DNA from: Candidatus Latescibacterota bacterium
GTDB lineage: Bacteria > Latescibacterota > UBA2968 > UBA8231
DNA length: 64,000 nt
Assembly (NCBI GenBank): GCA_964291625.2
Contig: OZ220089.1
Location: 512,001 to 576,000, forward strand
Reading direction: 5' to 3'
Positions within the stretch are counted from its first letter, which is position 1. Each line of letters opens with the position of its first letter. The notes under the pieces are model-generated. The model saw nothing but the letters and a program-made list of their open reading frames with translations. It did no database searches and was not told the origin of the DNA. Shown piece after piece: positions 1-64,000 of this stretch. The position numbers were made by a program, and so were the translations under genes.

Positions 1-1
1 T

Positions 2-2980
2 GCAAAACCTCCATCCGACCAGCATGCTGTCCGAATCTGGGCAAGGCTGTGGGCGCAACTGACGAGATCAGATCAACCGGAGAATTGGGCGACCGTGGAG
101 TCACCTGCCGCCTGGAGGCACGCGGACCAAGCAATCCACCAGATCCAAACTTGGCTCGCACATCTGAAACAGGTGCATAGCGGCACGCCACCCGCGTGGA
201 CACGCATCTTCGAGCATCAACCAGGCCCGGCACACGTCCCATATGGCACTGACGAGAGAACATTCCCACTCTATTGGGCCTCCACAAGCGGAACTGTCCC
301 GGTCGGCCTGCCGAAGGCCAGGGCCGGGGGCTATCAGCCCGGTGAAGACACCCCGCTGATCCCCGAAGACGAACTTCTAGACAGGATTCCACAGCTGCGA
401 AGACTTCGAAGCCAATCCGGTCACATCCTCTATGAGATGGTGGAGTTCGAGGCGCCGGACCGGGAACGTCAAGTCCGTGGCCTCTGGAAGGAACACCTCG
501 ATCACCTGCAGCAACACGGCCTAATCGCTGACTTCGGTAACAACGTGGATGACGTGTTCATCCTGATGCCAGACTGGAAGCATGCGGCGCTCAAGAGAAC
601 GCGTATTCTCGATCGCGACGTCATGATGATTCGGAGATGCAGCCCGATGCGACAGGATCCCGTCCCGGGCTCCTCTACCCGGGTAGGATCCACGCGCTAC
701 CCGGATCTTCCGCTGCGTTCGGACTATCTCGATCTCGTGCGGACTGACACCCGAAGGACAGTCCTCGATCTCCTGAAAGAGGGCGCCCCGCTCAACCCCG
801 GGGAGTTCGAACCGGCGATTGACGATACTCATCAGGGAAGGTCCGCTACCTGGACGCTGCGACTGAAGGGCCGCCAAGATCCGCTGACAATCTCGCTTCC
901 CGTTGGGCCCGAGAATGAGAATCACCAAGCGCATTGGATGGTCTGGCCTCGGTTTCGATCGAGTAGTAGCCAATTCTGGCGTTCCTACTACGTCTATGAG
1001 CGTTGCACGGATGCACGCCTACGGTTGGAGACGCTGTGGTTGGACCCCGAGTCCAATCGCGTGCATCGATCTGATGTACAGGATCGATCCGGACCACATC
1101 CAGTCCGTTTCGATGCACGGGGAGGCACCCGCGCCCACACCGGCGGACCACCCCTCGCCTTCAGCGTCCGGGACACAGTGTCCGAAGACGAGATCGGCCT
1201 TTACCTGATTCCTCTCACGCCGGTGGCGCCGAACGACAACGATCTACGGATCGGGATCGATTTCGGGACATCACATACCGTCGCATCGCTCCTGACGGGA
1301 GGCGAGCCATCGGTCGTCCAACTCGCTGCCGAACTCGACCCCGCCAACGCGGAGACGGCGTTGACACTTCATGTCAGCGAGGATTGGTCCCACGTGACGG
1401 CATCGTTCGACCAAGATGGACTGTCGGCGTTAGGTGTCTGGCTGCCCAACTACGTGCAGTCGGTGGCCCCGGACGCCAGGGGATTGCTTCCTTCGGAGTT
1501 GCTCTCCCTACTTCCTCTGGCCAGGGTGAACGCCGAGGAAGTGGCCGGGTGGCAGCCCGGGTATGACTGTGTAATCCCCCCTATGGACATGCAGCGCCCT
1601 GACATCGCCGACCACATCCTGGCGGACTTCAAGTGGGATGCCTCGTTTCCCGCATTCCATGGGTGGGAACCTCTGCTGCGCGAAATCTATCTTGGGATGG
1701 TCGTCGAGTTGGTGATGGCTGATGTCGTCTGGCGCCGACGCGCTATACCCTCTCAACCTGTCGACTTCACCTTCACCTACCCCCTCCGCACGCAGCCAAC
1801 CGAGTTGAGTAGCTTCGAAGAGATGCTTCGCCGCCTGCTTGAGAACAGCAGTCGAAGTCTCGGCTGCAAGCTCATCTTGCGCGGCGAAACCGGTACCTAC
1901 AACGAGTCTCGTGCCGCAAAGGGAGGCACTGGCAATTTTGGGGAGGTCAGTCTGGTGGGTGATCTTGGTGGCGGGACGCTCGATCTCTTCATCTCGGCAA
2001 ATCCCCTCCCGGGTGTCAGGTTTCAGGAAGTCGCCGACAGCGCCAAGCTCGGAGGCAACCTGCTCCTGCGGACCTTTGCCCGGAACCCCCAGAGGTTCCT
2101 TCCTGAAAACGCCGGCTGGAGGTTCGATGACCCAGAAGGACTGGAGACCCAGCTCCGCGCTTGGATGCGATCCAAGGGGTCGCGGGACTTGTTCGGCGAA
2201 GGTGCTGGTGACCAGATCGTGTATCGCGGGTTGGACCTTCGGGGCTTCGACCAACCCTCACAGGCGGACCCGGCGCGTCGCCTCATCAGCCGCTACTTCC
2301 AGTTGATCGCCGAATACATGGCCCGCAGCCTTGTCGCGTTTCTGGCACGTGACTGGTACCGGCAAGCTCCGCCGCACCATCATGACAAGCTCAAAATTCT
2401 CGTGCAGCTTCGCGGCAACGGCTGGCGGCTCTGGCATGACGCTGTCGAATACAGACGCATCGAAGAGGAAGTCGGGGGACGGATCGAGAGCCGGGCGCGG
2501 TTCCTGTGGCAGGATCCTGGGCTGTGGAACCTGGCTTCTCCTCCGGGCCTTCCGAACGGAGCCTGGGCGGCTCGAGACACAGGTGACGCGAATCCGAAGA
2601 CCGCGCCGATTCTGGCCGCCGTCGGTCAGGCTGAATCGCGCCAGGATGCCGAGCGCTTCAAATCGCACACGCTGGTCCAGCTCGACTTGCTCCATGCGGG
2701 GTCCAGCCCTGATCCCGTCCCCTGGTTCAGTTCGGACCGGTTCAAGACTGGCGGCAAGACGACCCAGGTTGAGATCAACGCAGTTGAGCCGCCCCTGCCT
2801 CTGAGTCCTCATGATGTTGAAGCATCAATCGACGATTTCGAAGACCAACTCAAAGCCGAGGTCAACCGCAAGCTCCGAGAAGAAGGTTCCTTCCCGAACG
2901 AGGTCGAGTTCCGGGCACCTGTGGCCCCGATTGTCTGGGAAGCGGCGTTCAAGTGCAGGCAGTTCCTGGGCAATGATTGA
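2..2980 (+). CDS. Large actin/Hsp70-fold ATPase-like protein (SrfB/DnaK-like), 5'-truncated by the window edge
   Basis: Frame is open from position 2, upstream of the GTG at 95. Phosphate-1 motif IGIDFGTSHT and phosphate-2 motif LVGDLGGGTLDL; also LADFKW, FTFTYP and NESRAA elements. Confidence 0.75.
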   Translation, partial: AKPPSDQHAVRIWARLWAQLTRSDQPENWATVESPAAWRHADQAIHQIQTWLAHLKQVHSGTPPAWTRIFEHQPGPAHVPYGTDERTFPLYWASTSGTVPVGLPKARAGGYQPGEDTPLIPEDELLDRIPQLRRLRSQSGHILYEMVEFEAPDRERQVRGLWKEHLDHLQQHGLIADFGNNVDDVFILMPDWKHAALKRTRILDRDVMMIRRCSPMRQDPVPGSSTRVGSTRYPDLPLRSDYLDLVRTDTRRTVLDLLKEGAPLNPGEFEPAIDDTHQGRSATWTLRLKGRQDPLTISLPVGPENENHQAHWMVWPRFRSSSSQFWRSYYVYERCTDARLRLETLWLDPESNRVHRSDVQDRSGPHPVRFDARGGTRAHTGGPPLAFSVRDTVSEDEIGLYLIPLTPVAPNDNDLRIGIDFGTSHTVASLLTGGEPSVVQLAAELDPANAETALTLHVSEDWSHVTASFDQDGLSALGVWLPNYVQSVAPDARGLLPSELLSLLPLARVNAEEVAGWQPGYDCVIPPMDMQRPDIADHILADFKWDASFPAFHGWEPLLREIYLGMVVELVMADVVWRRRAIPSQPVDFTFTYPLRTQPTELSSFEEMLRRLLENSSRSLGCKLILRGETGTYNESRAAKGGTGNFGEVSLVGDLGGGTLDLFISANPLPGVRFQEVADSAKLGGNLLLRTFARNPQRFLPENAGWRFDDPEGLETQLRAWMRSKGSRDLFGEGAGDQIVYRGLDLRGFDQPSQADPARRLISRYFQLIAEYMARSLVAFLARDWYRQAPPHHHDKLKILVQLRGNGWRLWHDAVEYRRIEEEVGGRIESRARFLWQDPGLWNLASPPGLPNGAWAARDTGDANPKTAPILAAVGQAESRQDAERFKSHTLVQLDLLHAGSSPDPVPWFSSDRFKTGGKTTQVEINAVEPPLPLSPHDVEASIDDFEDQLKAEVNRKLREEGSFPNEVEFRAPVAPIVWEAAFKCRQFLGND

Positions 2981-3815
2981 CTCCCGACTCTGGGGTGGGT
3001 ATCTCCTGGGCATAGTCACGGTGCTCGCCCTGAACCTCTACGACTCCTTCTCCCCTACATGGCGGATTGCTGCGCTGGCTGTGGCCGCGGTAGCCGGACT
3101 TGGCCTATTGCTCGCCAGTCTCCTTCGCGGCCGCATGCAACGCCCCCGCCGCACCCCCGATGCACCGGAGGCGGCAGTGCCACCACCAGTTGCACCCCAT
3201 CTTCACGACCGGCCGCTGGCGAGCGATTCAATCACTGCCGGCAGCCCCCCCCAAGCCCCCCCGGGTGCTGTCGCTGGTAGCCCAGTGCCGACCGGATCGA
3301 AGCCACCATCATCTCTATCTCCGGCATCTCAGAGCGAGGCAGAGCACGAAGACCAAGATCCCTCGCGCCAACATCCACCACCCGACTCCGCCAGTACTCT
3401 TGAGCCTTCGCCGGCGCCGTCAACCGAACCTGCGAGCGTTCCTCCCAAGCCGGCCACACCCGGTCATAGTGATCTGATCGATGCATGGCATCACTACTGG
3501 CGCGTTGGGGACGGCCACTTCAAGGCGGGAGGCTTGGAGAATCAGCTGACCGCAAGCGGCTTCACGGCCAAGGTCATTGACGGTGCCGAGGTAGGAGCTG
3601 GTGACCACGTGCTGATAGTCGACACCCAGTCCCCAGACAAACACTTCTTCGTACTTCCCAGTTTCGCGAGATCGCCTAGGTCCGTGCAGCACTGGTTTCA
3701 CGATCAGAGCGGAGGTGCCTTGACAGGCACGACGCGCCAAGTGAACAGTTTGGCCGTGGGCCGATGGACCGATTCCGGCGCGTTTGAAGTAGTGAAGAAG
3801 GGAGCCGTTTCCTAG
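2973..3815 (+). CDS. Membrane protein: two N-terminal TM helices, Pro/Ser-rich linker, small C-terminal globular domain
   Basis: ATG at 2973 overlaps the upstream stop. MIDSRLWGGYLLGIVTVLAL... hydrophobic pair, then a long P/S/A-rich tract. Confidence 0.7.
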   Translation: MIDSRLWGGYLLGIVTVLALNLYDSFSPTWRIAALAVAAVAGLGLLLASLLRGRMQRPRRTPDAPEAAVPPPVAPHLHDRPLASDSITAGSPPQAPPGAVAGSPVPTGSKPPSSLSPASQSEAEHEDQDPSRQHPPPDSASTLEPSPAPSTEPASVPPKPATPGHSDLIDAWHHYWRVGDGHFKAGGLENQLTASGFTAKVIDGAEVGAGDHVLIVDTQSPDKHFFVLPSFARSPRSVQHWFHDQSGGALTGTTRQVNSLAVGRWTDSGAFEVVKKGAVS

Positions 3816-3851
3816 TGAGATACCAATTGACACAGAGGGGGCACGACACCG

Positions 3852-4070
3852 ATGACCGTCAGTGACACACTTACAAGTCAAGTGGTCGCGACTTGTGTCG
3901 TCCTTGCCTCTCTCGCAGTTGCACTCTCCTTAGTTGTCTTGTCGGTAGTTCGCTGGCTGTGGATCCGTCACCGGCGTATTGCCTCCCTCACGACCGAGGA
4001 TTCGGTCTTACTGCTCCGAGAGGCACTTCGCTTGGCCGAGAGCATTCCGCGACTTACGGGGAAGCAGTAG
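3852..4070 (+). CDS. Small single-TM protein (72 aa)
   Basis: GAGGGG RBS-like sequence upstream; one long hydrophobic helix followed by basic RWLWIRHRR; fills the operon gap. Confidence 0.5.
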   Translation: MTVSDTLTSQVVATCVVLASLAVALSLVVLSVVRWLWIRHRRIASLTTEDSVLLLREALRLAESIPRLTGKQ

Positions 4071-4099
4071 GACACCTGTTCACGAAGGCGTGTGTGACG

Positions 4100-5470
4100 A
4101 TGATGCCAGGCAGATGCGGATGCCTCGAAGCTCTTGTCAGCCGGATTGTCCGGCGGGTGACCGTAGGGGCTGTGGTCCTGACGACGGCCTCCTGCAACGG
4201 CCCCGATGGAGAGCCTCTGAGGCATTTCGAGAGACCTGCCATTGCGATACCGCAGTGGAATGGAGTCCCGGCCCCACCGCCTCCACAGAAGCCCAGGCGG
4301 AAACCTTCAGCGATCGATGTTCACCTCGACATCTCAGCCCCGATGGTCGGCTTCCTGCCACCTGCGTCGAACCCCCAGGGTCCTTCGGTCCTACGTACCG
4401 CCGCGCAGAACGTGGCCAGTCATCTGTCCAGACTGTACGGCGGGGAGAGTGTCTCCATCCGCTGGCGGGCGGTGGGACACGAACTCCGCGATCTGTCAGG
4501 AATGCCCCGATTCGAGAGGTCCCTGTTCGACGGCCGCTGGAGCCGACTGGAACTGTCTATCGAGAGCATTCTCTCCGGCTTCCGCAGCGGACAGATCGAG
4601 GCCGCGGCGTTGGTCACCGACCTGATGGCGACCGGGGACATCACAGGGCCGCTGGCTGTGTCAAACGCTTTGTCTGACTGGCTGGCATCAAGTGACGTCC
4701 GTTCAGCGACCTTCCATGTGGGTCTCCTTGCAACGCGGGCAGATTACCGGGGTTGGCAACCGGAAGGGTGCTCCGAGAGAACCAGTGAGCTTGGGTGTGT
4801 CTACAACGAACGAACTGGGGCAATCACCCCTCTCGACGGAGTCGTGAAGATTCCCTTCTACGTGCTCGTCCTTGCCAGGGACTATGAGAAGGTCAAAGAG
4901 GCGATCGCGTCCGTGCGGCGGGGGATCGAGGAGCTCGAGCAGAGTCTCGAGATCAAGCACGAGATCCTGACAAGGAGATCAAGAGGCTTTGCCGATACAG
5001 TGCACTGCACAGCGAGTAAGCCAGGCGCCAACGGAGAGAGCACACGCCAATACGCCCTGTTTGCAGATAGCAGGGGAAACATGAAGTGCCGCAGAGGCGA
5101 AACGGTGGCTCTTTCCTGCAGTCTTCGGACCGATTGGGGATTGAGCTCGGCCTCTACGGCCTTTGCCGGAAACGGGGAGACGACGGGGCTGTCCCGTGCC
5201 GCTGACGTCCGCGGCCTAGGCCATCGGCTCGATCTGGACATTGACTGTGCGCGACTGCTGGAACTCTCCGAGCCCGTGGAGCTGGATCTAACCGATCTTG
5301 TTGGAGAAGTCACCCCTCGGTGGGAAGTCGACTGGGGTGACTGGTCGACCGAAATCGATGAGCTCGGAAAAACCCTCCAACTCGCAGGCTTCGTGCGAGA
5401 ACTGCGCATCGTTCCGGACAGCTACCGGATCGAGCTTCAGAAGCCCTTTCTCAGCTTTACGGCCCAATGA
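4100..5470 (+). CDS. Putative lipoprotein with degenerate vWA-like domain
   Basis: Signal peptide ending VVLTTAS-C (lipobox-like); DVHLDISAPM and LVTD MIDAS-like elements; stop overlaps the next ATG (ATGA). Start position uncertain. Confidence 0.6.
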   Translation: MMPGRCGCLEALVSRIVRRVTVGAVVLTTASCNGPDGEPLRHFERPAIAIPQWNGVPAPPPPQKPRRKPSAIDVHLDISAPMVGFLPPASNPQGPSVLRTAAQNVASHLSRLYGGESVSIRWRAVGHELRDLSGMPRFERSLFDGRWSRLELSIESILSGFRSGQIEAAALVTDLMATGDITGPLAVSNALSDWLASSDVRSATFHVGLLATRADYRGWQPEGCSERTSELGCVYNERTGAITPLDGVVKIPFYVLVLARDYEKVKEAIASVRRGIEELEQSLEIKHEILTRRSRGFADTVHCTASKPGANGESTRQYALFADSRGNMKCRRGETVALSCSLRTDWGLSSASTAFAGNGETTGLSRAADVRGLGHRLDLDIDCARLLELSEPVELDLTDLVGEVTPRWEVDWGDWSTEIDELGKTLQLAGFVRELRIVPDSYRIELQKPFLSFTAQ

Positions 5471-7107
5471 CTTGGATCGTCTACGCCGTTGTCCTAGTCG
5501 TACTTGCCTGCCAGTTTTGGTTGCTCAGGCGTTCCAAGGTCTTGGCGTGGCAGGATGATGCGGCGGCCTTTGATGGCCTACTGACTCGGTTCATCCCCGA
5601 TCTCCTCGACCGAGCGAAGCGCGGCGACGCTCCAGACTGGCTGCGCTACATGGACGATGCCGACAGAGTCTACGAAGGCAAGAGCGAAAAGCTGCGCGTC
5701 TACGCAACCGCGGCCCTCGTGGTCGGTATCGGCGGCACCATGGCCGCTCTCGCCCTCCATCTGTTGTTGACCGACACGAACGCCCAGTCTCTTGGTTCGC
5801 TGCTCGCGGCGATGGGATCGGCCCTGATCGCTAGCGGGTTAGGGGTCGGGAACAACCTGCTGATATCACTCTGGCTGCTTCCGGAGGCGGACAACCGATT
5901 CGCGACCTCGCTACGTCGCTTCAAGGATCAACTCCACGAAGCGAGCTCAGCGCATCCGCCGCAGGAGACGTTCGCCGAGGCAGTGAAGAGCCAGCTCGCC
6001 AATGCGTTCCGGGAGGCGGTTCAGAAGTTCCCCGAGGCGTTCGAACGACTGGATCAGCACGTTGCATCGCTTGCCTCACAGATCGAGCGTCAGGCCACCA
6101 CCGTTTTGTCCGCGGCCACCCAACTCCGGGAGAGTGCTGAAGGGCTGGCAGGCGCAGCCGCGGGAATCGCCCCGGCGGCAGACCGGCTGACGGTCGCTAC
6201 CGACCAGTTACGCGGCCTGCCGGAAGAGATCCGGACCACCCTCGAATCGAGCCGCGATGCGTGGGAGCAGGAGATTCGGAGCGGCCAGAGCGCCTTTATC
6301 GCTGGCGTTAAGGAAGTGTTGACCGAACATCAGGCGCTCCTCGAGAGCACCAGATCCGTCTTCCATGGCTGGGAAGAGAAGAGGAGAAGCGAAGCGGAGG
6401 AGGCGGAGAGAAGTCGACGGGAGTCCGATCTGCTGATTCGCAACGCCACCGCGGAGGTCGTTTCGACCGTCAACGCCCTGCCATCCACCTTCGCTACCGA
6501 GGTGGAGAGAGTGTCAAACACACTAGGCCGCCAGTTCGGCCTGGAGGCGCGGAACCATGTTCGGGATCTGGTGCAAAGGATCACCGATGAGAATGAGGCC
6601 TTGCGAGCACAGATCGATCGCGTGGCGACGGAGCTGCAGACCCGCTTTCTGAACAGCACCAGCGATGTCGTCTCCAAGACGCTTCAGGAGGTCTACCAGA
6701 ACGTCGAGAGCACACTCCTCACTTCCTTGGATGAGGTGGGTAGAGGACTCAGGGAAGCGTTGACAGAGCTGCCGAACAATGCCACGAGCTTCGCCCAAAG
6801 CCTGGCCGCAGCGGACGAGAGGATCCAGCAGGCGCTCAACGGCATCAAGGAGTCATCCGACCACCTTGCCAAAGTGGCTATGCTCACGGAGGGCCTTGAG
6901 ACCTCACTGACTTCCGCGCTCACAAGGGCAACGGCCGATGCCGTCGGACCGCTTCGCCAAGACGTGCAGGAGTTCGTCAGGGACCTGTCCCGAACACACG
7001 AACAATTGCATCAAACCCACACGCAGATCAATGGCATGGTCCAGAGTCTGATCGAGTTCATTCGCAGCCTCGTCGAACGGCTGGGTAATCGCGCCAATAC
7101 CCCTTGA
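5467..7107 (+). CDS. MotA/TolQ/ExbB-family (ZorA-like) proton-channel subunit with long helical tail
   Basis: Three TM segments, including VVGIGGTMAAL and MGSALIASGLG (ExbB/MotA-type), followed by ~400 aa of amphipathic or coiled-coil sequence. Confidence 0.7.
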   Translation: MTWIVYAVVLVVLACQFWLLRRSKVLAWQDDAAAFDGLLTRFIPDLLDRAKRGDAPDWLRYMDDADRVYEGKSEKLRVYATAALVVGIGGTMAALALHLLLTDTNAQSLGSLLAAMGSALIASGLGVGNNLLISLWLLPEADNRFATSLRRFKDQLHEASSAHPPQETFAEAVKSQLANAFREAVQKFPEAFERLDQHVASLASQIERQATTVLSAATQLRESAEGLAGAAAGIAPAADRLTVATDQLRGLPEEIRTTLESSRDAWEQEIRSGQSAFIAGVKEVLTEHQALLESTRSVFHGWEEKRRSEAEEAERSRRESDLLIRNATAEVVSTVNALPSTFATEVERVSNTLGRQFGLEARNHVRDLVQRITDENEALRAQIDRVATELQTRFLNSTSDVVSKTLQEVYQNVESTLLTSLDEVGRGLREALTELPNNATSFAQSLAAADERIQQALNGIKESSDHLAKVAMLTEGLETSLTSALTRATADAVGPLRQDVQEFVRDLSRTHEQLHQTHTQINGMVQSLIEFIRSLVERLGNRANTP

Positions 7108-7775
7108 GACGTGCACGCACCCCCCTGACGGCATGGCCGGCCTTCGCGGATCTCATGACGATTCTCGCGGTTGTCGGGCTCACCGCGGCGGTTCTCATCG
7201 TAACCATGGGTGACGAAGCGTGCGAGAAGCTGAAGGAGGAAATCGCCAAGCTGAGAGAAGAGAACGCACAACTGCAGGTCGAACTCGATGCCCGTGACTT
7301 AGAGATCGCCACGTTACGTGAGGTGAACGCGCAGAGGCAAGATTCGGTCGCCACGCTGAGCGCCAGGATTGACTCTTTGTCTGAGGTAGTTGCTGATCTC
7401 ATCATCGGCGCATCCCCATGTCTAGGCATGGACGGGAGTAACCCCAGGGTGCTACTCCGAATCGTAGTCAACAAGGGCTATCGGCTCGAAGCACGTTGGC
7501 CAAGGGACAGCAACCAGGTTGCGGAGATTCCATCGCTCCAGGATGCGGTTTCGATGGGTCAACTTGATTCCGACGCCTTTGAACAGTTCGCCAGCGCGAT
7601 TTACCACCATGGAGATGCCAAGGGTACCTTTGGTGGATCTTGCAGGTTCTTCGTCGAATTGGACAAGGATACAGATTCCTATCCTCGATTCGCACAGGCA
7701 GTAGGCGTGGTGAACCGCTATTTCCTGCTCGCCAACCCTTCGAAGGTCAACGGGATTCTCGCCGCCGGCAATTGA
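7104..7775 (+). CDS. MotB/ZorB-like single-TM subunit without a recognisable OmpA domain
   Basis: TTGA overlap with the upstream stop; WPAFADLMTIL motif with the conserved channel Asp; coiled coil; unknown Cys-containing C-terminal domain. Confidence 0.65.
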   Translation: MRRARTPLTAWPAFADLMTILAVVGLTAAVLIVTMGDEACEKLKEEIAKLREENAQLQVELDARDLEIATLREVNAQRQDSVATLSARIDSLSEVVADLIIGASPCLGMDGSNPRVLLRIVVNKGYRLEARWPRDSNQVAEIPSLQDAVSMGQLDSDAFEQFASAIYHHGDAKGTFGGSCRFFVELDKDTDSYPRFAQAVGVVNRYFLLANPSKVNGILAAGN

Positions 7776-8486
7776 GGATTGTGTTCTTTTCTAACACGCA
7801 GATGACTGGCCTTGCCCTGCTGCTGGCAGGTTCGATTCATGCCGAGACCTGGATGGGTCTTGAAGTCGAGGCGGAGAGTCGATGCTCGGCCTATAATCGC
7901 ACGCGGGACTATCCATACTCGCAATCCCTGGAGTTCGCGATATCGAAACGGATCGGAGGCATCCGGTGCCGGTACACGGGAAAGGTGTACCGCAGCCTTC
8001 GCCAGACCCACATAGAGCACGTGGTCGCGTTGAGTGAAGCCCATGACTCGGGCTTGTGTGCGGCGGATGCAGCAACGAAGCGTAGATTCGCCAACGACCT
8101 GCTGAACCTGACTCTCTCCGCTCCCGGCGTGAACTCCCAGAAGAGTGGGAAGGATGCCGGTGAGTGGATGCCCCAGATCGATCCCCGCGGGTTTGCGGAG
8201 ACGGTCATCCAGGTGAAGCTCAAATATGGATTGAGCATCGACCGGAGGGAGCGGGCAGCCCTCGAGAGAGCCTTGGACGGCCACCGGGTAGCGCCGCCCG
8301 ACTCCGTGGGAGTCCTGGCCGAGTTGCCCGAGGCGGAAGGGAGTCCTCTCGATCTGTGGGACGACAACGGCAACGGGAGAATCACCTGCGCGGAGGCTAA
8401 ACGCCACGGCATTGCCCCGGTGAGGCGGCCATCCGGCGTACGTCTACATGAGGGACGGTGACGGCGACGGGTGGGTCTGCGAGTAG
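7772..8486 (+). CDS. Secreted HNH (DUF1524/GmrSD-C type) nuclease with excalibur Ca-binding tail; frameshift near 8428
   Basis: TTG start overlaps the upstream stop; signal peptide; HIEHVVALSEAHDSG...FANDLLNL...NSQK HNH motif. DDNGNGRITCAEA continues as HPAYVYMRDGDGDGWVCE* in the +1 frame (8430-8486). Confidence 0.7.
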
Positions 8487-8519
8487 GGAGTGCCCCGTAT
8501 CGCACGGCAGGTGGGCGCT

Positions 8520-8670
8520 GACGACGACCCGATAGATCAGCAGTAGCACGCCCGTGACCTTGACGAGAGACAGGCCGAGCTTCGGAACCCAAGGAAGGGC
8601 CCGGTCCCGCCCGGCCAGCTGAGCCCCGATGGAAGGGGCCAGTCGCGCACCATCATCCGTGCCTCGATGG
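8520..8670 (-). pseudogene. Degenerate relic of the 3' end of an OpgC-like acyltransferase gene
   Basis: Encodes MVRDWPLPSGL and KLGLSLVKVTGVLLLIYR fragments matching MVRDWPLPSGLKFGLVLVGVTGLLLVVYR of the gene at 13318-14985; broken by a ~38-nt insertion. Confidence 0.7.
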
Positions 8671-8761
8671 TCGGGTCGAAGAGCTCCTGACCGAATCCGA
8701 CGTATCCCATGCGCGGGCGTCGGGCACCCGCCCCGCCCGATGGCCCTTGGCGCGGACTTTC

Positions 8762-8825
8762 CAACTAAGATTTTAGTTGACATGCACCCGGACGCCGGCT
8801 ATGTTCCCAACTAAATCCTTAGTTG
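8762..8825 (+). promoter_or_regulatory. Sigma70 promoter with two 18-bp palindromic BlaI-type operators
   Basis: CAACTAA-GATT-TTAGTTG (8762-8779) and CAACTAA-ATCC-TTAGTTG (8808-8825); TTGACA (8777-8782), 17-bp spacer, TATGTT (8800-8805); RBS AAAGGAG at 8826. Confidence 0.85.
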
Positions 8826-8840
8826 AAAGGAGCAGCCGGA

Positions 8841-9248
8841 ATGGCTGAGAGAGAGGGACCCGACAAGAGGCTGACCCCGCTCGAGACGCTGATCATGAAC
8901 GTCCTCTGGGACGATTCGCCCGCCGCCGTCCGGCAGGTCCAGCAGCGGCTGGAGTCGGTCAAGCCCATGGCCTACAACACCGTCCTGACCATGATGCGCA
9001 TTCTGCGGGAGAAGGGCTTCCTGGTCTCGGAGCGCGACGGACGGTCCGACCTCTACCGCCCGGTGGTGACCCGCCAGGACATGGCGCGGCGGTCCTTGGG
9101 CGACGTCATGGACTCCTTCTTCTCCGGCTCCGCCGAGGCGCTGGTGAGCCAGCTGCTCGACGGCCAGTCCCTTACAGAGGAGGAGCTGCGGTCGATCCGG
9201 GCCGAGCTGGACCGAGCTCTCCAGCGCAGAAGGGGGAGGCGGCGATGA
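8841..9248 (+). CDS. BlaI/MecI/CopY family transcriptional repressor
   Basis: LTPLETLIMNVLW...AYNTVLTMMRILREKGFL...YRP...FFSGSAEALVSQLL pattern; sits upstream of M56 peptidases. Confidence 0.93.
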   Translation: MAEREGPDKRLTPLETLIMNVLWDDSPAAVRQVQQRLESVKPMAYNTVLTMMRILREKGFLVSERDGRSDLYRPVVTRQDMARRSLGDVMDSFFSGSAEALVSQLLDGQSLTEEELRSIRAELDRALQRRRGRRR

Positions 9249-11194
9249 GCGCGGCCCTGAACGGCCTGGGCAACCAGCTCCTTGCCTGGCTGGGTCCGCT
9301 AAGCATCGAGTTGGCGGCGCTGGCGCTCCTGGTGCTGGCGGCCGGCCGCCTGATACGGTCGCCGGCCCTGCGCCACCTGTTGTGGCTCGCCGTGCTCGTC
9401 AAGCCCCTCGTCGCTGTCGCGGTCAGTTCGCCCTACACGGTCTTCGCGCCGCTTGCGCCGCTGGCGGAGCCCGGGTGGGACGCCATCCCCCACGGGCGGG
9501 TCGAGCACCTGGCGGCGCTGGCCCCGGCTGGTGCAACCACTGTCTCGAGCAGCGCGACACTGACGCCCGCAGGCTGGGCGGCGCTGCTGTGGCTTGTGGG
9601 CACGACCTTGTTTGCCGGGCGGATCCTGGTCGGCTTCGGCGTCCTCCGGCGCATGAGGCGGCAGGCGACGGTGCAACGGGAGGGTCCGCTCTTCGAGGCC
9701 CTGCGGCAGGCCCGTGCGGCTCTCGACTGCCATCCCCGCGTCGAGGTGGCCACCTCCTCCTCCATCCGCTCGCCCATGGTCGTCGGCATCCTGAGACCCC
9801 TCATCCTCGTTCCCACCGACCTGGTCGACCGATTGCGGGCGGACGCGCTCTCCCTTGTCCTCATGCACGAGCTGGCCCACGTGCGCCGATGCGACAACCT
9901 CGCGCTGCTGCTCCAGAGACTGGTCTCGGCAGCTCTGTTCTTCCATCCCGCAGTGTGGCTGTGCGCCCGCATGCTGCGGCGCGAGTCCGAGCAGGCATGC
10001 GACGATCTCGTGGTATGCGCCACCGGCCGCGCGGAAGCCTACGCGCGGGGCCTCACCCTGGTCGCCGAAGCTGCGGCCCACTCGAACCTTCCAGCGAGGA
10101 GAATCCCCATGATGAGCACCTTTGCCTCCACCGAGTCCGATCTCTCGCAGAGGATCCGCCGGACGCTGAAGGGTCAGGCAAGCCGGATGGGTGTTTGGGC
10201 GCGGGCGCTGGCGGTGGGACTGGTCTGCCCCCTGGCCGCCGTGACGATGCCCTCTTACGGGGCTGCCGACAACGGCGCGGGTGGCGAAACGGCAGCCGTC
10301 CGCCTGGAGGCTGACTCAACGCTCGCCGAGGGACTGCCGGAAGAGGCGACCGCCACCGACGGGGACGAAGTCCTGACGATCGAGGAACTCGCCGAGAGAA
10401 TCCACCGCATCGTTGCGGTGGGGGACAGCGGGGAAGTAACGCTGACGTTCTCGGCCGACGACGCAAGGGAGTTCGGCATCTTGAAGCTAGGGGAGGTATC
10501 GGTGGCGGTCTCGGAGGAGGAGATCGACACCGAGGGAGTGCGAAACCGCATCGTTGCGGTGGCGGACAGTCAGGGAGTGACAAGGCGGGGGGCGGTGCGT
10601 AGGCGTGAATTGATCCATGAAGCAATCGCTCGGGCGATGGAGGTAGAAGAGATCGAGAGGGAAGCAATCGAGAGGGTAACGGCCGAAACCGACGGGCTGT
10701 CTGCGGAGGAGACGCTCCACCGGATCCTCGAGGCTGTTCTCCAGAGCCACATCCTGCAGCGGGCGGTGGCGACCGATCCGGACGAATGGTCCGATGAGTT
10801 GAAGACCCGGCTACTGGCGCTCGAGCCCAACAGCACAGTCGAGGAGATCGCCGTGGCTGTCCGCAACGCTCGCGATGGATCGGTGGTGTATGGGTACTCC
10901 GTCGGCGGCGAGGAAGGCCATGAACGCGAGAATCTCTTCCTCGTGGTGGATCAGGACGGCAACATGGAGCTGATGAAGGACAAGCCCGTGACTCTCGCGA
11001 CCCTTGGAGAAGAGCTGAAGAAGCAGCGCAGCCTGATGGACAGCACCTCCATGATCATCATCCAGGTCGACAAGGGCGTCTCCCGATCCCGGATCGTCAA
11101 GATCATGGACATCGCGCAGCAGGTGGGGCTCGTCGATCAGATCATCGCCGAGAGGGACAGCACCGCCGACCAGACCATCGCCATTGAGCCGTAG
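9245..11194 (+). CDS. M56 (BlaR1/MecR1-like) metallopeptidase signal transducer with C-terminal ExbD-like domain
   Basis: SPMVVGILRP, HELAH zinc motif, FFHPAVW, ESEQACDD; C-terminal LVVDQDG...IIIQVDKGV...IVKIMDIAQQVG resembles the ExbD/TolR periplasmic domain. Confidence 0.88.
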   Translation: MSAALNGLGNQLLAWLGPLSIELAALALLVLAAGRLIRSPALRHLLWLAVLVKPLVAVAVSSPYTVFAPLAPLAEPGWDAIPHGRVEHLAALAPAGATTVSSSATLTPAGWAALLWLVGTTLFAGRILVGFGVLRRMRRQATVQREGPLFEALRQARAALDCHPRVEVATSSSIRSPMVVGILRPLILVPTDLVDRLRADALSLVLMHELAHVRRCDNLALLLQRLVSAALFFHPAVWLCARMLRRESEQACDDLVVCATGRAEAYARGLTLVAEAAAHSNLPARRIPMMSTFASTESDLSQRIRRTLKGQASRMGVWARALAVGLVCPLAAVTMPSYGAADNGAGGETAAVRLEADSTLAEGLPEEATATDGDEVLTIEELAERIHRIVAVGDSGEVTLTFSADDAREFGILKLGEVSVAVSEEEIDTEGVRNRIVAVADSQGVTRRGAVRRRELIHEAIARAMEVEEIEREAIERVTAETDGLSAEETLHRILEAVLQSHILQRAVATDPDEWSDELKTRLLALEPNSTVEEIAVAVRNARDGSVVYGYSVGGEEGHERENLFLVVDQDGNMELMKDKPVTLATLGEELKKQRSLMDSTSMIIIQVDKGVSRSRIVKIMDIAQQVGLVDQIIAERDSTADQTIAIEP

Positions 11195-11268
11195 CGAACG
11201 ATTGGCGGCGGGAGCATTCCAGGTGGAGTTGGGCTGGACTCAATCCACGAAGGCCGACGAGGAACCCC

Positions 11269-13310
11269 ATGACGACTTGGTCATTGAGTGAGCTTGGACA
11301 TCGACTCTTCGGCTGGCTGGGTCCGCTGAGCATCGAGCTGGCGGCGCTGGCGCTCCTGGTGCTGGCGGCCGGCCGCCTGATACAGTCACCCGCCTTGCGC
11401 CACCTGTTGTGGCTCGCCGTGCTCGTCAAGCCGCTCATCGCTATCGCGGTGAGTTCGCCCTACACAGTCTTCACTCCCCTGGCGCTACTTGCAGAGCCCG
11501 GCTGGGACGCCATCCCCCATGGGCAGGTCGCGCACTTGGCGGCGCTGGCCCCGGCTGGTGCAACCACTGTCTCGAGCAGCGCGACACTGACGCCCGCAGG
11601 CTGGGCGGCGCTGCTGTGGCTCGTGGGCACGACCTTGCTGGTCGGGCGGATCCTGGTCGGCTTCGGCATCCTTCGGCGAATGCGGCGGCAGGCGCTGGTG
11701 CAGCGCGAGGGGCCACTCTTCGAGGCCCTGCGGCAGGCCCGTGCGGCTCTCGACTGCCATCCCCGGGTCGAAGTGGCGACTTCCCCTTCCGTCCTCGCGC
11801 CCATGGTCCTCGGCATCTTGAGGCCCCTCGTGGTCGTCCCGCGGACCTCGTCGACCGATTGCGGGCGGACGCGCTCACCCTCGTCCTCATGCACGAGCTG
11901 GCCCACGTGCGCCGGTGCGACAACCTCGCGCTGCTGCTGCAGAGACTGGTCTCGGCAGTCCTGTTCTTCCATCCCGCCGTGTGGCTGTGCGGCCGCATGC
12001 TGCGGCGCGAGTCCGAGCAGGCCTGCGACGATCTCGTCGTCTGCGCCACCGGCCGTCCGGTAGCCTACGCGCGGGGCCTCACTCTGGTCGCCGAAAGCGC
12101 GGCGCACTCGAACCCCCCAGGCAGGAGAATCCCCATGATGAGCACTTTTGCTGCCACTGAATCGGATCTCACCCAGAGGATCCGCAGGACCCTCGATGGG
12201 GGTGCGCAACGGATGGGCTGTAAGGCCCGCGTGTTGACGGCGGTACTGCTGTGCCCCCTGGCCGCCATGACTCTGCCCTCCTGCGGCACTACTTCGGAGT
12301 CGGTCAAGGTCCCCGCGGAGTCCGCTCGGGATGAGCATCTGTTCCTGGTGGTGGATCAGAATGGCGCACTGAGGCTGAACGAAAGGTCAGTGACACTTGA
12401 TTCCCTCAGAGACGAGTTGCAGGCGAAGGGACGGCTCGGAAGGTCCTCGATCATCGTCCAATACGACGACCGTTCCCCTCGCGGACGGACGAGTCAAGTC
12501 GTGGACATCGTCCACCAGGCCGGACTGGTAGGGCTCGTCTATCCGGTCGGCGCCACGGAAGGGGATCACTCGGCCTGGAGGGAGGCGATCGCGACCGATC
12601 CGGATGAATGGTCCCAGGAACTGAAGACCCGGCTTCTCGCTCTGGAACCCGGAAGGACCATCGAGGAAGTCGCCCAGATGGCCCGGGTGCGCAGACTTTG
12701 GCGGAAGGAGATGGAGGGTCGGGGGATCGGTCAAGAGCTGCTCGAGCAGATGGACGTGCTGGGGCCGGGAGCCGACATGACCTTCGTTGACGGATATACC
12801 GGTCCCGGCCAGGATCGCGGTCTCGAAGCTGCCGAGCGCCAGATCCAGGAAGCGGTCGAGAGCGGAGTCCTGACAGAGGTGGGTGGTCAGGTCTTCCGAG
12901 AAGCGGTGGCGACCGATCCGGATGAGTGGTCCGATGAGTTGAAGACAAAGCTACTCACCCTCAAGCCCGACCAGACCATCGAGCAGATCGCAGAGTTTCT
13001 CCGCGACCTTCGCGGTGGATCAGTGGTTTACGGGTACTCCGTCCGTAGCGAGAGTCGCCACGAACGCGAGAGCCTCTACCTTCTCGTGGATCATGACGGC
13101 AACATGACGCTGAACGACAGCCCCGTGACCTTCGCCACCCTTGGCGAGGAGCTGAAGAAGCAGCGAAGCCTGATGGGCAACACCGAAATGATCCTCATTC
13201 AGAGCGATGGACAGGCATCGCACCCTCAGATCGTAGAGATCCAGGACATCGCACGGAGGGTGGGGCTCATCGATCAGATCCTCGCCACCGAGCCGCCACC
13301 CGGACGATAG
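11269..13310 (+). pseudogene. Second M56 peptidase paralog with two ExbD-like domains; 1-nt frameshift at 11838-11840 (pseudogene or sequencing error)
   Basis: ORFs 11269-12063 and 11409-13310 join into one paralog of 9245-11194. CCC in place of CCCC at 11838-11840 relative to copy 1 (VPTDLVD). Confidence 0.8.
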
Positions 13311-13317
13311 ACCGCCC

Positions 13318-14985
13318 CTACCCCCCCGGCCGCACCCGCGGCCCGTTCAGCAGCCGCCCCAGCCAGGTGTAGCGCACCAGGAACCGGTAGACCACCAACA
13401 GCAGGCCCGTCACCCCGACGAGGACCAGACCGAACTTCAGCCCCGACGGCAGGGGCCAGTCCCGCACCATCAGCTGCGCCCCGATGATCAGCGGCACGTG
13501 GGCCAGGTACAGCCAGTACGACGAGTCGGACAGGTAGCGGATGGTCGTGCTCTCGCGGGCGCATGCCCTGCGGAAGAGGCCCATGAACCCGAAGGCCATC
13601 GTCCAGGGATAGATCGCCTGCAGCACCACCGCCTCGGCCCGGGCCGAGTCCGAACCGAGAATCCCATCGCCTGGCCCGAAGGCTCCCGTGGCCAGCCCCA
13701 GGCCGAGGGGGAACAGCACGAGCAGTCCCGCGGGCAGCCCCAGCCACCACCACTTCCCCACACGGCCGTCCCGGTCGTCGCAGTCGAAGTAGATGGCGCC
13801 GAAGGCGAAGAACAGCAGGTAGTAGAGGAAAACGTGGGGCATGGGCAGCAGGCCCAGCGAGGTATCGGCGCCGAAGCCGGGGATCACCAGTCCCATGAAC
13901 GACTGCGGGACCAGGGTCAGGGGGATCAGCCAGAGGAACCGGGCCGGCGACACGACCATCCACCGCGGCAGACTCGGACTTCTGAGCAGGCCCGCCAGGC
14001 TGACGAAGAGGGCGAAGAGGAGGACGAACCAGCACAGGAACCACAGGAACCAGAGGTGGGAGAAGAGAGACACCGCGAAGATCGGCTCCCCCATGGCCCT
14101 GACATACCTGGCGCCGAGCGTTTCTTCCCTTGGCTGGACCATCTCTTGTCCACCGTCGTCCGCTCTGGATCGCTCGAACATCCCGGCGATGTGACGGCGC
14201 CCCGCCCTGACCCGCTCCTCGTCGTACTCGACCTGCAGCAGGCCGGCCAGGTACCGCGTGAGTTCCCCGTCCACCTTGAGGGCATCTCCGGGGGTCTCGC
14301 CCTTGTGGTTCTCGGCGGCCGGGTCCGCCCCGTGCCGCACCAGCAGCCCGGCGACCCCGGTCCTTCCGAGGAAGGCGGCCGCGTGCAGGGGAGTGCCGCC
14401 GTCCCGGCCGCGTCCGTGCACGTCGGCCCCGTCTCTCAGCAGGCGCTCGGCAACCTCGACCCGGCCGGCCAGGGCCGCCCACACGAGGGGGGTCAGTCCG
14501 AAGGCCGGATCGACTCCCTCGATGTCGGCTCCGTCCGCCAGGTGATGGACGACAGCGGCCGGATCGCCGTCCCTGGCGGCCGTCCAGATGTTGTCCTTCT
14601 CGACCGCGGAGGCCCTTGTCTCGAAGGCGGAGGCCATCGCCCGGCCGCTGATCCAGTTGACCGCGGGAACGATGGTGACGAGCCCGAGCAGGAAGGGCAG
14701 GAAGACGCGCCGGAGGCGGTGGGAGAGGAGCGACCTCAGGCCGCGGCGGCGCCAGAGCATGGCGGTGAAGAAGCCGCTCAGCAGGAAGAACACGGGCATG
14801 CGGAAGCCGTGGATGGCGGCGAACAGCAGCCCGTAGAACTCCGTCTGCCGGGTATCCTGCACCGGCCAGGGGAAAGGCGTGAAGGACAGGCCCGCGTGCA
14901 GCACGATGCCGAGGAGCATGGCCGCGGCGCGCAAGGCATCGAGATCGTGGCGGCGGGGGTCAGGGGGCGGTACCGGCTGGGACAT
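13318..14985 (-). CDS. Acyltransferase-3 (OpgC/MdoC-like) membrane protein with inserted ankyrin repeats
   Basis: RHDLDALRAAAMLLGIVLH, HGFRMPVFFLLSGFF, HLWFL, SYWLYLAH; ankyrin repeats GLTPLVWAA, GTPLHAAA, GETPGD in the middle. Confidence 0.88.
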   Translation of the reverse strand: MSQPVPPPDPRRHDLDALRAAAMLLGIVLHAGLSFTPFPWPVQDTRQTEFYGLLFAAIHGFRMPVFFLLSGFFTAMLWRRRGLRSLLSHRLRRVFLPFLLGLVTIVPAVNWISGRAMASAFETRASAVEKDNIWTAARDGDPAAVVHHLADGADIEGVDPAFGLTPLVWAALAGRVEVAERLLRDGADVHGRGRDGGTPLHAAAFLGRTGVAGLLVRHGADPAAENHKGETPGDALKVDGELTRYLAGLLQVEYDEERVRAGRRHIAGMFERSRADDGGQEMVQPREETLGARYVRAMGEPIFAVSLFSHLWFLWFLCWFVLLFALFVSLAGLLRSPSLPRWMVVSPARFLWLIPLTLVPQSFMGLVIPGFGADTSLGLLPMPHVFLYYLLFFAFGAIYFDCDDRDGRVGKWWWLGLPAGLLVLFPLGLGLATGAFGPGDGILGSDSARAEAVVLQAIYPWTMAFGFMGLFRRACARESTTIRYLSDSSYWLYLAHVPLIIGAQLMVRDWPLPSGLKFGLVLVGVTGLLLVVYRFLVRYTWLGRLLNGPRVRPGG

Positions 14986-15173
14986 GGAGGTCAGGCCTTG
15001 ATGGCGGATCAAGCCGTGGATGGCTACGGGTACCTCGGAGGAATCCTCACCCTCTTCGGGGCGTCGTATAGTAGCGGGGCTCTCTCTTCACGGACACCGG
15101 GCTCCCCAGTCCAGGAGGACCAGCCATCCTGACCCACAGGCCCATCGCCACACGTCAGGGCTCGCTGCCGCTG

Positions 15174-16568
15174 TTGATCCTCCTCGTTGCCGCGGCCACC
15201 TGCGGAGACGCGGAGACCACGGGCCACGTGGACTTCCCCACCCTGGCCGCCGACGAGGACCCCGACAGCCTCGGCGTGGAGCGCGTCGGCGAGATCGTCC
15301 TCGTCCCCCCTCCCCGTGAGGGCGAACTCCCATGGGGGACCGACCTCTATCTCACGGGGGACCACGCGCTGATGGGCGATATTCGCGGTATCGTCCACTT
15401 CGTCGACATCTCCGATCCCGCCGGCATGCGCAAGGTGGCCGAGGTCCGCACGCCCGGCCCCGCGGTGGACATCAAGATCGCGGGGGACCTGGCGGTGGTC
15501 GGGGTGCAGCAGTTGGACGCCGACTTCGGTCTGCTGATCCTCGACATCTCCGACCCGGAGAACCCCGTCGAGTTGTCGCGGTTCGAGGAACCCGGCCGGG
15601 GCGGCGTCCACAATCTCTTCATCCACGGCGACCGCCTCTATCTCGCTCACATGCACAGCCCGGGCCTGAGCATCGTCGACATCTCCGATCCGGGGGCGCC
15701 CGTGGTCTCGGGCTCCTGGCGGCACGAGGGGGGTTTCAGCAACCTGGTCCACGACATCTTCATCCGCGACAACGTCGCCGTCGTGAGCGACTACGACAGC
15801 GGGCTCATCCTCCTCGACGTCACCGAACCGGACGCACCCGCCCTGTTGGCGGAGCTGCCCTTCCCCGAGGGCATCCACAGCGCCTGGGCCGAGGGGGACT
15901 ACGTCTACTGCAACCAGGAGTTCGGCGGCTGGGCGCGGCGCCTCCACGTCGTGGATGTCTCCAACCCCGGGCAGCCCGAGCTGATCCACTCCTTCGGGAT
16001 GCAACCACCGCCTCACGCGGAGATCCTCGGACCGCACAACCCCTGGGTCCGGGACGGGTTGCTGTACTGGGCCTGCTACGACGCAGGGCTCCGAGTCTTC
16101 GACCTGGGCGACCCGGCGCGGCCGGTGGAGGCCGCCTACCACACCTATCCAGGGTCCGCCTGGAGCGCCCAGCCCCACGACGACGGCCTGGTCTACGTCG
16201 CCGACGGCGCGGTGGGGCTCCAGGCCTACAGGGTCACCATCGCGCCGACGAAGACCGCGGTCGACCATGAACAGGTGAACCGCAGGCCGGGTGCATTCCA
16301 CCTCGCCCAGAGCTACCCCAATCCCTTCAACCAGTCGACGGTGATCCGCGTCGAGCTGGGCGCCCGGGCCGAGGTGGAGCTGTCAGTGTTCAACATGGGC
16401 GGACAGCGGGTGACGGACCTGGCCCGGGGATCCCATGCGGCGGGGTCCTATTCCTTCGTCTGGGATGGACGGGCCACGGGCGGGTTGGAGCTGGCTTCCG
16501 GCGTCTACATCTGCCGGCTCAGGGCCGACGGGCGCGGGCAGGCCCGCAGACTGCTTCTGCTTCGCTGA
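15174..16568 (+). CDS. Secreted LVIVD-repeat beta-propeller protein with C-terminal FlgD-Ig (T9SS-like) domain
   Basis: Repeated xxDISDP motifs; C-terminal LAQSYPNPFNQST...WDGR...LASGVYICRL. Start position uncertain. Confidence 0.82.
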   Translation: MILLVAAATCGDAETTGHVDFPTLAADEDPDSLGVERVGEIVLVPPPREGELPWGTDLYLTGDHALMGDIRGIVHFVDISDPAGMRKVAEVRTPGPAVDIKIAGDLAVVGVQQLDADFGLLILDISDPENPVELSRFEEPGRGGVHNLFIHGDRLYLAHMHSPGLSIVDISDPGAPVVSGSWRHEGGFSNLVHDIFIRDNVAVVSDYDSGLILLDVTEPDAPALLAELPFPEGIHSAWAEGDYVYCNQEFGGWARRLHVVDVSNPGQPELIHSFGMQPPPHAEILGPHNPWVRDGLLYWACYDAGLRVFDLGDPARPVEAAYHTYPGSAWSAQPHDDGLVYVADGAVGLQAYRVTIAPTKTAVDHEQVNRRPGAFHLAQSYPNPFNQSTVIRVELGARAEVELSVFNMGGQRVTDLARGSHAAGSYSFVWDGRATGGLELASGVYICRLRADGRGQARRLLLLR

Positions 16569-16576
16569 GGCAGGCC

Positions 16577-17740
16577 CTACTCCCGTCCGACCCCCCGCCG
16601 GGTTTCCTCCACCACAAGGTCCACCACCGCCCTCAGGGCCTCCTCTTCGGAATCGCCCTCCAGGCGGCGCAGCCGGAAGTGGTCGACCTGGCGGTCGGCG
16701 CCGGCGCCGGTGCGCACCAGGTGCAGGACGTGGCCCAGCTCGGCCTGGCAGCCGAGGGCCTCGGCCTCGTCCGCCAGGTCTTCCACGAGGGCGGCGGCGT
16801 ACTCCTCGATGTCCATGCGCCCGGCCCCGTCGGTGTTGCCCAGAAAGGCCAGGACTCCGTAGCGCTGGGCCAGCCAGCAGTTCTCGGCGATGAGCTCCGT
16901 GGGCGGCTCCGGCGGCAGGCCGCCCTCGCGGTCCCGGCGCAGCAGGCGGCGCACGAGGCAGGCGTAGAGAGCCACGACGCTCACGGCGTCGTCGATGGTC
17001 TGGCAGACGTCGCACACGCGCAGCTCCACGGTGGGGTAGCTCCGGGAAGGGCGGATGTCCCACCACAGCTCGCTGCTGTCCTCGATGAAGTCCATGCGGC
17101 GGTAGTTGGCCACGAGTCCGTCGAACTCAGCCCACGAGCCGAGGGGACCCGGCAGGCCGGTGCGCGGCAGGCTGCCGAAGATGGTCAGCCGGTAGGACTT
17201 GAAGCCGGTCTCGCGGCCGCTGCTGAAGGGCGAGGAGGCGGAGAGGGCGTGGAGCAGCGGCAGGTGGCGCCGCAGGGCGGTCATGACCCGTACCCGGCTG
17301 TCCGGGTCGCCGAAGCCGGCGTGGACGTGCATGCCGCCCACCAGCAGCTCGCGGACCGCCTGCTGGTAGGTCATGGCGAACTGCTCGTAGCGCTGGCCGG
17401 CGGTGACGACCTGGCGGTCCCAGGCGGCGAAGGGATGGGTGGAGGCGGCCAGGACCGCGGCGCCGTGGCTCGCCGCCGCGTCGAGGACCAGGCGGCGGGT
17501 GTCGTCGAGGGCGGTGCGGATCTCGGCCACCGACCCGCAGACCCGGGTGGTGGTCTCGATCTGGGAGCGGAGGAACTCGGCCACCACCTTGTGGGGGCCA
17601 CTCTCTTCCCGGCAGGCTTCGAAGATGCCGCGGTCCGGGTCGGGCAGGAGGTCGCGGGTGCCGGGGTCGACGAGGAAGAACTCCTCCTCGACCCCGAGCT
17701 CTATTGCGAGGGAGTCTCCGCTGTCGGCTTTCGTGCTCAT
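16577..17740 (-). CDS. Carboxylate-amine ligase (YbdK/GCS2 family)
   Basis: LGVEEEFFLVD, GMHVHAG, ALSASSPF, LWWDIRPS, TVELRVCD. Confidence 0.92.
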   Translation of the reverse strand: MSTKADSGDSLAIELGVEEEFFLVDPGTRDLLPDPDRGIFEACREESGPHKVVAEFLRSQIETTTRVCGSVAEIRTALDDTRRLVLDAAASHGAAVLAASTHPFAAWDRQVVTAGQRYEQFAMTYQQAVRELLVGGMHVHAGFGDPDSRVRVMTALRRHLPLLHALSASSPFSSGRETGFKSYRLTIFGSLPRTGLPGPLGSWAEFDGLVANYRRMDFIEDSSELWWDIRPSRSYPTVELRVCDVCQTIDDAVSVVALYACLVRRLLRRDREGGLPPEPPTELIAENCWLAQRYGVLAFLGNTDGAGRMDIEEYAAALVEDLADEAEALGCQAELGHVLHLVRTGAGADRQVDHFRLRRLEGDSEEEALRAVVDLVVEETRRGVGRE

Positions 17741-17835
17741 GCCGGACTAGATGGAGATTCGATCGCCCGCGGTCAAATGGGATCGGGCGCCGGTGATCCC
17801 CGGCGCCGGCGGCTGTTCGGGCCGGGGCGCGCGGG

Positions 17836-18855
17836 TCAGCCGGCCTCCTCCCGGACGGTCGGGATCCTCTCGCCCCTCAGCCCGCGCAGAAAGCGCACCG
17901 AGGCCTCGAACTGCTCCATCTCCCAGGCGGCGCAGAGCCCGGGCGGCTGCCCGCGCTCGTGGGGGGTGCGCCACTCTTCGGCCGCCGGCCTCGCCGCCCG
18001 GTGCAGGTCGCCGAGGGCCTCCACCGCCCCGGGCAGGAAGGGCCGCTCGGGCCAGGTCTCCCACCAGTCCGGCTCCAGCAGGCGGACGTGCCGCGCCGTG
18101 GTGGCCCCCAGCTCGATGCACCCCTGCACCCCGGGAGACTCGGCTTCGAACCAGGCCAGCATCGCCGCCCAGTCGACGAGGCCGTCGCCGAGGGCGCAGC
18201 GGACGAGGCGGTACCCCGCCTCGGCGGAATGGACCCGGTAGTCCTTCAGATGCACGTGCTTGAGGAAGGGCCGCACCTGGCGGGCGAAGGCGAGGCAGGT
18301 CTCGCCGGCGGCGTAGGCGTTGCCCACGTCCATGGTCACCCCCAGGCGCTCGCTGCCCACCTGCCCGCAGAGCCACGCCAGCTCCTGGGAGCAGAGATCC
18401 TGGTGGTTCTCGATGCCGAGGTCGACGCCGACCTGCTCGGCGTGGGCCGAGGCCCGCCTCAGAGGCTCCACGAGGGCCTCCAGAAAGGCCTGGCAGCCCT
18501 GACGTCCCAGGGCGCGGCGGTCGCCCTCGAGGAGGCGGGTCAGGGTCGTGCGGACCACCGGCGCCCCCAGCTCGGCGGCCAGGTCGAGGGTCCGCGTCAG
18601 GGGCGAGATGTCCGCGGCGTAGTCGTCGCTGCCGGTGTCGAGGAAGAGGGCGAGTCCGCCGGCCTCCAGGCGATGGCGCAGGGCCCTGCGCCCGGCGGGG
18701 GGCATGCCGTCGAACCAGTCCGGGGCGCCCTCGACGCCGGCCAGGCCGTGGCCGCGGGCCAGTTCCATCAGCCCCTCCAGGCTCCGCGGGTCGAGCCCCC
18801 GTCCGGCCCCCGGGTGCAGACCGGAGAAGCTCCATGCGCTCAGGCCGACCTTCAC
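17836..18855 (-). CDS. Sugar phosphate isomerase/epimerase (xylose isomerase-like TIM barrel)
   Basis: GIENHQD, TMDVGN, HVHLKD, LGDGLVDW, CIE metal-binding motifs. Confidence 0.85.
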   Translation of the reverse strand: MKVGLSAWSFSGLHPGAGRGLDPRSLEGLMELARGHGLAGVEGAPDWFDGMPPAGRRALRHRLEAGGLALFLDTGSDDYAADISPLTRTLDLAAELGAPVVRTTLTRLLEGDRRALGRQGCQAFLEALVEPLRRASAHAEQVGVDLGIENHQDLCSQELAWLCGQVGSERLGVTMDVGNAYAAGETCLAFARQVRPFLKHVHLKDYRVHSAEAGYRLVRCALGDGLVDWAAMLAWFEAESPGVQGCIELGATTARHVRLLEPDWWETWPERPFLPGAVEALGDLHRAARPAAEEWRTPHERGQPPGLCAAWEMEQFEASVRFLRGLRGERIPTVREEAG

Positions 18856-18867
18856 ACGGCCCGACCG

Positions 18868-20127
18868 TCAGCCCAGTTCTTCGGGACGCCGCTCCACCTC
18901 GACGCCGGTGGACAGGTCGCGCACCTTCACCCGGCCGCGCGCCCACTCCTCCGGCGCCAGCAGCAGCAGCCGTTCGGCGCCGGCCGCGTCGGCGTGGCGG
19001 AAGGCCCACTTCATGCGCCGGTCCTCCAGGATCAGGTCGACCGAGCGTCCGGCCCGGCGCAGGCGGGCGGCCACCTCCATGGCCGGAGCGCGCAGGCCGC
19101 CGGCAAAGGCGAAGACCACGTCGTCGACCTTCGCGGGCAGCGCCGGCAGCCGCCCCAGGTCGTTGAGCAGCTCGATGACGACGGCGTCGCCGAAGCCGAA
19201 GCCGCAGGCCGGCACGTCCCGCCCCCCGAAGGCCGACAGCAGCCGGTCGTAGCGGCCGCCGCCGCAGAGGGCGCGCAGCTCCCCCGCCGCCGGGAAGGCC
19301 TCGAAGACGACGCCCGTGTAGTAGGCGAGGCCGCGCACGAGGGAGGGATCGAAGCGCAGCCAGCCGTCGTACCCGTAGGCGGCGGACAGCTCGAAGAGGC
19401 GCTCGAGATCGTCCAGGCCCCTGGCGTCGCCGCCCAGGGCGCGGGCCTGCTCCAGGGAGCCGCAGGAGGCGAACTCGAGGGCGCGGTCGACGACGGCGGC
19501 CTCGAGGCCGAGGCGCCCCAGCTCCTCCTCCACCGCCTCGCGGGGGACCTTCTCCAGCTTGTCCAGGAGCACGCAGACCGGTCCGAAGAGGTCCTCGCCC
19601 ACGCCCACGGCCTCGAGCAGGCCCTGCAGCAGGAGCCGGTTGGAGACGCGCACGTCCACCTCCTCCGCCTCGATCCCGAGATCCTCGAAGAGGGCCACGG
19701 CGGCGGCCAGCAACTCGGCCTCGGCGGTGACCTCGGCGACGCCGAAGACGTCCATGTTCCACTGGAAGTGCTCGCGCCGGCGGCCCCGGGTCATGCGCTC
19801 GTAGCGCCAGCACTGGGGCAGGCTGAACCACTTGATCGGCAGGCCGAGGGCGCCCCCCTTCTGCAGCACCATGCGCGCCAGGGAGGGCGTCATCTCCGGC
19901 CGCAGGGCCAGGTCGCGGCCGGACTTGTCCTGGAAGGTGTAGATCTGGTCGACGATCTCCTCGCCGGCCTTGCGCACGTAGAGGTCGGCGGACTCGACCA
20001 CGGGGGCGTCGTACTCCTCGAAGCCGAAGCGCCGCGCCGCCTCGCGGAAGCGGCCGTGGAGCCAGGTGCGCAGGCGCATCTCGGCCGGGTAGAAGTCGCG
20101 GGTGCCGCGCGGTGGCGAGAGGTTCAT
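18868..20127 (-). CDS. hisS: Histidine--tRNA ligase
   Basis: PRGTRDF, LRPEMT, CWRYER...GRRREHFQWN, RGLAYYTG, GGGRYD; anticodon domain present. Confidence 0.96.
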   Translation of the reverse strand: MNLSPPRGTRDFYPAEMRLRTWLHGRFREAARRFGFEEYDAPVVESADLYVRKAGEEIVDQIYTFQDKSGRDLALRPEMTPSLARMVLQKGGALGLPIKWFSLPQCWRYERMTRGRRREHFQWNMDVFGVAEVTAEAELLAAAVALFEDLGIEAEEVDVRVSNRLLLQGLLEAVGVGEDLFGPVCVLLDKLEKVPREAVEEELGRLGLEAAVVDRALEFASCGSLEQARALGGDARGLDDLERLFELSAAYGYDGWLRFDPSLVRGLAYYTGVVFEAFPAAGELRALCGGGRYDRLLSAFGGRDVPACGFGFGDAVVIELLNDLGRLPALPAKVDDVVFAFAGGLRAPAMEVAARLRRAGRSVDLILEDRRMKWAFRHADAAGAERLLLLAPEEWARGRVKVRDLSTGVEVERRPEELG

Positions 20128-20192
20128 GCCGAGAAGGGTCGGAGCCGGACCCGATGGTGGCAAGGGGGCGGCGGGCGGAGCCCGCGTGCCCG

Positions 20193-20744
20193 TCAGGAGA
20201 ACAGGTCCGAGATCGGCAGCACCCAGCCCGGCACGACGTCGGCGCCCTCCAGGGACTCGCCCTCGACGAGGACGCGGATGTCGCCGCGCGACCGGTAACA
20301 GGTCACCGTGCGGGTCTGCGGAAGGACGACGAGGACGAGGCGGCAGCCGGCGTCGAGCCAGTCGAAGACCTTCTCCTCCACCTCCGCGTGGGTGTCGCCC
20401 GGGGAGACGACCTCGGCCGCCAGGTCCGGCGCCCCCGACCGGAATCCCTCGATCCGGCCGGTGGCCGCGACGCGCTCGCGGCGGACGAAGGCCACGTCCG
20501 GGGCCCGGACGGTGTCGGGATCGGATGCGAGCCTGAATCCGGTCTCCGCCGCGTAGACCCGCCCGAGGCCGCGGGCCCTCACGTGAGCGAAGAGCAGCCC
20601 GCTGAGAGTGGCGGCGATCTCGCCGTGGGCGTCCCCGGCGGGGGTCAATCTCCTCAACTCTCCTGCCACGAGCTCGTAACGGAAGCCGTCGTCCGGCATC
20701 TCCAGGAGCTCGTCGGCGGTGATCGGCCGGTCAAGGGTGGTCAT
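20193..20744 (-). CDS. Uma2 family (DUF820) endonuclease-fold protein
   Basis: YELVAGEL, ETGF, VRAPDVAF, APDLAAEVVSP. Confidence 0.92.
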   Translation of the reverse strand: MTTLDRPITADELLEMPDDGFRYELVAGELRRLTPAGDAHGEIAATLSGLLFAHVRARGLGRVYAAETGFRLASDPDTVRAPDVAFVRRERVAATGRIEGFRSGAPDLAAEVVSPGDTHAEVEEKVFDWLDAGCRLVLVVLPQTRTVTCYRSRGDIRVLVEGESLEGADVVPGWVLPISDLFS

Positions 20745-20798
20745 ACGTCCTCCGGCTTCAATATACGACAGGATACCGGAAGGATCGCCCGGGCCTGG

Positions 20799-21668
20799 TC
20801 ACGGTCTCGAGCCGCGGTCGATCAGCTCGCCGAGGACGACGGCGGCCAGGCCGAGGGCCATCCCCGGCAGCAGCCGCCGGCTCTGCCTTCCCGCGGACGG
20901 ACGGCCTCGCCAGAGATCGCGGCAGGTCCGGGCCAGGAGCACGTCGAGGAGGACCACGGGAGCCAGGTAGCCCCAGCCGTAGATCCCCAGGAGCGCCGGC
21001 AGCGGAGCGGCCAGGGCCGTGACCGCGAGGAGGGCCGCGGCCGCCCGCTCCGCCGCGCGCTCCCCGCGCAGGCTGGCCAGGGTGCGGGCTCCGTGGACGC
21101 GGTCGCCCTCCACGTCCTCGGCGCCCTTGAGGATCTCGCGCCCCAGGTGGTAGACCAGGGCGAAGGCCGCCGGGACCCACCAGCGGCCGCCGCCCCCCGC
21201 GGCGACGGCGCCGTACGGGAAGGTGGCCGCCGCCAGCAGGCTGACCAGGAGGTTGCCCGGGAGCCCCAGGCGCTTCCACCACCAGTTGTAGAGGGCCAGC
21301 CCCGCGGCGACGGCGAAGGCGATCGCCCCGGGCGCCAGGCCGACGACGAAGGCGGTCCCGAGGCCGGCGGCCCCGAGGCCGGTGGACAGCACCAGGGCCG
21401 CCGCGGGGGAGAGGCGCCCCGATGGCAGCGGCCGGTCGGGGCGGTTGACGCGGTCGGCGGGCAGGTCGAGCACGTCGTTGAGGCCGTTGCCGGCGGCGGC
21501 CACGGCGGCGGCGGCGACGGCGGCGGCGGCGACCCCGGCCGTGGCGTGGGGATGGCCCGAGGCGAGGGCCCCGACCCACACCGAGACCGCGGTGAGAGCG
21601 CAGTTCGAGGGCCTCGCGAGGGCGGCGGCCGCCGCGGCCCGGAGCCCCAGGCGGGAGAGTCCCTTCAC
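20799..21668 (-). CDS. UbiA-family prenyltransferase, DGGGP-synthase-like
   Basis: ARPSN, GNGLNDVLDLPADRVNRPDRPLPSG, YNWWWKR...GNLLVS, REILKGAEDVEGD. Confidence 0.82.
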   Translation of the reverse strand: MKGLSRLGLRAAAAAALARPSNCALTAVSVWVGALASGHPHATAGVAAAAVAAAAVAAAGNGLNDVLDLPADRVNRPDRPLPSGRLSPAAALVLSTGLGAAGLGTAFVVGLAPGAIAFAVAAGLALYNWWWKRLGLPGNLLVSLLAAATFPYGAVAAGGGGRWWVPAAFALVYHLGREILKGAEDVEGDRVHGARTLASLRGERAAERAAAALLAVTALAAPLPALLGIYGWGYLAPVVLLDVLLARTCRDLWRGRPSAGRQSRRLLPGMALGLAAVVLGELIDRGSRP

Positions 21669-21759
21669 GCCTCGGGGCCCTCCTCCCGGGAGGCCTTGCC
21701 GAAGCGGGTGTTTCTTGAGCTAACCCATTGAAAAAAAAGGCGCTTCTCCAAGAAATCGC

Positions 21760-21789
21760 TTGACATGGCCGCCGGGGCCGGAGTATGTT
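21760..21789 (+). promoter_or_regulatory. Putative sigma70 promoter of the HU gene
   Basis: TTGACA (21760-21765), 18-bp spacer, TATGTT (21784-21789); AT-rich tract upstream. Confidence 0.55.
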
Positions 21790-21850
21790 GTGCAACCACT
21801 TTATTACCAATAACTAAGGCCACATTTCGCCACCCGGTCTGCGCCTCCCG

Positions 21851-22240
21851 ATGACTACCCCCCCGACCCGGAGTTGCGGTCCCTTGTCCACCATCACCAA
21901 GAAGGACCTGGCCCTTCTCGTCAGCCAGAACACGGGCTGCAAGAAGAACCTGGCCGCCAAGATGGTGGACAGCCTCTTCGTCGCCATGCGCGACAGCCTG
22001 ATCGAGGGCCACCGCATCGAGATTCGGGGGTTCGGCGTCTTCCAGGTCAAGGACACCCGCCCCAAGCCGGCGGCCCGGAACCCCCGCACGGGCGAGATCA
22101 TCTACGTCCCCGCCCGCCGCAAGACGCACTTCAAGCCCGGCCGCCTCCTCAAGGAGGCCCTGCACCGGGCCCGGGACCCCGGCGGGAACTTCGCTCTCCC
22201 CCTCCACCTCGACGACGAAGACGACGACGACGAGCCGTAG
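21851..22240 (+). CDS. HU/IHF family DNA-binding protein with acidic tail
   Basis: TITKKDL, IEIRGFGVF, ARNPRTGE, FKPG; true start may be TTG 21884. Confidence 0.92.
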   Translation: MTTPPTRSCGPLSTITKKDLALLVSQNTGCKKNLAAKMVDSLFVAMRDSLIEGHRIEIRGFGVFQVKDTRPKPAARNPRTGEIIYVPARRKTHFKPGRLLKEALHRARDPGGNFALPLHLDDEDDDDEP

Positions 22241-22252
22241 CGCCGCCGCCCG

Positions 22253-22900
22253 TCACTCCGCTTCCAGGATCTCCCGCACCTGCTCGCGCCAGTCGCCGGG
22301 CAGGCGCACCGCCCCTTCCACCCGCATCCCCTCCACCAGCGAGCCCAGGATCCGCCGCCGCTCGGCGAACTCCGGGACCGTGCGCCGCACGTGCTCGCGG
22401 GCCCGGCCGAGGGCGGTCAGGTACTCGGCGAACTCCTGCCCGAAGAGCCCCTCCAGGTCCTGGCGCAGGCGCCGCGACAGGGAGGGGCTGGCGTTGCTGG
22501 TGCTGATGCTGATCCGCAGGGGGCCGGCGCCGACGAGGGCGCCCATGCCGAAGTGGGACCGGGCGGCGTCGTCGTAGGTGTTGACCAGGATGCCCCGCTC
22601 CCGGCAGGCGTCCCAGACCTCGTCGCAGAGGGCGAGGTCGCTGCGCACCGTGTTCATCACCAGGAAGACCTCGTCGAGGTCGGCGGCCCGGTAGCGCCGG
22701 GAACGCAGCTCCAGCCGGCCGCGGTCGTGCCAGTCGCGCAGCGCCGCCGTCGCCCTTGGGCTGACCACCCGGAGCCGGGCCCCGGCGTCGACCAGACGCC
22801 CGGACTTGTCCTCGGCCTCGGCGCCGCCGCCGACGACCAGGCACCGGCGGCCGCGCACGTCGAGGCCGACCTGGAAGAGCGGGTTCAGGCCGTCGGTCAC
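22253..22900 (-). CDS. Precorrin-2 dehydrogenase/sirohydrochlorin ferrochelatase (SirC/CysG-N-like)
   Basis: LVVGGGAEAEDK, VNTYDD, ISISTSNASPSLSRRLR. Confidence 0.85.
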   Translation of the reverse strand: MTDGLNPLFQVGLDVRGRRCLVVGGGAEAEDKSGRLVDAGARLRVVSPRATAALRDWHDRGRLELRSRRYRAADLDEVFLVMNTVRSDLALCDEVWDACRERGILVNTYDDAARSHFGMGALVGAGPLRISISTSNASPSLSRRLRQDLEGLFGQEFAEYLTALGRAREHVRRTVPEFAERRRILGSLVEGMRVEGAVRLPGDWREQVREILEAE

Positions 22901-23406
22901 CGTCTTGGGGAAATGGTGTGGACCAGGTGGCCGAGCTCCGGCAGGATGAGCTTGTCCATGGCCAGGCGCACGGCCCCGGTCGAGCCGGGCAGGGAGATCA
23001 GGATCCGCCCCCGGTAGGTGCCGGCCGTGGCGCGGGACATGATGGCCGCCGCTCCGATCTCCTCGAAGGAGAGGGCGCGGAAGATCTCGCCGAAGCCGGG
23101 CAGCCGCTTGTCGAGCATGTTGTCGACGACCTCGAAGGTGTTGTCCCGGGGCGCGATGCCGGTACCGCCGTTGAGGATCAGGGCCTGGCAGCCGCCCTTC
23201 TCGAGGGCCATCGCCATCTCGCCCTTGATCTGCCGCGCCGTGTCCTTGACGATGGCGTAGTGGACCACCTTGTGGCCGGCGCCGGTGAGGCGCTCCCGGA
23301 TGAGCCCTCCGCTCTTGTCGCTGTCGCGGTCGCGGCTGTCGCTGACGGTGATCACCGCCACCCCCACCTCGGCGGGGGCGGCCTCCCGGTGCTCTACGTG
23401 GCTCAT
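22897..23406 (-). CDS. moaB: Molybdenum cofactor biosynthesis protein MoaB/MogA
   Basis: ITVSDSR, GGTGIAPRDNT, GFGEIFR, AIMSRATAG, LPGS. Confidence 0.9.
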   Translation of the reverse strand: MSHVEHREAAPAEVGVAVITVSDSRDRDSDKSGGLIRERLTGAGHKVVHYAIVKDTARQIKGEMAMALEKGGCQALILNGGTGIAPRDNTFEVVDNMLDKRLPGFGEIFRALSFEEIGAAAIMSRATAGTYRGRILISLPGSTGAVRLAMDKLILPELGHLVHTISPRR

Positions 23407-23849
23407 GGCGCCTCTTCCGTCCCCGCGGCGAGGGAGGCGTAGCTGCGGCCCTCCGGATCGCCGGAGCCGGTGGGCAGCCCGAGCTCGGCCCAGCCCTTGG
23501 CCAGGCTCTCCCCGGACGGCGAGCGCCGGCCGCCGAAGCCGCCCTTGACGTTGCTCACGTCGGTGTAGCCGGCGGCCTCCAGGATCCCGGCGGCGGCGGC
23601 GGAACGCTGCCCGCTCAGGCAGCCGAGGAGCAGCCGGGAGTCCCTCGGAAAGCGCGACTCCATGACGGAGAGGAAGTCGGCGTTGGGGGCCAGGCCCAGG
23701 GCCTGGCGGTGCATGACGGGGACGTTGAGGGCGCCGGCGGGGTGGCCTTCCTGGAACTCCGGGACCGAACGCACGTCCACGTAGACATGACCGCCGCCGG
23801 CATCGAGGAGCGCCGCGGCTTCCTCGACTGTGACTTCCTTGTGGCTCAT
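23403..23849 (-). CDS. Rhodanese-like domain protein
   Basis: YVDVRSVPEFQEGHPAGALNVP, CLSGQRS, GGF...W. Confidence 0.9.
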   Translation of the reverse strand: MSHKEVTVEEAAALLDAGGGHVYVDVRSVPEFQEGHPAGALNVPVMHRQALGLAPNADFLSVMESRFPRDSRLLLGCLSGQRSAAAAGILEAAGYTDVSNVKGGFGGRRSPSGESLAKGWAELGLPTGSGDPEGRSYASLAAGTEEAP

Positions 23850-23964
23850 GGGAGAGACCTCCTGGAGGATGAACTCGGGGGGACCGGGGCGGGCCGGCGC
23901 CTTTGGCGCCACCTTGACAGAGTCCTCGAAGTACGGCAGACTCGCCCTTCCCGATCGCTCCGTA

Positions 23965-25086
23965 ATGTATTGTTTCCAACAACATAGACAACTTGTGCCG
24001 GGCCTCTCGGCGATCCTCCTGGCGGCCCTCGCCGGCTGCGGCCCGATCGGCGGCGCCCAGGACTCCGAAGAGGGCGCCGAGACCGCCGAAGCCGCCGCCG
24101 ACTCGGCCCGGACCGACACCACCGCCGGCGCCGTGCCGGTGCAGACCCGGCCCGTCGTGCGCGGCGACATCTCCTCCGCCCTGGTCTTCAGCTCCACCAT
24201 CGAGACCGAGGACGCCGTCGAGATCCACCCCGAGGTCAGCGGCCGCGTGGAGCGGGTCGCCGTCGAGGAGGGCGACCAGGTGGCCGCGGGCGACCTGCTG
24301 GTCCGCCTCGACGCCGAGCAGGCCCGCCTCGAGGACCGCGAGAGCGAGGTCGACCTGCGCCAACTGGAGAGCTCCTTCGGCCGCACCGAGGAGATGTTCG
24401 GCCGCGGCCTGATCTCGACCCAGGAGTACGAGGACCAGCAGTTCGAGCTCGAGCGCGCCCGCCTGCGCCGCGAGCGGGCCGGACTCGCCCTCTCCCACAC
24501 CGCGATCCGCGCCCCCTTCTCGGGGGTCATCACCTCCCGCGGGGTGCAGACCGGCGCCCGCGTGTCGCCGGCGGTCAAGCTCTTCGACCTGGTCAAGCTC
24601 GACGACATGATCGCCCGGGTGCACGTGCCCGGACGCTACCTGATGCAGGTGAGCATCGGCCAGCCGGCCACGGTCTCCAGCGACTTCCTGGAGGACGTGG
24701 ACTGCCCGGCGTACGTGAAGCGGATCAGCCCCGTCGTCGATCCCCGGTCCGGCACCTTCAAGGTCACCGTGGGCGTGCAGGACCCCTGGCGCCACCTGCG
24801 CCCCGGCATCTTCGTGACCGTGCGCGTCGTCACCGGCACCCACGCGCGGGCGGTGCTCGTGCCCAAGGAGGCCGTCGTCTACGAGGCTGACGAGCGCTAC
24901 GTCTTCGTCGTCGAAGGCGGCACGGCGCGGCGCCTGCGCCTCGACGCCGGCTACGAGAACGCCGACTTCGTCGAGGCCCTCTCGGGGCTGTCCGCCGGCG
25001 CCGACGTCATCGTCGTCGGCCAGAAGGGGCTCCGGGACCAGGCCAGCGTCAAGGTCGTCAACCCTCCCGCCCCACCCGCGGGATGA
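23965..25086 (+). CDS. RND efflux periplasmic adaptor (MFP) lipoprotein
   Basis: LAGC lipobox; V.VEEGDQV..GDLL, IRAPFSGVI, ISPVVDP, LRPG. Confidence 0.92.
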   Translation: MYCFQQHRQLVPGLSAILLAALAGCGPIGGAQDSEEGAETAEAAADSARTDTTAGAVPVQTRPVVRGDISSALVFSSTIETEDAVEIHPEVSGRVERVAVEEGDQVAAGDLLVRLDAEQARLEDRESEVDLRQLESSFGRTEEMFGRGLISTQEYEDQQFELERARLRRERAGLALSHTAIRAPFSGVITSRGVQTGARVSPAVKLFDLVKLDDMIARVHVPGRYLMQVSIGQPATVSSDFLEDVDCPAYVKRISPVVDPRSGTFKVTVGVQDPWRHLRPGIFVTVRVVTGTHARAVLVPKEAVVYEADERYVFVVEGGTARRLRLDAGYENADFVEALSGLSAGADVIVVGQKGLRDQASVKVVNPPAPPAG

Positions 25087-28000
25087 CCGGCGCAAGCCCC
25101 CCGGCCGGCGGCCCCCCGGAGGCCTCCGGCGCCGGGGGCGCGTCCTCCCTCTTCGCCGTCACCACCCGCCGTCCCGTGGCCATCCTGATGGTGGTCATGG
25201 CCGTCTGCGTCTTCGGCTGGGTCTCCTACCAGCGCCTCTCCCTGGAGCTGATGCCCGATGTCGCCTACCCGGCGCTGACGGTGCGCACCAAGTACCCGGG
25301 CAGCGCTCCCGAGGAGGTGGAGAAGCTGGTCTCCCGGCCCCTGGAGCGAGAGCTGGGCATCCTCCCGCGCCTGGTGGCCATGCGCTCCATCAGCAAGGCC
25401 GGCCAGTCGGACCTGGTCCTCGAGTTCGAGTGGGAGACCGACATGAACGCCGCGGCCGCCGACATCCGCGAGAAGGTGGACCGCACCTGGCTTCCCGAGG
25501 AGGCCGGCAAGCCGCTGCTGCTGCGCTACGATCCCTCCCTCGAGCCGGTGCTGCGCGTCGGCCTGTCGGGCGGGCGCGGGCTCTACCATCTACGCGAGCT
25601 CGCCGAGGAGGAGGTGCGCCGCGAGCTGGAGTCGATCCCCGGGGTGGCCGCCGTCAAGGTCCGGGGCGGCCTGGAGCAGGAGATCCACGTGGCCCTGCGG
25701 GAGCGGCAGATCGCCCTCCTCGGGCTCGACGCGGCCACCGTCGAGCAGCGTCTGGCCGAGGCCGACGTCAACCTGCCGGGAGGCCGCCTGCGCGAGGGGG
25801 GCACGGAGTACCTGGTGCGCACCCTCAACGAGCTCGACTCGGTGGCCGAGATCGAGGAGCTGGTCGTGGCCCGCTCCGGCGGCGCCGAGATCCGCCTGCG
25901 GGACATCGCCCGGGTGGAGGCCTCGCACAAGGACCGGGAGATCCTCACCCGCGTCAACGGCCGCGAGAGCGTCGATCTCGAGATCCACAAGGAGGCCGGG
26001 GCCAACATCGTCGCCGTGGCGCGCGCCGTGCGGGACCGCCTTCTCGGCACCGTGGAGCAGCGGGCCTGGGTGGCGTCCCGGGACACCGCCGCGGCCGCCG
26101 CCCCGGAGGCCGATGCCGGCAAGGACGCCGAGGCGCGGCGCAATGCGGCGGCCGTGCGCACCGTCACCGAGCAGCGCATGACGGACTTCGTCGCCCACCG
26201 TCTGCCGGCCGGGGTGGGCCTCGACGTGCTGTCGGACCAGTCGGCCTTCATCGAGAGCTCCATCGACGAGGTCCGCAAGAACGTCCTCCTGGGGGGCGCC
26301 ATCGCCGGCCTCGTGCTCCTCGTCTTCCTGCGCAACGTCGTCCACACCCTCATCGTGGCGGTCACCATCCCCGTCTCGGTGGTGGCCACCTTCGCGCCCA
26401 TGCACCTCTTCGACGTCTCCCTCAACATCATGTCCCTCGGAGGCCTGGCCCTGGGCGTGGGGATGCTCGTGGACAACTCCATCGTCGTCCTGGAGAGCAT
26501 CTTCCGCTGCCGCGAGGAGGGCGACGACCCGGTCACCGCCACGGTGCGGGGCACCGCCGCCGTGAGCAGCGCCGTGTGCGCCTCCACCCTGACCACGGTG
26601 GCCGTGTTCTTCCCCATCGTCTTCGTCGAGGGCGTGGCCGGGCAGGTCTTCGGCGACATGGCCCTCACGGTGGTGTTCTCGCTCCTGGCGTCGCTGGCGG
26701 TGGCCCTCTGGTTCATCCCCATGCTGGCCTCGCGCAGCGCCGGCCTGCCGGGGCTGGCCCCGGAGTCGCCCTTCCTGCGGCTGCCCTCCGGCGAGGGCCT
26801 GCGCCGGGCCGTGGGCCCCGGCCTCGCCCTCGGGGCGCGGCTGCGGCACGGCGCCCTCGTCCTGCCCCTGCTGCTGCGGGATCTGGCGGCGCGCGCGCTC
26901 CTGGCCCTGGCCGCGGTCCTGTGGGCGCTCCTGCAGAGCGCGGGCCTGCTGATCTTCCAGCTCGTCTGGCCGCTGCTGTGGCTGGCGGCGCGCTGGCGGC
27001 CGGGCCTGCCCTCCCACCGCCGCGTGGCCGGGTGGGCGTCGCGGCCGCCGCCGGTGCGCGGCTTCCCCGACTCGGTCTGGCCCGGCCTGCTCGACAACGG
27101 GTCGGCCGCCGCCCTGGGCGCCGACTGGGCCCGCTGGACCGCCTGGGTCCGCGGCCGCGGCAGCCGGACCGGGTTCGCGGCGCGGGCCCTGAGCGGGGTC
27201 CCCGTCATCCTCTGGCTGCTCCTGCGCTTCCTGGTGCACGACGTCCTGTGCCTGGCGCGGAGCCTGCTGCTGACCGTGCTCCTCGTCGCCGCGGTGCTGG
27301 CCGCGGGGGGCCTCGTGCTGGCCGCCCTCGTGCTGTCGCCGGCGGCGCCGGTCCTCGCCCTGCTGAGGGGCGGCCTGGAGCTGGCGCGGCGGACCTACCC
27401 CGGCCTCCTCGGCGGCGCCCTGCGCCGGCGCGCCTTCGTCCTGGGGGGCGCGGCCCTCGCCTTCTGGGCCTGCTGGACGCAGTTGCTGCCGGCCCTCGGC
27501 ACGGAGCTGATCCCGCCCGTGCACCAGGGGGAGTTCCGCGTCGACCTGACCCTGCCGGTGGGCACCCCGCTGGAGCGCACGGCCGAGGCCGCCGCCGAGG
27601 TGGAAGCCATCGCCCTGGCCCTGCCGGGGGTGGAACGCGCCGCCACCCGGGTCGGCTCGGACCGCACCGCCGCGGCCACCGCCGACGAGGGCGAGCACAC
27701 GGCCCGCATCGCCGTCTACCTGGCGCCGGAGGTGGGGCCGGACGCCGAGGACCGCGTCATCGAGGACCTGCGCGGGCGCCTGCGCCGCCTCCCGGAGGTG
27801 GAGGCGGAGATCTCCTTCCCCTCCCTCTTCAGCCTGCGGACCCCCGTGGAGGTGGAGATCCGCGGCGAGGACCTGGGGGGCCTGCGGCGCCTGAGCGCCG
27901 AGACCGTGAGCGTCCTGTCCGCCCTGCCCGGTCTCGCCGACGTGCGGTCGACGCAGCAGGCCGGCCACCCGGAGCTGCAGATCCTCTACGACCGCGAGCG

Positions 28001-28916
28001 GCTGGCGAGCTACGGCCTCGACCTGCGGGCCGTGGCCGAGCGGGTGCGCCACAAGGTCCAGGGCCGCGTGGCCACCGGCCTGCGCCGCGACGAGCGCACC
28101 ATCGACGTCCTCGTGCGCCTGCGCGAGGAGGACCGCCTCGGTGTGGAGGAACTGCGGCGGCTGGTCGTCAACCCCGGCGGCGAGGTGCCGATCCGCCTCG
28201 GCTCGGTGGCCGCGATCCGCATCGCCGAGGGCCCGAGCGAGATCCGCCGCATCGACCAGCAGCGAGCCGCCCTGGTGACGGCCAACGTGGAGGGCCTGGA
28301 CCTGGGCACGGCGGCCGGGGCGATCCGCTCGACCCTCGGCGCCGCGGCCTTCCCGCCGGGGTTCACCTTCCTGGTGAGCGGCCAGAGCACCGAGATGGAG
28401 CGCTCCCTGGAGAGCCTGCTCTTCGCCCTCGGACTGGCCGTCTTCCTGGTCTACATCGTCATGGCCGGCCAGTTCGAGTCCCTCGTGCACCCCTTCGTCA
28501 TCCTCTTCACCGTGCCCCTGGCGGCGACCGGCGCCGTCGTCGCCCTCTACCTGATGGAGACGCCCCTGAGCGTCGTCGTCTTCATCGGCTTCATCATGCT
28601 CGCCGGCATCGTCGTCAACAACGCCATCGTCCTGGTGGACTACATCAACCGCCTGCGGCGCTCCGGGCTGGCCGCCGGCGAGGCGATCGTGCGCGCCGGG
28701 GCCGTGCGCCTGCGGCCGATCCTGATGACCACGTCGACCACCGTCCTCGGCCTGCTGCCCATGGCCCTCGGCCTCGGGGACGGCGCCGAGATCCGCTCGC
28801 CCATGGCGGTCACCGTCATCGCCGGGCTCATCAGCTCCACCTTCCTCACCCTCGTGGTGATCCCCGCCGTCTATTCCCTCACCGCCGGCCGGGGCGGACC
28901 GGGAGGGTCCGCGTGA
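25083..28916 (+). CDS. RND efflux permease (AcrB/MdtB-like) with a long hydrophobic insertion
   Basis: GMLVDNSIVVLE, GIVVNNAIVLVD, RLRPILMT. Confidence 0.93.
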   Translation: MTGASPPAGGPPEASGAGGASSLFAVTTRRPVAILMVVMAVCVFGWVSYQRLSLELMPDVAYPALTVRTKYPGSAPEEVEKLVSRPLERELGILPRLVAMRSISKAGQSDLVLEFEWETDMNAAAADIREKVDRTWLPEEAGKPLLLRYDPSLEPVLRVGLSGGRGLYHLRELAEEEVRRELESIPGVAAVKVRGGLEQEIHVALRERQIALLGLDAATVEQRLAEADVNLPGGRLREGGTEYLVRTLNELDSVAEIEELVVARSGGAEIRLRDIARVEASHKDREILTRVNGRESVDLEIHKEAGANIVAVARAVRDRLLGTVEQRAWVASRDTAAAAAPEADAGKDAEARRNAAAVRTVTEQRMTDFVAHRLPAGVGLDVLSDQSAFIESSIDEVRKNVLLGGAIAGLVLLVFLRNVVHTLIVAVTIPVSVVATFAPMHLFDVSLNIMSLGGLALGVGMLVDNSIVVLESIFRCREEGDDPVTATVRGTAAVSSAVCASTLTTVAVFFPIVFVEGVAGQVFGDMALTVVFSLLASLAVALWFIPMLASRSAGLPGLAPESPFLRLPSGEGLRRAVGPGLALGARLRHGALVLPLLLRDLAARALLALAAVLWALLQSAGLLIFQLVWPLLWLAARWRPGLPSHRRVAGWASRPPPVRGFPDSVWPGLLDNGSAAALGADWARWTAWVRGRGSRTGFAARALSGVPVILWLLLRFLVHDVLCLARSLLLTVLLVAAVLAAGGLVLAALVLSPAAPVLALLRGGLELARRTYPGLLGGALRRRAFVLGGAALAFWACWTQLLPALGTELIPPVHQGEFRVDLTLPVGTPLERTAEAAAEVEAIALALPGVERAATRVGSDRTAAATADEGEHTARIAVYLAPEVGPDAEDRVIEDLRGRLRRLPEVEAEISFPSLFSLRTPVEVEIRGEDLGGLRRLSAETVSVLSALPGLADVRSTQQAGHPELQILYDRERLASYGLDLRAVAERVRHKVQGRVATGLRRDERTIDVLVRLREEDRLGVEELRRLVVNPGGEVPIRLGSVAAIRIAEGPSEIRRIDQQRAALVTANVEGLDLGTAAGAIRSTLGAAAFPPGFTFLVSGQSTEMERSLESLLFALGLAVFLVYIVMAGQFESLVHPFVILFTVPLAATGAVVALYLMETPLSVVVFIGFIMLAGIVVNNAIVLVDYINRLRRSGLAAGEAIVRAGAVRLRPILMTTSTTVLGLLPMALGLGDGAEIRSPMAVTVIAGLISSTFLTLVVIPAVYSLTAGRGGPGGSA

Positions 28917-31900
28917 GCGAGCCCCGGGGGTACCTGCTCCCCCGCCTCAGCCTCGACCGGCCGGTGAGCGTCATCATGGCCGTCGCCGCCCTCCTGGTGG
29001 TCGGTGTCGTGGCCTACACCCGCATTCCCCTCGACCTGGTCCCGGCCGGCCTGGAGGGGGACCGGCTCTACGTCCGCGCCCCCTACCCGGACGCCAGCCC
29101 CGCCGAGGTGGAGCGGGAGGTGGTCCGCCCCCTGGAGGAGGCGATCGCCACGGTGCCGCGGGTGGCCCGGGTGACCAGCGGCGCCAACCGCGGCGGCGGC
29201 TGGGCCAACGTGCGGTTCCAGTCGGGGACGGACATGCACGAGGCCTACGCCGATCTGCGGGACCGCATCGACCGCGCCATGCCCGAGCTGCCCGAGGAGA
29301 TCGAGCGCGTCCAGGTGCTTCGGTGGAACCAGGACGACTGGCCGGTCATGTGGATCGGCGCCTCTCTGAAGGGGGAGTTCGCCGACGCCTTCCAGCTCCT
29401 GGACGTGCACGTGCGCCCCGCCCTGCAGCGCATCGAGGGCGTGGGAACGGTCGAGGTTCGCGGCGAGGCCGCCCGCCAGGTGCGCGTCGAGCTGGACCTG
29501 GGGCGGCTGCGCGGCCACGGCGTGGAGCCGTACGAGGTCGGCCGCCGGCTGGGGAGCCGCAACTTCGCCCTGCCCGGGGGCCGGGTCCTGGAGGGAGGGC
29601 GCCGGCTCCACGTGCGCTCCCTGGGCCGCTTCGAGTCCCTCGACCAGGTGAGGCGGCTGGTCATCGACGAGGATCACGGCCTGCGCCTCGGGGACGTGGC
29701 CGAGGTCGCCCTCAAGCCGCCGAAGCGGGAGTGGTTCAGCCGCATTGACGGCCGCCCCGCCCTCGGGATCGAGGTGATGAAGGCGTCGGGGGGCAACCTG
29801 GTGGAGATCTCCCGCGGCGTACGGGCCAGGCTGGAGGAGCTGCGCCGACGGCCGCACCTGCAGGGCGTCGACTTCGAGATCTTCTGGGACCAGGGCGAGC
29901 ACATCGTCGAGTCGGTGGACAACCTCAAGTCCACCGGCCTGTGGGGCGGCCTCTTCGCCGGCCTCGTGCTCCTGTTCTTCCTGCGCGCCGTGCGCATGAC
30001 CCTGATCATCACCCTCGCCATCCCGCTGTCGGTGACGGCCACGGTGGCCACCATCTACTTCATGGGCTGGAGCCTGAACCTGATCACCATGATGGGGCTC
30101 ATGCTCAGCCTCGGCCTGGTGGTGGACAACGCCATCGTCATCGTCGAGAACATCCACCGCCGCCGGCAGGAGGGCGCCGGCCCCCGGGAGGCGTCGATCC
30201 GGGGCGCCGGCGAGGTGGGCCTGGCGGTGACCATGGCCACCCTGACCACGGTGGTCGTCTTCCTGCCCCTGATCCTGATGAGCGGCGACGAGGAGTTCGC
30301 CTTCATCATGCTGCGCCTCGGCGGACCCGTGATCGTCGGCCTGCTGGCGTCGCTGGTCATCGCCCTGCTCATCATCCCCCTGGCGGCGCAGCGCATCGGC
30401 ACCTCGGGGAGCGGCGGCGACCCGCCCATCGTCGCCCGGGGCCGCGCCGCCTACGAGCGGGTCCTCGCCTGGGTCCTCACCCACCGCCTGGACACGACCC
30501 TGATCGTGCTCGCCGCCATGCTGAGCATGCAGATCCCCATGCAGGGCCTGGACCGCACCGACGGAGGCAGCCGCAACCAGAAGGACATCTGGCTGGCCTT
30601 CCGGATGCCCGAGGGCCAGACGATCGAGGCGGCGGACCGCTTCATCGCCGGCGTCGAGGACACCCTGCTGAGCCATCGCGAGACCTACGGCATCCGCCTC
30701 CTCGAGACCTGGTCGAGCAACAGCTTCGCCCGCATCCACGTGATCCTCGAGGAGGCGGAGTCCAACGAGTGGTACGCCGTGGCCTGGCACGACCTGCTCC
30801 AGGCGGCGGGCCTGCGGCAGTCGCCGGACCTGGACTACGGGGAAACCCTGGAGGACATGAAGGAGCGCATCCTCACGCCTCCCGGCTTCGAGTTGCGCAT
30901 CAACTGGCGCGACGGCGGGGGCGACGACTCGGCGGTCTCCGTCAACCTCCACGGACCCGACACCGACCGCCTCGTGGAGCTGTCCCGGGAGGTGGAGCGG
31001 CGCCTGGAGGGGATCCCGGGCCTGCTGTCGGTGCAGACCGACGTCGACCGCGGCGGCACCGAGCTGCAGGTGCGCCTCGACCGCGCCCAGGTGCGACGCT
31101 ACGGCCTCGACCCGCGGGCGATCTCGGGCAACATCTCCTACGCCCTGCGGGGCCGGGAGCTGACGAGGATGCACACCGACGACGGCCGCGAGGTGAGCGT
31201 CTTCTTCCAGCTCCGCGAGACCGACCGCCGCAGCATGGACCAGCTCCGCGCCCTGACCTTCAGGTCCCCCGGCGGCGGCGAGATCCCCCTGGAAACCCTC
31301 GCCAGCATGCGGGTGGCGCCGGGCCTGGGCGGCATCCGGCGCGAGGATCGGCAGACGGTCCTCGCCGTGACCGCCACGACGACGGAGGCCGGCGCCGCGA
31401 CCCTCTTCGAGCAGGTGGACGAGGCCATGGCCGGCTTCGAGACGCCCCGGGGCTACCGGTGGGACAAGGGCGAACGCTACCAGCGCCTGCAGCAGCAGGA
31501 GGACAGCCGCACCTTCGCCCTGATCCTGTCCGTGACCTTCGTCTTCCTCCTCATGGGCGTCCTCTTCGAGTCCTTCGTGCTTCCCCTCTCGGTGATCGTG
31601 GCGATCCCCTTCTCCTTCCTGGGGGTGTTCTGGACCCTGTACCTGACGAAGACGCCCTTCGACATGCTCAGCGGCATCGGCACCGTCATCCTCGTGGGCG
31701 TGGTCGTCAACAACGCCATCGTCCTCATCGACCTGGCCAACCGCCTGCGCGCCGAGGGCCTGGACCGCTTCGAGGCCCTCATGGAGGCCGGCCGCCACCG
31801 CTTCCGGCCGATCCTGATGACCACCTTCACCACGATCTTCGGCCTCCTGCCCATGGCCGTGGGCAACGCCCGCATGATCGGCATGCCCTACGCGCCCCTG

Positions 31901-32044
31901 GGCCGCACCATGATGGGCGGCCTGCTGGCGTCGATGGTGCTCACCCTCGTCATCGTGCCCCTGTGCTACACGTTCTTCGACGACCTGCGGAATCTGCTGC
32001 GGCGGGTGGGACGGTCCGCGGTGGCGGCGGCGCGGGAGAGGTGA
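28913..32044 (+). CDS. Second RND efflux permease (heteromeric partner)
   Basis: GTGA overlap; GLVVDNAIVIVE, GVVVNNAIVLID, RFRPILMT. Confidence 0.93.
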   Translation: MSEPRGYLLPRLSLDRPVSVIMAVAALLVVGVVAYTRIPLDLVPAGLEGDRLYVRAPYPDASPAEVEREVVRPLEEAIATVPRVARVTSGANRGGGWANVRFQSGTDMHEAYADLRDRIDRAMPELPEEIERVQVLRWNQDDWPVMWIGASLKGEFADAFQLLDVHVRPALQRIEGVGTVEVRGEAARQVRVELDLGRLRGHGVEPYEVGRRLGSRNFALPGGRVLEGGRRLHVRSLGRFESLDQVRRLVIDEDHGLRLGDVAEVALKPPKREWFSRIDGRPALGIEVMKASGGNLVEISRGVRARLEELRRRPHLQGVDFEIFWDQGEHIVESVDNLKSTGLWGGLFAGLVLLFFLRAVRMTLIITLAIPLSVTATVATIYFMGWSLNLITMMGLMLSLGLVVDNAIVIVENIHRRRQEGAGPREASIRGAGEVGLAVTMATLTTVVVFLPLILMSGDEEFAFIMLRLGGPVIVGLLASLVIALLIIPLAAQRIGTSGSGGDPPIVARGRAAYERVLAWVLTHRLDTTLIVLAAMLSMQIPMQGLDRTDGGSRNQKDIWLAFRMPEGQTIEAADRFIAGVEDTLLSHRETYGIRLLETWSSNSFARIHVILEEAESNEWYAVAWHDLLQAAGLRQSPDLDYGETLEDMKERILTPPGFELRINWRDGGGDDSAVSVNLHGPDTDRLVELSREVERRLEGIPGLLSVQTDVDRGGTELQVRLDRAQVRRYGLDPRAISGNISYALRGRELTRMHTDDGREVSVFFQLRETDRRSMDQLRALTFRSPGGGEIPLETLASMRVAPGLGGIRREDRQTVLAVTATTTEAGAATLFEQVDEAMAGFETPRGYRWDKGERYQRLQQQEDSRTFALILSVTFVFLLMGVLFESFVLPLSVIVAIPFSFLGVFWTLYLTKTPFDMLSGIGTVILVGVVVNNAIVLIDLANRLRAEGLDRFEALMEAGRHRFRPILMTTFTTIFGLLPMAVGNARMIGMPYAPLGRTMMGGLLASMVLTLVIVPLCYTFFDDLRNLLRRVGRSAVAAARER

Positions 32045-32133
32045 GGGGGGTGGAGGCCTGCTTTGACGCTGTCCCGACCCCTGGGTATACTCGCAGGCCG
32101 CACCGCGCAAGAGATCCCCGGAGAGAGATGAGG

Positions 32134-32745
32134 ATGGCAGAGACGGAGAAGGAAGAGGGACTGCTGAAGGAGTTCAGCGAGCGCAACATCGAGCACTCGC
32201 TGCTGAAGGCCCGCAAGATCTTCCTGTGGTCGCCGGTGGACGACGACTCGGCCAGGGCGGTGGTGACTCGGCTGCTGTCCCTCGACGCCGAGGACGGCGA
32301 GACCGAGATCGTCCTCTACATCAACAGCCCCGGCGGCTCGGTCCACGACGGCCTGGCGATCTACGACGCCATGCAGGCGGTGCGCGCCCCGGTGTCGACG
32401 GTCTGCACCGGCCTAGCGGCGAGCATGGGGGCGGTGCTGCTGGCCGGCGGCGAGAAGGGCCGCCGCTTCACCTGGCCCCACGCGCGCCTCATGATCCACC
32501 AGCCCCTGCTCCTGGGGACGATCACCGGGCGGGCCACCGACCTGGACATCCAGGCCCGCGAGATGATCCGCACCCGCGAGGAGATCCACCGCCTCCTCGC
32601 CCTGCACACGGGTCAGGAGGAGGAGAAGATCGCCCAGGACACCGACCGCGACTTCTACATGTCCCCCCAGGAGGCCCGGGAGTACGGCCTCATCGACGAC
32701 GTCGTCTCCAGCAGCGCCCTGCCGTCGCCCAACGGACAGAGCTGA
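32134..32745 (+). CDS. clpP: ATP-dependent Clp protease proteolytic subunit
   Basis: YINSPGGSV, GLAASMG, MIHQP, DTDRDFYMS..EA.EYGLID. Confidence 0.95.
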   Translation: MAETEKEEGLLKEFSERNIEHSLLKARKIFLWSPVDDDSARAVVTRLLSLDAEDGETEIVLYINSPGGSVHDGLAIYDAMQAVRAPVSTVCTGLAASMGAVLLAGGEKGRRFTWPHARLMIHQPLLLGTITGRATDLDIQAREMIRTREEIHRLLALHTGQEEEKIAQDTDRDFYMSPQEAREYGLIDDVVSSSALPSPNGQS

Positions 32746-32762
32746 GGGAGGCCAGCCCCACG

Positions 32763-32792
32763 ATGCCGCGCCCCTGCCCGGGGGTGCGGCAT
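32763..32792. terminator. GC-rich hairpin between convergent clpP and mutM
   Basis: ATGCCGCGCCCCT-GCCC-GGGGGTGCGGCAT: 13-bp stem with two G-U pairs; no long U tract. Confidence 0.5.
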
Positions 32793-32794
32793 TC

Positions 32795-33607
32795 CTATGT
32801 CTGGCAGCGGGTGCAGTAGAAGGTGGAGCGGCCGGCGATGGCGCGGTTGCGCAGCGGCCGATCGCAGACCAGGCAGCCCTCGCCGGCGCGCCCGTACACG
32901 GCCAGCTCCTGCTGGAAGCGCCCCCCGGCCCCCGAGCCCAGGTAGTCGCTGATCGTGGTGCCGCCCTGGGCCACGGCCCGCTGAAGGACCGTCTTGATCT
33001 CCTCCACCAGGCGTTCGGCGCGCCGGGGGCCGATGCGGCCGGCCGGCGTGGTGGGGCGGATGCGCGCCCCGAAGAGGGCCTCGCAGGCGTAGATGTTGCC
33101 GAGGCCGGCCACCACCCGCCCGTCGAGGAGGAGGCTCTTGATCGGCCGGCTGCGCCCCCGGGCGGCGCGGCGCAGGTACCCGGCGTCGAAGTCGTCGGAG
33201 AGGGGCTCCACCCCGAGGCGGCGGAGCCAGGGGCTGCGCTCCAGCTGCCGGGGGGTCAGGACCTGGAAGAGCCCGAACCGCCGGGTGTCGGCGTAGACCA
33301 GGGGAGGCCCCTCGTCGAGGGTGAGGACGACGTGGTCGTGGAGGAGCCGCCCGCCATCGCGGAAGACGAGGTTCCCCGACATGCCGAGATGGACGAGAAG
33401 CGTGCGCCCGGAGGAGAGCTGCAACAGCAGGAACTTGGCCCGCCGCCGGGCGCCGGTGAAGCGCTCCCCGGCCAGGGAGCGCACCCGGGCCCGGGAGAGG
33501 GGCTCCCGCAGGCGCAGGCCGCTGGTCCAGGCGCCGGTCACGGTGCGGCCCACCAGGTGGGCGGCCATGGCGGCGCGGACGGTCTCGACTTCGGGCAGCT
33601 CGGGCAT
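32795..33607 (-). CDS. mutM: Formamidopyrimidine-DNA glycosylase
   Basis: MPELPEVE, HLGMSG, GLGNIYACE, C-terminal CxxC...CxxCQ zinc finger. Confidence 0.96.
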   Translation of the reverse strand: MPELPEVETVRAAMAAHLVGRTVTGAWTSGLRLREPLSRARVRSLAGERFTGARRRAKFLLLQLSSGRTLLVHLGMSGNLVFRDGGRLLHDHVVLTLDEGPPLVYADTRRFGLFQVLTPRQLERSPWLRRLGVEPLSDDFDAGYLRRAARGRSRPIKSLLLDGRVVAGLGNIYACEALFGARIRPTTPAGRIGPRRAERLVEEIKTVLQRAVAQGGTTISDYLGSGAGGRFQQELAVYGRAGEGCLVCDRPLRNRAIAGRSTFYCTRCQT

Positions 33608-33714
33608 GGAGGCTCTCGCGGCGCGTCATGGTACCCGGCCCCCGGGTGGCGGGCAAGGCAAGGATTGTTACATTCGCCGGCCCCTCACCAGACACCAATG
33701 GAGACCAAGACTGC

Positions 33715-35016
33715 ATGGACCTGACACGCCAACCCCCCCGACGCCCCTCCAACACCGGCATGGCCGGGATCACCGGCCTGGCGCGCATGGCCGACAAGGC
33801 CCGTGGCCATAGGGCCGAGACGATCGGCGAGTTCAAGTACGGCGACGACTCCGGCCTCGACCGGGAGGTCCTCGCCCTCATCGGCGTGGGCGCCGACGAC
33901 TTCGCCGACGCCGCCGAGAGCATGTGGGACCGCGAGCTGGACGACTGGGTGCGCGGCCGGATGACCTGCTCGCAGGAGGAGATCGAGAGCTTCAACCAGG
34001 AGCAGACGACGAAGGTGCCCCAGGACGACCTGCACCGCCGGCTGCTGAAGGAGCGGCTGGCGAAGTACGCCCCCGGAAACACCGAGATCACCACCGTCTT
34101 CGCCTCCATCGAGCTCGACGACTGGGGCGCCTTCCGCGACGAGGACCTGACGGCGCGCCCCCCGCGCTCGGGATACGTGCGCAGCGTCCTCGGCATGGTG
34201 GCTACGGCCCGCATGGCCGACAAGGCGCGGGCCCACCGCGCCGGACGCATGGGCGACTACCGGTACGGGGATGACTCCTTCTTCGACCGCACCCTCCTGG
34301 AGTTCCTCGGCCTGTCGGCCGCCGACTTCGAGGAGGGGGCCTGGCGCAACCCCAACGACACCGAGCTGGGCGAGTGGATCCTGGAGCGCGTCGAGGCGCC
34401 CGCGCCGGGGGCGGTCTCGGCCCTGAACGCCCGCCTCGCCCGCCACGGCGAGGGCCACCCCGACTGGGCGGAGCGCTTCCGCCAGCGCCGCGACGAGATC
34501 TGCCCCGAGCGCAAGGACGTGACCACCTACTTCGAGCTGCAGGACATCGACGACCAGGCCTGCTTCGGCCTCGTCGACCTGAACCTGCGGGCGCCCCGCA
34601 GCCCCTACGACGCGAGCCTGGGGGGCCTCCTCTGCCTGGCGCGCATGGTCGACAAGGGGCGTGCCCACAACGCCGGCCGGCTGGGCGACTACTGGTTCGG
34701 CGGGGACTCCGGCCTGGACCGCCGGCTGCTGGAGCACCTCGGCCTCTCGCACGAGGAGTTCGCCGCCGGCCTGAAGGAGCACGCCGACGACGAGGCCGTC
34801 CTCGCCTGGCTGGGGGACCGGGTGGGCGGCGAGGAGGAGAAGGCCGCCCTCAACGCGACCCTGCAGGGCCTGGCGCCCTCGTCGGACCGCATGAAGAGCT
34901 ACCTCACCCGCGCCGTCCGCGGCCTCGACCCCGGCCGCTGGGACGTGAACAGCTTCCTGGCCCTCACCGAGCTGGACGACGAGATCACCTTCGCCCGCCT
35001 GCGCGCCCGGGTCTGA
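33715..35016 (+). CDS. Protein with three tandem DUF5069-like domains
   Basis: Three repeats of DL..(P)PR...G...LARM.DK.RA...G.Y.(Y/F)G.DS..DR.LL..LG. Confidence 0.78.
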   Translation: MDLTRQPPRRPSNTGMAGITGLARMADKARGHRAETIGEFKYGDDSGLDREVLALIGVGADDFADAAESMWDRELDDWVRGRMTCSQEEIESFNQEQTTKVPQDDLHRRLLKERLAKYAPGNTEITTVFASIELDDWGAFRDEDLTARPPRSGYVRSVLGMVATARMADKARAHRAGRMGDYRYGDDSFFDRTLLEFLGLSAADFEEGAWRNPNDTELGEWILERVEAPAPGAVSALNARLARHGEGHPDWAERFRQRRDEICPERKDVTTYFELQDIDDQACFGLVDLNLRAPRSPYDASLGGLLCLARMVDKGRAHNAGRLGDYWFGGDSGLDRRLLEHLGLSHEEFAAGLKEHADDEAVLAWLGDRVGGEEEKAALNATLQGLAPSSDRMKSYLTRAVRGLDPGRWDVNSFLALTELDDEITFARLRARV

Positions 35017-35020
35017 ACCA

Positions 35021-35755
35021 ATGGCAGGGCGGGCGGAGCGGCCCCTCATCGGGATCACCACCTCGCTCTCGGGCCAGGAGGGTGAGAGCCGCCAGGTGCT
35101 CGACCGAGCCTACGTGGAAGCCGTGGAGCGCGCCGGGGGCTGTCCCGTGGTGGTGCCGGTGTCGGCTTCGGCCGAGAGCCTGCGGCCCCTGGGCCGGATC
35201 CTGGACGGCCTGGTGATCACCGGCGGCCCGGGCATCACCGACGGGCTGGTGGGGAACCTGCCCGAGGACCTGCCGCCCACGCCGGAGATTCGCACGCAGA
35301 CCGATACCCGGGCCTTCGAGGCCGTGCGCGGCCGTGACCGCCCCGTCCTCGGCGTCTGCTACGGCATGCAGTTCATCAACGCCCGCCTCGGCGGCACGAT
35401 CTGGGCCGACGCCCAGGCCCAGCTCGGGGCCGGACCCCACTCGACGGGGCGCAACAACGGCGAGCCGGTCTTCCACGACGTGGAGGTGACGGCCGGCTCC
35501 CGGCTGGCGGAGCTGGCCGCCGGCGAGCGGCGCGTCAACAGCCACCACGTGCAGGCCGTTGAGCGGGTCGGCCGCGGCCTGCGGGTGAGCGCCCGCAGCC
35601 CCGACGGCGTCATCGAAGGCCTGGAGAGCGACGACGGCGGCCTCATGGGGGTCCAGTTCCACCCCGAGAGGATGGCGGGCACCGCCTGGGAGAGGCTCTT
35701 CGAGGACCTGGTGCGCCGGGCCCGTCAGCCCGACCGCCAGCTCTCCCCGTCCTGA
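35021..35755 (+). CDS. Gamma-glutamyl-gamma-aminobutyrate hydrolase family (peptidase C26, class I GATase)
   Basis: PLIGIT, DGLVITGG, LGVCYGMQ, VNSHHVQAV, GVQFHPE. Confidence 0.9.
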   Translation: MAGRAERPLIGITTSLSGQEGESRQVLDRAYVEAVERAGGCPVVVPVSASAESLRPLGRILDGLVITGGPGITDGLVGNLPEDLPPTPEIRTQTDTRAFEAVRGRDRPVLGVCYGMQFINARLGGTIWADAQAQLGAGPHSTGRNNGEPVFHDVEVTAGSRLAELAAGERRVNSHHVQAVERVGRGLRVSARSPDGVIEGLESDDGGLMGVQFHPERMAGTAWERLFEDLVRRARQPDRQLSPS

Positions 35756-36444
35756 CGGCTGTCGACCTGGATCAGCTCGTCCCGCTCCAGGACCCAGGCG
35801 CTCAGCCTCCCCCCGTACACGCATCCCGAGTCCAGTCCCACCGCCCACGGCCGTCCACCCTCTTCCGGGTCCCGCCGCCTGACCACGAGTCCGCCCACCG
35901 CGTCGTGGCCGAAGACGATCACCCGGCCGGGCAGGGGCTCGATGGCGTCGTGCCACCGCCAGCCGTCGAGGCCGCCGTCGGGGGGCCAGGTGCGGATGGT
36001 GAGGAACTCGTCGCGCGAGGTGCCGGCGGGACCCCGCTCCGGGTGGATGCCGGCGTGGGCCAGCAGAAACCCCTCTCCCTCGATCGACAGCGGCGTCCGC
36101 TCCAGCCACTGCAGCAGCTCGTCGAGGACGAGCCGCAGGGCCTCGAAGGTGCGGCGCTGGTCCGGACGCCCGAAGCGGACTTCCCTCCCGGCGCGGTGAT
36201 CCCGCATCTGCGCCATGAGGCGGTCGTCGTGGTTTCCGAGGACCATCTCGGCGCCGGTGTCGCGAAGGATCTCCCAGACCCGCAACGGCTCCGGGCCGCG
36301 GCTGAAGGCGTCGCCCGTGAGCAGCAGGCGGTGCGACGACGGGGAGTACCCGGCGCGATGCAGCAGTTCCTCGAACTCGACGGCACAGCCGTGGACATCG
36401 CCTACGAAGAGGGTGTCCCGGCGGGGTTCATGGAGGTGTCTCAT
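35725..36444 (-). CDS. Metallophosphoesterase (ApaH/PrpE-like)
   Basis: GDVHGC, GD...RGP, GNHD, HAGI, FGHD, LDSGCVYGGRL. Confidence 0.9.
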   Translation of the reverse strand: MRHLHEPRRDTLFVGDVHGCAVEFEELLHRAGYSPSSHRLLLTGDAFSRGPEPLRVWEILRDTGAEMVLGNHDDRLMAQMRDHRAGREVRFGRPDQRRTFEALRLVLDELLQWLERTPLSIEGEGFLLAHAGIHPERGPAGTSRDEFLTIRTWPPDGGLDGWRWHDAIEPLPGRVIVFGHDAVGGLVVRRRDPEEGGRPWAVGLDSGCVYGGRLSAWVLERDELIQVDSRQDGESWRSG

Positions 36445-36500
36445 TCTTTGTAAATCTGGTGAACGGGCCGTACCATGGGAACCACCAAAGGAGGAGCGTC

Positions 36501-37445
36501 ATGCGCACCTGCCTCGCCTCCCTGCTGGCCCTGAGCGCCTTCCAGGGCCTCGCCACCGGCACCCACGCCCACGTGGGCGACGAGATCTACCCCTTCTTCG
36601 AGTTGCTCGACGAGGACCTGGACCGCATCGACCTGACCGACGGCAGCGTCGAGGACTGGCTCGAGGTCATCGGCGAGCCCCCGCTCACGGCCGTCGACTT
36701 CTACTGGGGGTACTGGGGAGAAATGGCATACGATCCATCAGACGTGGACTTCCGCATCTGGCTCGCCTGGCACGAGGACAGCAGCACCCTATGGATCGCC
36801 ATGGAGCGCTTCGACGATCTCTACCTCAACTTCTACGACGGAGAAGGACCCTACAGACCGTATGAGATGCAACTATGGGACTCCAGCATCCGGTTCATGG
36901 TCGACGGCGACCATACCGGCGGGACGTACAGCTACTTTCTCGGAAGGAACTGCCATGACTGCACGCCCGACCAGGTCCTGGAGAACTACCGGCAGGCCCA
37001 GGAGTGGGTGGCGATCGCCGAGACGCCTGACGGCGAGCATCTCGAGCACTACGGGCCCAGCGAGTGGGTGGTTGGGGAGCCATATGCCGACGCGGGGGGC
37101 GGCGTCATCGGCAAGACCCCGGCGACGACCGTTACCGAGTTCAGGGTGACGCCCTTCGACGATCTGATCTACAACGACGAGGCCTCCTCCGAAGCTTCAC
37201 AACTCTACCCGGGCAAGACGATCGGGTTCTCGATAGCCACGCGGGACTACGACGATACCGAATGGAAGGATGGGCATGGTCCAGTCGCGACCCCAATGTC
37301 GCTGACCGGTACGACGCAATCCCTGATCCACGCCGACTTCTTCGTCGACGGCCTGCTCATCGGCGCCGGCGATGATCCATCCCTCTACGACGACGCTTCC
37401 GCCGTGGAACCCTCCTCCTGGGCGCGAATCAAGGCGAGCTTCTGA
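36501..37445 (+). CDS. Secreted acidic protein (DOMON/CBM9-like) with C-terminal AVEPSSWARIKASF motif
   Basis: RBS AAAGGAGGAG; signal peptide; DGSVEDW, WDSSI.FMVDGDHTGG elements. Confidence 0.72.
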   Translation: MRTCLASLLALSAFQGLATGTHAHVGDEIYPFFELLDEDLDRIDLTDGSVEDWLEVIGEPPLTAVDFYWGYWGEMAYDPSDVDFRIWLAWHEDSSTLWIAMERFDDLYLNFYDGEGPYRPYEMQLWDSSIRFMVDGDHTGGTYSYFLGRNCHDCTPDQVLENYRQAQEWVAIAETPDGEHLEHYGPSEWVVGEPYADAGGGVIGKTPATTVTEFRVTPFDDLIYNDEASSEASQLYPGKTIGFSIATRDYDDTEWKDGHGPVATPMSLTGTTQSLIHADFFVDGLLIGAGDDPSLYDDASAVEPSSWARIKASF

Positions 37446-37447
37446 AC

Positions 37448-38929
37448 ATGCTCTTCATCGACGACCACCACATCCACTCCAGCCGCGGCGTCGTCCGGCG
37501 GGTCCACCGGCTGGACAAGCACCCCGACAACCCGGTGAAGCACTTCACCGATCCCTGGGGCTCGACGCTGGCCAACCACGGCGGCTTCGAGATCGATCCG
37601 GCCACGGGCGAGTTCGTCCTCTGGTACTCCACGCGGCCCCTCGATCCGGAGGGCGTGACCGACGCCCGCTTCATCTGCCAGGCCCGCTCCGACGACGGCG
37701 TCCACTGGGAGACGCCGCCCCTGGGGCTGTTCGAGTTCCGCGGCAGCCGCGACAACAACATCTGCGTCGTCAACTACCCGTACTCCGGCGTCTACCCCGG
37801 GCCCCACGAGCTGTCCGGGCCGTGCATCGCCCGCGACCCCCTCGACCCGGACCCCTCGGCCCGCTACAAGATGGCCCTGTGGCGCTACAACCGGGACCAC
37901 GACCCGGAGACCGGGAAGCGGCTCTACGAGTCGAAGGACACGCCGTACCCGACGGGTCTCTACACGAACACCTCCCCCGACGGCATCCACTGGCCGGCCC
38001 GCGAGCGGCTCGTGCATACCCACGCCGACGGCTTCGGCGACACCTACACCTGGATGCTGGACACCCTTCGCGGCGGCTACCGCCTCTTCGGCAAGCGCCT
38101 CTACTGGGACAACCGCTGGGCCAGCGGCAAGGTGCGCGACGGCGAGCCCGGCACCTGGGTGCGCCTGCGCCACACCTGCTCGAGCCCCGACTTCGCCTCG
38201 TGGTCGCCCCACGTGCCGATCCTGCCCATCGACGAGCACGACCGGCCCCGGGACCAGGTCTACATGAACAACGGCTTCGTGTACGACGACATGTACCTCG
38301 GCTTCGCCCAGATCCTGCACGCCCTCGACGACTGGGCCATGGACCTGGATCTGGCCTGCTCCCGCGACGGCGAGGAGTGGCTGCGGCCCCCCGAGGCGCG
38401 GTGCATCATCCCGCGGGGCGAGGGCACGGCCTGGGACAGCGGCCGCATGGCGATCTTCCCCTCGGCGCCGGTGCCGCGGGAGGGGCGGCTCCACTTCTAC
38501 TACACCTCCGCCGCCCAGTACCACTCGCCGGCGCCGAAGCGCGAGATCCCTCCCGGGGTGGAGAAGCCCCCCGGCCTGTGCCTGGCGACGCTGCGGCAGG
38601 ACGGGTTCGCCGGGATGCGCGCCGATGGCGGGGGCCTGATCCGCACGCGGCCCCTGCGCATCGACCACCCTGACCTGCTGGTCAACGTCGACGCCGGCGC
38701 AGGGGGCTCCTGCCGGGTGGGACTGCTCGACGAGGGCGGCGCCCCTCTGGCCGGGTACGGCCCGGACGACATGGAGCCGATCCGCGGGGACCACCTCGGC
38801 CAGCCCCTGCGCTGGCGCGACCGGGACTCGGTGGCGGGCCTTCACGGCCGCTGGATCACCCTCGAGGTGCATCTGCAGGGCGCCGAGTTGTTCGCCGTCC
38901 ACAACCGGAACGCCGCGCCCCGGGGCTGA
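37448..38929 (+). CDS. Putative five-bladed beta-propeller glycoside hydrolase-like protein (GH32/43-like)
   Basis: Repeated S.DG.HW motifs (ARSDDGVHW, TSPDGIHW, CSRDGEEW), WDSG, LRQDGF. Confidence 0.65.
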   Translation: MLFIDDHHIHSSRGVVRRVHRLDKHPDNPVKHFTDPWGSTLANHGGFEIDPATGEFVLWYSTRPLDPEGVTDARFICQARSDDGVHWETPPLGLFEFRGSRDNNICVVNYPYSGVYPGPHELSGPCIARDPLDPDPSARYKMALWRYNRDHDPETGKRLYESKDTPYPTGLYTNTSPDGIHWPARERLVHTHADGFGDTYTWMLDTLRGGYRLFGKRLYWDNRWASGKVRDGEPGTWVRLRHTCSSPDFASWSPHVPILPIDEHDRPRDQVYMNNGFVYDDMYLGFAQILHALDDWAMDLDLACSRDGEEWLRPPEARCIIPRGEGTAWDSGRMAIFPSAPVPREGRLHFYYTSAAQYHSPAPKREIPPGVEKPPGLCLATLRQDGFAGMRADGGGLIRTRPLRIDHPDLLVNVDAGAGGSCRVGLLDEGGAPLAGYGPDDMEPIRGDHLGQPLRWRDRDSVAGLHGRWITLEVHLQGAELFAVHNRNAAPRG

Positions 38930-39057
38930 GACCGCGGGGCTCTCAGCCGCTCCTCGTCCACGATCGCGCAGGGCCTCGGGTTCGGACAGAGCGGGGGCTT
39001 GCCCGGTCCCCGGGCCGTGGGGGTTCCACCATCCCGCCCATCCCTTAGTTTCCTCTC

Positions 39058-41001
39058 ATGCTCTCCGTCTCGAACCTCGCCAAGGTCTACGGCGACCGCA
39101 CCCTCTTCGCCGATGTCTCCCTCATGCTCAACGCCGGGGAGCGCTACGGACTGGTGGGCGCCAACGGCTCCGGCAAGACGACGCTGCTCAACATCCTCGC
39201 CGGTGAGCTGGAGCCCAGCGACGGCGAGATCAGCCTGCCCAAGCGGGCCCGCGTCGGCGTTCTCAGCCAGGACCAGTTCCTCTACGAGGAGCACTCCATC
39301 CTCAACGTGACCCTCATGGGCCACCGCGAGCTGTGGCAGGTCCTGACCGAGAAGGAGACCCTGCTGGCGAAGGCCGGGGAGAGCTTCGACGCCGACCGCT
39401 TCGCCGAGCTGGAGGCCCGGACCGAGCGCCTTGACGGGTACACCGCCGAGGCCCGGGCGGCGGCCATCCTCGAGGGTCTCGGACTGCCGGCGCGGGTCCA
39501 CCACGATCCCCTGTCGACCCTGTCGGGCGGCTTCCGGCTGCGCGTGCTGCTGGCCCAGGTGCTGGCCGGGGACCCCGACGCCCTGCTCCTCGACGAGCCC
39601 ACCAACCACCTGGACATCCTCGCCATCCGCTGGCTGGAGACGTGGCTGCGCGACTTCCCGGGGATGCTGGTGGTCATCTCCCACGACCACCGGTTCCTCG
39701 ACAACGTGGCCACCCGCATCCTCGACGTCGACTACGAGACGGTGCAGCTCTACACCGGGGACTACACCGCCTTCCTCAAGGCCAAGGTGGGCGAGCGCGA
39801 ACGGCGGGAGAAGGAGATCGCCAGCCGCGAGCGCGAGATCGCCCACCACCAGCAGTTCGTCGACCGCTTCCGCGCCAAGGCGACGAAGGCGCGCCAGGCG
39901 ACGAGCAAGCTGCGGACGATCGAGAAGATCACCGAGGGCATGGAGGAGCTGCCCGTCAGCTCGCGCCGCTACCCCACCTTCAAGCTCGCCCAGCGGCGCG
40001 ACAGCGGCCACCAGGTGCTCACCGTGAAGGGCGTGAAGAAGGCCTTCGGCGACAACGAGGTCCTCCACGGGGTCGATCTCTCCGTTCAGCGCGGCGACCG
40101 GCTGGCGATCATGGGCGCCAACGGCATCGGCAAGTCGACCCTGCTCAAGATCGTCATGGGCGATCTGGCCCCCGACGCCGGCACCGTGGAGTGGGGCTAC
40201 GAGACCCACCCCGGCTACTTCGCCCAGGACCACCGCGAGCGCTTCCAGCCGGAGATCACCGCCGAGGCCTGGGCGTGGGAGACCTGTCCCGACCAGTCGA
40301 TCAGCTTCGTGCGCGGCCACCTGGGCCTGGTGCTGTTCTCCGGCGACGACGTGGAGAAGCGCCTCCGCGATCTCTCCGGCGGCGAGGCGACGCGCCTCGT
40401 GTTCTGCCGGCTGGCCATGGAGCGGCCCAACGTGCTCGTCCTCGACGAGCCCACGAACCACCTCGATCTCGAGTCGATCCACGCCCTCGTCGAGGGTCTG
40501 CAGTCCTACCAGGGCACGGTCCTCCTCGTCTCCCACGACCGCTGGCTCGTCAGCCGGCTGGCGACCCGGATCGTCGAGATCCGTGAGGACGAGATCCGCG
40601 ACTTCCACGGCAGCTACGAGGAGTACGTGAGCTACTGCGGCGACGATCACCTCGACGCCGACCAGGTGGTCCTCAAGGCGCACAGCCAGCGGCGGCGCAA
40701 GGCGGAACCCGGCCCCGGCGGCAACGGCCGGAGGCGGTCCCGCAAGGCGGCGGGCGAGGGGCGGGAGCAGCGGCAGGCCGAGCGCCGGGAGGAGAAGCTG
40801 GCGGGGCTGCTGGAGCGCGTGGAGACGGCCGAGTCCCGCCTCCGCGAGATCGACGCGGCCTTCTGCGAGTCCGGCTTCTACGCGAAGACGCCGCCCGGGG
40901 AGGTCCGCCGGCTGAAGGAGGAGCGCTCCCGCCTGGAGCGCCGGGTCTCGGACCTCACGGCGCGCTGGGAGAGCCTCGCCGAGGAGTCCGGCGCCGGCTG
41001 A
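39058..41001 (+). CDS. ABC-F family ATPase
   Basis: Two ABC domains (GANGSGKT, LSGG, LLLDEPTNHLD; GANGIGKS, LSGGE); no TM segments; C-terminal coiled coil. Confidence 0.95.
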   Translation: MLSVSNLAKVYGDRTLFADVSLMLNAGERYGLVGANGSGKTTLLNILAGELEPSDGEISLPKRARVGVLSQDQFLYEEHSILNVTLMGHRELWQVLTEKETLLAKAGESFDADRFAELEARTERLDGYTAEARAAAILEGLGLPARVHHDPLSTLSGGFRLRVLLAQVLAGDPDALLLDEPTNHLDILAIRWLETWLRDFPGMLVVISHDHRFLDNVATRILDVDYETVQLYTGDYTAFLKAKVGERERREKEIASREREIAHHQQFVDRFRAKATKARQATSKLRTIEKITEGMEELPVSSRRYPTFKLAQRRDSGHQVLTVKGVKKAFGDNEVLHGVDLSVQRGDRLAIMGANGIGKSTLLKIVMGDLAPDAGTVEWGYETHPGYFAQDHRERFQPEITAEAWAWETCPDQSISFVRGHLGLVLFSGDDVEKRLRDLSGGEATRLVFCRLAMERPNVLVLDEPTNHLDLESIHALVEGLQSYQGTVLLVSHDRWLVSRLATRIVEIREDEIRDFHGSYEEYVSYCGDDHLDADQVVLKAHSQRRRKAEPGPGGNGRRRSRKAAGEGREQRQAERREEKLAGLLERVETAESRLREIDAAFCESGFYAKTPPGEVRRLKEERSRLERRVSDLTARWESLAEESGAG

Positions 41002-41158
41002 GCCGGGAGGTCCGGCGGGCTACGGGGGCGGCGGGTCCCCGGGCTCGGCTGGAGCGCCAGGTCTCGGACCTCACGGCGCGGTGGGAGAGACTCGGCGAGG
41101 AGTCCGGCACCGGGTAGCGGCAGGTCCGGCCCGGCTACGGGGCCGGGGGCTCGGCTGC
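40933..41158. repeat. Imperfect ~116-bp tandem duplication spanning the convergent ABC-F / DUF4838 gene ends
   Basis: CTGGAGCGCC(G/A)GGTCTCGGACCTCACGGCGCG... begins at both 40933 and 41049; each unit ends ...GGCTACGGGG...GGGCTCGGCTG. Confidence 0.85.
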
Positions 41159-43420
41159 GTACAGGAAGGGCCGCCGCCAGATCCCGCCCATGTGGTGCTC
41201 GTTGTGCACGCGCAGGGCCAGGGTGCGGGTGCCGGGGGCGAGCCGGCCCGTCAGGTCCACGTCCCAGTCGAAGCGGTAGCTGTTGTGCCAGTACATGGGG
41301 CGCCAGTCCCGGTAGCCGGCGAGATATCCGTCGACGTAGAGCCAGGCCTTGCCGAAGAGGCCGGGAAAGTGGACGCCGAGGGCCCGCTCCGCGTCGGCGG
41401 CGCTCACCTCGATGTCGGTGCGGTACCACACGAAGCCGTTGTACTCGCCCCCGCCGGGGCCGGCGACGCCCTGGGCCTCCATGTAGAGATCGGTGCGCAG
41501 GGGCCGCCAGGCCGCCAGGTCCAGCTCCGGCCGGCCCCAGGCCTGGTGCAGGCCGGCGTCGTGGGGATCGGTGCGGAAGCTCCATAGCAGCGGAAGCCTC
41601 TGCACCAGGCGGCCGGCGGGGCCGTCGGTGAGGGCGTGCAGCTCCCGGTACTGCTGCACCTCCCCCGGCCACCAGGCGTCGCCCTTCTCCAGGCGGGTGG
41701 TGGTGAAGGTGGGGCTCATGCGGGTCAGGGAGTCGCGCCAGGCCAGGCCGCGCTCGCCGGCGCGCACGGCGGCGCCGTAGTCCCCTTCGGTGGCGGCCCG
41801 GTCGACCATCTCCACGTAGGACTGCAGGACGCCGTACCCGGCCTCGACGAAGCGCACCCGGCGCGCGAAGAGATCCTCCGGGGGGCGGTCGCCCACCAGG
41901 GCACCGGCCGCGGCCACGTGCGGAGCCAGGCGGCTCACCAGTTCCGGCGTGTAGACCATGGGGGCCAGCCAGAACTCGTGCTCGTGGGAGAGGGTCCGCT
42001 CCCAGGCCTGGTGGATCGCCTGCCAGTAGGCGCGCATGGGGGCTGCCGCCGGTCCCCAGAAGTCGGCGTGAAACCGCTCCAGCTCGGCCTCCACGTCGGC
42101 GTCCGGGTCCCAGTAGAGGAGAGCCCGCAGGTAGAGGTTGAGGAAGGTGGTGGCCATCGCCCCCCGGCTCTCGGTGTCGACGCCGAGGATGCCGGCGTCG
42201 CGGTAGTGGCGCACGTCCTGGCGGACGGACTGCACCGAGGGGTTGGGGATGTCGCGCCAGACCAGCATGCCCTGGTCGTAGTCGTAGATGATCAGGCGGC
42301 CCTGCATCGTCTCGGCCCAGCGGTACATGACGTCGCGGTACTCCTGGCGGGGCGGGCAGCGGGGATCGTCCATGCCGTGGATGGGGCAGACGTCGATCGG
42401 CGCCAGGTAGGCCACCAGGGGCTCGGCGGCGGCGATGCGGCGCTGGGGCGGCAGGGTGATGTTAGAATAGGCGAGGAAGCCGATGCGGCGTCCGGGGAAG
42501 CGGGCGTGGGTCAGCTCGGCGACGCCGTTGTAGAGGGCCATGAAGGGATCGGTGAGGGCCGGGGACATGAAGTTCTTGTCCCACAGGCCGGCGGCCAGCT
42601 CCGCGTCGGAGGCGCAGGCGAGGTCGTAGAGCCCGTCGTCCATGCCGAGGGAGACGGCCGGCGCGCCCTCGGCGAAGCGCTCCATCACCTGGCCGGCCAC
42701 GTGCCGGATCGTGACCGGGTCGGAGAGGCAGATCGACTGGGCCGAGGAGTCCGCGCCCACCAGCTCCTCCACGTAGTGGCCGAGGGCGTGGCCCGCCGGC
42801 ACCGACAGGTTGTTCATCCGGTTGCGGCGCATGAACTCCTGCCGGCCGCTGTTGTCGCCGATCCAGGAGAGCCAGTAGCGGCGCACCTCGAAGGGCGGCG
42901 CCCAGGCCAGGTCGAGGCTGTCCACGGTCAGCGTCGGCTTGCGGGGGATGCTGGCGCCGAAGTCGGTGGGCAGGTACCAGCGGCAGCCCCAGCGCCGCAG
43001 CAACTCCACCGCCGCGTAGTAGTGGGACTCGTCGTTGCTGCCGGCCAGGTAGACCCGATCCCCCCGGCGCCGCGCGACAATGGCATCCGCGCGCAGGACG
43101 GGGTCGGGCTTCTGCAGGGCCGCCAGGCGGGGTCCCAGGGAGGGGTCGGCCTCGAGGGCGGCCCGGCCCACCAGCAGCAGGGGAGCGGACTCGGACAGGG
43201 CCTGTTCGAGTTCGGCCGTTCCCTCGACGAGGGGCAGCCGTGCGCCGCTCATCTCCTCGACGTAGCGCACCAGGTCGGAGGCCGCGCGCCGCTCCCACTC
43301 CCCCGCCTCCGGGTGCACCCCGACGCGGGCCCGGCCGCGTCCCTCCTCGACCACGACGAGGGGATCGGCCGCCAGGGCCGCGGCCAGCCACAGCAGGCAC
43401 AGGGCCGGTGCGTATCGCAT
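41135..43420 (-). CDS. Secreted DUF4838-type protein with C-terminal galactose-binding-like domain
   Basis: Signal peptide; GH20-N-like start (AASDL..Y.E.MSG.RL; G.RWY.P); FLAY...PP; C-terminal WSFRTDP...YNGFVWYR...GGIWR. Confidence 0.72.
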   Translation of the reverse strand: MRYAPALCLLWLAAALAADPLVVVEEGRGRARVGVHPEAGEWERRAASDLVRYVEEMSGARLPLVEGTAELEQALSESAPLLLVGRAALEADPSLGPRLAALQKPDPVLRADAIVARRRGDRVYLAGSNDESHYYAAVELLRRWGCRWYLPTDFGASIPRKPTLTVDSLDLAWAPPFEVRRYWLSWIGDNSGRQEFMRRNRMNNLSVPAGHALGHYVEELVGADSSAQSICLSDPVTIRHVAGQVMERFAEGAPAVSLGMDDGLYDLACASDAELAAGLWDKNFMSPALTDPFMALYNGVAELTHARFPGRRIGFLAYSNITLPPQRRIAAAEPLVAYLAPIDVCPIHGMDDPRCPPRQEYRDVMYRWAETMQGRLIIYDYDQGMLVWRDIPNPSVQSVRQDVRHYRDAGILGVDTESRGAMATTFLNLYLRALLYWDPDADVEAELERFHADFWGPAAAPMRAYWQAIHQAWERTLSHEHEFWLAPMVYTPELVSRLAPHVAAAGALVGDRPPEDLFARRVRFVEAGYGVLQSYVEMVDRAATEGDYGAAVRAGERGLAWRDSLTRMSPTFTTTRLEKGDAWWPGEVQQYRELHALTDGPAGRLVQRLPLLWSFRTDPHDAGLHQAWGRPELDLAAWRPLRTDLYMEAQGVAGPGGGEYNGFVWYRTDIEVSAADAERALGVHFPGLFGKAWLYVDGYLAGYRDWRPMYWHNSYRFDWDVDLTGRLAPGTRTLALRVHNEHHMGGIWRRPFLYAAEPPAP

Positions 43421-43518
43421 TCCATCTCCTCCTCGAAGGGCGCCCCTCGGCCGTTGATCCTCCGGCGGGCAAGGGCTATCCTAGCGCCGCCCTCTCGCCC
43501 CCCGCGACCGCCTTTCAG

Positions 43519-44874
43519 ATGACGCAATCACCGACGCTCACCGCTCCCTCGGCCTGCCACGTCATGGCCAAGCCCTCGGGCTCGGTCTGCAACATCGACT
43601 GCACCTACTGCTTCTACCTCGAAAAAGAGAAGCTCTACCCCGACGCCGGGCGCAACTGGCGCATGAGCGACGAGGTGATGGAGCTGTACGTGAAGCAGTA
43701 CATCGAGGCCCAGGACGTGCCGGCCGTGAACTTCGCCTGGCAGGGCGGGGAGCCGACGCTGCTGGGGGTCGACTTCTTCCGCCGCGCCGTGGAGCTGCAG
43801 AAGCGCTACGCCGGCGGCAAGGAGGTGACCAACGCCTTCCAGACCAACGGCATCCTCCTCGACGACGAGTGGGGCGAGTTCCTGGCCCGGGAGAGCTTCC
43901 TCGTGGGCCTGTCGATCGACGGTCCCCGGGAGCTCCACGACCGCTACCGCGTCGACAAGGGGCAGAAGCCGACCTTCGACCGCGTCATGGCCGGCCTGGA
44001 GGTGCTCAAGAAGCACGGCGCCGAGTTCAACACCCTCACGGTCCTGCAGAACCACAACGCCGACCACCCCCTCGAGGTCTACCGCTTCCTCAAGGAGATC
44101 GGCTCCGGGTTCATGCAGTTCATCCCCATCGTCGAGCGCCTCACCGGCGACCCGGACGAGACCGGCCTGGAGTTGGTGGCGCCCGAGTTCGAGGGCCGGG
44201 CGGCGGTCACCCGCTGGTCGGTGGGTCCGGCCCAGTACGGCCGCTTCCTGTGCGCCGTCTTCGACGAGTGGGTGCGGCGCGACGTGGGCCGCTTCTTCGT
44301 GCAGATCTTCGACGTCTCCCTCGGCAGCTGGCTGGGGCAGGACGCCTCCTTGTGCATCTTCGCCGAGACCTGCGGCAACGCCCTGGTGATCGAGCACAAC
44401 GGCGACCTCTACTCCTGCGACCACTTCGTCTACCCCGAGTACAACCTCGGCAACGTGCGCGAGCACACGATCCGCGACATGGTGGCCAGCCCCGAGCAGC
44501 GCCGCTTCGGACAGGACAAGGCCGACGGCCTGCCGCGCTACTGCCTGGAGTGCGACTACCGCTTCGCCTGCAACGGCGGCTGCCCCAAGCAGCGCTTCGA
44601 GCGCACCCCCCACGGCGAGGGGGGGCTCAACTACCTGTGCCGCGGCTACAAGATCTACTTCGGCCACGTCGATCCCTACATGCGGGTCATGGCCGATCTC
44701 GTGCGCCGCGGGCAGCCGGCGGCCGGCGTGATGGACTGGGTGCGGCAGAGGGACGCGGCCCGGGCGGCGCCGGCACCGCCGAAACGCAACGATCCGTGTC
44801 CGTGCGGGAGCGGACGCAAGTTCAAGCGCTGCTGCGGCAACGCCGCGGCCATGACCAGGACGGGAGAGGGATGA
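43519..44874 (+). CDS. Anaerobic sulfatase maturase (radical SAM/SPASM) with SEC-C tail
   Basis: CNIDCTYCFY, WQGGEPTL, GDLYSCDHFV, C..C.Y.FACNGGCPK, RNDPCPCGSGRKFKRCC. Confidence 0.94.
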   Translation: MTQSPTLTAPSACHVMAKPSGSVCNIDCTYCFYLEKEKLYPDAGRNWRMSDEVMELYVKQYIEAQDVPAVNFAWQGGEPTLLGVDFFRRAVELQKRYAGGKEVTNAFQTNGILLDDEWGEFLARESFLVGLSIDGPRELHDRYRVDKGQKPTFDRVMAGLEVLKKHGAEFNTLTVLQNHNADHPLEVYRFLKEIGSGFMQFIPIVERLTGDPDETGLELVAPEFEGRAAVTRWSVGPAQYGRFLCAVFDEWVRRDVGRFFVQIFDVSLGSWLGQDASLCIFAETCGNALVIEHNGDLYSCDHFVYPEYNLGNVREHTIRDMVASPEQRRFGQDKADGLPRYCLECDYRFACNGGCPKQRFERTPHGEGGLNYLCRGYKIYFGHVDPYMRVMADLVRRGQPAAGVMDWVRQRDAARAAPAPPKRNDPCPCGSGRKFKRCCGNAAAMTRTGEG

Positions 44875-45776
44875 TCGACGTCGAGCTGAAGTCGGACGAG
44901 GGCCGGGTCGCGGTGAACGTGGACGGAGGGCTCTTCGTCGAGTACGTGTACGGCCACTACATCTGCCGGCCGTCCTTCTACCCCGTGCTCACCCCCACGG
45001 GACAGGCCCTGACGCGGGCCTACCCCTTCGCCGACGTGGAGGGCGAGAACCAGGACCACTACCACCACCGCAGCATCTACACCGCCCACGGCCTGGTGAA
45101 CGGCCACAACCTGTGGGACGAGGGTGTCCGCGGCCTGGGCCACGGCTCCATGCTGCAGCGAGGGGAGCCGCGGGTGAGCGCCGCCGGGGGCGAGGCCGCC
45201 ATCGACGGCGTCGTCGACTGGTTCGGCCCGGCCGGCCAGCGGCTGCTGGAGGAGGAGCGCTGCTTCCGCATCGCCGCCGAGGGGCCGCTGCGCGTCCTCG
45301 ACCAGCGCAGCGTCCTGCGCGCCCGCCACGGCGACGTCACCTTCGGCGACACCAAGGAGGGCGGCCTGTTCTCGATCCGCGTGCCGACCTCGATGGACGC
45401 CAAGGACAAGGGACGCATCGAGAACTCGGAGGGGGACGTCTTCGACAGCGGCCAGGGCGAGGAGACGACCTGGGGCCAACGCGCCGCCTGGGTCGACTAC
45501 TCGGGGCCCCTGGCCGACGGCTCGCAGTGGGGCCACACCGTCGTCGACCACCGCTCCAACCCCTGGCACCCCACCCACTGGCACGTGCGGGGATACGGCC
45601 TGTTCACGGCCAACCCCTTCGGACTGCACGACTTCCTGAAGGACGAGAGCGCCGACGGCAGCTGGACGATCCCCGGCGGCAGCGAGGCGGTCATGCGCTT
45701 CCGCCTGATCGTGCACCCGGGGCGGGGTCCGGACGGCCGCGTGATGGAGTTGATCGACGAGTTCCAGGCGGCCTGA
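44871..45776 (+). CDS. PmoA-family/DUF6807 protein
   Basis: DHYHHRSIY.AHG.VNG, FGDTKEGG, WG.RA.WVDYSG, DH.SN...PT.WH.RGYGLF.ANPFG. Confidence 0.78.
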   Translation: MIDVELKSDEGRVAVNVDGGLFVEYVYGHYICRPSFYPVLTPTGQALTRAYPFADVEGENQDHYHHRSIYTAHGLVNGHNLWDEGVRGLGHGSMLQRGEPRVSAAGGEAAIDGVVDWFGPAGQRLLEEERCFRIAAEGPLRVLDQRSVLRARHGDVTFGDTKEGGLFSIRVPTSMDAKDKGRIENSEGDVFDSGQGEETTWGQRAAWVDYSGPLADGSQWGHTVVDHRSNPWHPTHWHVRGYGLFTANPFGLHDFLKDESADGSWTIPGGSEAVMRFRLIVHPGRGPDGRVMELIDEFQAA

Positions 45777-45788
45777 GGCCGGCGCCTC

Positions 45789-47501
45789 TCAGGCCAGACC
45801 CACCACCTCGCCGTCGGCGTCGAGGTCGAGGTTCATGAAGGCCGGCTTCGACGGCAGCCCCGGCATGCGTCGGATCTCCCCGCACAGGGGCACCAGGAAG
45901 CCGGCTCCCGCCGAGAGCACCACGTCCCGCACCGGCAGCACGAACCCGGAGGGCACGCCCCGCAGCTCCGGGTCGTGCGACAGCGACAGGTGGGTCTTGG
46001 CCATGTTCACCGGCAGGGACCCGAAGCCGAGATCCTCGTAGCGCTCGATGGTACTCTCCGCCTCCGGGGACAAGTCGATTCCGTCGGCGCCGTAGATGCG
46101 CGCCGCCACGGTCTCGATCTTGTCGCGCAGGGGCGTCTCCTCCCCGTAGAGGAAGTCGAAGCTCGAGCCCGACCGGCAGGTGTCCACCACGGCCCGGGCC
46201 AGCTCCGCCCCTCCGGCCCCGCCGCGGGCCCAGACGTCGCAGACGGCCGCCGCCGCGGCCCCCAGGCCGGGGGCCGCCTCGAGGACCCGGTCGACCTCGG
46301 CGTCGGTGTCCCCCGAGAAGCGGTTGAGGGCGACCACGGCCGGCACCCCGAACTCGCCCACGATGCGGATGTTGGCCGCCAGGTTGTGCAGCCCCTCATC
46401 AAGCCACGCCATCTCCTCGGCGGCGCCGGACTGCCGCTTCTCGGGAGCGCCGCCGTGGGACTTGAGGGCCCGCACCGTGGCCACGACGACGGCGCAGTCC
46501 GGCCTCAGGCCCGAGTAGCGGCACTTGACGTGGCAGAGCTTCTCGAAGCCGCAGTCGGCGCCGAAGCCGCTCTCGGTGACGAGGTACCCCTCCCCCATCA
46601 GGCCGAGGGCGATCTCGTCGGCGACGATGGAGCTGTTGCCGTGGGCGATGTTGGCGAAGGGCCCGGCGTGGACCAGGACCGGCGTGTTCTCCAGGGTCTG
46701 CATCAGGTTGGGCATCATGGCGTCCTTGAGCAGGACCGCCATCGCCCCGGCCGCGCCCAGGTCCTCCGAGGTCACCGGCCGCCCGGCGCGGTCGAAGGCG
46801 GCCACGACCCGCCCCAGCCGGGCGCGCAGGTCCCCCAGGTCCCTGGCCAGCGCCAGGATCGCCATCACCTCGGAGGCGGCGGTGATGTCGAAGCCGCTGC
46901 GCCGGCGCACGCCCTCGCCGCCCTCGCCGACGACGATCTCGCGCAGGGCCCGGTCCCCGAGGTCGACGACCCGCTTCCACACGACCCGGTCCGGGTCGAT
47001 GTCGAGCCGCTCCAGGCCGCGCCGGCGCAGGCGCCTGTCGCTCAGCCGCTCCTCGTGGTAGAGCCGCGAGTCCAGGGCGGCGGAGAGCAGGTTGTGGGCC
47101 GCGGTGACGGCGTGGATGTCGCCGGTCAGATGCAGGTTCATCTCGTCCATGGGGATGACCTGCGCGCGGCCCCCGCCGGCGGCTCCCCCCTTGATGCCGA
47201 AGGTCGGCCCCATAGAGGGCTGGCGGATCGTGGCGATCGAGGTGTGGCCGAGGGCGTTGAGGGCCTGACTGAGGCCGAGGGTGGTCGTCGTCTTGCCCTC
47301 GCCGTACCGGGTGGGGGTCATGGCCGTGACGACGACGTACTTTCCCGGCCCGCCGCGGCTCCGCCGGTCCACGGCATCGAGGTGGATCTTGGCCTTGTGG
47401 CGGCCGTACAGGTCGATGTCGCCGTCCGACAGCCCCAGTCTCGAGGCGATGCCGGCGGCCGGCTCGGGGGTCGCCGCACGGGCGATGTCGAGATCGCTCA
47501 C
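45789..47501 (-). CDS. fhs: Formate--tetrahydrofolate ligase
   Basis: TPT.YGEGKTT, GIKGGAAGGG, NLHLTGDIHA, HAGPFANIAHG, MPGLP; GTG start at 47501. Confidence 0.96.
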   Translation of the reverse strand: MSDLDIARAATPEPAAGIASRLGLSDGDIDLYGRHKAKIHLDAVDRRSRGGPGKYVVVTAMTPTRYGEGKTTTTLGLSQALNALGHTSIATIRQPSMGPTFGIKGGAAGGGRAQVIPMDEMNLHLTGDIHAVTAAHNLLSAALDSRLYHEERLSDRRLRRRGLERLDIDPDRVVWKRVVDLGDRALREIVVGEGGEGVRRRSGFDITAASEVMAILALARDLGDLRARLGRVVAAFDRAGRPVTSEDLGAAGAMAVLLKDAMMPNLMQTLENTPVLVHAGPFANIAHGNSSIVADEIALGLMGEGYLVTESGFGADCGFEKLCHVKCRYSGLRPDCAVVVATVRALKSHGGAPEKRQSGAAEEMAWLDEGLHNLAANIRIVGEFGVPAVVALNRFSGDTDAEVDRVLEAAPGLGAAAAAVCDVWARGGAGGAELARAVVDTCRSGSSFDFLYGEETPLRDKIETVAARIYGADGIDLSPEAESTIERYEDLGFGSLPVNMAKTHLSLSHDPELRGVPSGFVLPVRDVVLSAGAGFLVPLCGEIRRMPGLPSKPAFMNLDLDADGEVVGLA

Positions 47502-47656
47502 AATCGTCTCCCTGGCAGGCCCGGCGAATATCGCTCGCCCTCCGGAGACCCGGCAAATCCCCCGGCTCCCGGCGGCTCCGGTGCGCCGGGAGCCCCGCTT
47601 CACTTTCTTTCACCCGGAACCACGCCGGGTCGGCCCCCCTCACCCACGGAATCTGT

Positions 47657-48661
47657 ATGAAAGCTACCAGGGACCTCATCATCGGCGCCTTCGCCACGGC
47701 CCTCCTGGGCTTCGCCTTCGCCAGGATCGAGCTGGTCGAGGCGCTGCAGGGCATGACGCGCTATTACCAGCGGATGGAGTTCGGCGAGGCGGTCGCCGCC
47801 GTGCCCGCCCTGGTCCTGGTGATCGTCTGGTTCGCGGCGCAGCGCTGGCGCGAGACCTCGCGGCTGACCCGAGAGCTGAAGCGCACCGAGGCCCGCCTGC
47901 GCCAGGCGCGGGAGAAGGGCCGCTCCCTGGAGGACCAGCTCGGCGGGGCCAGCCGGATGGCCGCCATGGGAGCCCTCACCGGGGGGCTCGCCCACGAGTT
48001 CAACAACGTGCTGCAGCCGATCATCACCCTGGCCGAGATGAACATCGACTCGAGCGAGTCGCAAGAGGAGAGCCGTATCCGCACCCGGCACATCCTCAAG
48101 GCCGCCGAGCACGGCACCGAGATCGTCCGCGGCACCCTCGCCTTTCCGGCCGGCGGCACCCAGGAGACCGAGGAGCTGTCCCCGGCTCCGGAGCTGGCGG
48201 AGATCGCCGCCCAGGCCCAGGAGACCTACCGGGGCCGCATCCAGGTGGAGGTCCGCGCCGCCGAGGAGGCCGGCACCATCCGCGTCAACCCCACCGAGTT
48301 CCGGCAGGCCATGGCCAACCTGCTCAAGAACGCCGCCGAGGCGATGCGCGAAGGCTCCGTCGTCATCGGCCTCGACGCCGTCACCCTCGACGCCCGGGGC
48401 GCCGGCTCCCGGAGTCTGGCGGCCGGCCCCTATGTGCGCGTCACCGTGGCCGACGACGGCCCCGGCATGGCCCCCGAGGTGACGGCGAAGGTCTTCGAGC
48501 CCTTCTACACCACCAAGGAGGCCGGGAAGGGCACGGGCCTGGGCCTGGCGGTGGTGGACAGCCTGGTCCGGGGATGGAACGGCAGGATCTCGGTGCAGTC
48601 CTCCCCCGGCGAGGGAGCGTCCTTCGAGATCCTGATCCCGAGATCGGAAGGGGAGGACTGA
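47657..48661 (+). CDS. Sensor histidine kinase
   Basis: GGLAHEFNN H-box, NLLKNA, DDGPGM, FEPFYTTK, GTGLGL; two N-terminal TM helices. Confidence 0.92.
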   Translation: MKATRDLIIGAFATALLGFAFARIELVEALQGMTRYYQRMEFGEAVAAVPALVLVIVWFAAQRWRETSRLTRELKRTEARLRQAREKGRSLEDQLGGASRMAAMGALTGGLAHEFNNVLQPIITLAEMNIDSSESQEESRIRTRHILKAAEHGTEIVRGTLAFPAGGTQETEELSPAPELAEIAAQAQETYRGRIQVEVRAAEEAGTIRVNPTEFRQAMANLLKNAAEAMREGSVVIGLDAVTLDARGAGSRSLAAGPYVRVTVADDGPGMAPEVTAKVFEPFYTTKEAGKGTGLGLAVVDSLVRGWNGRISVQSSPGEGASFEILIPRSEGED

Positions 48662-48664
48662 ACC

Positions 48665-49063
48665 ATGGCCAAGGTGCTGATCGCCGAGCACGACGAGGGG
48701 GTGCTCAACGCCCTGGCCACGCTGCTGCGGAGCGCCGGCCACGAGGTCTTCGAGGCCGATCGCTGCGAGGACGCCCTGGAGACCGTCGCCTCCCAGGGCC
48801 CCGATATCCTCCTCACCGACGTGAACATGCCGGGGATGACCGGGGTCCAGATGATCAAGAGGCTGCGCAGGAGCCACCCCACCATCGGCATCATCGCCAT
48901 GTCCGGCGGCGGCATGCACCAGAACCCGGAGCTGGCCACGACCCTGGCCAGTATCGCCGGCGCCGACCGGGCGCTGGAAAAGCCCTTCAAGAACGAGATC
49001 CTGCTCTCGAGCGTGCACTCCCTGCTGGCCACGGCCCGGAGACCCCGCGCCGGGCGCAGGTAG
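48665..49063 (+). CDS. Single-domain response regulator (CheY-like)
   Basis: VLIAE, DILLTDVNMPGMTG, IIAMSG, KPF. Confidence 0.92.
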   Translation: MAKVLIAEHDEGVLNALATLLRSAGHEVFEADRCEDALETVASQGPDILLTDVNMPGMTGVQMIKRLRRSHPTIGIIAMSGGGMHQNPELATTLASIAGADRALEKPFKNEILLSSVHSLLATARRPRAGRR

Positions 49064-49094
49064 GCGAGAGCGATCCCTGAGAAAGGATGATTCG

Positions 49095-49610
49095 ATGAGA
49101 CTTCAGGCAGCAGGCCGCCCCCGTACCTGGACACCGACCCTGCTCGTGCCCCTGACCCTGCTCTTCCTGGGCTGCGGCGACGACGAGGCCCCGACCGAGC
49201 CGGAACCCTCCCCGCCGGATGCCGAGGAGGCCGCCCGGGCGCAGGCGCAGGCGCTCTTCACCAGCCTCGAGCCGGTGGTCGGCAAGGCCCTGGAGCTGAT
49301 GCTCACCGGGGGCGGCACCCTCGAGGGCGAGCAGGGAACCCTCACCGTCGCCGGCAGCACGATGACCCTGGAGTCGTTCTCGGCCGACGGCCAGCTCGTC
49401 CTCGACGGCGAGCTGGTCCTCGACCTTCTCGCCCAACCCGTGACCTTGAAGGGGGACCTGGAGGCCAGCGGGCTGGAGGGCCGGGAAGGCTCGGTGCCCG
49501 TCGAGGTGGACGTCACCATCGACACTTCCACCGACCCGCGGACCTACGGAGGTACCGTGACCATCGGCGAGGACGTGTACGACCTCGACGAGTTGTTCGC
49601 CGAGGAGTAG
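49095..49610 (+). CDS. Hypothetical lipoprotein
   Basis: AAAGGA RBS; LLFLG-C lipobox; acidic, beta-rich body. Confidence 0.7.
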   Translation: MRLQAAGRPRTWTPTLLVPLTLLFLGCGDDEAPTEPEPSPPDAEEAARAQAQALFTSLEPVVGKALELMLTGGGTLEGEQGTLTVAGSTMTLESFSADGQLVLDGELVLDLLAQPVTLKGDLEASGLEGREGSVPVEVDVTIDTSTDPRTYGGTVTIGEDVYDLDELFAEE

Positions 49611-49653
49611 CAGGCTGACAGGGGCGGCGCGAGCGGCTCCTCCCACCGGATTC

Positions 49654-49696
49654 GGAGACCCCTCGGAAGGCCGTGCGCGCCTCCCGAGGGGTCTCC
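49654..49696. repeat. Strong inverted repeat (terminator- or REP-like hairpin)
   Basis: GGAGACCCCTCGGAAGGC-7 nt-GCCTCCCGAGGGGTCTCC; 17 of 18 positions pair. Confidence 0.7.
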
Positions 49697-49856
49697 CGCG
49701 ATGTTGCTCCCCATTCCGCCCGGGGGTACCTTCAGCGGCTCCAACCCCGGCGGTCGAGCGCGCCAAGGTGACGCCCGTCGACAACCTCCGGACCTCCGGT
49801 GACAAGGCCTGCCGACCGGCCTCCAGCAGACCGGGGATGAGACCTCGCCCGCTACC

Positions 49857-52800
49857 GTGCCCCCACCACTGAATCTCCAGGGCCTTCCCCTCCGGCTCGT
49901 CGACCACCACGGGCCCGCGGGGATCTGCCGCGGCCGGCGAGGTCCCGGGGAGATCCTGGCCGATGGTTCCCTGGCCTTCGGCTCCCGCCCCTTTGCCGAC
50001 ACCTCCGTCACCGTCCCCGAAGACGCCGGTCCCGAGGCGGCCCTGGCGGCCCGGCTGTGCGAGCGGGCGGCCCGCCTGGTCTCCCGGCGCTTCGAGGGCG
50101 ACACCCATCTGACCGAGCTGGCCTCGGGTCTCGCCGGCAGCGAGTGGCCGCTGGCCCTGTGCCGCGGCCACGAGCGCCTCCTCGACTTCGACGGCCGGCG
50201 CCTGTGGCTGGCGGCCGACGCCATGGCCGCCCTCGGCCTCGGACTGGAGGCAAAGGACGACCTGAGCGCCGAGGTGCCCGAGCGCCTGCGCGGCTTCGAG
50301 CTCCTCCTCGCCCTCGGGCTCTTCGGCCAGCTCGACGTGGTCCGCGGCGCCTCCCTGCGCCAGGCCCTGCACTGGGTCGTCGACCTCTACGGCCGCCTGG
50401 GGCGGCCGGACCAGGCCGTGCTCCTGGCCCTGCTCGAGGGCCCCGGAGAACTCGACGCCGGCAACCTGTTCTCCTCCTTCCTCCGCCGGGGGAGCCGCGA
50501 GGAGATCGTCGGCCGCGACCGCTGGATCACCTGGATCCTCGGCCAGGACCGCCTCGACCTGCCCTACGACCGCCGGGCGGCGGGCGAGATCCTCGACAGC
50601 GACGCCGACGTGGACGACAAGCGCCTGCTCCTCTACGGGGTGCTGCGCGACTACGACCGCGACCTGGAGGCGGAGAACATCCGCCGCCTCTCCCGCGAGA
50701 TCCGTTCCGCCGGACAGGAGCTGGTCTTCGGCCGCATGAGCCGCGCCTTCCATAACCAGGGGGCGCTCTTCGCCGATGCCGTGCGCCTCACCCCGACGCC
50801 GGCCTGGAAGCCCCTGGCCGAGGAGGCCTGGGCCGCCGCCGACGGGGCCGCGGCGCTGCAGTCTCCGGCGCTGGAACTGCGCCTGCTGCTGGAGGCGGGC
50901 CGGCCGGTCTCCCTGATCCAGATGGAGGGCGCCTGCGAGCGCTACGAGGAGGCCGCCCTCGACGCCCAGCGCGACGACCTGATGCAGGGCCTGCGTCGGG
51001 CCCGGGCCCTCGTGGAGGACCACGGCGACGAGCTGGCCGGCCCCCGGCGGACGGCCCTCGACGTCGATTCGGTGAGCGGCCTCGTGCGCCGGCGCCTCGG
51101 GCTTGTGGAGCGGGTGCGCGCGGAGCTGCTGCGCTCCCCCGCCGCCAACGCCGCCTACGTCGTCATCAGCCAGCGCCCCTCCCCCACCGGCTCCCACCTG
51201 CTGGTGAAGATCAACGAGTTCGAGGAGCCCTACCTGGGCAAGGCCGACAACCTGACGAAGCTGGCGCGCCTCGCCGGCGACCGCCTCTACTCGAGCCCCG
51301 ACTACCGCTGGCTGGAGGTCGCCGACCACTGGATCGAGGCCATCCCCCTGTTCATCAAGGAGGAGGTCCTGGTCGACGACGAGGGCGTCGAGTCGACGCG
51401 CACGGTGATCGACATCGACGGCATGGAGGAGTCCTTCCGCGAGGAGATGGCCGACCACTGGGCCGCGAACCTGCGCGACGTGGCCGACTCGGAGTGCGTC
51501 TCCGCTGCCCGCTGGCTCCTGTGCCGGGAGACCGGAGCCGACGGGGACGAGGCCGCCGCCCTCGACTGGGCGCGCGCCTCGGACGGCGACCTTTGCGGCG
51601 ACATCGCCTGCGCCGCCGCCCTCGTGTCCCGCCTGGCCGCCGAGAACGCCGGCGATCTGCGCCGCCGCATCGAGGGCGAGGAGGAGGAGCCCTTCGAAGC
51701 CCTGTGCGCCCTGTTGTCGGCTTGGCGCGCCGAGCCCGGCTCGAGTCTGGCCAGGGCCCTGGCCCGGTCCCGCGACGAGCCCTGGTCCGCCCTCGTCGAT
51801 CTGGAGGCCGAGGTCGGCGAGTCCCGCGCCCGCTCCCTCCGCGCCAGGGCCCTCGAGCCCCGGCGGCCTCTGCCGGTGCTGCACGTGCTCACCACCCAGT
51901 CCGCGGGCATGACCGATGGCTACATCCGCACCTGGCTCGAGGAGTCGATGGCCCTGCGCAACGTCGCCGCCGACCGCGGGCTGGAGGCCGAGGTCGACGA
52001 GCGGCGGGCGTTCTACCGCCTGCGGCTGAGCGCCCTGGGCGAGCGGGTGGTCCGCGAGCTGGGCATCTGGGTCGAGGTGGAGGAAGCCGCCGCCGAGGAG
52101 GATCTCGACGAGGGCGCCGCCGTGTCCCGCGTCGTCGGCCGCAACCGCTCGGTCCAGGAGGAGGTCGCCGTCCTCGGCACCCTCATCGAGCTGGCCGAGG
52201 AACGCGGCGGCGAGCGGGAGCCCGGCGACGTGGCCGACCCGGCCGAGGTCGGGAGGCTCTGCGAGTCGGAGGACGGGGACCTGGCCCGCCAGGCCCTGGA
52301 GCGGGTGGCGGAGCGCAACGGCCGCCAGCTCGAGGAGGAGGTCGACGCCCTGAGGTCCGCCGAGCCCGCCCTCTCCCGGCCGGAGGCCCTCGTGCGGGTG
52401 GTGGAGGGCGACGAGGACTACCGCCAGGACCTGGAGAGCTTCACCCGCTTCCTGGCCCGCCGCCGCCTGGTGGACGACTGGTCCCGGCAGGCAGGCGTCG
52501 ACGGCGACGACCGGCGGCGCACCTACCTGCGCCGGTTCCAGCGGCTGGCCAAGACGACGGCCCGCAAGCAGGTGCTGCTGCGCCACGGTCTCGCCCACCT
52601 GACCCTCGACCCCGCCTACCGCTACGCCGCCGCCGGGGGCGACAAGCGCTACCACCTGCTCTACACGCCGAGCCGCGTCGACCTCGGCCACCGGGAGCGG
52701 GAGTCGGTGGAGACCTGGTCCCAGTGGGTCGGCGGCGCCGACCGCGCCTCGGCGCGCGCCGGCAGAGAGATCTACGGGCTGATCAACAAGTCGGTGCGCA

Positions 52801-55800
52801 GCTACGACAGTCTGGCCGAGCCCGAGATCCTGAAGACGGGCGAGAACGCCAGCATGGCCTCCCACTTCGCCTTCTCCAACGCCCTGTCCCTGATGGTCTC
52901 GGCCAGCGGCCACGGCGACATCGAGGAGATGGGCGACCAGATGAGCCGCCGGGGCGACCGCGTCATCCATCCGGCGGGCGAGGGCTACGGCGGCTACTGC
53001 GTGCCCAAGGACGGCCTCTTCCTCGAGTTCGTCCTCACCCTCGGCCGCGCCGAGAAGCTGCGCCAGCTCGGCGTTCCCGCCGAGCACCACGACGGGGTGG
53101 CCGGCGCCGCGGCGGAGCTCCTCGGCCGCCGCGACGAGTTCGCCACGCGCTTCGAGTGGGAGGCCTGGGCCGCCGGCGCCCTGGGCGGCGTCGACGGCCT
53201 CGGCGGGTTGTTCGCCGTCCGCGAGGGCGAGGGGGGACCCGTTCCCGTCTTCCAGATCACCCGCCTGGCGGAGGTCCTGGAGGGGCTGGGAGAGCCGGAA
53301 CCGCACGACGCCGAACGCGCCACCACGGCGCGGGTGGCGCGCTGGGGCGTGCACAAGATGGTGGCCGGCGCCGAGCACGTGAACCGCTTCATGCCCTTCT
53401 TCAAGGTCTGGCTCACGCGGCGCGCCCTGGCCGAGGCCGCCCGCCGCCACCCCGCCGCGGCGGCCGCCCCGGTGGTGGTGCTCACGGCGGAGTACAAGCC
53501 CGACACGCAGGACGGGCGGTTCGCCGCCGGCATGCGCAAGTTCGAGATCCTGTGCGGCACGGCGGACCACCTGCTCCACGCCCTGGACGCGGAAGGCCAG
53601 TCCCTGGCGGGCCTGCTGTCCGAGGGCTTCGACGGCGCCGGCCGCCGCGGACGGACGGGTCAGGCCGCCGCCGCCGCCGGCCTCGACCCCGACGATCCGT
53701 CGACGCCGGGAACCCTGCGCGAGCTCTTCCCCGAGCCGATCCGGCCGGCCGAGATCCGCGTCGTCTCCCCCACCGGCCTCTCGACCCAGGACCTGCTCGG
53801 CTACACCAGCGACACGAGCCTGGAGGCGATCGCCGAGGGCGCGCATCAGGAGCTGACCGCCGCCGGGTTCAGCGGCGCCGAGATCGAGGCCAGCCTGGCC
53901 ACCTACGGACCGCACCTGGAGCGCTGGGCCGCGGCGGCCGACATCGACGCCGGCCTCCGGGCCGACCTGTCGCGGCGGCTCTCCGGACGGCTGCACGCCC
54001 TGGCCCTGCAGGTCCTCGGTCCGGAGCGCTCCTACGAACGCGCCCTGCAGGGCGCCGACGTCCTCGACACGGGCATTCCGCACGCGGCCCTGCTGCGGAT
54101 TCTCGAGGATCCGGCGGCGGTCTGCCGCCTGATGCTGGAAGGCCATCCCGACAGCGCCCTGGTCATCGTCGACGGCGCCTCCGGGGCCCGGCGGCGCGCT
54201 CTGAACCGTCTCGACGTCATGCTCTGGTTCGCCGCCGGAGAGCGCTACGGCCGCGAGCCGGTCTACGCCGGCATCGGACTGGGGAGCCGCACGGTCGAGG
54301 GCTGGCGCCAGGCGATGCGGCGGCAACGGCGCCGCGCCCGGCGTCTGGCGGAGGCCCTGGGCGCCTCCGACGCCGGAGCCGCTGCCTCCGAGTACGGGCA
54401 GATCCTGGCCGAGGTGCGCCTCGGCCAGGAGGCGGAGCTGCAGCTGGCCGAGGTCGACAAGCTGCGCCGCTTCCAGCGCCTGCGCCGGCGCGACGAGTTG
54501 GTGGCCCGGTCCCTCGCCCGCCTCGCCGGGGGTTTGCCCCTGGAGGAGCTCAGCTTCGCCGACTTCCTCGTCCTCGGCGGCGTCTTCCTCCTCGACGGGG
54601 CCCCTGCGGAGGAGATCGACGACCGGCGGCGCGGCCTGGGTCTCGGCGCGGGGGACCCGGACTCCCGGGAGCTGGAGAGCCTGCTCCTGCACCCGGCCCG
54701 GCCCCCGGAGCTGGAGGAGTTCCGCGAGGAGAAGGGCCTGGAGAGCTCGAACAAGGCGGCCGAGGACCGTCCCGTCGCCGCCCTGGAGGCCCGCAGCCAG
54801 TTGCGGACCCGCATCCTCCGGGCCCGGGCCCTCCACGAGCGGCGCCGCGGCGCCGAGTCCGTCGACGGCCGGCCCGCTTCCTTCGAAGAGGCCCGGGCCG
54901 CGGCCTTCGAGGTCCTGGGAGACCACGGCACCGTTACCGACGCGGCCTTCGGCGCCTTCATCGCCCATGCCCGCACCGCTCTGTCGGCCCTCGTGAGCGA
55001 GCAGTACGACGAGGGCCAGGCGGACGACGCCCAGCGCTTCCTCGACAACCTGTCGCAGTTGTTCCTCGGTCACCAGATCGACCCGGAGGACTGGCGCCGG
55101 ATCGCCGGCGGCTACGAGGACGTGGGCGACTTCGGACGCCTGGCGCAGGCCGTGGTCGAGCGCGAGGGGGCCGGCGCCGCCGGCCACGGCCTGCGCCAGG
55201 TGGCGGCCGGGGCCGAGCTGTTCTACATCCTCCTGGCGGTGGAGACGACCCTGCCCTACACCCGGCAAGGGGCTCCTCCCGACCCCGAGGGACTCTGGCG
55301 CTCCCTGGCGGACTTCTTCGCCGAGACCATAGACGACCACTTCCACGAGTACCGGCCCTGGGTCTACTCCCGGGGAGTCGGCTTCGCCTCGTACTCGGGC
55401 GATTCCCTCTACGAGCTGGCCGTCGAGCACCACCGATGGCTGGGGCGCCATCTGCGCGGCGTCGTGGCCCATCACACCGAACTGGCTGGCCGGACCTCGG
55501 AGGACCAGGACCTGCTTCTGGGGCGGCATGAGGGGGATGCCGCCGCCGACCCCATCGGCGTCACCGCCGCCTCCGGGCCGGAGCGGCGCTGGCGGGCCTA
55601 CGGACAGCTGCGCGAGCTCGCCTTCATGCGCAACGACGGCTTCCCCATCCCCCCCGTGTTCGCCGAGTTCGATCCCGGCCTGATCGACGCCGACCGGCGA
55701 GTCAACCACCTGATCGCCCTGCCCGTGGGCCGCACCCACTACTCACGGGCCCTGGTCGAGGGGCCGACCCTGTCCCGGGAGCTGACCGCCGCCGGACGGC

Positions 55801-57275
55801 CCGGGACCAACCTGATCATCAGCCGCGGCGTCGACCTCGTGGACGATCCGGGGGCCGGCCGGCCCGTCGTGCAGATCCGTTCCGGCCACCTCTACGTCTC
55901 CCGGGAGGAGTACGCCGCCGCCCTGGTCCGCCACCGCGGTCTCGACGCGGAGTCGGCTCGCGAGCGGGCCGAGGCCGAGGGCACGCCCAAGGGGGTCCGC
56001 CTGGCCGTGCGCTTCACGCGCCCCCTGACGGCGGCCGTCGTCTACCCCTTCCACGGGGATCCCCGGTACCACCAGGGGCGCCTGGAGGACTGCGGCCTGC
56101 CCTACTCGGTGCAGTCCCTGTTCCACACCTGGACCACCTACGACAAGGCCAAGTACCCCGACATCTTCGACGAGACCACCGGCGTCGACGTGCCCCACGA
56201 GATCGACTGGCTCGCCGCCGACACCCGGCGCGCGCCCTCCGAGAGCGTCGCCAGGAACTGGATCGAGAACGGGCTCGATGGCTCGGACTACCCGGGGCTG
56301 CGTGAGTTCGCCCGCCGTCACCGCCTGGTGATGATCAAGGACGCCGCCGAGTCGGGGGGCCGGAACGCCCGGGCCTTCGTCCTTCGACGGCTCGCCGCCG
56401 CCGCCGTCGACGAGGCGGAGCTGGAGCGCGCCGTCGACTTCGTCCACCAGATCAGCCTGCGCCACAACGTCGCCATCCAGGAGGTGATCCTGTCGTCGCC
56501 GGAGGCCTGGGCCACCGACGACTTCCTCGATTCCTTCGTACGCCGCCAGGTCGTCGAGTGGGGCTCCGCCGTCGAGCGCCGGCGCCGGCCGCGCTCGCCG
56601 ATCTACGGATCGCACCGGGTGATCGTCTCGTCCGACGATCCGGCCGCCGACCTCCCCCTCGAGGAGCGCTGGCACCTGTCGCACTGGATCACCCTCAACA
56701 GCAAGCAGCTGATCACCAACGTCGGCCGCGGCGGCAGCCTCGAGCGTTTCCTCCCCGAGATCGTCCAGCCCTCCTGCCGCCAGGCCCTCTTCGACGGCCT
56801 GGCCGCCGCCGCCCGCGGGGTCATGGAGGCCTTGAGCGCCTATGCCGGGCGCGGCGCCGAGGCCTACCGCCGCGACAGCGGCAGGCCGGTGGGCCGCGAC
56901 CTGACCGGACTGTCGTACGGAACGCCGCGCTACATGATGCTCGACTTCCTGGTGACGCCGCGCTTCGCCGAGGAGGGAGACCTGGTCGAGGTGAACCGCG
57001 AGCCGGGCGTCGAGCCGGTCTTCGTCCTGCAGCACGGGGACCGCCGCTTCCCGGGCACCCTGTCGGGCTGGCGCGTCGTCCTGATCGAACCCAACATCGG
57101 CGTCGGCCTGTGGGACCGCGTGGCCCTGCGCGAGGAGGCCCACGAGCGCGCCGCCAGCGAGGCCGACCGGCGGCCCTTCGACTGGGACCGGGTCGGCGAG
57201 AACGCCCGCGTCGTGCTGCGCGACCTCAGCCGCGCCGGCGAAGACTACCTGAAGGCCCTCGAAGGGCAGCGGTGA
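49857..57275 (+). CDS. Giant (2472 aa) fusion: UDP-glucose/GDP-mannose dehydrogenase-like region plus C-terminal ATP-grasp domain
   Basis: YTPSRVDLG, EILKTGEN, GEGYGGYCVPKDG, AEYKPDTQDGR, ALQGADVL, YAGIG match the UDPG/MGDP-DH order. MIKDAAESGGR, IQEVI, ITNVGRGG, LDFL, IEPN match ATP-grasp. Confidence 0.75.
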   Translation: MPPPLNLQGLPLRLVDHHGPAGICRGRRGPGEILADGSLAFGSRPFADTSVTVPEDAGPEAALAARLCERAARLVSRRFEGDTHLTELASGLAGSEWPLALCRGHERLLDFDGRRLWLAADAMAALGLGLEAKDDLSAEVPERLRGFELLLALGLFGQLDVVRGASLRQALHWVVDLYGRLGRPDQAVLLALLEGPGELDAGNLFSSFLRRGSREEIVGRDRWITWILGQDRLDLPYDRRAAGEILDSDADVDDKRLLLYGVLRDYDRDLEAENIRRLSREIRSAGQELVFGRMSRAFHNQGALFADAVRLTPTPAWKPLAEEAWAAADGAAALQSPALELRLLLEAGRPVSLIQMEGACERYEEAALDAQRDDLMQGLRRARALVEDHGDELAGPRRTALDVDSVSGLVRRRLGLVERVRAELLRSPAANAAYVVISQRPSPTGSHLLVKINEFEEPYLGKADNLTKLARLAGDRLYSSPDYRWLEVADHWIEAIPLFIKEEVLVDDEGVESTRTVIDIDGMEESFREEMADHWAANLRDVADSECVSAARWLLCRETGADGDEAAALDWARASDGDLCGDIACAAALVSRLAAENAGDLRRRIEGEEEEPFEALCALLSAWRAEPGSSLARALARSRDEPWSALVDLEAEVGESRARSLRARALEPRRPLPVLHVLTTQSAGMTDGYIRTWLEESMALRNVAADRGLEAEVDERRAFYRLRLSALGERVVRELGIWVEVEEAAAEEDLDEGAAVSRVVGRNRSVQEEVAVLGTLIELAEERGGEREPGDVADPAEVGRLCESEDGDLARQALERVAERNGRQLEEEVDALRSAEPALSRPEALVRVVEGDEDYRQDLESFTRFLARRRLVDDWSRQAGVDGDDRRRTYLRRFQRLAKTTARKQVLLRHGLAHLTLDPAYRYAAAGGDKRYHLLYTPSRVDLGHRERESVETWSQWVGGADRASARAGREIYGLINKSVRSYDSLAEPEILKTGENASMASHFAFSNALSLMVSASGHGDIEEMGDQMSRRGDRVIHPAGEGYGGYCVPKDGLFLEFVLTLGRAEKLRQLGVPAEHHDGVAGAAAELLGRRDEFATRFEWEAWAAGALGGVDGLGGLFAVREGEGGPVPVFQITRLAEVLEGLGEPEPHDAERATTARVARWGVHKMVAGAEHVNRFMPFFKVWLTRRALAEAARRHPAAAAAPVVVLTAEYKPDTQDGRFAAGMRKFEILCGTADHLLHALDAEGQSLAGLLSEGFDGAGRRGRTGQAAAAAGLDPDDPSTPGTLRELFPEPIRPAEIRVVSPTGLSTQDLLGYTSDTSLEAIAEGAHQELTAAGFSGAEIEASLATYGPHLERWAAAADIDAGLRADLSRRLSGRLHALALQVLGPERSYERALQGADVLDTGIPHAALLRILEDPAAVCRLMLEGHPDSALVIVDGASGARRRALNRLDVMLWFAAGERYGREPVYAGIGLGSRTVEGWRQAMRRQRRRARRLAEALGASDAGAAASEYGQILAEVRLGQEAELQLAEVDKLRRFQRLRRRDELVARSLARLAGGLPLEELSFADFLVLGGVFLLDGAPAEEIDDRRRGLGLGAGDPDSRELESLLLHPARPPELEEFREEKGLESSNKAAEDRPVAALEARSQLRTRILRARALHERRRGAESVDGRPASFEEARAAAFEVLGDHGTVTDAAFGAFIAHARTALSALVSEQYDEGQADDAQRFLDNLSQLFLGHQIDPEDWRRIAGGYEDVGDFGRLAQAVVEREGAGAAGHGLRQVAAGAELFYILLAVETTLPYTRQGAPPDPEGLWRSLADFFAETIDDHFHEYRPWVYSRGVGFASYSGDSLYELAVEHHRWLGRHLRGVVAHHTELAGRTSEDQDLLLGRHEGDAAADPIGVTAASGPERRWRAYGQLRELAFMRNDGFPIPPVFAEFDPGLIDADRRVNHLIALPVGRTHYSRALVEGPTLSRELTAAGRPGTNLIISRGVDLVDDPGAGRPVVQIRSGHLYVSREEYAAALVRHRGLDAESARERAEAEGTPKGVRLAVRFTRPLTAAVVYPFHGDPRYHQGRLEDCGLPYSVQSLFHTWTTYDKAKYPDIFDETTGVDVPHEIDWLAADTRRAPSESVARNWIENGLDGSDYPGLREFARRHRLVMIKDAAESGGRNARAFVLRRLAAAAVDEAELERAVDFVHQISLRHNVAIQEVILSSPEAWATDDFLDSFVRRQVVEWGSAVERRRRPRSPIYGSHRVIVSSDDPAADLPLEERWHLSHWITLNSKQLITNVGRGGSLERFLPEIVQPSCRQALFDGLAAAARGVMEALSAYAGRGAEAYRRDSGRPVGRDLTGLSYGTPRYMMLDFLVTPRFAEEGDLVEVNREPGVEPVFVLQHGDRRFPGTLSGWRVVLIEPNIGVGLWDRVALREEAHERAASEADRRPFDWDRVGENARVVLRDLSRAGEDYLKALEGQR

Positions 57276-58756
57276 GCGGCGACGACCGGCATCTCGAGGT
57301 CGCCTGGACCCGGGCCTGCGACGGCCTCGGCATCGGCCGCGGGACCCCCCTGGCGGCGAGCGAGGCCAGCGTCCTGCTCAAGTATCTCATCTCCGAACGC
57401 GCCTCGGTCCCGGATGGGACGGACTGCTGTGCCCGCGACCGCTGCCGCCGCGCCTGGGTGGGGTGGATGGCCGCCGGCGCCGAAGACCTCGACCGGGCCC
57501 TGAGACCGGGGGCGGCGCCGGCCGTGCGCGGAGTTCTGGAATCGGACGCGGAGTACGCCGGCCGCATCATCGACCTCGCCGTGGCCGACCTCGTGAGCGA
57601 GCCCATGGCTCCGGAGGTCTGCATCGAGACGGTACCCCTCGGCGGGCTTCCCCCCGGTGGGCGCTGGAACCACGCCGTGATCTTCGCCTCCGCCCCCCTG
57701 ATCACCCACGAGATCTATCCCCTGGCCGCCGACGCCTGCGTCCATGACGCCCGCGCCGGAGGGCCCTTCTACCGGGTCCTCGGCGTTCACGGAGACTGGC
57801 TGTCCAATGGCCGCGCCCGCCGGGTCCTGTGGCTCGACGCCGAGCGCGACCGGTTCTCCGAGGCCGCCCTCTCCGAGCCGGTCCGCCTGCACTCGGCGCA
57901 ACTGCTCGCCCTCGGACCGCAGCAGACGAGCTGCCACCTGGTCTGGGCCCGACGCCTGACCTGCCCCCTGGTCAACCCGGGCCCCCCCTCGGCCACGGCC
58001 GACGACAAGCACGGCCTCTCCCGGCGGTGGGGCGACGCCGGTCTCGAGGTGCCCGCGGGAGTCCTGGTGGCCCCGGGCCACCGCCTCGCCGCCCGGGACT
58101 TCCTGCACCGCACCGGGGAGATCGTGGTCAAGCCCAACGACGGCACCGAGGGACAGGGAGTGCGCTACTTGTCGGCCTCGGCGCCGGAGGCCGAGGACCT
58201 CCTGGACGCCCAGCTCAGCGCCTGCTGGGAGTGGGGTCCGGCGCGCCTCGAGGAGCGGCGGGACGGAATCGTCTGGCGGGATCCGGAGACCGGCAGTTGC
58301 CACAGCCTGGCCATCCGCCTGCACGTGGCCGCCGGCGCCGCGGGTCTGCGGGCCGAGTCCGGATACGCCCTGGTGGGAGCCGGCGTCGACACCCCCGCCA
58401 CCCGCGGGGCCGGGGGCCGCATGCGCCCCTTGCAGAGCGTCACCTCCTCGCTGGCCCTGCGCGCCAGCGGCGCCGGCATCGCCTTCGGCGGCGCCGACCT
58501 GGAAAGGACGAGAAGGCTGGCGGAGGCGGCCTCCGGCATCGTCGGCGGCATCGGCCTCAGCGGGGTCGACCTGGTCCTCGACGCCACCCCGGCGGGAGAG
58601 CTGGTGCCGGTGCTGCTCGAGCTCAACCCCCGCCCCGCCGGCCTGGCCCACGCCCGCTTCCTCCCCGGCTCCGGGGAGGGACGGATCGAAGCGGGTGTCT
58701 CGCTGGATGTGTGGGACGGCCTGGCCGCGCTCTGCCGGAAGACCACCGCCGAGTGA
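57272..58756 (+). CDS. ATP-grasp ligase (RimK-like) with N-terminal extension
   Basis: GTGA overlap; ADDK, VVKPNDGTEGQGV, GVDLVL, LELNPRPAG. Confidence 0.75.
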   Translation: MSGDDRHLEVAWTRACDGLGIGRGTPLAASEASVLLKYLISERASVPDGTDCCARDRCRRAWVGWMAAGAEDLDRALRPGAAPAVRGVLESDAEYAGRIIDLAVADLVSEPMAPEVCIETVPLGGLPPGGRWNHAVIFASAPLITHEIYPLAADACVHDARAGGPFYRVLGVHGDWLSNGRARRVLWLDAERDRFSEAALSEPVRLHSAQLLALGPQQTSCHLVWARRLTCPLVNPGPPSATADDKHGLSRRWGDAGLEVPAGVLVAPGHRLAARDFLHRTGEIVVKPNDGTEGQGVRYLSASAPEAEDLLDAQLSACWEWGPARLEERRDGIVWRDPETGSCHSLAIRLHVAAGAAGLRAESGYALVGAGVDTPATRGAGGRMRPLQSVTSSLALRASGAGIAFGGADLERTRRLAEAASGIVGGIGLSGVDLVLDATPAGELVPVLLELNPRPAGLAHARFLPGSGEGRIEAGVSLDVWDGLAALCRKTTAE

Positions 58757-58758
58757 GC

Positions 58759-60615
58759 ATGGAGGCCCTGACCAGCCGGCTGGCGGAGGCTTCCCCCGGC
58801 GAGGTCCGCGACCTCGTGGCGGCGGCCGTTGCCCGGGCCCGCGAAAGCCATTCCTCCCGGTCCGAACGCCGCGCCTTCCTGCGCGGCCTGGTCCTCTCCC
58901 CCGGTCTGGCCCGGTCGCTGCAGACGGGGGCGGCCATCGATGCCCTGCGCGGGTCCCTGTCCTCCGGAGAGTGGGAGCAGCTCTTCGGCCCGGCGGCGGC
59001 GGAGGAGCTTCCCGGGCTCCTGGTGGCCGTGGTGGACGGACGGATCGACGTGGACCACGAGGACATCCTCTCCCTGGCCCCGGGAGACGGCGCGGCGCTG
59101 GCCGCCTCGGTCGGGGAGTTGTCGGCCTACGTCAGCGCCCTCGAGGGCAGCCGCCGACGGCTGCGGGGCATGCGCGCGGCCGTCATCCTCGCCTCCCTCT
59201 ACCGGCGGCTGCAGGACGGCGGGGCCTGGAGACGGCGGACGATTCCCGCCTGCGCCATCGACGGCCCCTGGATCGCGGCTCTGAAGGAGAAGAAGGCGGC
59301 CGCCGAGCTTCCCGCGGCGTACGAGGTCCGGGTGAACGAGCTGCAGCGCGAGGACATGCGCCGCGCCCTCGCAGAAGCCGCCGGTCCTCCTCCCGAGGCC
59401 GCATCGCTGGCCGCCGCCGACGGCGGCACCTTGTTCGAGGTGCGCGCCCCCCTGCGCCTCGGCCTGTCGAGCGCCAACGCCTCGGACAACCACATCCGCA
59501 GCAAGGAGCAGGGCGGCAAGACGCTGAACGCCGGCATCGCCCTCCAGGCCGGCGATTCCGGAGAGGTCGCGCCGCCGCTCCGCGTCGGCGTCCGGCCCCT
59601 GCCCGAGCCTCGGCTCGTGCTGCGCTCCCGCTCCGCCGACTTCCGGGCCGACTTCGAGATCGACCGCCGCGGAGACGCCGGGATCCAGAGCGAGCTGTTC
59701 TTCGCCTACCGCCGCGGCGGCGACGAGGCCCTGCGCATGGTCAAGCAGGGACTGGTGCACACGGGGGTCGTCCGTCCCGACTCCGAAGACGTGGTCGGCG
59801 ACGTGGCCGCCTTCTGCGGCGGCGGCGGCCTCGAGATCACCACGTCCTGCACCGTGCAGCAGGGGTCCGGCCTCGGCACCAGCAGCATCCTTGCGGCGGC
59901 GGTCCTCAAGCTCCTCTACCGCCTCGTGGGCCACCCCGCCGGCAGAGAGAACGGAGAGTATCCGGGGCTCTACGATCAGAGCGTGCTCCTCGAGCAGTCC
60001 ATCGGCCTGAACTCGGGATGGCAGGACGCCCGCGGGGCCCGGGGAGGACCGAGCGCGGTGAAGGACTTCTACGCGCCTCCCACCGACGGCCTGCCGGCGC
60101 CCGAGCTGACCTACGTCGACGTCGACGCCGAGGAGTTCCACCGCCGCGTGGTGCTCTTCGACACCGGCATCGCCCGGGCCGCCACCCGCGGCCTGAACGT
60201 GGTCATGGACGCCTACCTGTCCCGCCGGCGCGGGCGCTACGGGGCGATCCGCGAGTCCCTGTCGATCCACGACGAGATGGTCGAGGCCCTGGGCGCCGGC
60301 GACTACCCCGCCCTCGGGAGGCTGGCCAGCCGCTACTGGCAGCTGCGCTGCATCCTCGATCCGGAGGCCACCAGCCCCGCCATTCAGCAGCTCTTCGAGC
60401 CGCCGCTCTCCGACCTCACCGAAGGGGGAGCCCTCTCCGGCGCCGGCGGCGGCGGCTTCGGTCTCCTCGTCTGCCGCGAGGGCGAAGAGGAGCGCCTCCA
60501 CTCGTGTCTGAGGAAGCTGAGGGACCAGAGGGCCTATGCCCGGTCCGCCGTCGTCGCCTACCGCCTCGACGCCACCGGGCTGAAACTGACCGAGAGCCAA
60601 CCACCGCCGCCGTAG
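58759..60615 (+). CDS. GHMP-family sugar kinase (fucokinase/HddA-like) with N-terminal helical extension
   Basis: RAPLRLGL, QGSGLGTSS, SGWQD, SGAGGGGF. Confidence 0.85.
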   Translation: MEALTSRLAEASPGEVRDLVAAAVARARESHSSRSERRAFLRGLVLSPGLARSLQTGAAIDALRGSLSSGEWEQLFGPAAAEELPGLLVAVVDGRIDVDHEDILSLAPGDGAALAASVGELSAYVSALEGSRRRLRGMRAAVILASLYRRLQDGGAWRRRTIPACAIDGPWIAALKEKKAAAELPAAYEVRVNELQREDMRRALAEAAGPPPEAASLAAADGGTLFEVRAPLRLGLSSANASDNHIRSKEQGGKTLNAGIALQAGDSGEVAPPLRVGVRPLPEPRLVLRSRSADFRADFEIDRRGDAGIQSELFFAYRRGGDEALRMVKQGLVHTGVVRPDSEDVVGDVAAFCGGGGLEITTSCTVQQGSGLGTSSILAAAVLKLLYRLVGHPAGRENGEYPGLYDQSVLLEQSIGLNSGWQDARGARGGPSAVKDFYAPPTDGLPAPELTYVDVDAEEFHRRVVLFDTGIARAATRGLNVVMDAYLSRRRGRYGAIRESLSIHDEMVEALGAGDYPALGRLASRYWQLRCILDPEATSPAIQQLFEPPLSDLTEGGALSGAGGGGFGLLVCREGEEERLHSCLRKLRDQRAYARSAVVAYRLDATGLKLTESQPPPP

Positions 60616-60634
60616 TCAACACGGAGAAGACGGC

Positions 60635-61402
60635 ATGCTGATGCAGGACTGCGCCGGTTTCGTCACCGGCGTCGCCAACCACCGGAGCATCGCCTGGGCC
60701 ACGGCCCGGGCTCTCGACCGCGAGGGCGCCCGGCTGGCCCTCGGATACCTGGGAGAGCGGGAGCTGGAGAGCATCGAGCGCATCACCGGCCAGTTGCGGC
60801 AGCCGCCCCTGCTGGTGCAGTGCGACGTCACCGACGACGAGTCGGTGACCTCCGCCTTCGAGGTCGTCGGCCGGGAGATGGGGTCCCTCGACTGCCTGGT
60901 CCACGCCATCGCCTTCGCCCGCCGGGAGGATCTGGACGGCCGTTTCGCGGACACCAGCCGCAGCGGCTACGACCTGGCCCTCGGCGTCAGCGCCTACTCG
61001 CTGAACGTCCTGGTGCGCGGCGCCGAGCCGCTGATGAAGCCGGGCGCCGGCGTCGTCGCCCTCACCTACCTGGGCAGCGAGCGGGCGATCCCCCGGTACA
61101 ACGTCATGGGCGTGGCCAAGGCCGCCCTGGAGTCGGGCATCCGCTACCTGGCCAGCGAGCTGGGGGAGAAGGAAATCCGCGTCAACGGGCTCTCGGCCGG
61201 GCCGATCCGCACCCTGGCGGCGCGCGGCATCCGCGATTTCAACGCCATGCTCCGCGTCCACGCCGAGCGCGCCGCCCTCAAGCGCAACAACGAGGTCGAC
61301 GAGATCGGCGACGCGGCCCTGTTCCTGTGCAGCCGGCTGAGCCGCGGGATGACGGGCGAGGTGATGTACGTCGACGCCGGCTACCGCATCATGGGCCTGT
61401 AG
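60635..61402 (+). CDS. fabI: Enoyl-ACP reductase
   Basis: GVANHRSIAW, HAIAFA, LTYLGS, YNVMGVAKAALE, AGPIRTLAA. Confidence 0.95.
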   Translation: MLMQDCAGFVTGVANHRSIAWATARALDREGARLALGYLGERELESIERITGQLRQPPLLVQCDVTDDESVTSAFEVVGREMGSLDCLVHAIAFARREDLDGRFADTSRSGYDLALGVSAYSLNVLVRGAEPLMKPGAGVVALTYLGSERAIPRYNVMGVAKAALESGIRYLASELGEKEIRVNGLSAGPIRTLAARGIRDFNAMLRVHAERAALKRNNEVDEIGDAALFLCSRLSRGMTGEVMYVDAGYRIMGL

Positions 61403-62100
61403 CCCGGCGGCGGCAGGTCGAGTCCGCGCAGCGCCGCCCGGGAGTGGCTGGCGGTGGTATCGTCCCCGCTCCGGGCCAGCGCCTCCAGGTGGACGCGCAG
61501 GAAGGCCGCCTCCTCCGGCACGTCGACGTCGTACCACGGCGGCATCAGTGACAGCCGCAGCCCACCGGGCAGGGCCGCCAGGGTCTGCTCCAGAACCCGG
61601 CCCGTCCCCCACTCGATCCCCCGGAAGACCGCCGGCGCCGCCGACGGCAGCGCCGCCGCCCGCAGACCGATGAGGTAGTAGCCGCCGTCGACGCTGGGGC
61701 CGATGACCACATCGGCCGACCGCAGCCGGCGCAGGGCCTCGTCTATGGACCATGGCGTCAGCGAGGGGCTGTCCGACCCGAGGAGGACGACACGGCCGCA
61801 GCCGGCGCCGACAGCCCGCCGGCAGAGGGCTTCCAGACGCTCTCCCAGCGGGCCTCCGGGCTGCCCCTCGAAGGCGAGTCCCTCGGGCGCGCCGAGGAGT
61901 GCACGCAGGCAGGACTCGCCCCCGGGCGGCTCCACGGCGACGATCTTGAGGCTCGCGGCGGAGGCCGCCAGGGCCTCGGCGCAGTCGCGCAGGAAGGCGG
62001 TGTAGAGCTCCGCCGCCTGGCCGGGGGTCAGCCGCGGCTGCAGCCGCGTCTTCACCCTCCCGGCGCGTGGCTCCCTGGCGAAGAGCACGGCGGCGGTCAG
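61381..62100 (-). CDS. TIGR04282/DUF2064 family glycosyltransferase-like protein
   Basis: FAREP..GRVKTRL, Q.GG.LGERL, GSDSP, GPSVDGGYYLIG, YDVD; start is CTG 62100 or GTG 62088. Confidence 0.85.
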   Translation of the reverse strand: MTAAVLFAREPRAGRVKTRLQPRLTPGQAAELYTAFLRDCAEALAASAASLKIVAVEPPGGESCLRALLGAPEGLAFEGQPGGPLGERLEALCRRAVGAGCGRVVLLGSDSPSLTPWSIDEALRRLRSADVVIGPSVDGGYYLIGLRAAALPSAAPAVFRGIEWGTGRVLEQTLAALPGGLRLSLMPPWYDVDVPEEAAFLRVHLEALARSGDDTTASHSRAALRGLDLPPPGYRPMMR

Positions 62101-62201
62101 GACGGCCCCTCCCGGTTGAAGAGCCGCGAGGAGGGCCGTATCTTCGATGGTTTGCGCACGCCACCCACCCCCTTCAAAATCAGAGGAAGCGGAAGAGACC
62201 G

Positions 62202-63395
62202 ATGGCAGAGGTACATATCATCCGGCACCGCCCCGGCGCCGTGTTCTGCGGCACCTGCGAGGTCGTGCAGATCGACGACGACAGCAAGGTTACCCGCCTC
62301 GTGGAACCCAGCGGCAACGTGGGCACCCAGTACCCCAACGAGGTCGGCTCCGAGTGGTTCGGCACCATCGAGAATCTGAGCGCCGGTCTGACCCTGGGCA
62401 AGGCGCACTGGTCCGACGTGTACAAGACCGACGTCCTGTGGACGACGCCCTCCGCCTCCCGCGATGAGTGCGATCTCCGCAAGAACGACTTCAACGCCGT
62501 GTACGGCGCCATGCTGCAGGCCGTCACCGGGGGGCCGCTGCGCTCCAACCGGATGGCCCGCTTCACGCACCCGGAGGGCTTCCCCGACCCGGCAGCCCTC
62601 TTCGAGGTGCAGATCAAGGCCGCCGCGGGCGACGTCGAGATCGGCGGCGGCCGGCTCGACTTCGGGTCGTGGATCGACCATCAGCCGAGCGGCGCCTCGG
62701 TGATGCACCGCAAGGACGGCGAGACGATCACCACCCTCGGGCCGGACGTAGCCGAGGAGATGACCTTCGTCCTCGAGGAGCAGTACGCCCGCCCCTTCGC
62801 CGAGGCCGGCGTCGACTTCCGCACGCAGACGGTGTGGATGGAGATCCTCGTGGCCGTCGACGACGCACCGGACCAGGCCTGGAGCCGCATCGAGGTCGTT
62901 CGCCAGGTCTTCGAGGACTACTTCGGGGAGCACCGGCCCGCCGGGCTGATCTACCCGGTGTCGCGGATCCCCAACCTCGACGGCGTCGTCGAGCCGCAGC
63001 CCCGCGTCGTCAGCGGCGACGGCGTCGAGATCCTCCGCTCCGGCCGCCTGGAGCACGGCTTCAGTACCTGGACCGCCATCCGCCACGGCGGCATCACCGA
63101 GGCCATGGTGAGCGCCGTCGGCGGAGACGACGCCGGCGAGATCCTCGACGCCGTCGACACCCGCGTGAAGGAGGCCGGAGGCGCGGGGCTGAAGGCCGAC
63201 GGGGTGTTCAACAACGCCTACATCGGCGCCGGCGTCGACTCCGGCGCCAACCGGGAGTCCCTCGCCGCCTTCAATCCCTCTTTCACCCAGTGGTATGAGG
63301 GGACGGTGCCCGCCGGGCGCACGGCCCAGTACGTCGGCGGCGTGCAGCAGTCGGGGTTCGCCTACGGCGTCTCCAACCGGTCGATCTTCGCCTGA
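62202..63395 (+). CDS. Hypothetical protein with up to three Rid/YjgF-like domains
   Basis: DFNAVY...MARF...PDPAALFEVQ; VFEDYFGEHRPA...VSRIP..DGVVE; FNPSFTQWY...PAGRTA. Confidence 0.55.
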   Translation: MAEVHIIRHRPGAVFCGTCEVVQIDDDSKVTRLVEPSGNVGTQYPNEVGSEWFGTIENLSAGLTLGKAHWSDVYKTDVLWTTPSASRDECDLRKNDFNAVYGAMLQAVTGGPLRSNRMARFTHPEGFPDPAALFEVQIKAAAGDVEIGGGRLDFGSWIDHQPSGASVMHRKDGETITTLGPDVAEEMTFVLEEQYARPFAEAGVDFRTQTVWMEILVAVDDAPDQAWSRIEVVRQVFEDYFGEHRPAGLIYPVSRIPNLDGVVEPQPRVVSGDGVEILRSGRLEHGFSTWTAIRHGGITEAMVSAVGGDDAGEILDAVDTRVKEAGGAGLKADGVFNNAYIGAGVDSGANRESLAAFNPSFTQWYEGTVPAGRTAQYVGGVQQSGFAYGVSNRSIFA

Positions 63396-63410
63396 GGAAG
63401 CCGGGGTCCG

Positions 63411-63905
63411 TTGCAGTCCGCAGCGATCGTCGACGAGTTGAAGAGGCAGGGCGTCACCCACGTCGTCGGCCTCCCCGACAACGGCTCGCGGGCCCTCTTC
63501 GAGGCGCTCTGGGCCGACGACGAGATGGAGGTCATCGGCGTCACCCGGGAGGGCGAGGCCTTCGCCGTGGCCAGCGGCCTCTGCCTGGGGGGCGTCACGC
63601 CCGTGGTCATCATCCAGAACACGGGCTTCCTGGAGACCGGCGACGCCTTCCGCGGAACGGCCTACAACATGGGGCTTCCGCTGGTCATGCTCGTCGGGTA
63701 CCGCGGTTTCCAGTCGATGGCCCCGGGCGCCGAGCGCGTCGACACGGCTGCAACCTTCTTCGAGCCGACCCTGAAGGCCTGGGACATTCCCTACTCGGTG
63801 CTCGATGACGAAGGCGACCCCCGCGCGCAGGTGGCCGGGGCCTTCGACCTCGCCCGCGAACGCTCGCTGCCGTCGGCGGTCCTCCTCGTGGGCACCACGG
63901 AATAG
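63411..63905 (+). CDS. TPP-dependent decarboxylase alpha subunit (ComD / phosphonopyruvate decarboxylase-N-like)
   Basis: GVTHVVGLPD, TREGEAFAVASG, IQNTG, LVMLVGYRG. Confidence 0.82.
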   Translation: MQSAAIVDELKRQGVTHVVGLPDNGSRALFEALWADDEMEVIGVTREGEAFAVASGLCLGGVTPVVIIQNTGFLETGDAFRGTAYNMGLPLVMLVGYRGFQSMAPGAERVDTAATFFEPTLKAWDIPYSVLDDEGDPRAQVAGAFDLARERSLPSAVLLVGTTE

Positions 63906-63907
63906 CC

Positions 63908-64000
63908 GTGCTCGACAAGTACCGCTGCCTGAGCAGGCTCGCCGCGGCCCGGCGCGATGGCGACGTGGTGGTCACCACCATGAGCGTCGCCATGCCGTGG
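63908..64000 (+). CDS. TPP-dependent decarboxylase beta subunit (ComE-like), 3'-truncated
   Basis: GTG 2 nt after the alpha-subunit stop; MLDKYRCLSRLAAARRDGDVVVTTM; open to the window end. Confidence 0.6.
   Translation, partial: MLDKYRCLSRLAAARRDGDVVVTTMSVAMPW

Follow-up and report, generated by a model that had tools for sequence, protein, structure and literature searches.

NDP-sugar 6-dehydrogenases carry a GxGxxG fingerprint, invariant in 229 dehydrogenase sequences, and a 98%-conserved Tyr10 that is credited with thioester hydrolysis (PMC4794789). The thioester accumulates in human UGDH E161Q (PMC3265891). In Campylobacter jejuni, the ATP-grasp enzyme Cj1438C converts the C6 carboxylate on glucuronate to an amide (PMC11800379). 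Here, we describe a three-gene unit in which a remodelled dehydrogenase fold is fused to an ATP-grasp domain. It lies in a window of 64,000 nt from a Candidatus Latescibacterota bacterium (contig OZ220089.1, positions 512,001 to 576,000).

Gene 1 (49857..57275, + strand, 2472 aa) encodes the NDP-sugar-dehydrogenase fold, a helical linker and an ATP-grasp domain, gene 2 (57272..58756, +, 494 aa counted from the GTG within GTGA) a second ATP-grasp, and gene 3 (58759..60615, +, 618 aa) a GHMP kinase of the fucokinase/HddA type. The coupling noted in the original prediction was recovered: genes 1 and 2 overlap by GTGA (57272-57275), with GTG starts of both inferred from homology, and genes 2 and 3 are 2 nt apart (58757-58758). 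Codon position 3 accumulated most substitutions in all three genes when compared with two relatives (180/145/495 by codon position for gene 1 vs. L019), and 121 homologues are in the full-length range of gene 1, which rules out a shadow-ORF artefact. A membrane or secreted protein was also ruled out, since no 19-residue window of gene 1 has a hydrophobicity >1.8; the protein is predicted to be cytoplasmic. The promoter/terminator scan returned 0 sites. In one sponge metatranscriptome 30/30 bins were covered, and this signal may be DNA carry-over because intergenic DNA was covered too, at flat depth. An anti-phage defence system was discarded, with PADLOC assigning 0 families to 3/3 proteins.

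The N-terminal region of gene 1 (aa 1-215, 49857..50501, +) is weakly conserved, and its own profile recognises many distant members. The dehydrogenase fold extends from aa 288 to ~1475 (50718..54281, +) in a predicted model (pLDDT 85.7, pTM 0.85; the last strands were read from a further model), where large helical insertions (~750 residues) spread the fold. The Rossmann part, the central helix and the C-terminal domain are all present, and the model aligned with 3g79 (Z 20.3, rmsd 4.4 Å, 287 residues) and 1mfz (Z 17.6, rmsd 4.4 Å, 353 residues). Searched with Foldseek alone, this body returned nothing at E≤0.001. TIGR03026 matched aa 929-1058 (E 4e-15) with 55.4 bits, under its curated cut-off of 189.8, a score that is weak on its own because the insertions lower it. 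The earlier assignment of the motif region to the UDP-glucose dehydrogenase fold is thus borne out by a model of the whole fold. An all-helical linker (aa ~1476-1945, 54282..55691, +) with conserved ESSNKA and GGYED motifs follows; its search in the Atlas gave leads all below 0.9 (best score 0.87).

Twelve of the 18 family-invariant dehydrogenase residues are kept in gene 1. Alignment and conservation place the catalytic set Lys993, Asn997, Cys1048 and Asp1052 at 52833..53012 (+), and the Lys (EILK, starting at 52833) and Cys (GGYCVPKD, 52998) had been correctly located before. The equivalents of C260, K204, N208, D264 and T118 are all kept in the gene 1 family: C1048, K993, N997 and T680 are invariant, and position 1052 is D in 117/121 and E in 4/121 sequences. 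Lys993 and Cys1048 were found in 120/120 homologues with a residue at the column (121-row alignment), and Cys1048, Lys993 and Asn997 are invariant down to ~25-30% identity, archaeal members included. Arg1221, the equivalent of an NAD-pyrophosphate contact (PMC4794789), is kept in 121/121.

The cofactor fingerprint and the hydrolysis residues are replaced. At a strand/helix junction of the model, G-R-M-S-R-A-F (aa 292-298, 50730..50750, +), placed by alignment with the opening residues of dehydrogenases of known structure, stands for GxGYVG; the family pattern at aa 293-298 is R-x-S/G-R-A-F/S, with no GxGxxG in either possible register. As mapped by motifs, secondary structure and alignment end-points rather than by residue-level superposition, Tyr is absent from the first helix cap across the family (Tyr10 lost), the position after strand 2 is variable (Asp29 lost) and Thr83 is replaced. 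Arg293, Arg296 and Arg440 are invariant. In the alignment to 3g79, P938-S939-R940 (52668..52676, +) replaces P-E-R/F, with the thioester-hydrolysing Glu changed to Ser. Ser939 occupies the Glu141 (human Glu161) position in 120/120 homologues and in the 44/44 distant members covering the column. Eight residues past it, Glu947 is present in 120/120 close members and in 34 of the 44 distant members that have a residue at this column, and could be a relocated base. Read from its residues, the dehydrogenase part, in which the canonical NAD fingerprint and both hydrolysis residues are lost, is not a canonical dehydrogenase. This family-wide replacement makes the proposal that it produces uronic acid unsafe.

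The C-terminus of gene 1 (aa 1947-2463, 55695..57245, +) is predicted to adopt a RimK/LysX/GshB-like ATP-grasp structure. The domain has no Pfam match and was not detected in PDB profile searches (best E 0.7), being seen by structure only: its model aligned with RimK 4iwx (Z 14.3, rmsd 3.4 Å, 283 residues) and Foldseek returned VanA/Ddl (E 1e-6). The ATP-grasp signature (two Lys, Arg, Asp, ExN) is complete, with K2097, K2161, R2254, N2288, D2363 and E2411-x-N2413 conserved. Gene 2 scored above the Pfam ATP-grasp_3 cut-off, its profile matches LysX/RimK/Ddl (E 2.5e-6), and its invariants, assigned from sequence only, are ADDK (DK motif), R349, D433 and E450-x-N452. RimK/LysX NCBIfam cut-offs were missed (gene 2, 11.2 of 143.4 bits with TIGR00768; gene 1, no match). 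Both ATP-grasp domains had been predicted, as had the GHMP kinase encoded by gene 3, and all three assignments held.

Gene 3 scored above the Pfam cut-offs for GHMP N and C, contains the GSGLGTSS and GAGGGG motifs and has an additional N-terminal region of ~220 aa. It matched PRK13412 (E 2e-36, far under cut-off) and fucokinase 9iip (E 4e-18), and missed the cut-offs of FKP (124.8 of 721 bits) and HddA (42.6 of 600 bits). The kinase partners of the unit fall into three clades or more, of which just one is glucuronokinase-like. A gene 3-type kinase was found without genes 1 and 2 in 7/36 family genomes, and nine loci have no third partner in reach. In methanotrophs the unit is accompanied by a glucuronokinase-like kinase (6 loci) and/or by GalU (4 loci).

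Co-conservation, also part of the original prediction, was confirmed: genes 1 and 2 co-occur in the identical 25/36 family genomes. In no fewer than 11 proteins, a single chain joins all the parts in this order. Relatives were found in Latescibacterota, Armatimonadota, Omnitrophota, Planctomycetota, some archaea and methanotrophs, among them the cultured Methylovulum miyakonense HT12, Methyloglobulus morosus KoM1 and Methylotetracoccus oryzae C50C1. Named records are nearly all labelled hypothetical. A literature search found no published account of the family and, in agreement with the earlier statement, no described pathway with such a layout; the family is a widespread but uncharacterised enzyme set of ~3600 residues as a unit. 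The family tree, built by a quick method with long branches and without a formal clade test, suggests a direction of transfer.

No nucleotidyltransferase or glycosyltransferase was detected at E≤0.001 in fused giants of up to 5000 aa (31 proteins with Pfam, 12 with NCBIfam). Among 60 neighbours from 60 loci there was no conserved glycosyltransferase, flippase or exporter (they may lie elsewhere in the genome), and the glycosyltransferases that do lie near the unit are confined to a single set of related loci, past three opposite-strand genes; the proposed surface-glycan role is therefore unsupported by the loci. The scanned loci also have no conserved amine-supplying or product-using gene nearby. 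An ordinary nucleotide-sugar dehydrogenase is encoded elsewhere in the genome in 22/25 giant-bearing relatives. A housekeeping UDP-glucose dehydrogenase was ruled out, since the source genome already has a separate canonical 448-aa copy. UxaC (uronate isomerase) was found in 0/61 genomes, so that no anti-correlation with the giant can be read.

From the folds, the residue pattern and the linkage we infer each chemical step, substrate and product of a scheme in which a Cys-thioester relay hands a uronyl group into amide ligation, and we give it slightly less than an even chance. The three products would work as a single unit in the cytoplasm, activating a sugar acid and passing it into amide bonds. 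The GHMP kinase would phosphorylate C1 of a sugar or sugar acid, and a GalU-like nucleotidyltransferase, usually encoded elsewhere, would make the NDP-sugar. The latter would be held by the kept Lys1214/Lys993/Asn997/Asp1052 site of the dehydrogenase body, and its C6 acyl group would form a thioester on Cys1048, via oxidation using an altered cofactor or via an acyl phosphate that the fused ATP-grasp provides. We propose that the thioester passes to an amine instead of water because the hydrolytic Glu and Tyr are gone; with NAD-binding and acid-release residues lost, the activated sugar acid would probably be handed to the two partner ligases. These RimK/LysX-like enzymes would build or extend the amino-acid part, giving a soluble (NDP-)uronyl-amino acid or -peptide.

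The relay is the best reading of (i) the modelled whole dehydrogenase and ATP-grasp folds, with the nucleophile and sugar-site residues kept and the Glu position Ser family-wide; (ii) by analogy, the thioester trapped by E161Q in the laboratory and the absence of Tyr10 (PMC3265891, PMC4794789); (iii) the nearest ATP-grasp folds of the models, RimK, LysX and GshB, which are amide-forming, with ATP/metal residues kept; and (iv) the co-occurrence of genes 1 and 2, the ordered fusions, the methanotroph glucuronokinase-like/GalU partners and the Cj1438C precedent. Against it, Glu947 could be the relocated base, residues in the NAD domain were placed by motif, secondary structure and alignment end-points, the kinase partner varies, stands alone or is missing (at least three clades, 7/36 genomes and nine loci, respectively), and no amine-supplying or product-using neighbour is conserved.

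The assembly line for a conjugated uronic acid that was originally proposed keeps its domains, its co-conservation and, through the glucuronokinase-like and GalU partners, its uronic-acid link, and loses its canonical dehydrogenase. Its route, in which an unusual, still hydrolysing dehydrogenase yields an NDP-uronate that the two ATP-grasp domains amidate, like Cj1441 and Cj1438C, is unlikely. It draws on the 12/18 invariant residues kept, the four central catalytic ones included, on Glu947 as a possible substitute base, on GalU neighbours that would supply UDP-glucose, and on direct precedent in Campylobacter capsule synthesis. However, GxGxxG, Asp29, Thr83, Glu141 and Tyr10 are all replaced, most giant-bearing relatives already have an ordinary dehydrogenase, and the loci have no glycosyltransferase or exporter. 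The loss of both hydrolytic residues would also fit an ATP-driven reduction for sugar-acid salvage, from NDP-uronate back to NDP-hexose, so that the UGD step, normally one-way, would run in reverse. Here, the kinase and GalU would provide the NDP-uronate, an ATP-grasp would form its C6 acyl phosphate, Cys1048 would capture it, and NAD(P)H at an arginine-rich site would reduce it. With Asp29 lost, the invariant Arg293/296/440 could hold a 2'-phosphate; Arg1221 is kept, and the hosts retain a separate dehydrogenase. Glucuronokinase supplies acid, not hexose, and is present in 4/201 sampled methanotroph-family genomes, three of these among the four with the giant (one is the query genome). Reduction leaves no clear job for the second, strictly co-occurring ATP-grasp, though, the nearest ATP-grasp folds make amides and uronate assimilation would be unexpected in methanotrophs; we assign it a low probability.

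It is quite improbable that the body has no catalytic role and serves as an NDP-sugar sensor or scaffold to control a pair of peptide ligases (for a RimK/cyanophycin-like polymer or for protein tagging). The lost fingerprint, the ~750 residues of helical insertion and two RimK-like ligases would suit it, but a passive scaffold would need none of Cys1048, Lys993 and Asn997, which are invariant even in archaea. More broadly, we consider it a tentative, rather doubtful possibility that a nucleotide-sugar dehydrogenase fold turned into a thioester relay without hydrolysis, and coupled to ATP-grasp acyl-phosphate chemistry, in its boldest form an NDP-uronate reductase, represents an ancient pathway common to bacteria and archaea. 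The family-wide active-site change matches the laboratory mutant that traps the thioester, and therefore predicts a textbook fold with new chemistry, as well as a new sugar-acid metabolite. The analysis names a module within otherwise dark giant proteins, and the unit is testable now because three cultured methanotrophs carry it.

Compared with NDP-sugar 6-dehydrogenases (UDPG_MGDP_dh; closest solved 3g79 from M. mazei, 4xr9 (CalS8), 4r16 from P. horikoshii and 1mfz, P. aeruginosa GMD), gene 1 shares the whole three-part fold, the equivalents of T118, P140, E201, K204, N208, N219, G257, G258, C260, D264, N287 and K320, R940, an Arg152-type residue as in the ManNAc group, and D325/R327. In contrast, it has ~1200 residues vs. 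~430, is fused to an ATP-grasp, has GxGxxG, Y10, D29, T83 and E141 replaced, and lacks the Arg211-type residue. Both ligase domains share with RimK, LysX/ArgX and GshB the fold (Z 13-14) and the ATP/metal residues, but the ~520-residue domain has insertions and 14-17% identity, and no LysW-like carrier or RimK context was seen. Gene 3 has the GHMP motifs of the sugar-1-kinase salvage enzymes (fucokinase FKP, HddA, glucuronokinase/GKUP), and a glucuronokinase-like kinase with GalU is also the partner unit in some methanotrophs; unlike FKP, gene 3 has no fused pyrophosphorylase and has its own N-terminal region.

The C. jejuni capsule system (Cj1441 UDP-glucose dehydrogenase and the TupA-like amidoligase Cj1438C) likewise sets a dehydrogenase fold and an ATP-grasp around the C6 carboxyl of a uronic acid. 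That system resides in a capsule locus and its ligase is part of a glycosyltransferase fusion (PMC11800379), whereas the unit here has two ligases and a kinase without glycosyltransferase or exporter; Cj1441, a dehydrogenase of 390 residues, has a structure with NAD+ (7kws), whereas the gene 1 body is rewired. The module also lies inside giant multi-enzyme chains of 4000-8000 aa, two of which are named Omnitrophota, and the available parts of two preprints on Omnitrophota giants do not mention it; in the Latescibacterota window, the module is instead three soluble proteins.

The three ORFs of the original prediction are present: gene 1 (49857..57275, + strand), encoding a giant 2472-aa protein, overlaps gene 2 (57272..58756, +, 494 aa) by GTGA, and a 2-nt gap separates gene 2 from gene 3 (58759..60615, +, 618 aa). 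The dehydrogenase Lys993 (52833) and Cys1048 (52998) were located where they had been placed. Substitutions relative to relatives are biased to the third codon position, and gene 1 has 121 homologues (29–94% identity); thus, the three ORFs are real genes. The nearest named records (93–98%) are MAGs labelled Ca. Latescibacterota or Gemmatimonadaceae. A hydrophobicity scan found no membrane segment in any of the three proteins.

Family-library scans of gene 1 detected aa 929–1058 as its sole recognizable part (TIGR03026, E 4e-15), with a score of 55 bits vs. a cut-off of 190. A structure model of aa 216–1415 (56 sequences, pLDDT 85.7, pTM 0.85) best matched 3g79 among 48,161 chains (Z 20.3, rmsd 4.4 Å, 287 residues), and Foldseek alone returned nothing for it at E ≤ 0.001 (best, 4r16 at 9e-3). 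The region predicted from its motifs to be a dehydrogenase is thus modeled as one: the whole NDP-sugar dehydrogenase fold is matched from aa 288 onward, in agreement with a second structural comparison, and a 430-residue enzyme is therefore drawn out to ∼1200 residues by helical insertions. The same model (window 50718–54101) aligns at 4.4 Å across 353 residues with 1mfz, a domain-swapped GDP-mannose dehydrogenase, vs. ∼19–20 Å for unswapped dehydrogenases compared full-length, a hint of a domain-swapped dimer. The model of aa 1356–2472 (52 sequences, pLDDT 88.4) predicts a helical linker followed by the anticipated C-terminal ATP-grasp (aa 1947–2463), whose closest fold is RimK (Z 14.3, 3.4 Å, 283 residues), with LysX (Z 13.9) and GshB (Z 13.0) nearby. 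Its conserved residues are K2097, K2161, R2254, N2288, D2363 and E2411-x-N2413.

In the NDP-sugar dehydrogenase family 18 residues are invariant in 229 members (PMC4794789). Gene 1 keeps 12 of them (T680, P938, E990, K993, N997, N1008, G1045, G1046, C1048, D1052, N1176 and K1214); family Ser117 is Thr679. With NAD-domain residues mapped by motifs, secondary structure and alignment end-points, all three GxGxxG glycines are gone (R-x-S-R-A-F at 293–298 instead), Arg440 replaces Thr83, and Tyr10 (the Y of GSGYVG) and Asp29 are missing. Glu141 is replaced by Ser939, found in 120/120 close homologues with a residue at that column (121 rows) and in 44/44 distant representatives covering the site (57 examined, 13 not covering). 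In human UGDH, whose Glu161 is, by motif position, the probable equivalent of Glu141, the E161Q change makes hydrolysis rate-limiting and the thioester accumulates (PMC3265891). Glu947, invariant among close members, could be a relocated base. R940 matches Arg152 of the ManNAc group, but the Arg211 position is Met, a combination that does not assign the sugar.

Gene 2 is, by its sequence, an ATP-grasp protein. Gene 3 encodes a GHMP kinase whose closest matches are fucokinase (E 4e-18) and HddA, and it scores under both family cut-offs. Among 36 genomes of the window's family, which are related so that counts are not independent, the giant gave strong matches in 25, and weak matches elsewhere traced to a remnant or to ordinary dehydrogenases. 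The distribution of gene 2 covers the same 25 genomes, and the kinase is present in 32, these 25 among them, so that the predicted co-conservation holds. No copy of any of the three genes was detected across 24 genomes from three other families. Of the 25 relatives that bear the giant, 22 also encode an ordinary dehydrogenase, as does the window's genome. At three of four inspected kinase-only loci (seven in all), genes 1–2 were deleted or a remnant between upstream regulator genes and kinase; the fourth was without that upstream context. Stages of loss (L082, L083, L098–L100) include a broken giant in genome G030, a 55-aa remnant in G020, and a clean deletion between an NtrC-like gene and kinase-fabI in G025 and G035.

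Of 60 giant loci from the genome collection, 46 have 1.5 kb or more of sequence past the giant, and gene 2 follows it in 38 of these by script (39 counting L058). Gene 2 is followed by the window-type kinase (18 loci), a glucuronokinase-like kinase (6 loci, Atlas score 0.99), GalU (4 loci, 2 of them alongside the kinase), nothing recognized (9 loci) or too little sequence (3 loci). The neighbors at the 60 loci included no conserved glycosyltransferase or exporter. Directly upstream, most Latescibacterota loci carry genes for a PAS kinase, a sigma-54 regulator and an HDOD protein (e.g., L029:2789–7272); in the window's clade this position is taken by another kinase, a receiver and a lipoprotein-like gene (47657–49610). 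One methanotroph copy (L051) is likewise preceded by an HDOD gene. At a single locus, in Methyloglobulus morosus, an aldose 1-epimerase family gene lies just upstream of the giant (L032:227–1117), a further hint of sugar salvage.

A profile search for the giant gave 166 clusters, with 55 representatives over 1200 aa. The giant's ATP-grasp is fused to gene 2 in 28 of the 55, and 17 of these fusions also contain a GHMP domain; at least 11 representatives carry dehydrogenase, both ligases and kinase in a single chain (the Pfam scan covered chains up to 5000 aa; five are longer). Among the named members are Omnitrophota, Planctomycetota, Armatimonadota, Thermoprotei, Lokiarchaeota and a record labelled Cyanobacteriota, and the partner kinases belong to at least three clades (fucokinase-, galactokinase- and glucuronokinase-like). 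Of 201 sampled genomes from the family of Methylovulum, 4 carry the giant and 4 the glucuronokinase-like gene, with 3 genomes in common. The 16 proteobacterial giants group on a single branch (SH-aLRT 99) among those of Latescibacterota, a placement that suggests one transfer. On contig G061:C28 (L071, L088, L089), a single open frame of 7287 aa takes up nearly the full length, ordered giant, gene 2, GHMP kinase, NUDIX and ∼3000 unannotated aa; in the same genome a 4102-aa ORF (G061:C8, L090:126–12431) joins a B12-binding radical SAM to a fucokinase-like kinase.

Elsewhere in the window, fabI starts 19 bases after the kinase; next come a TIGR04282 gene in convergent orientation (over cut-off), a gene for a conserved protein of 395 aa without family match and a sulfopyruvate-decarboxylase-alpha-like gene (60635–63905). 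DUF4838, radical SAM/SPASM/SEC-C and DUF6807 proteins and formate-tetrahydrofolate ligase are encoded at 41135–47603. Long ORFs overlap on both strands at 25083–32110 (minus, 1277 and 1079 aa; plus, 2204 aa). GC content is 59–69% in 1–16000 vs. 66–76% elsewhere in the window; 1–16000 is possibly an acquired segment.

These data suggest that a uronyl thioester on Cys1048 would be handed on rather than hydrolysed, because the nucleophile and NDP-sugar site are kept, hydrolysis is lost, and two amide-ligase-type ATP-grasps and a sugar-1-kinase are present. Delivery of the uronyl group into amide bonds, a chemistry inferred from the folds, residues and linkage shown here, is our tentative preference, at slightly under even chances. 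ATP-driven reduction of an NDP-uronate is unlikely, and ordinary oxidation followed by amidation equally so; a non-catalytic sensor is more improbable still. That the chemistry is categorically new seems rather doubtful.

The three-gene unit is real and conserved, and it is apparently undescribed within the literature that could be searched: no published description was found there, most subscription papers lying outside it. The module has no mention in the available portions of PMC12419801 or of the Omnitrophota giant-protein preprints (10.64898/2026.06.07.730766 and 10.1101/2023.11.21.568195), whose supplements or catalogue may list it. Compared with NDP-sugar dehydrogenases, gene 1 appears similar in working, yet it fails family membership. 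Zebrafish glucuronokinase is specific for glucuronate (PMC3938481). The nearest pathway to the three-gene unit is the amidation by C. jejuni Cj1438C, an ATP-grasp enzyme that amidates glucuronate C6 (PMC11800379).
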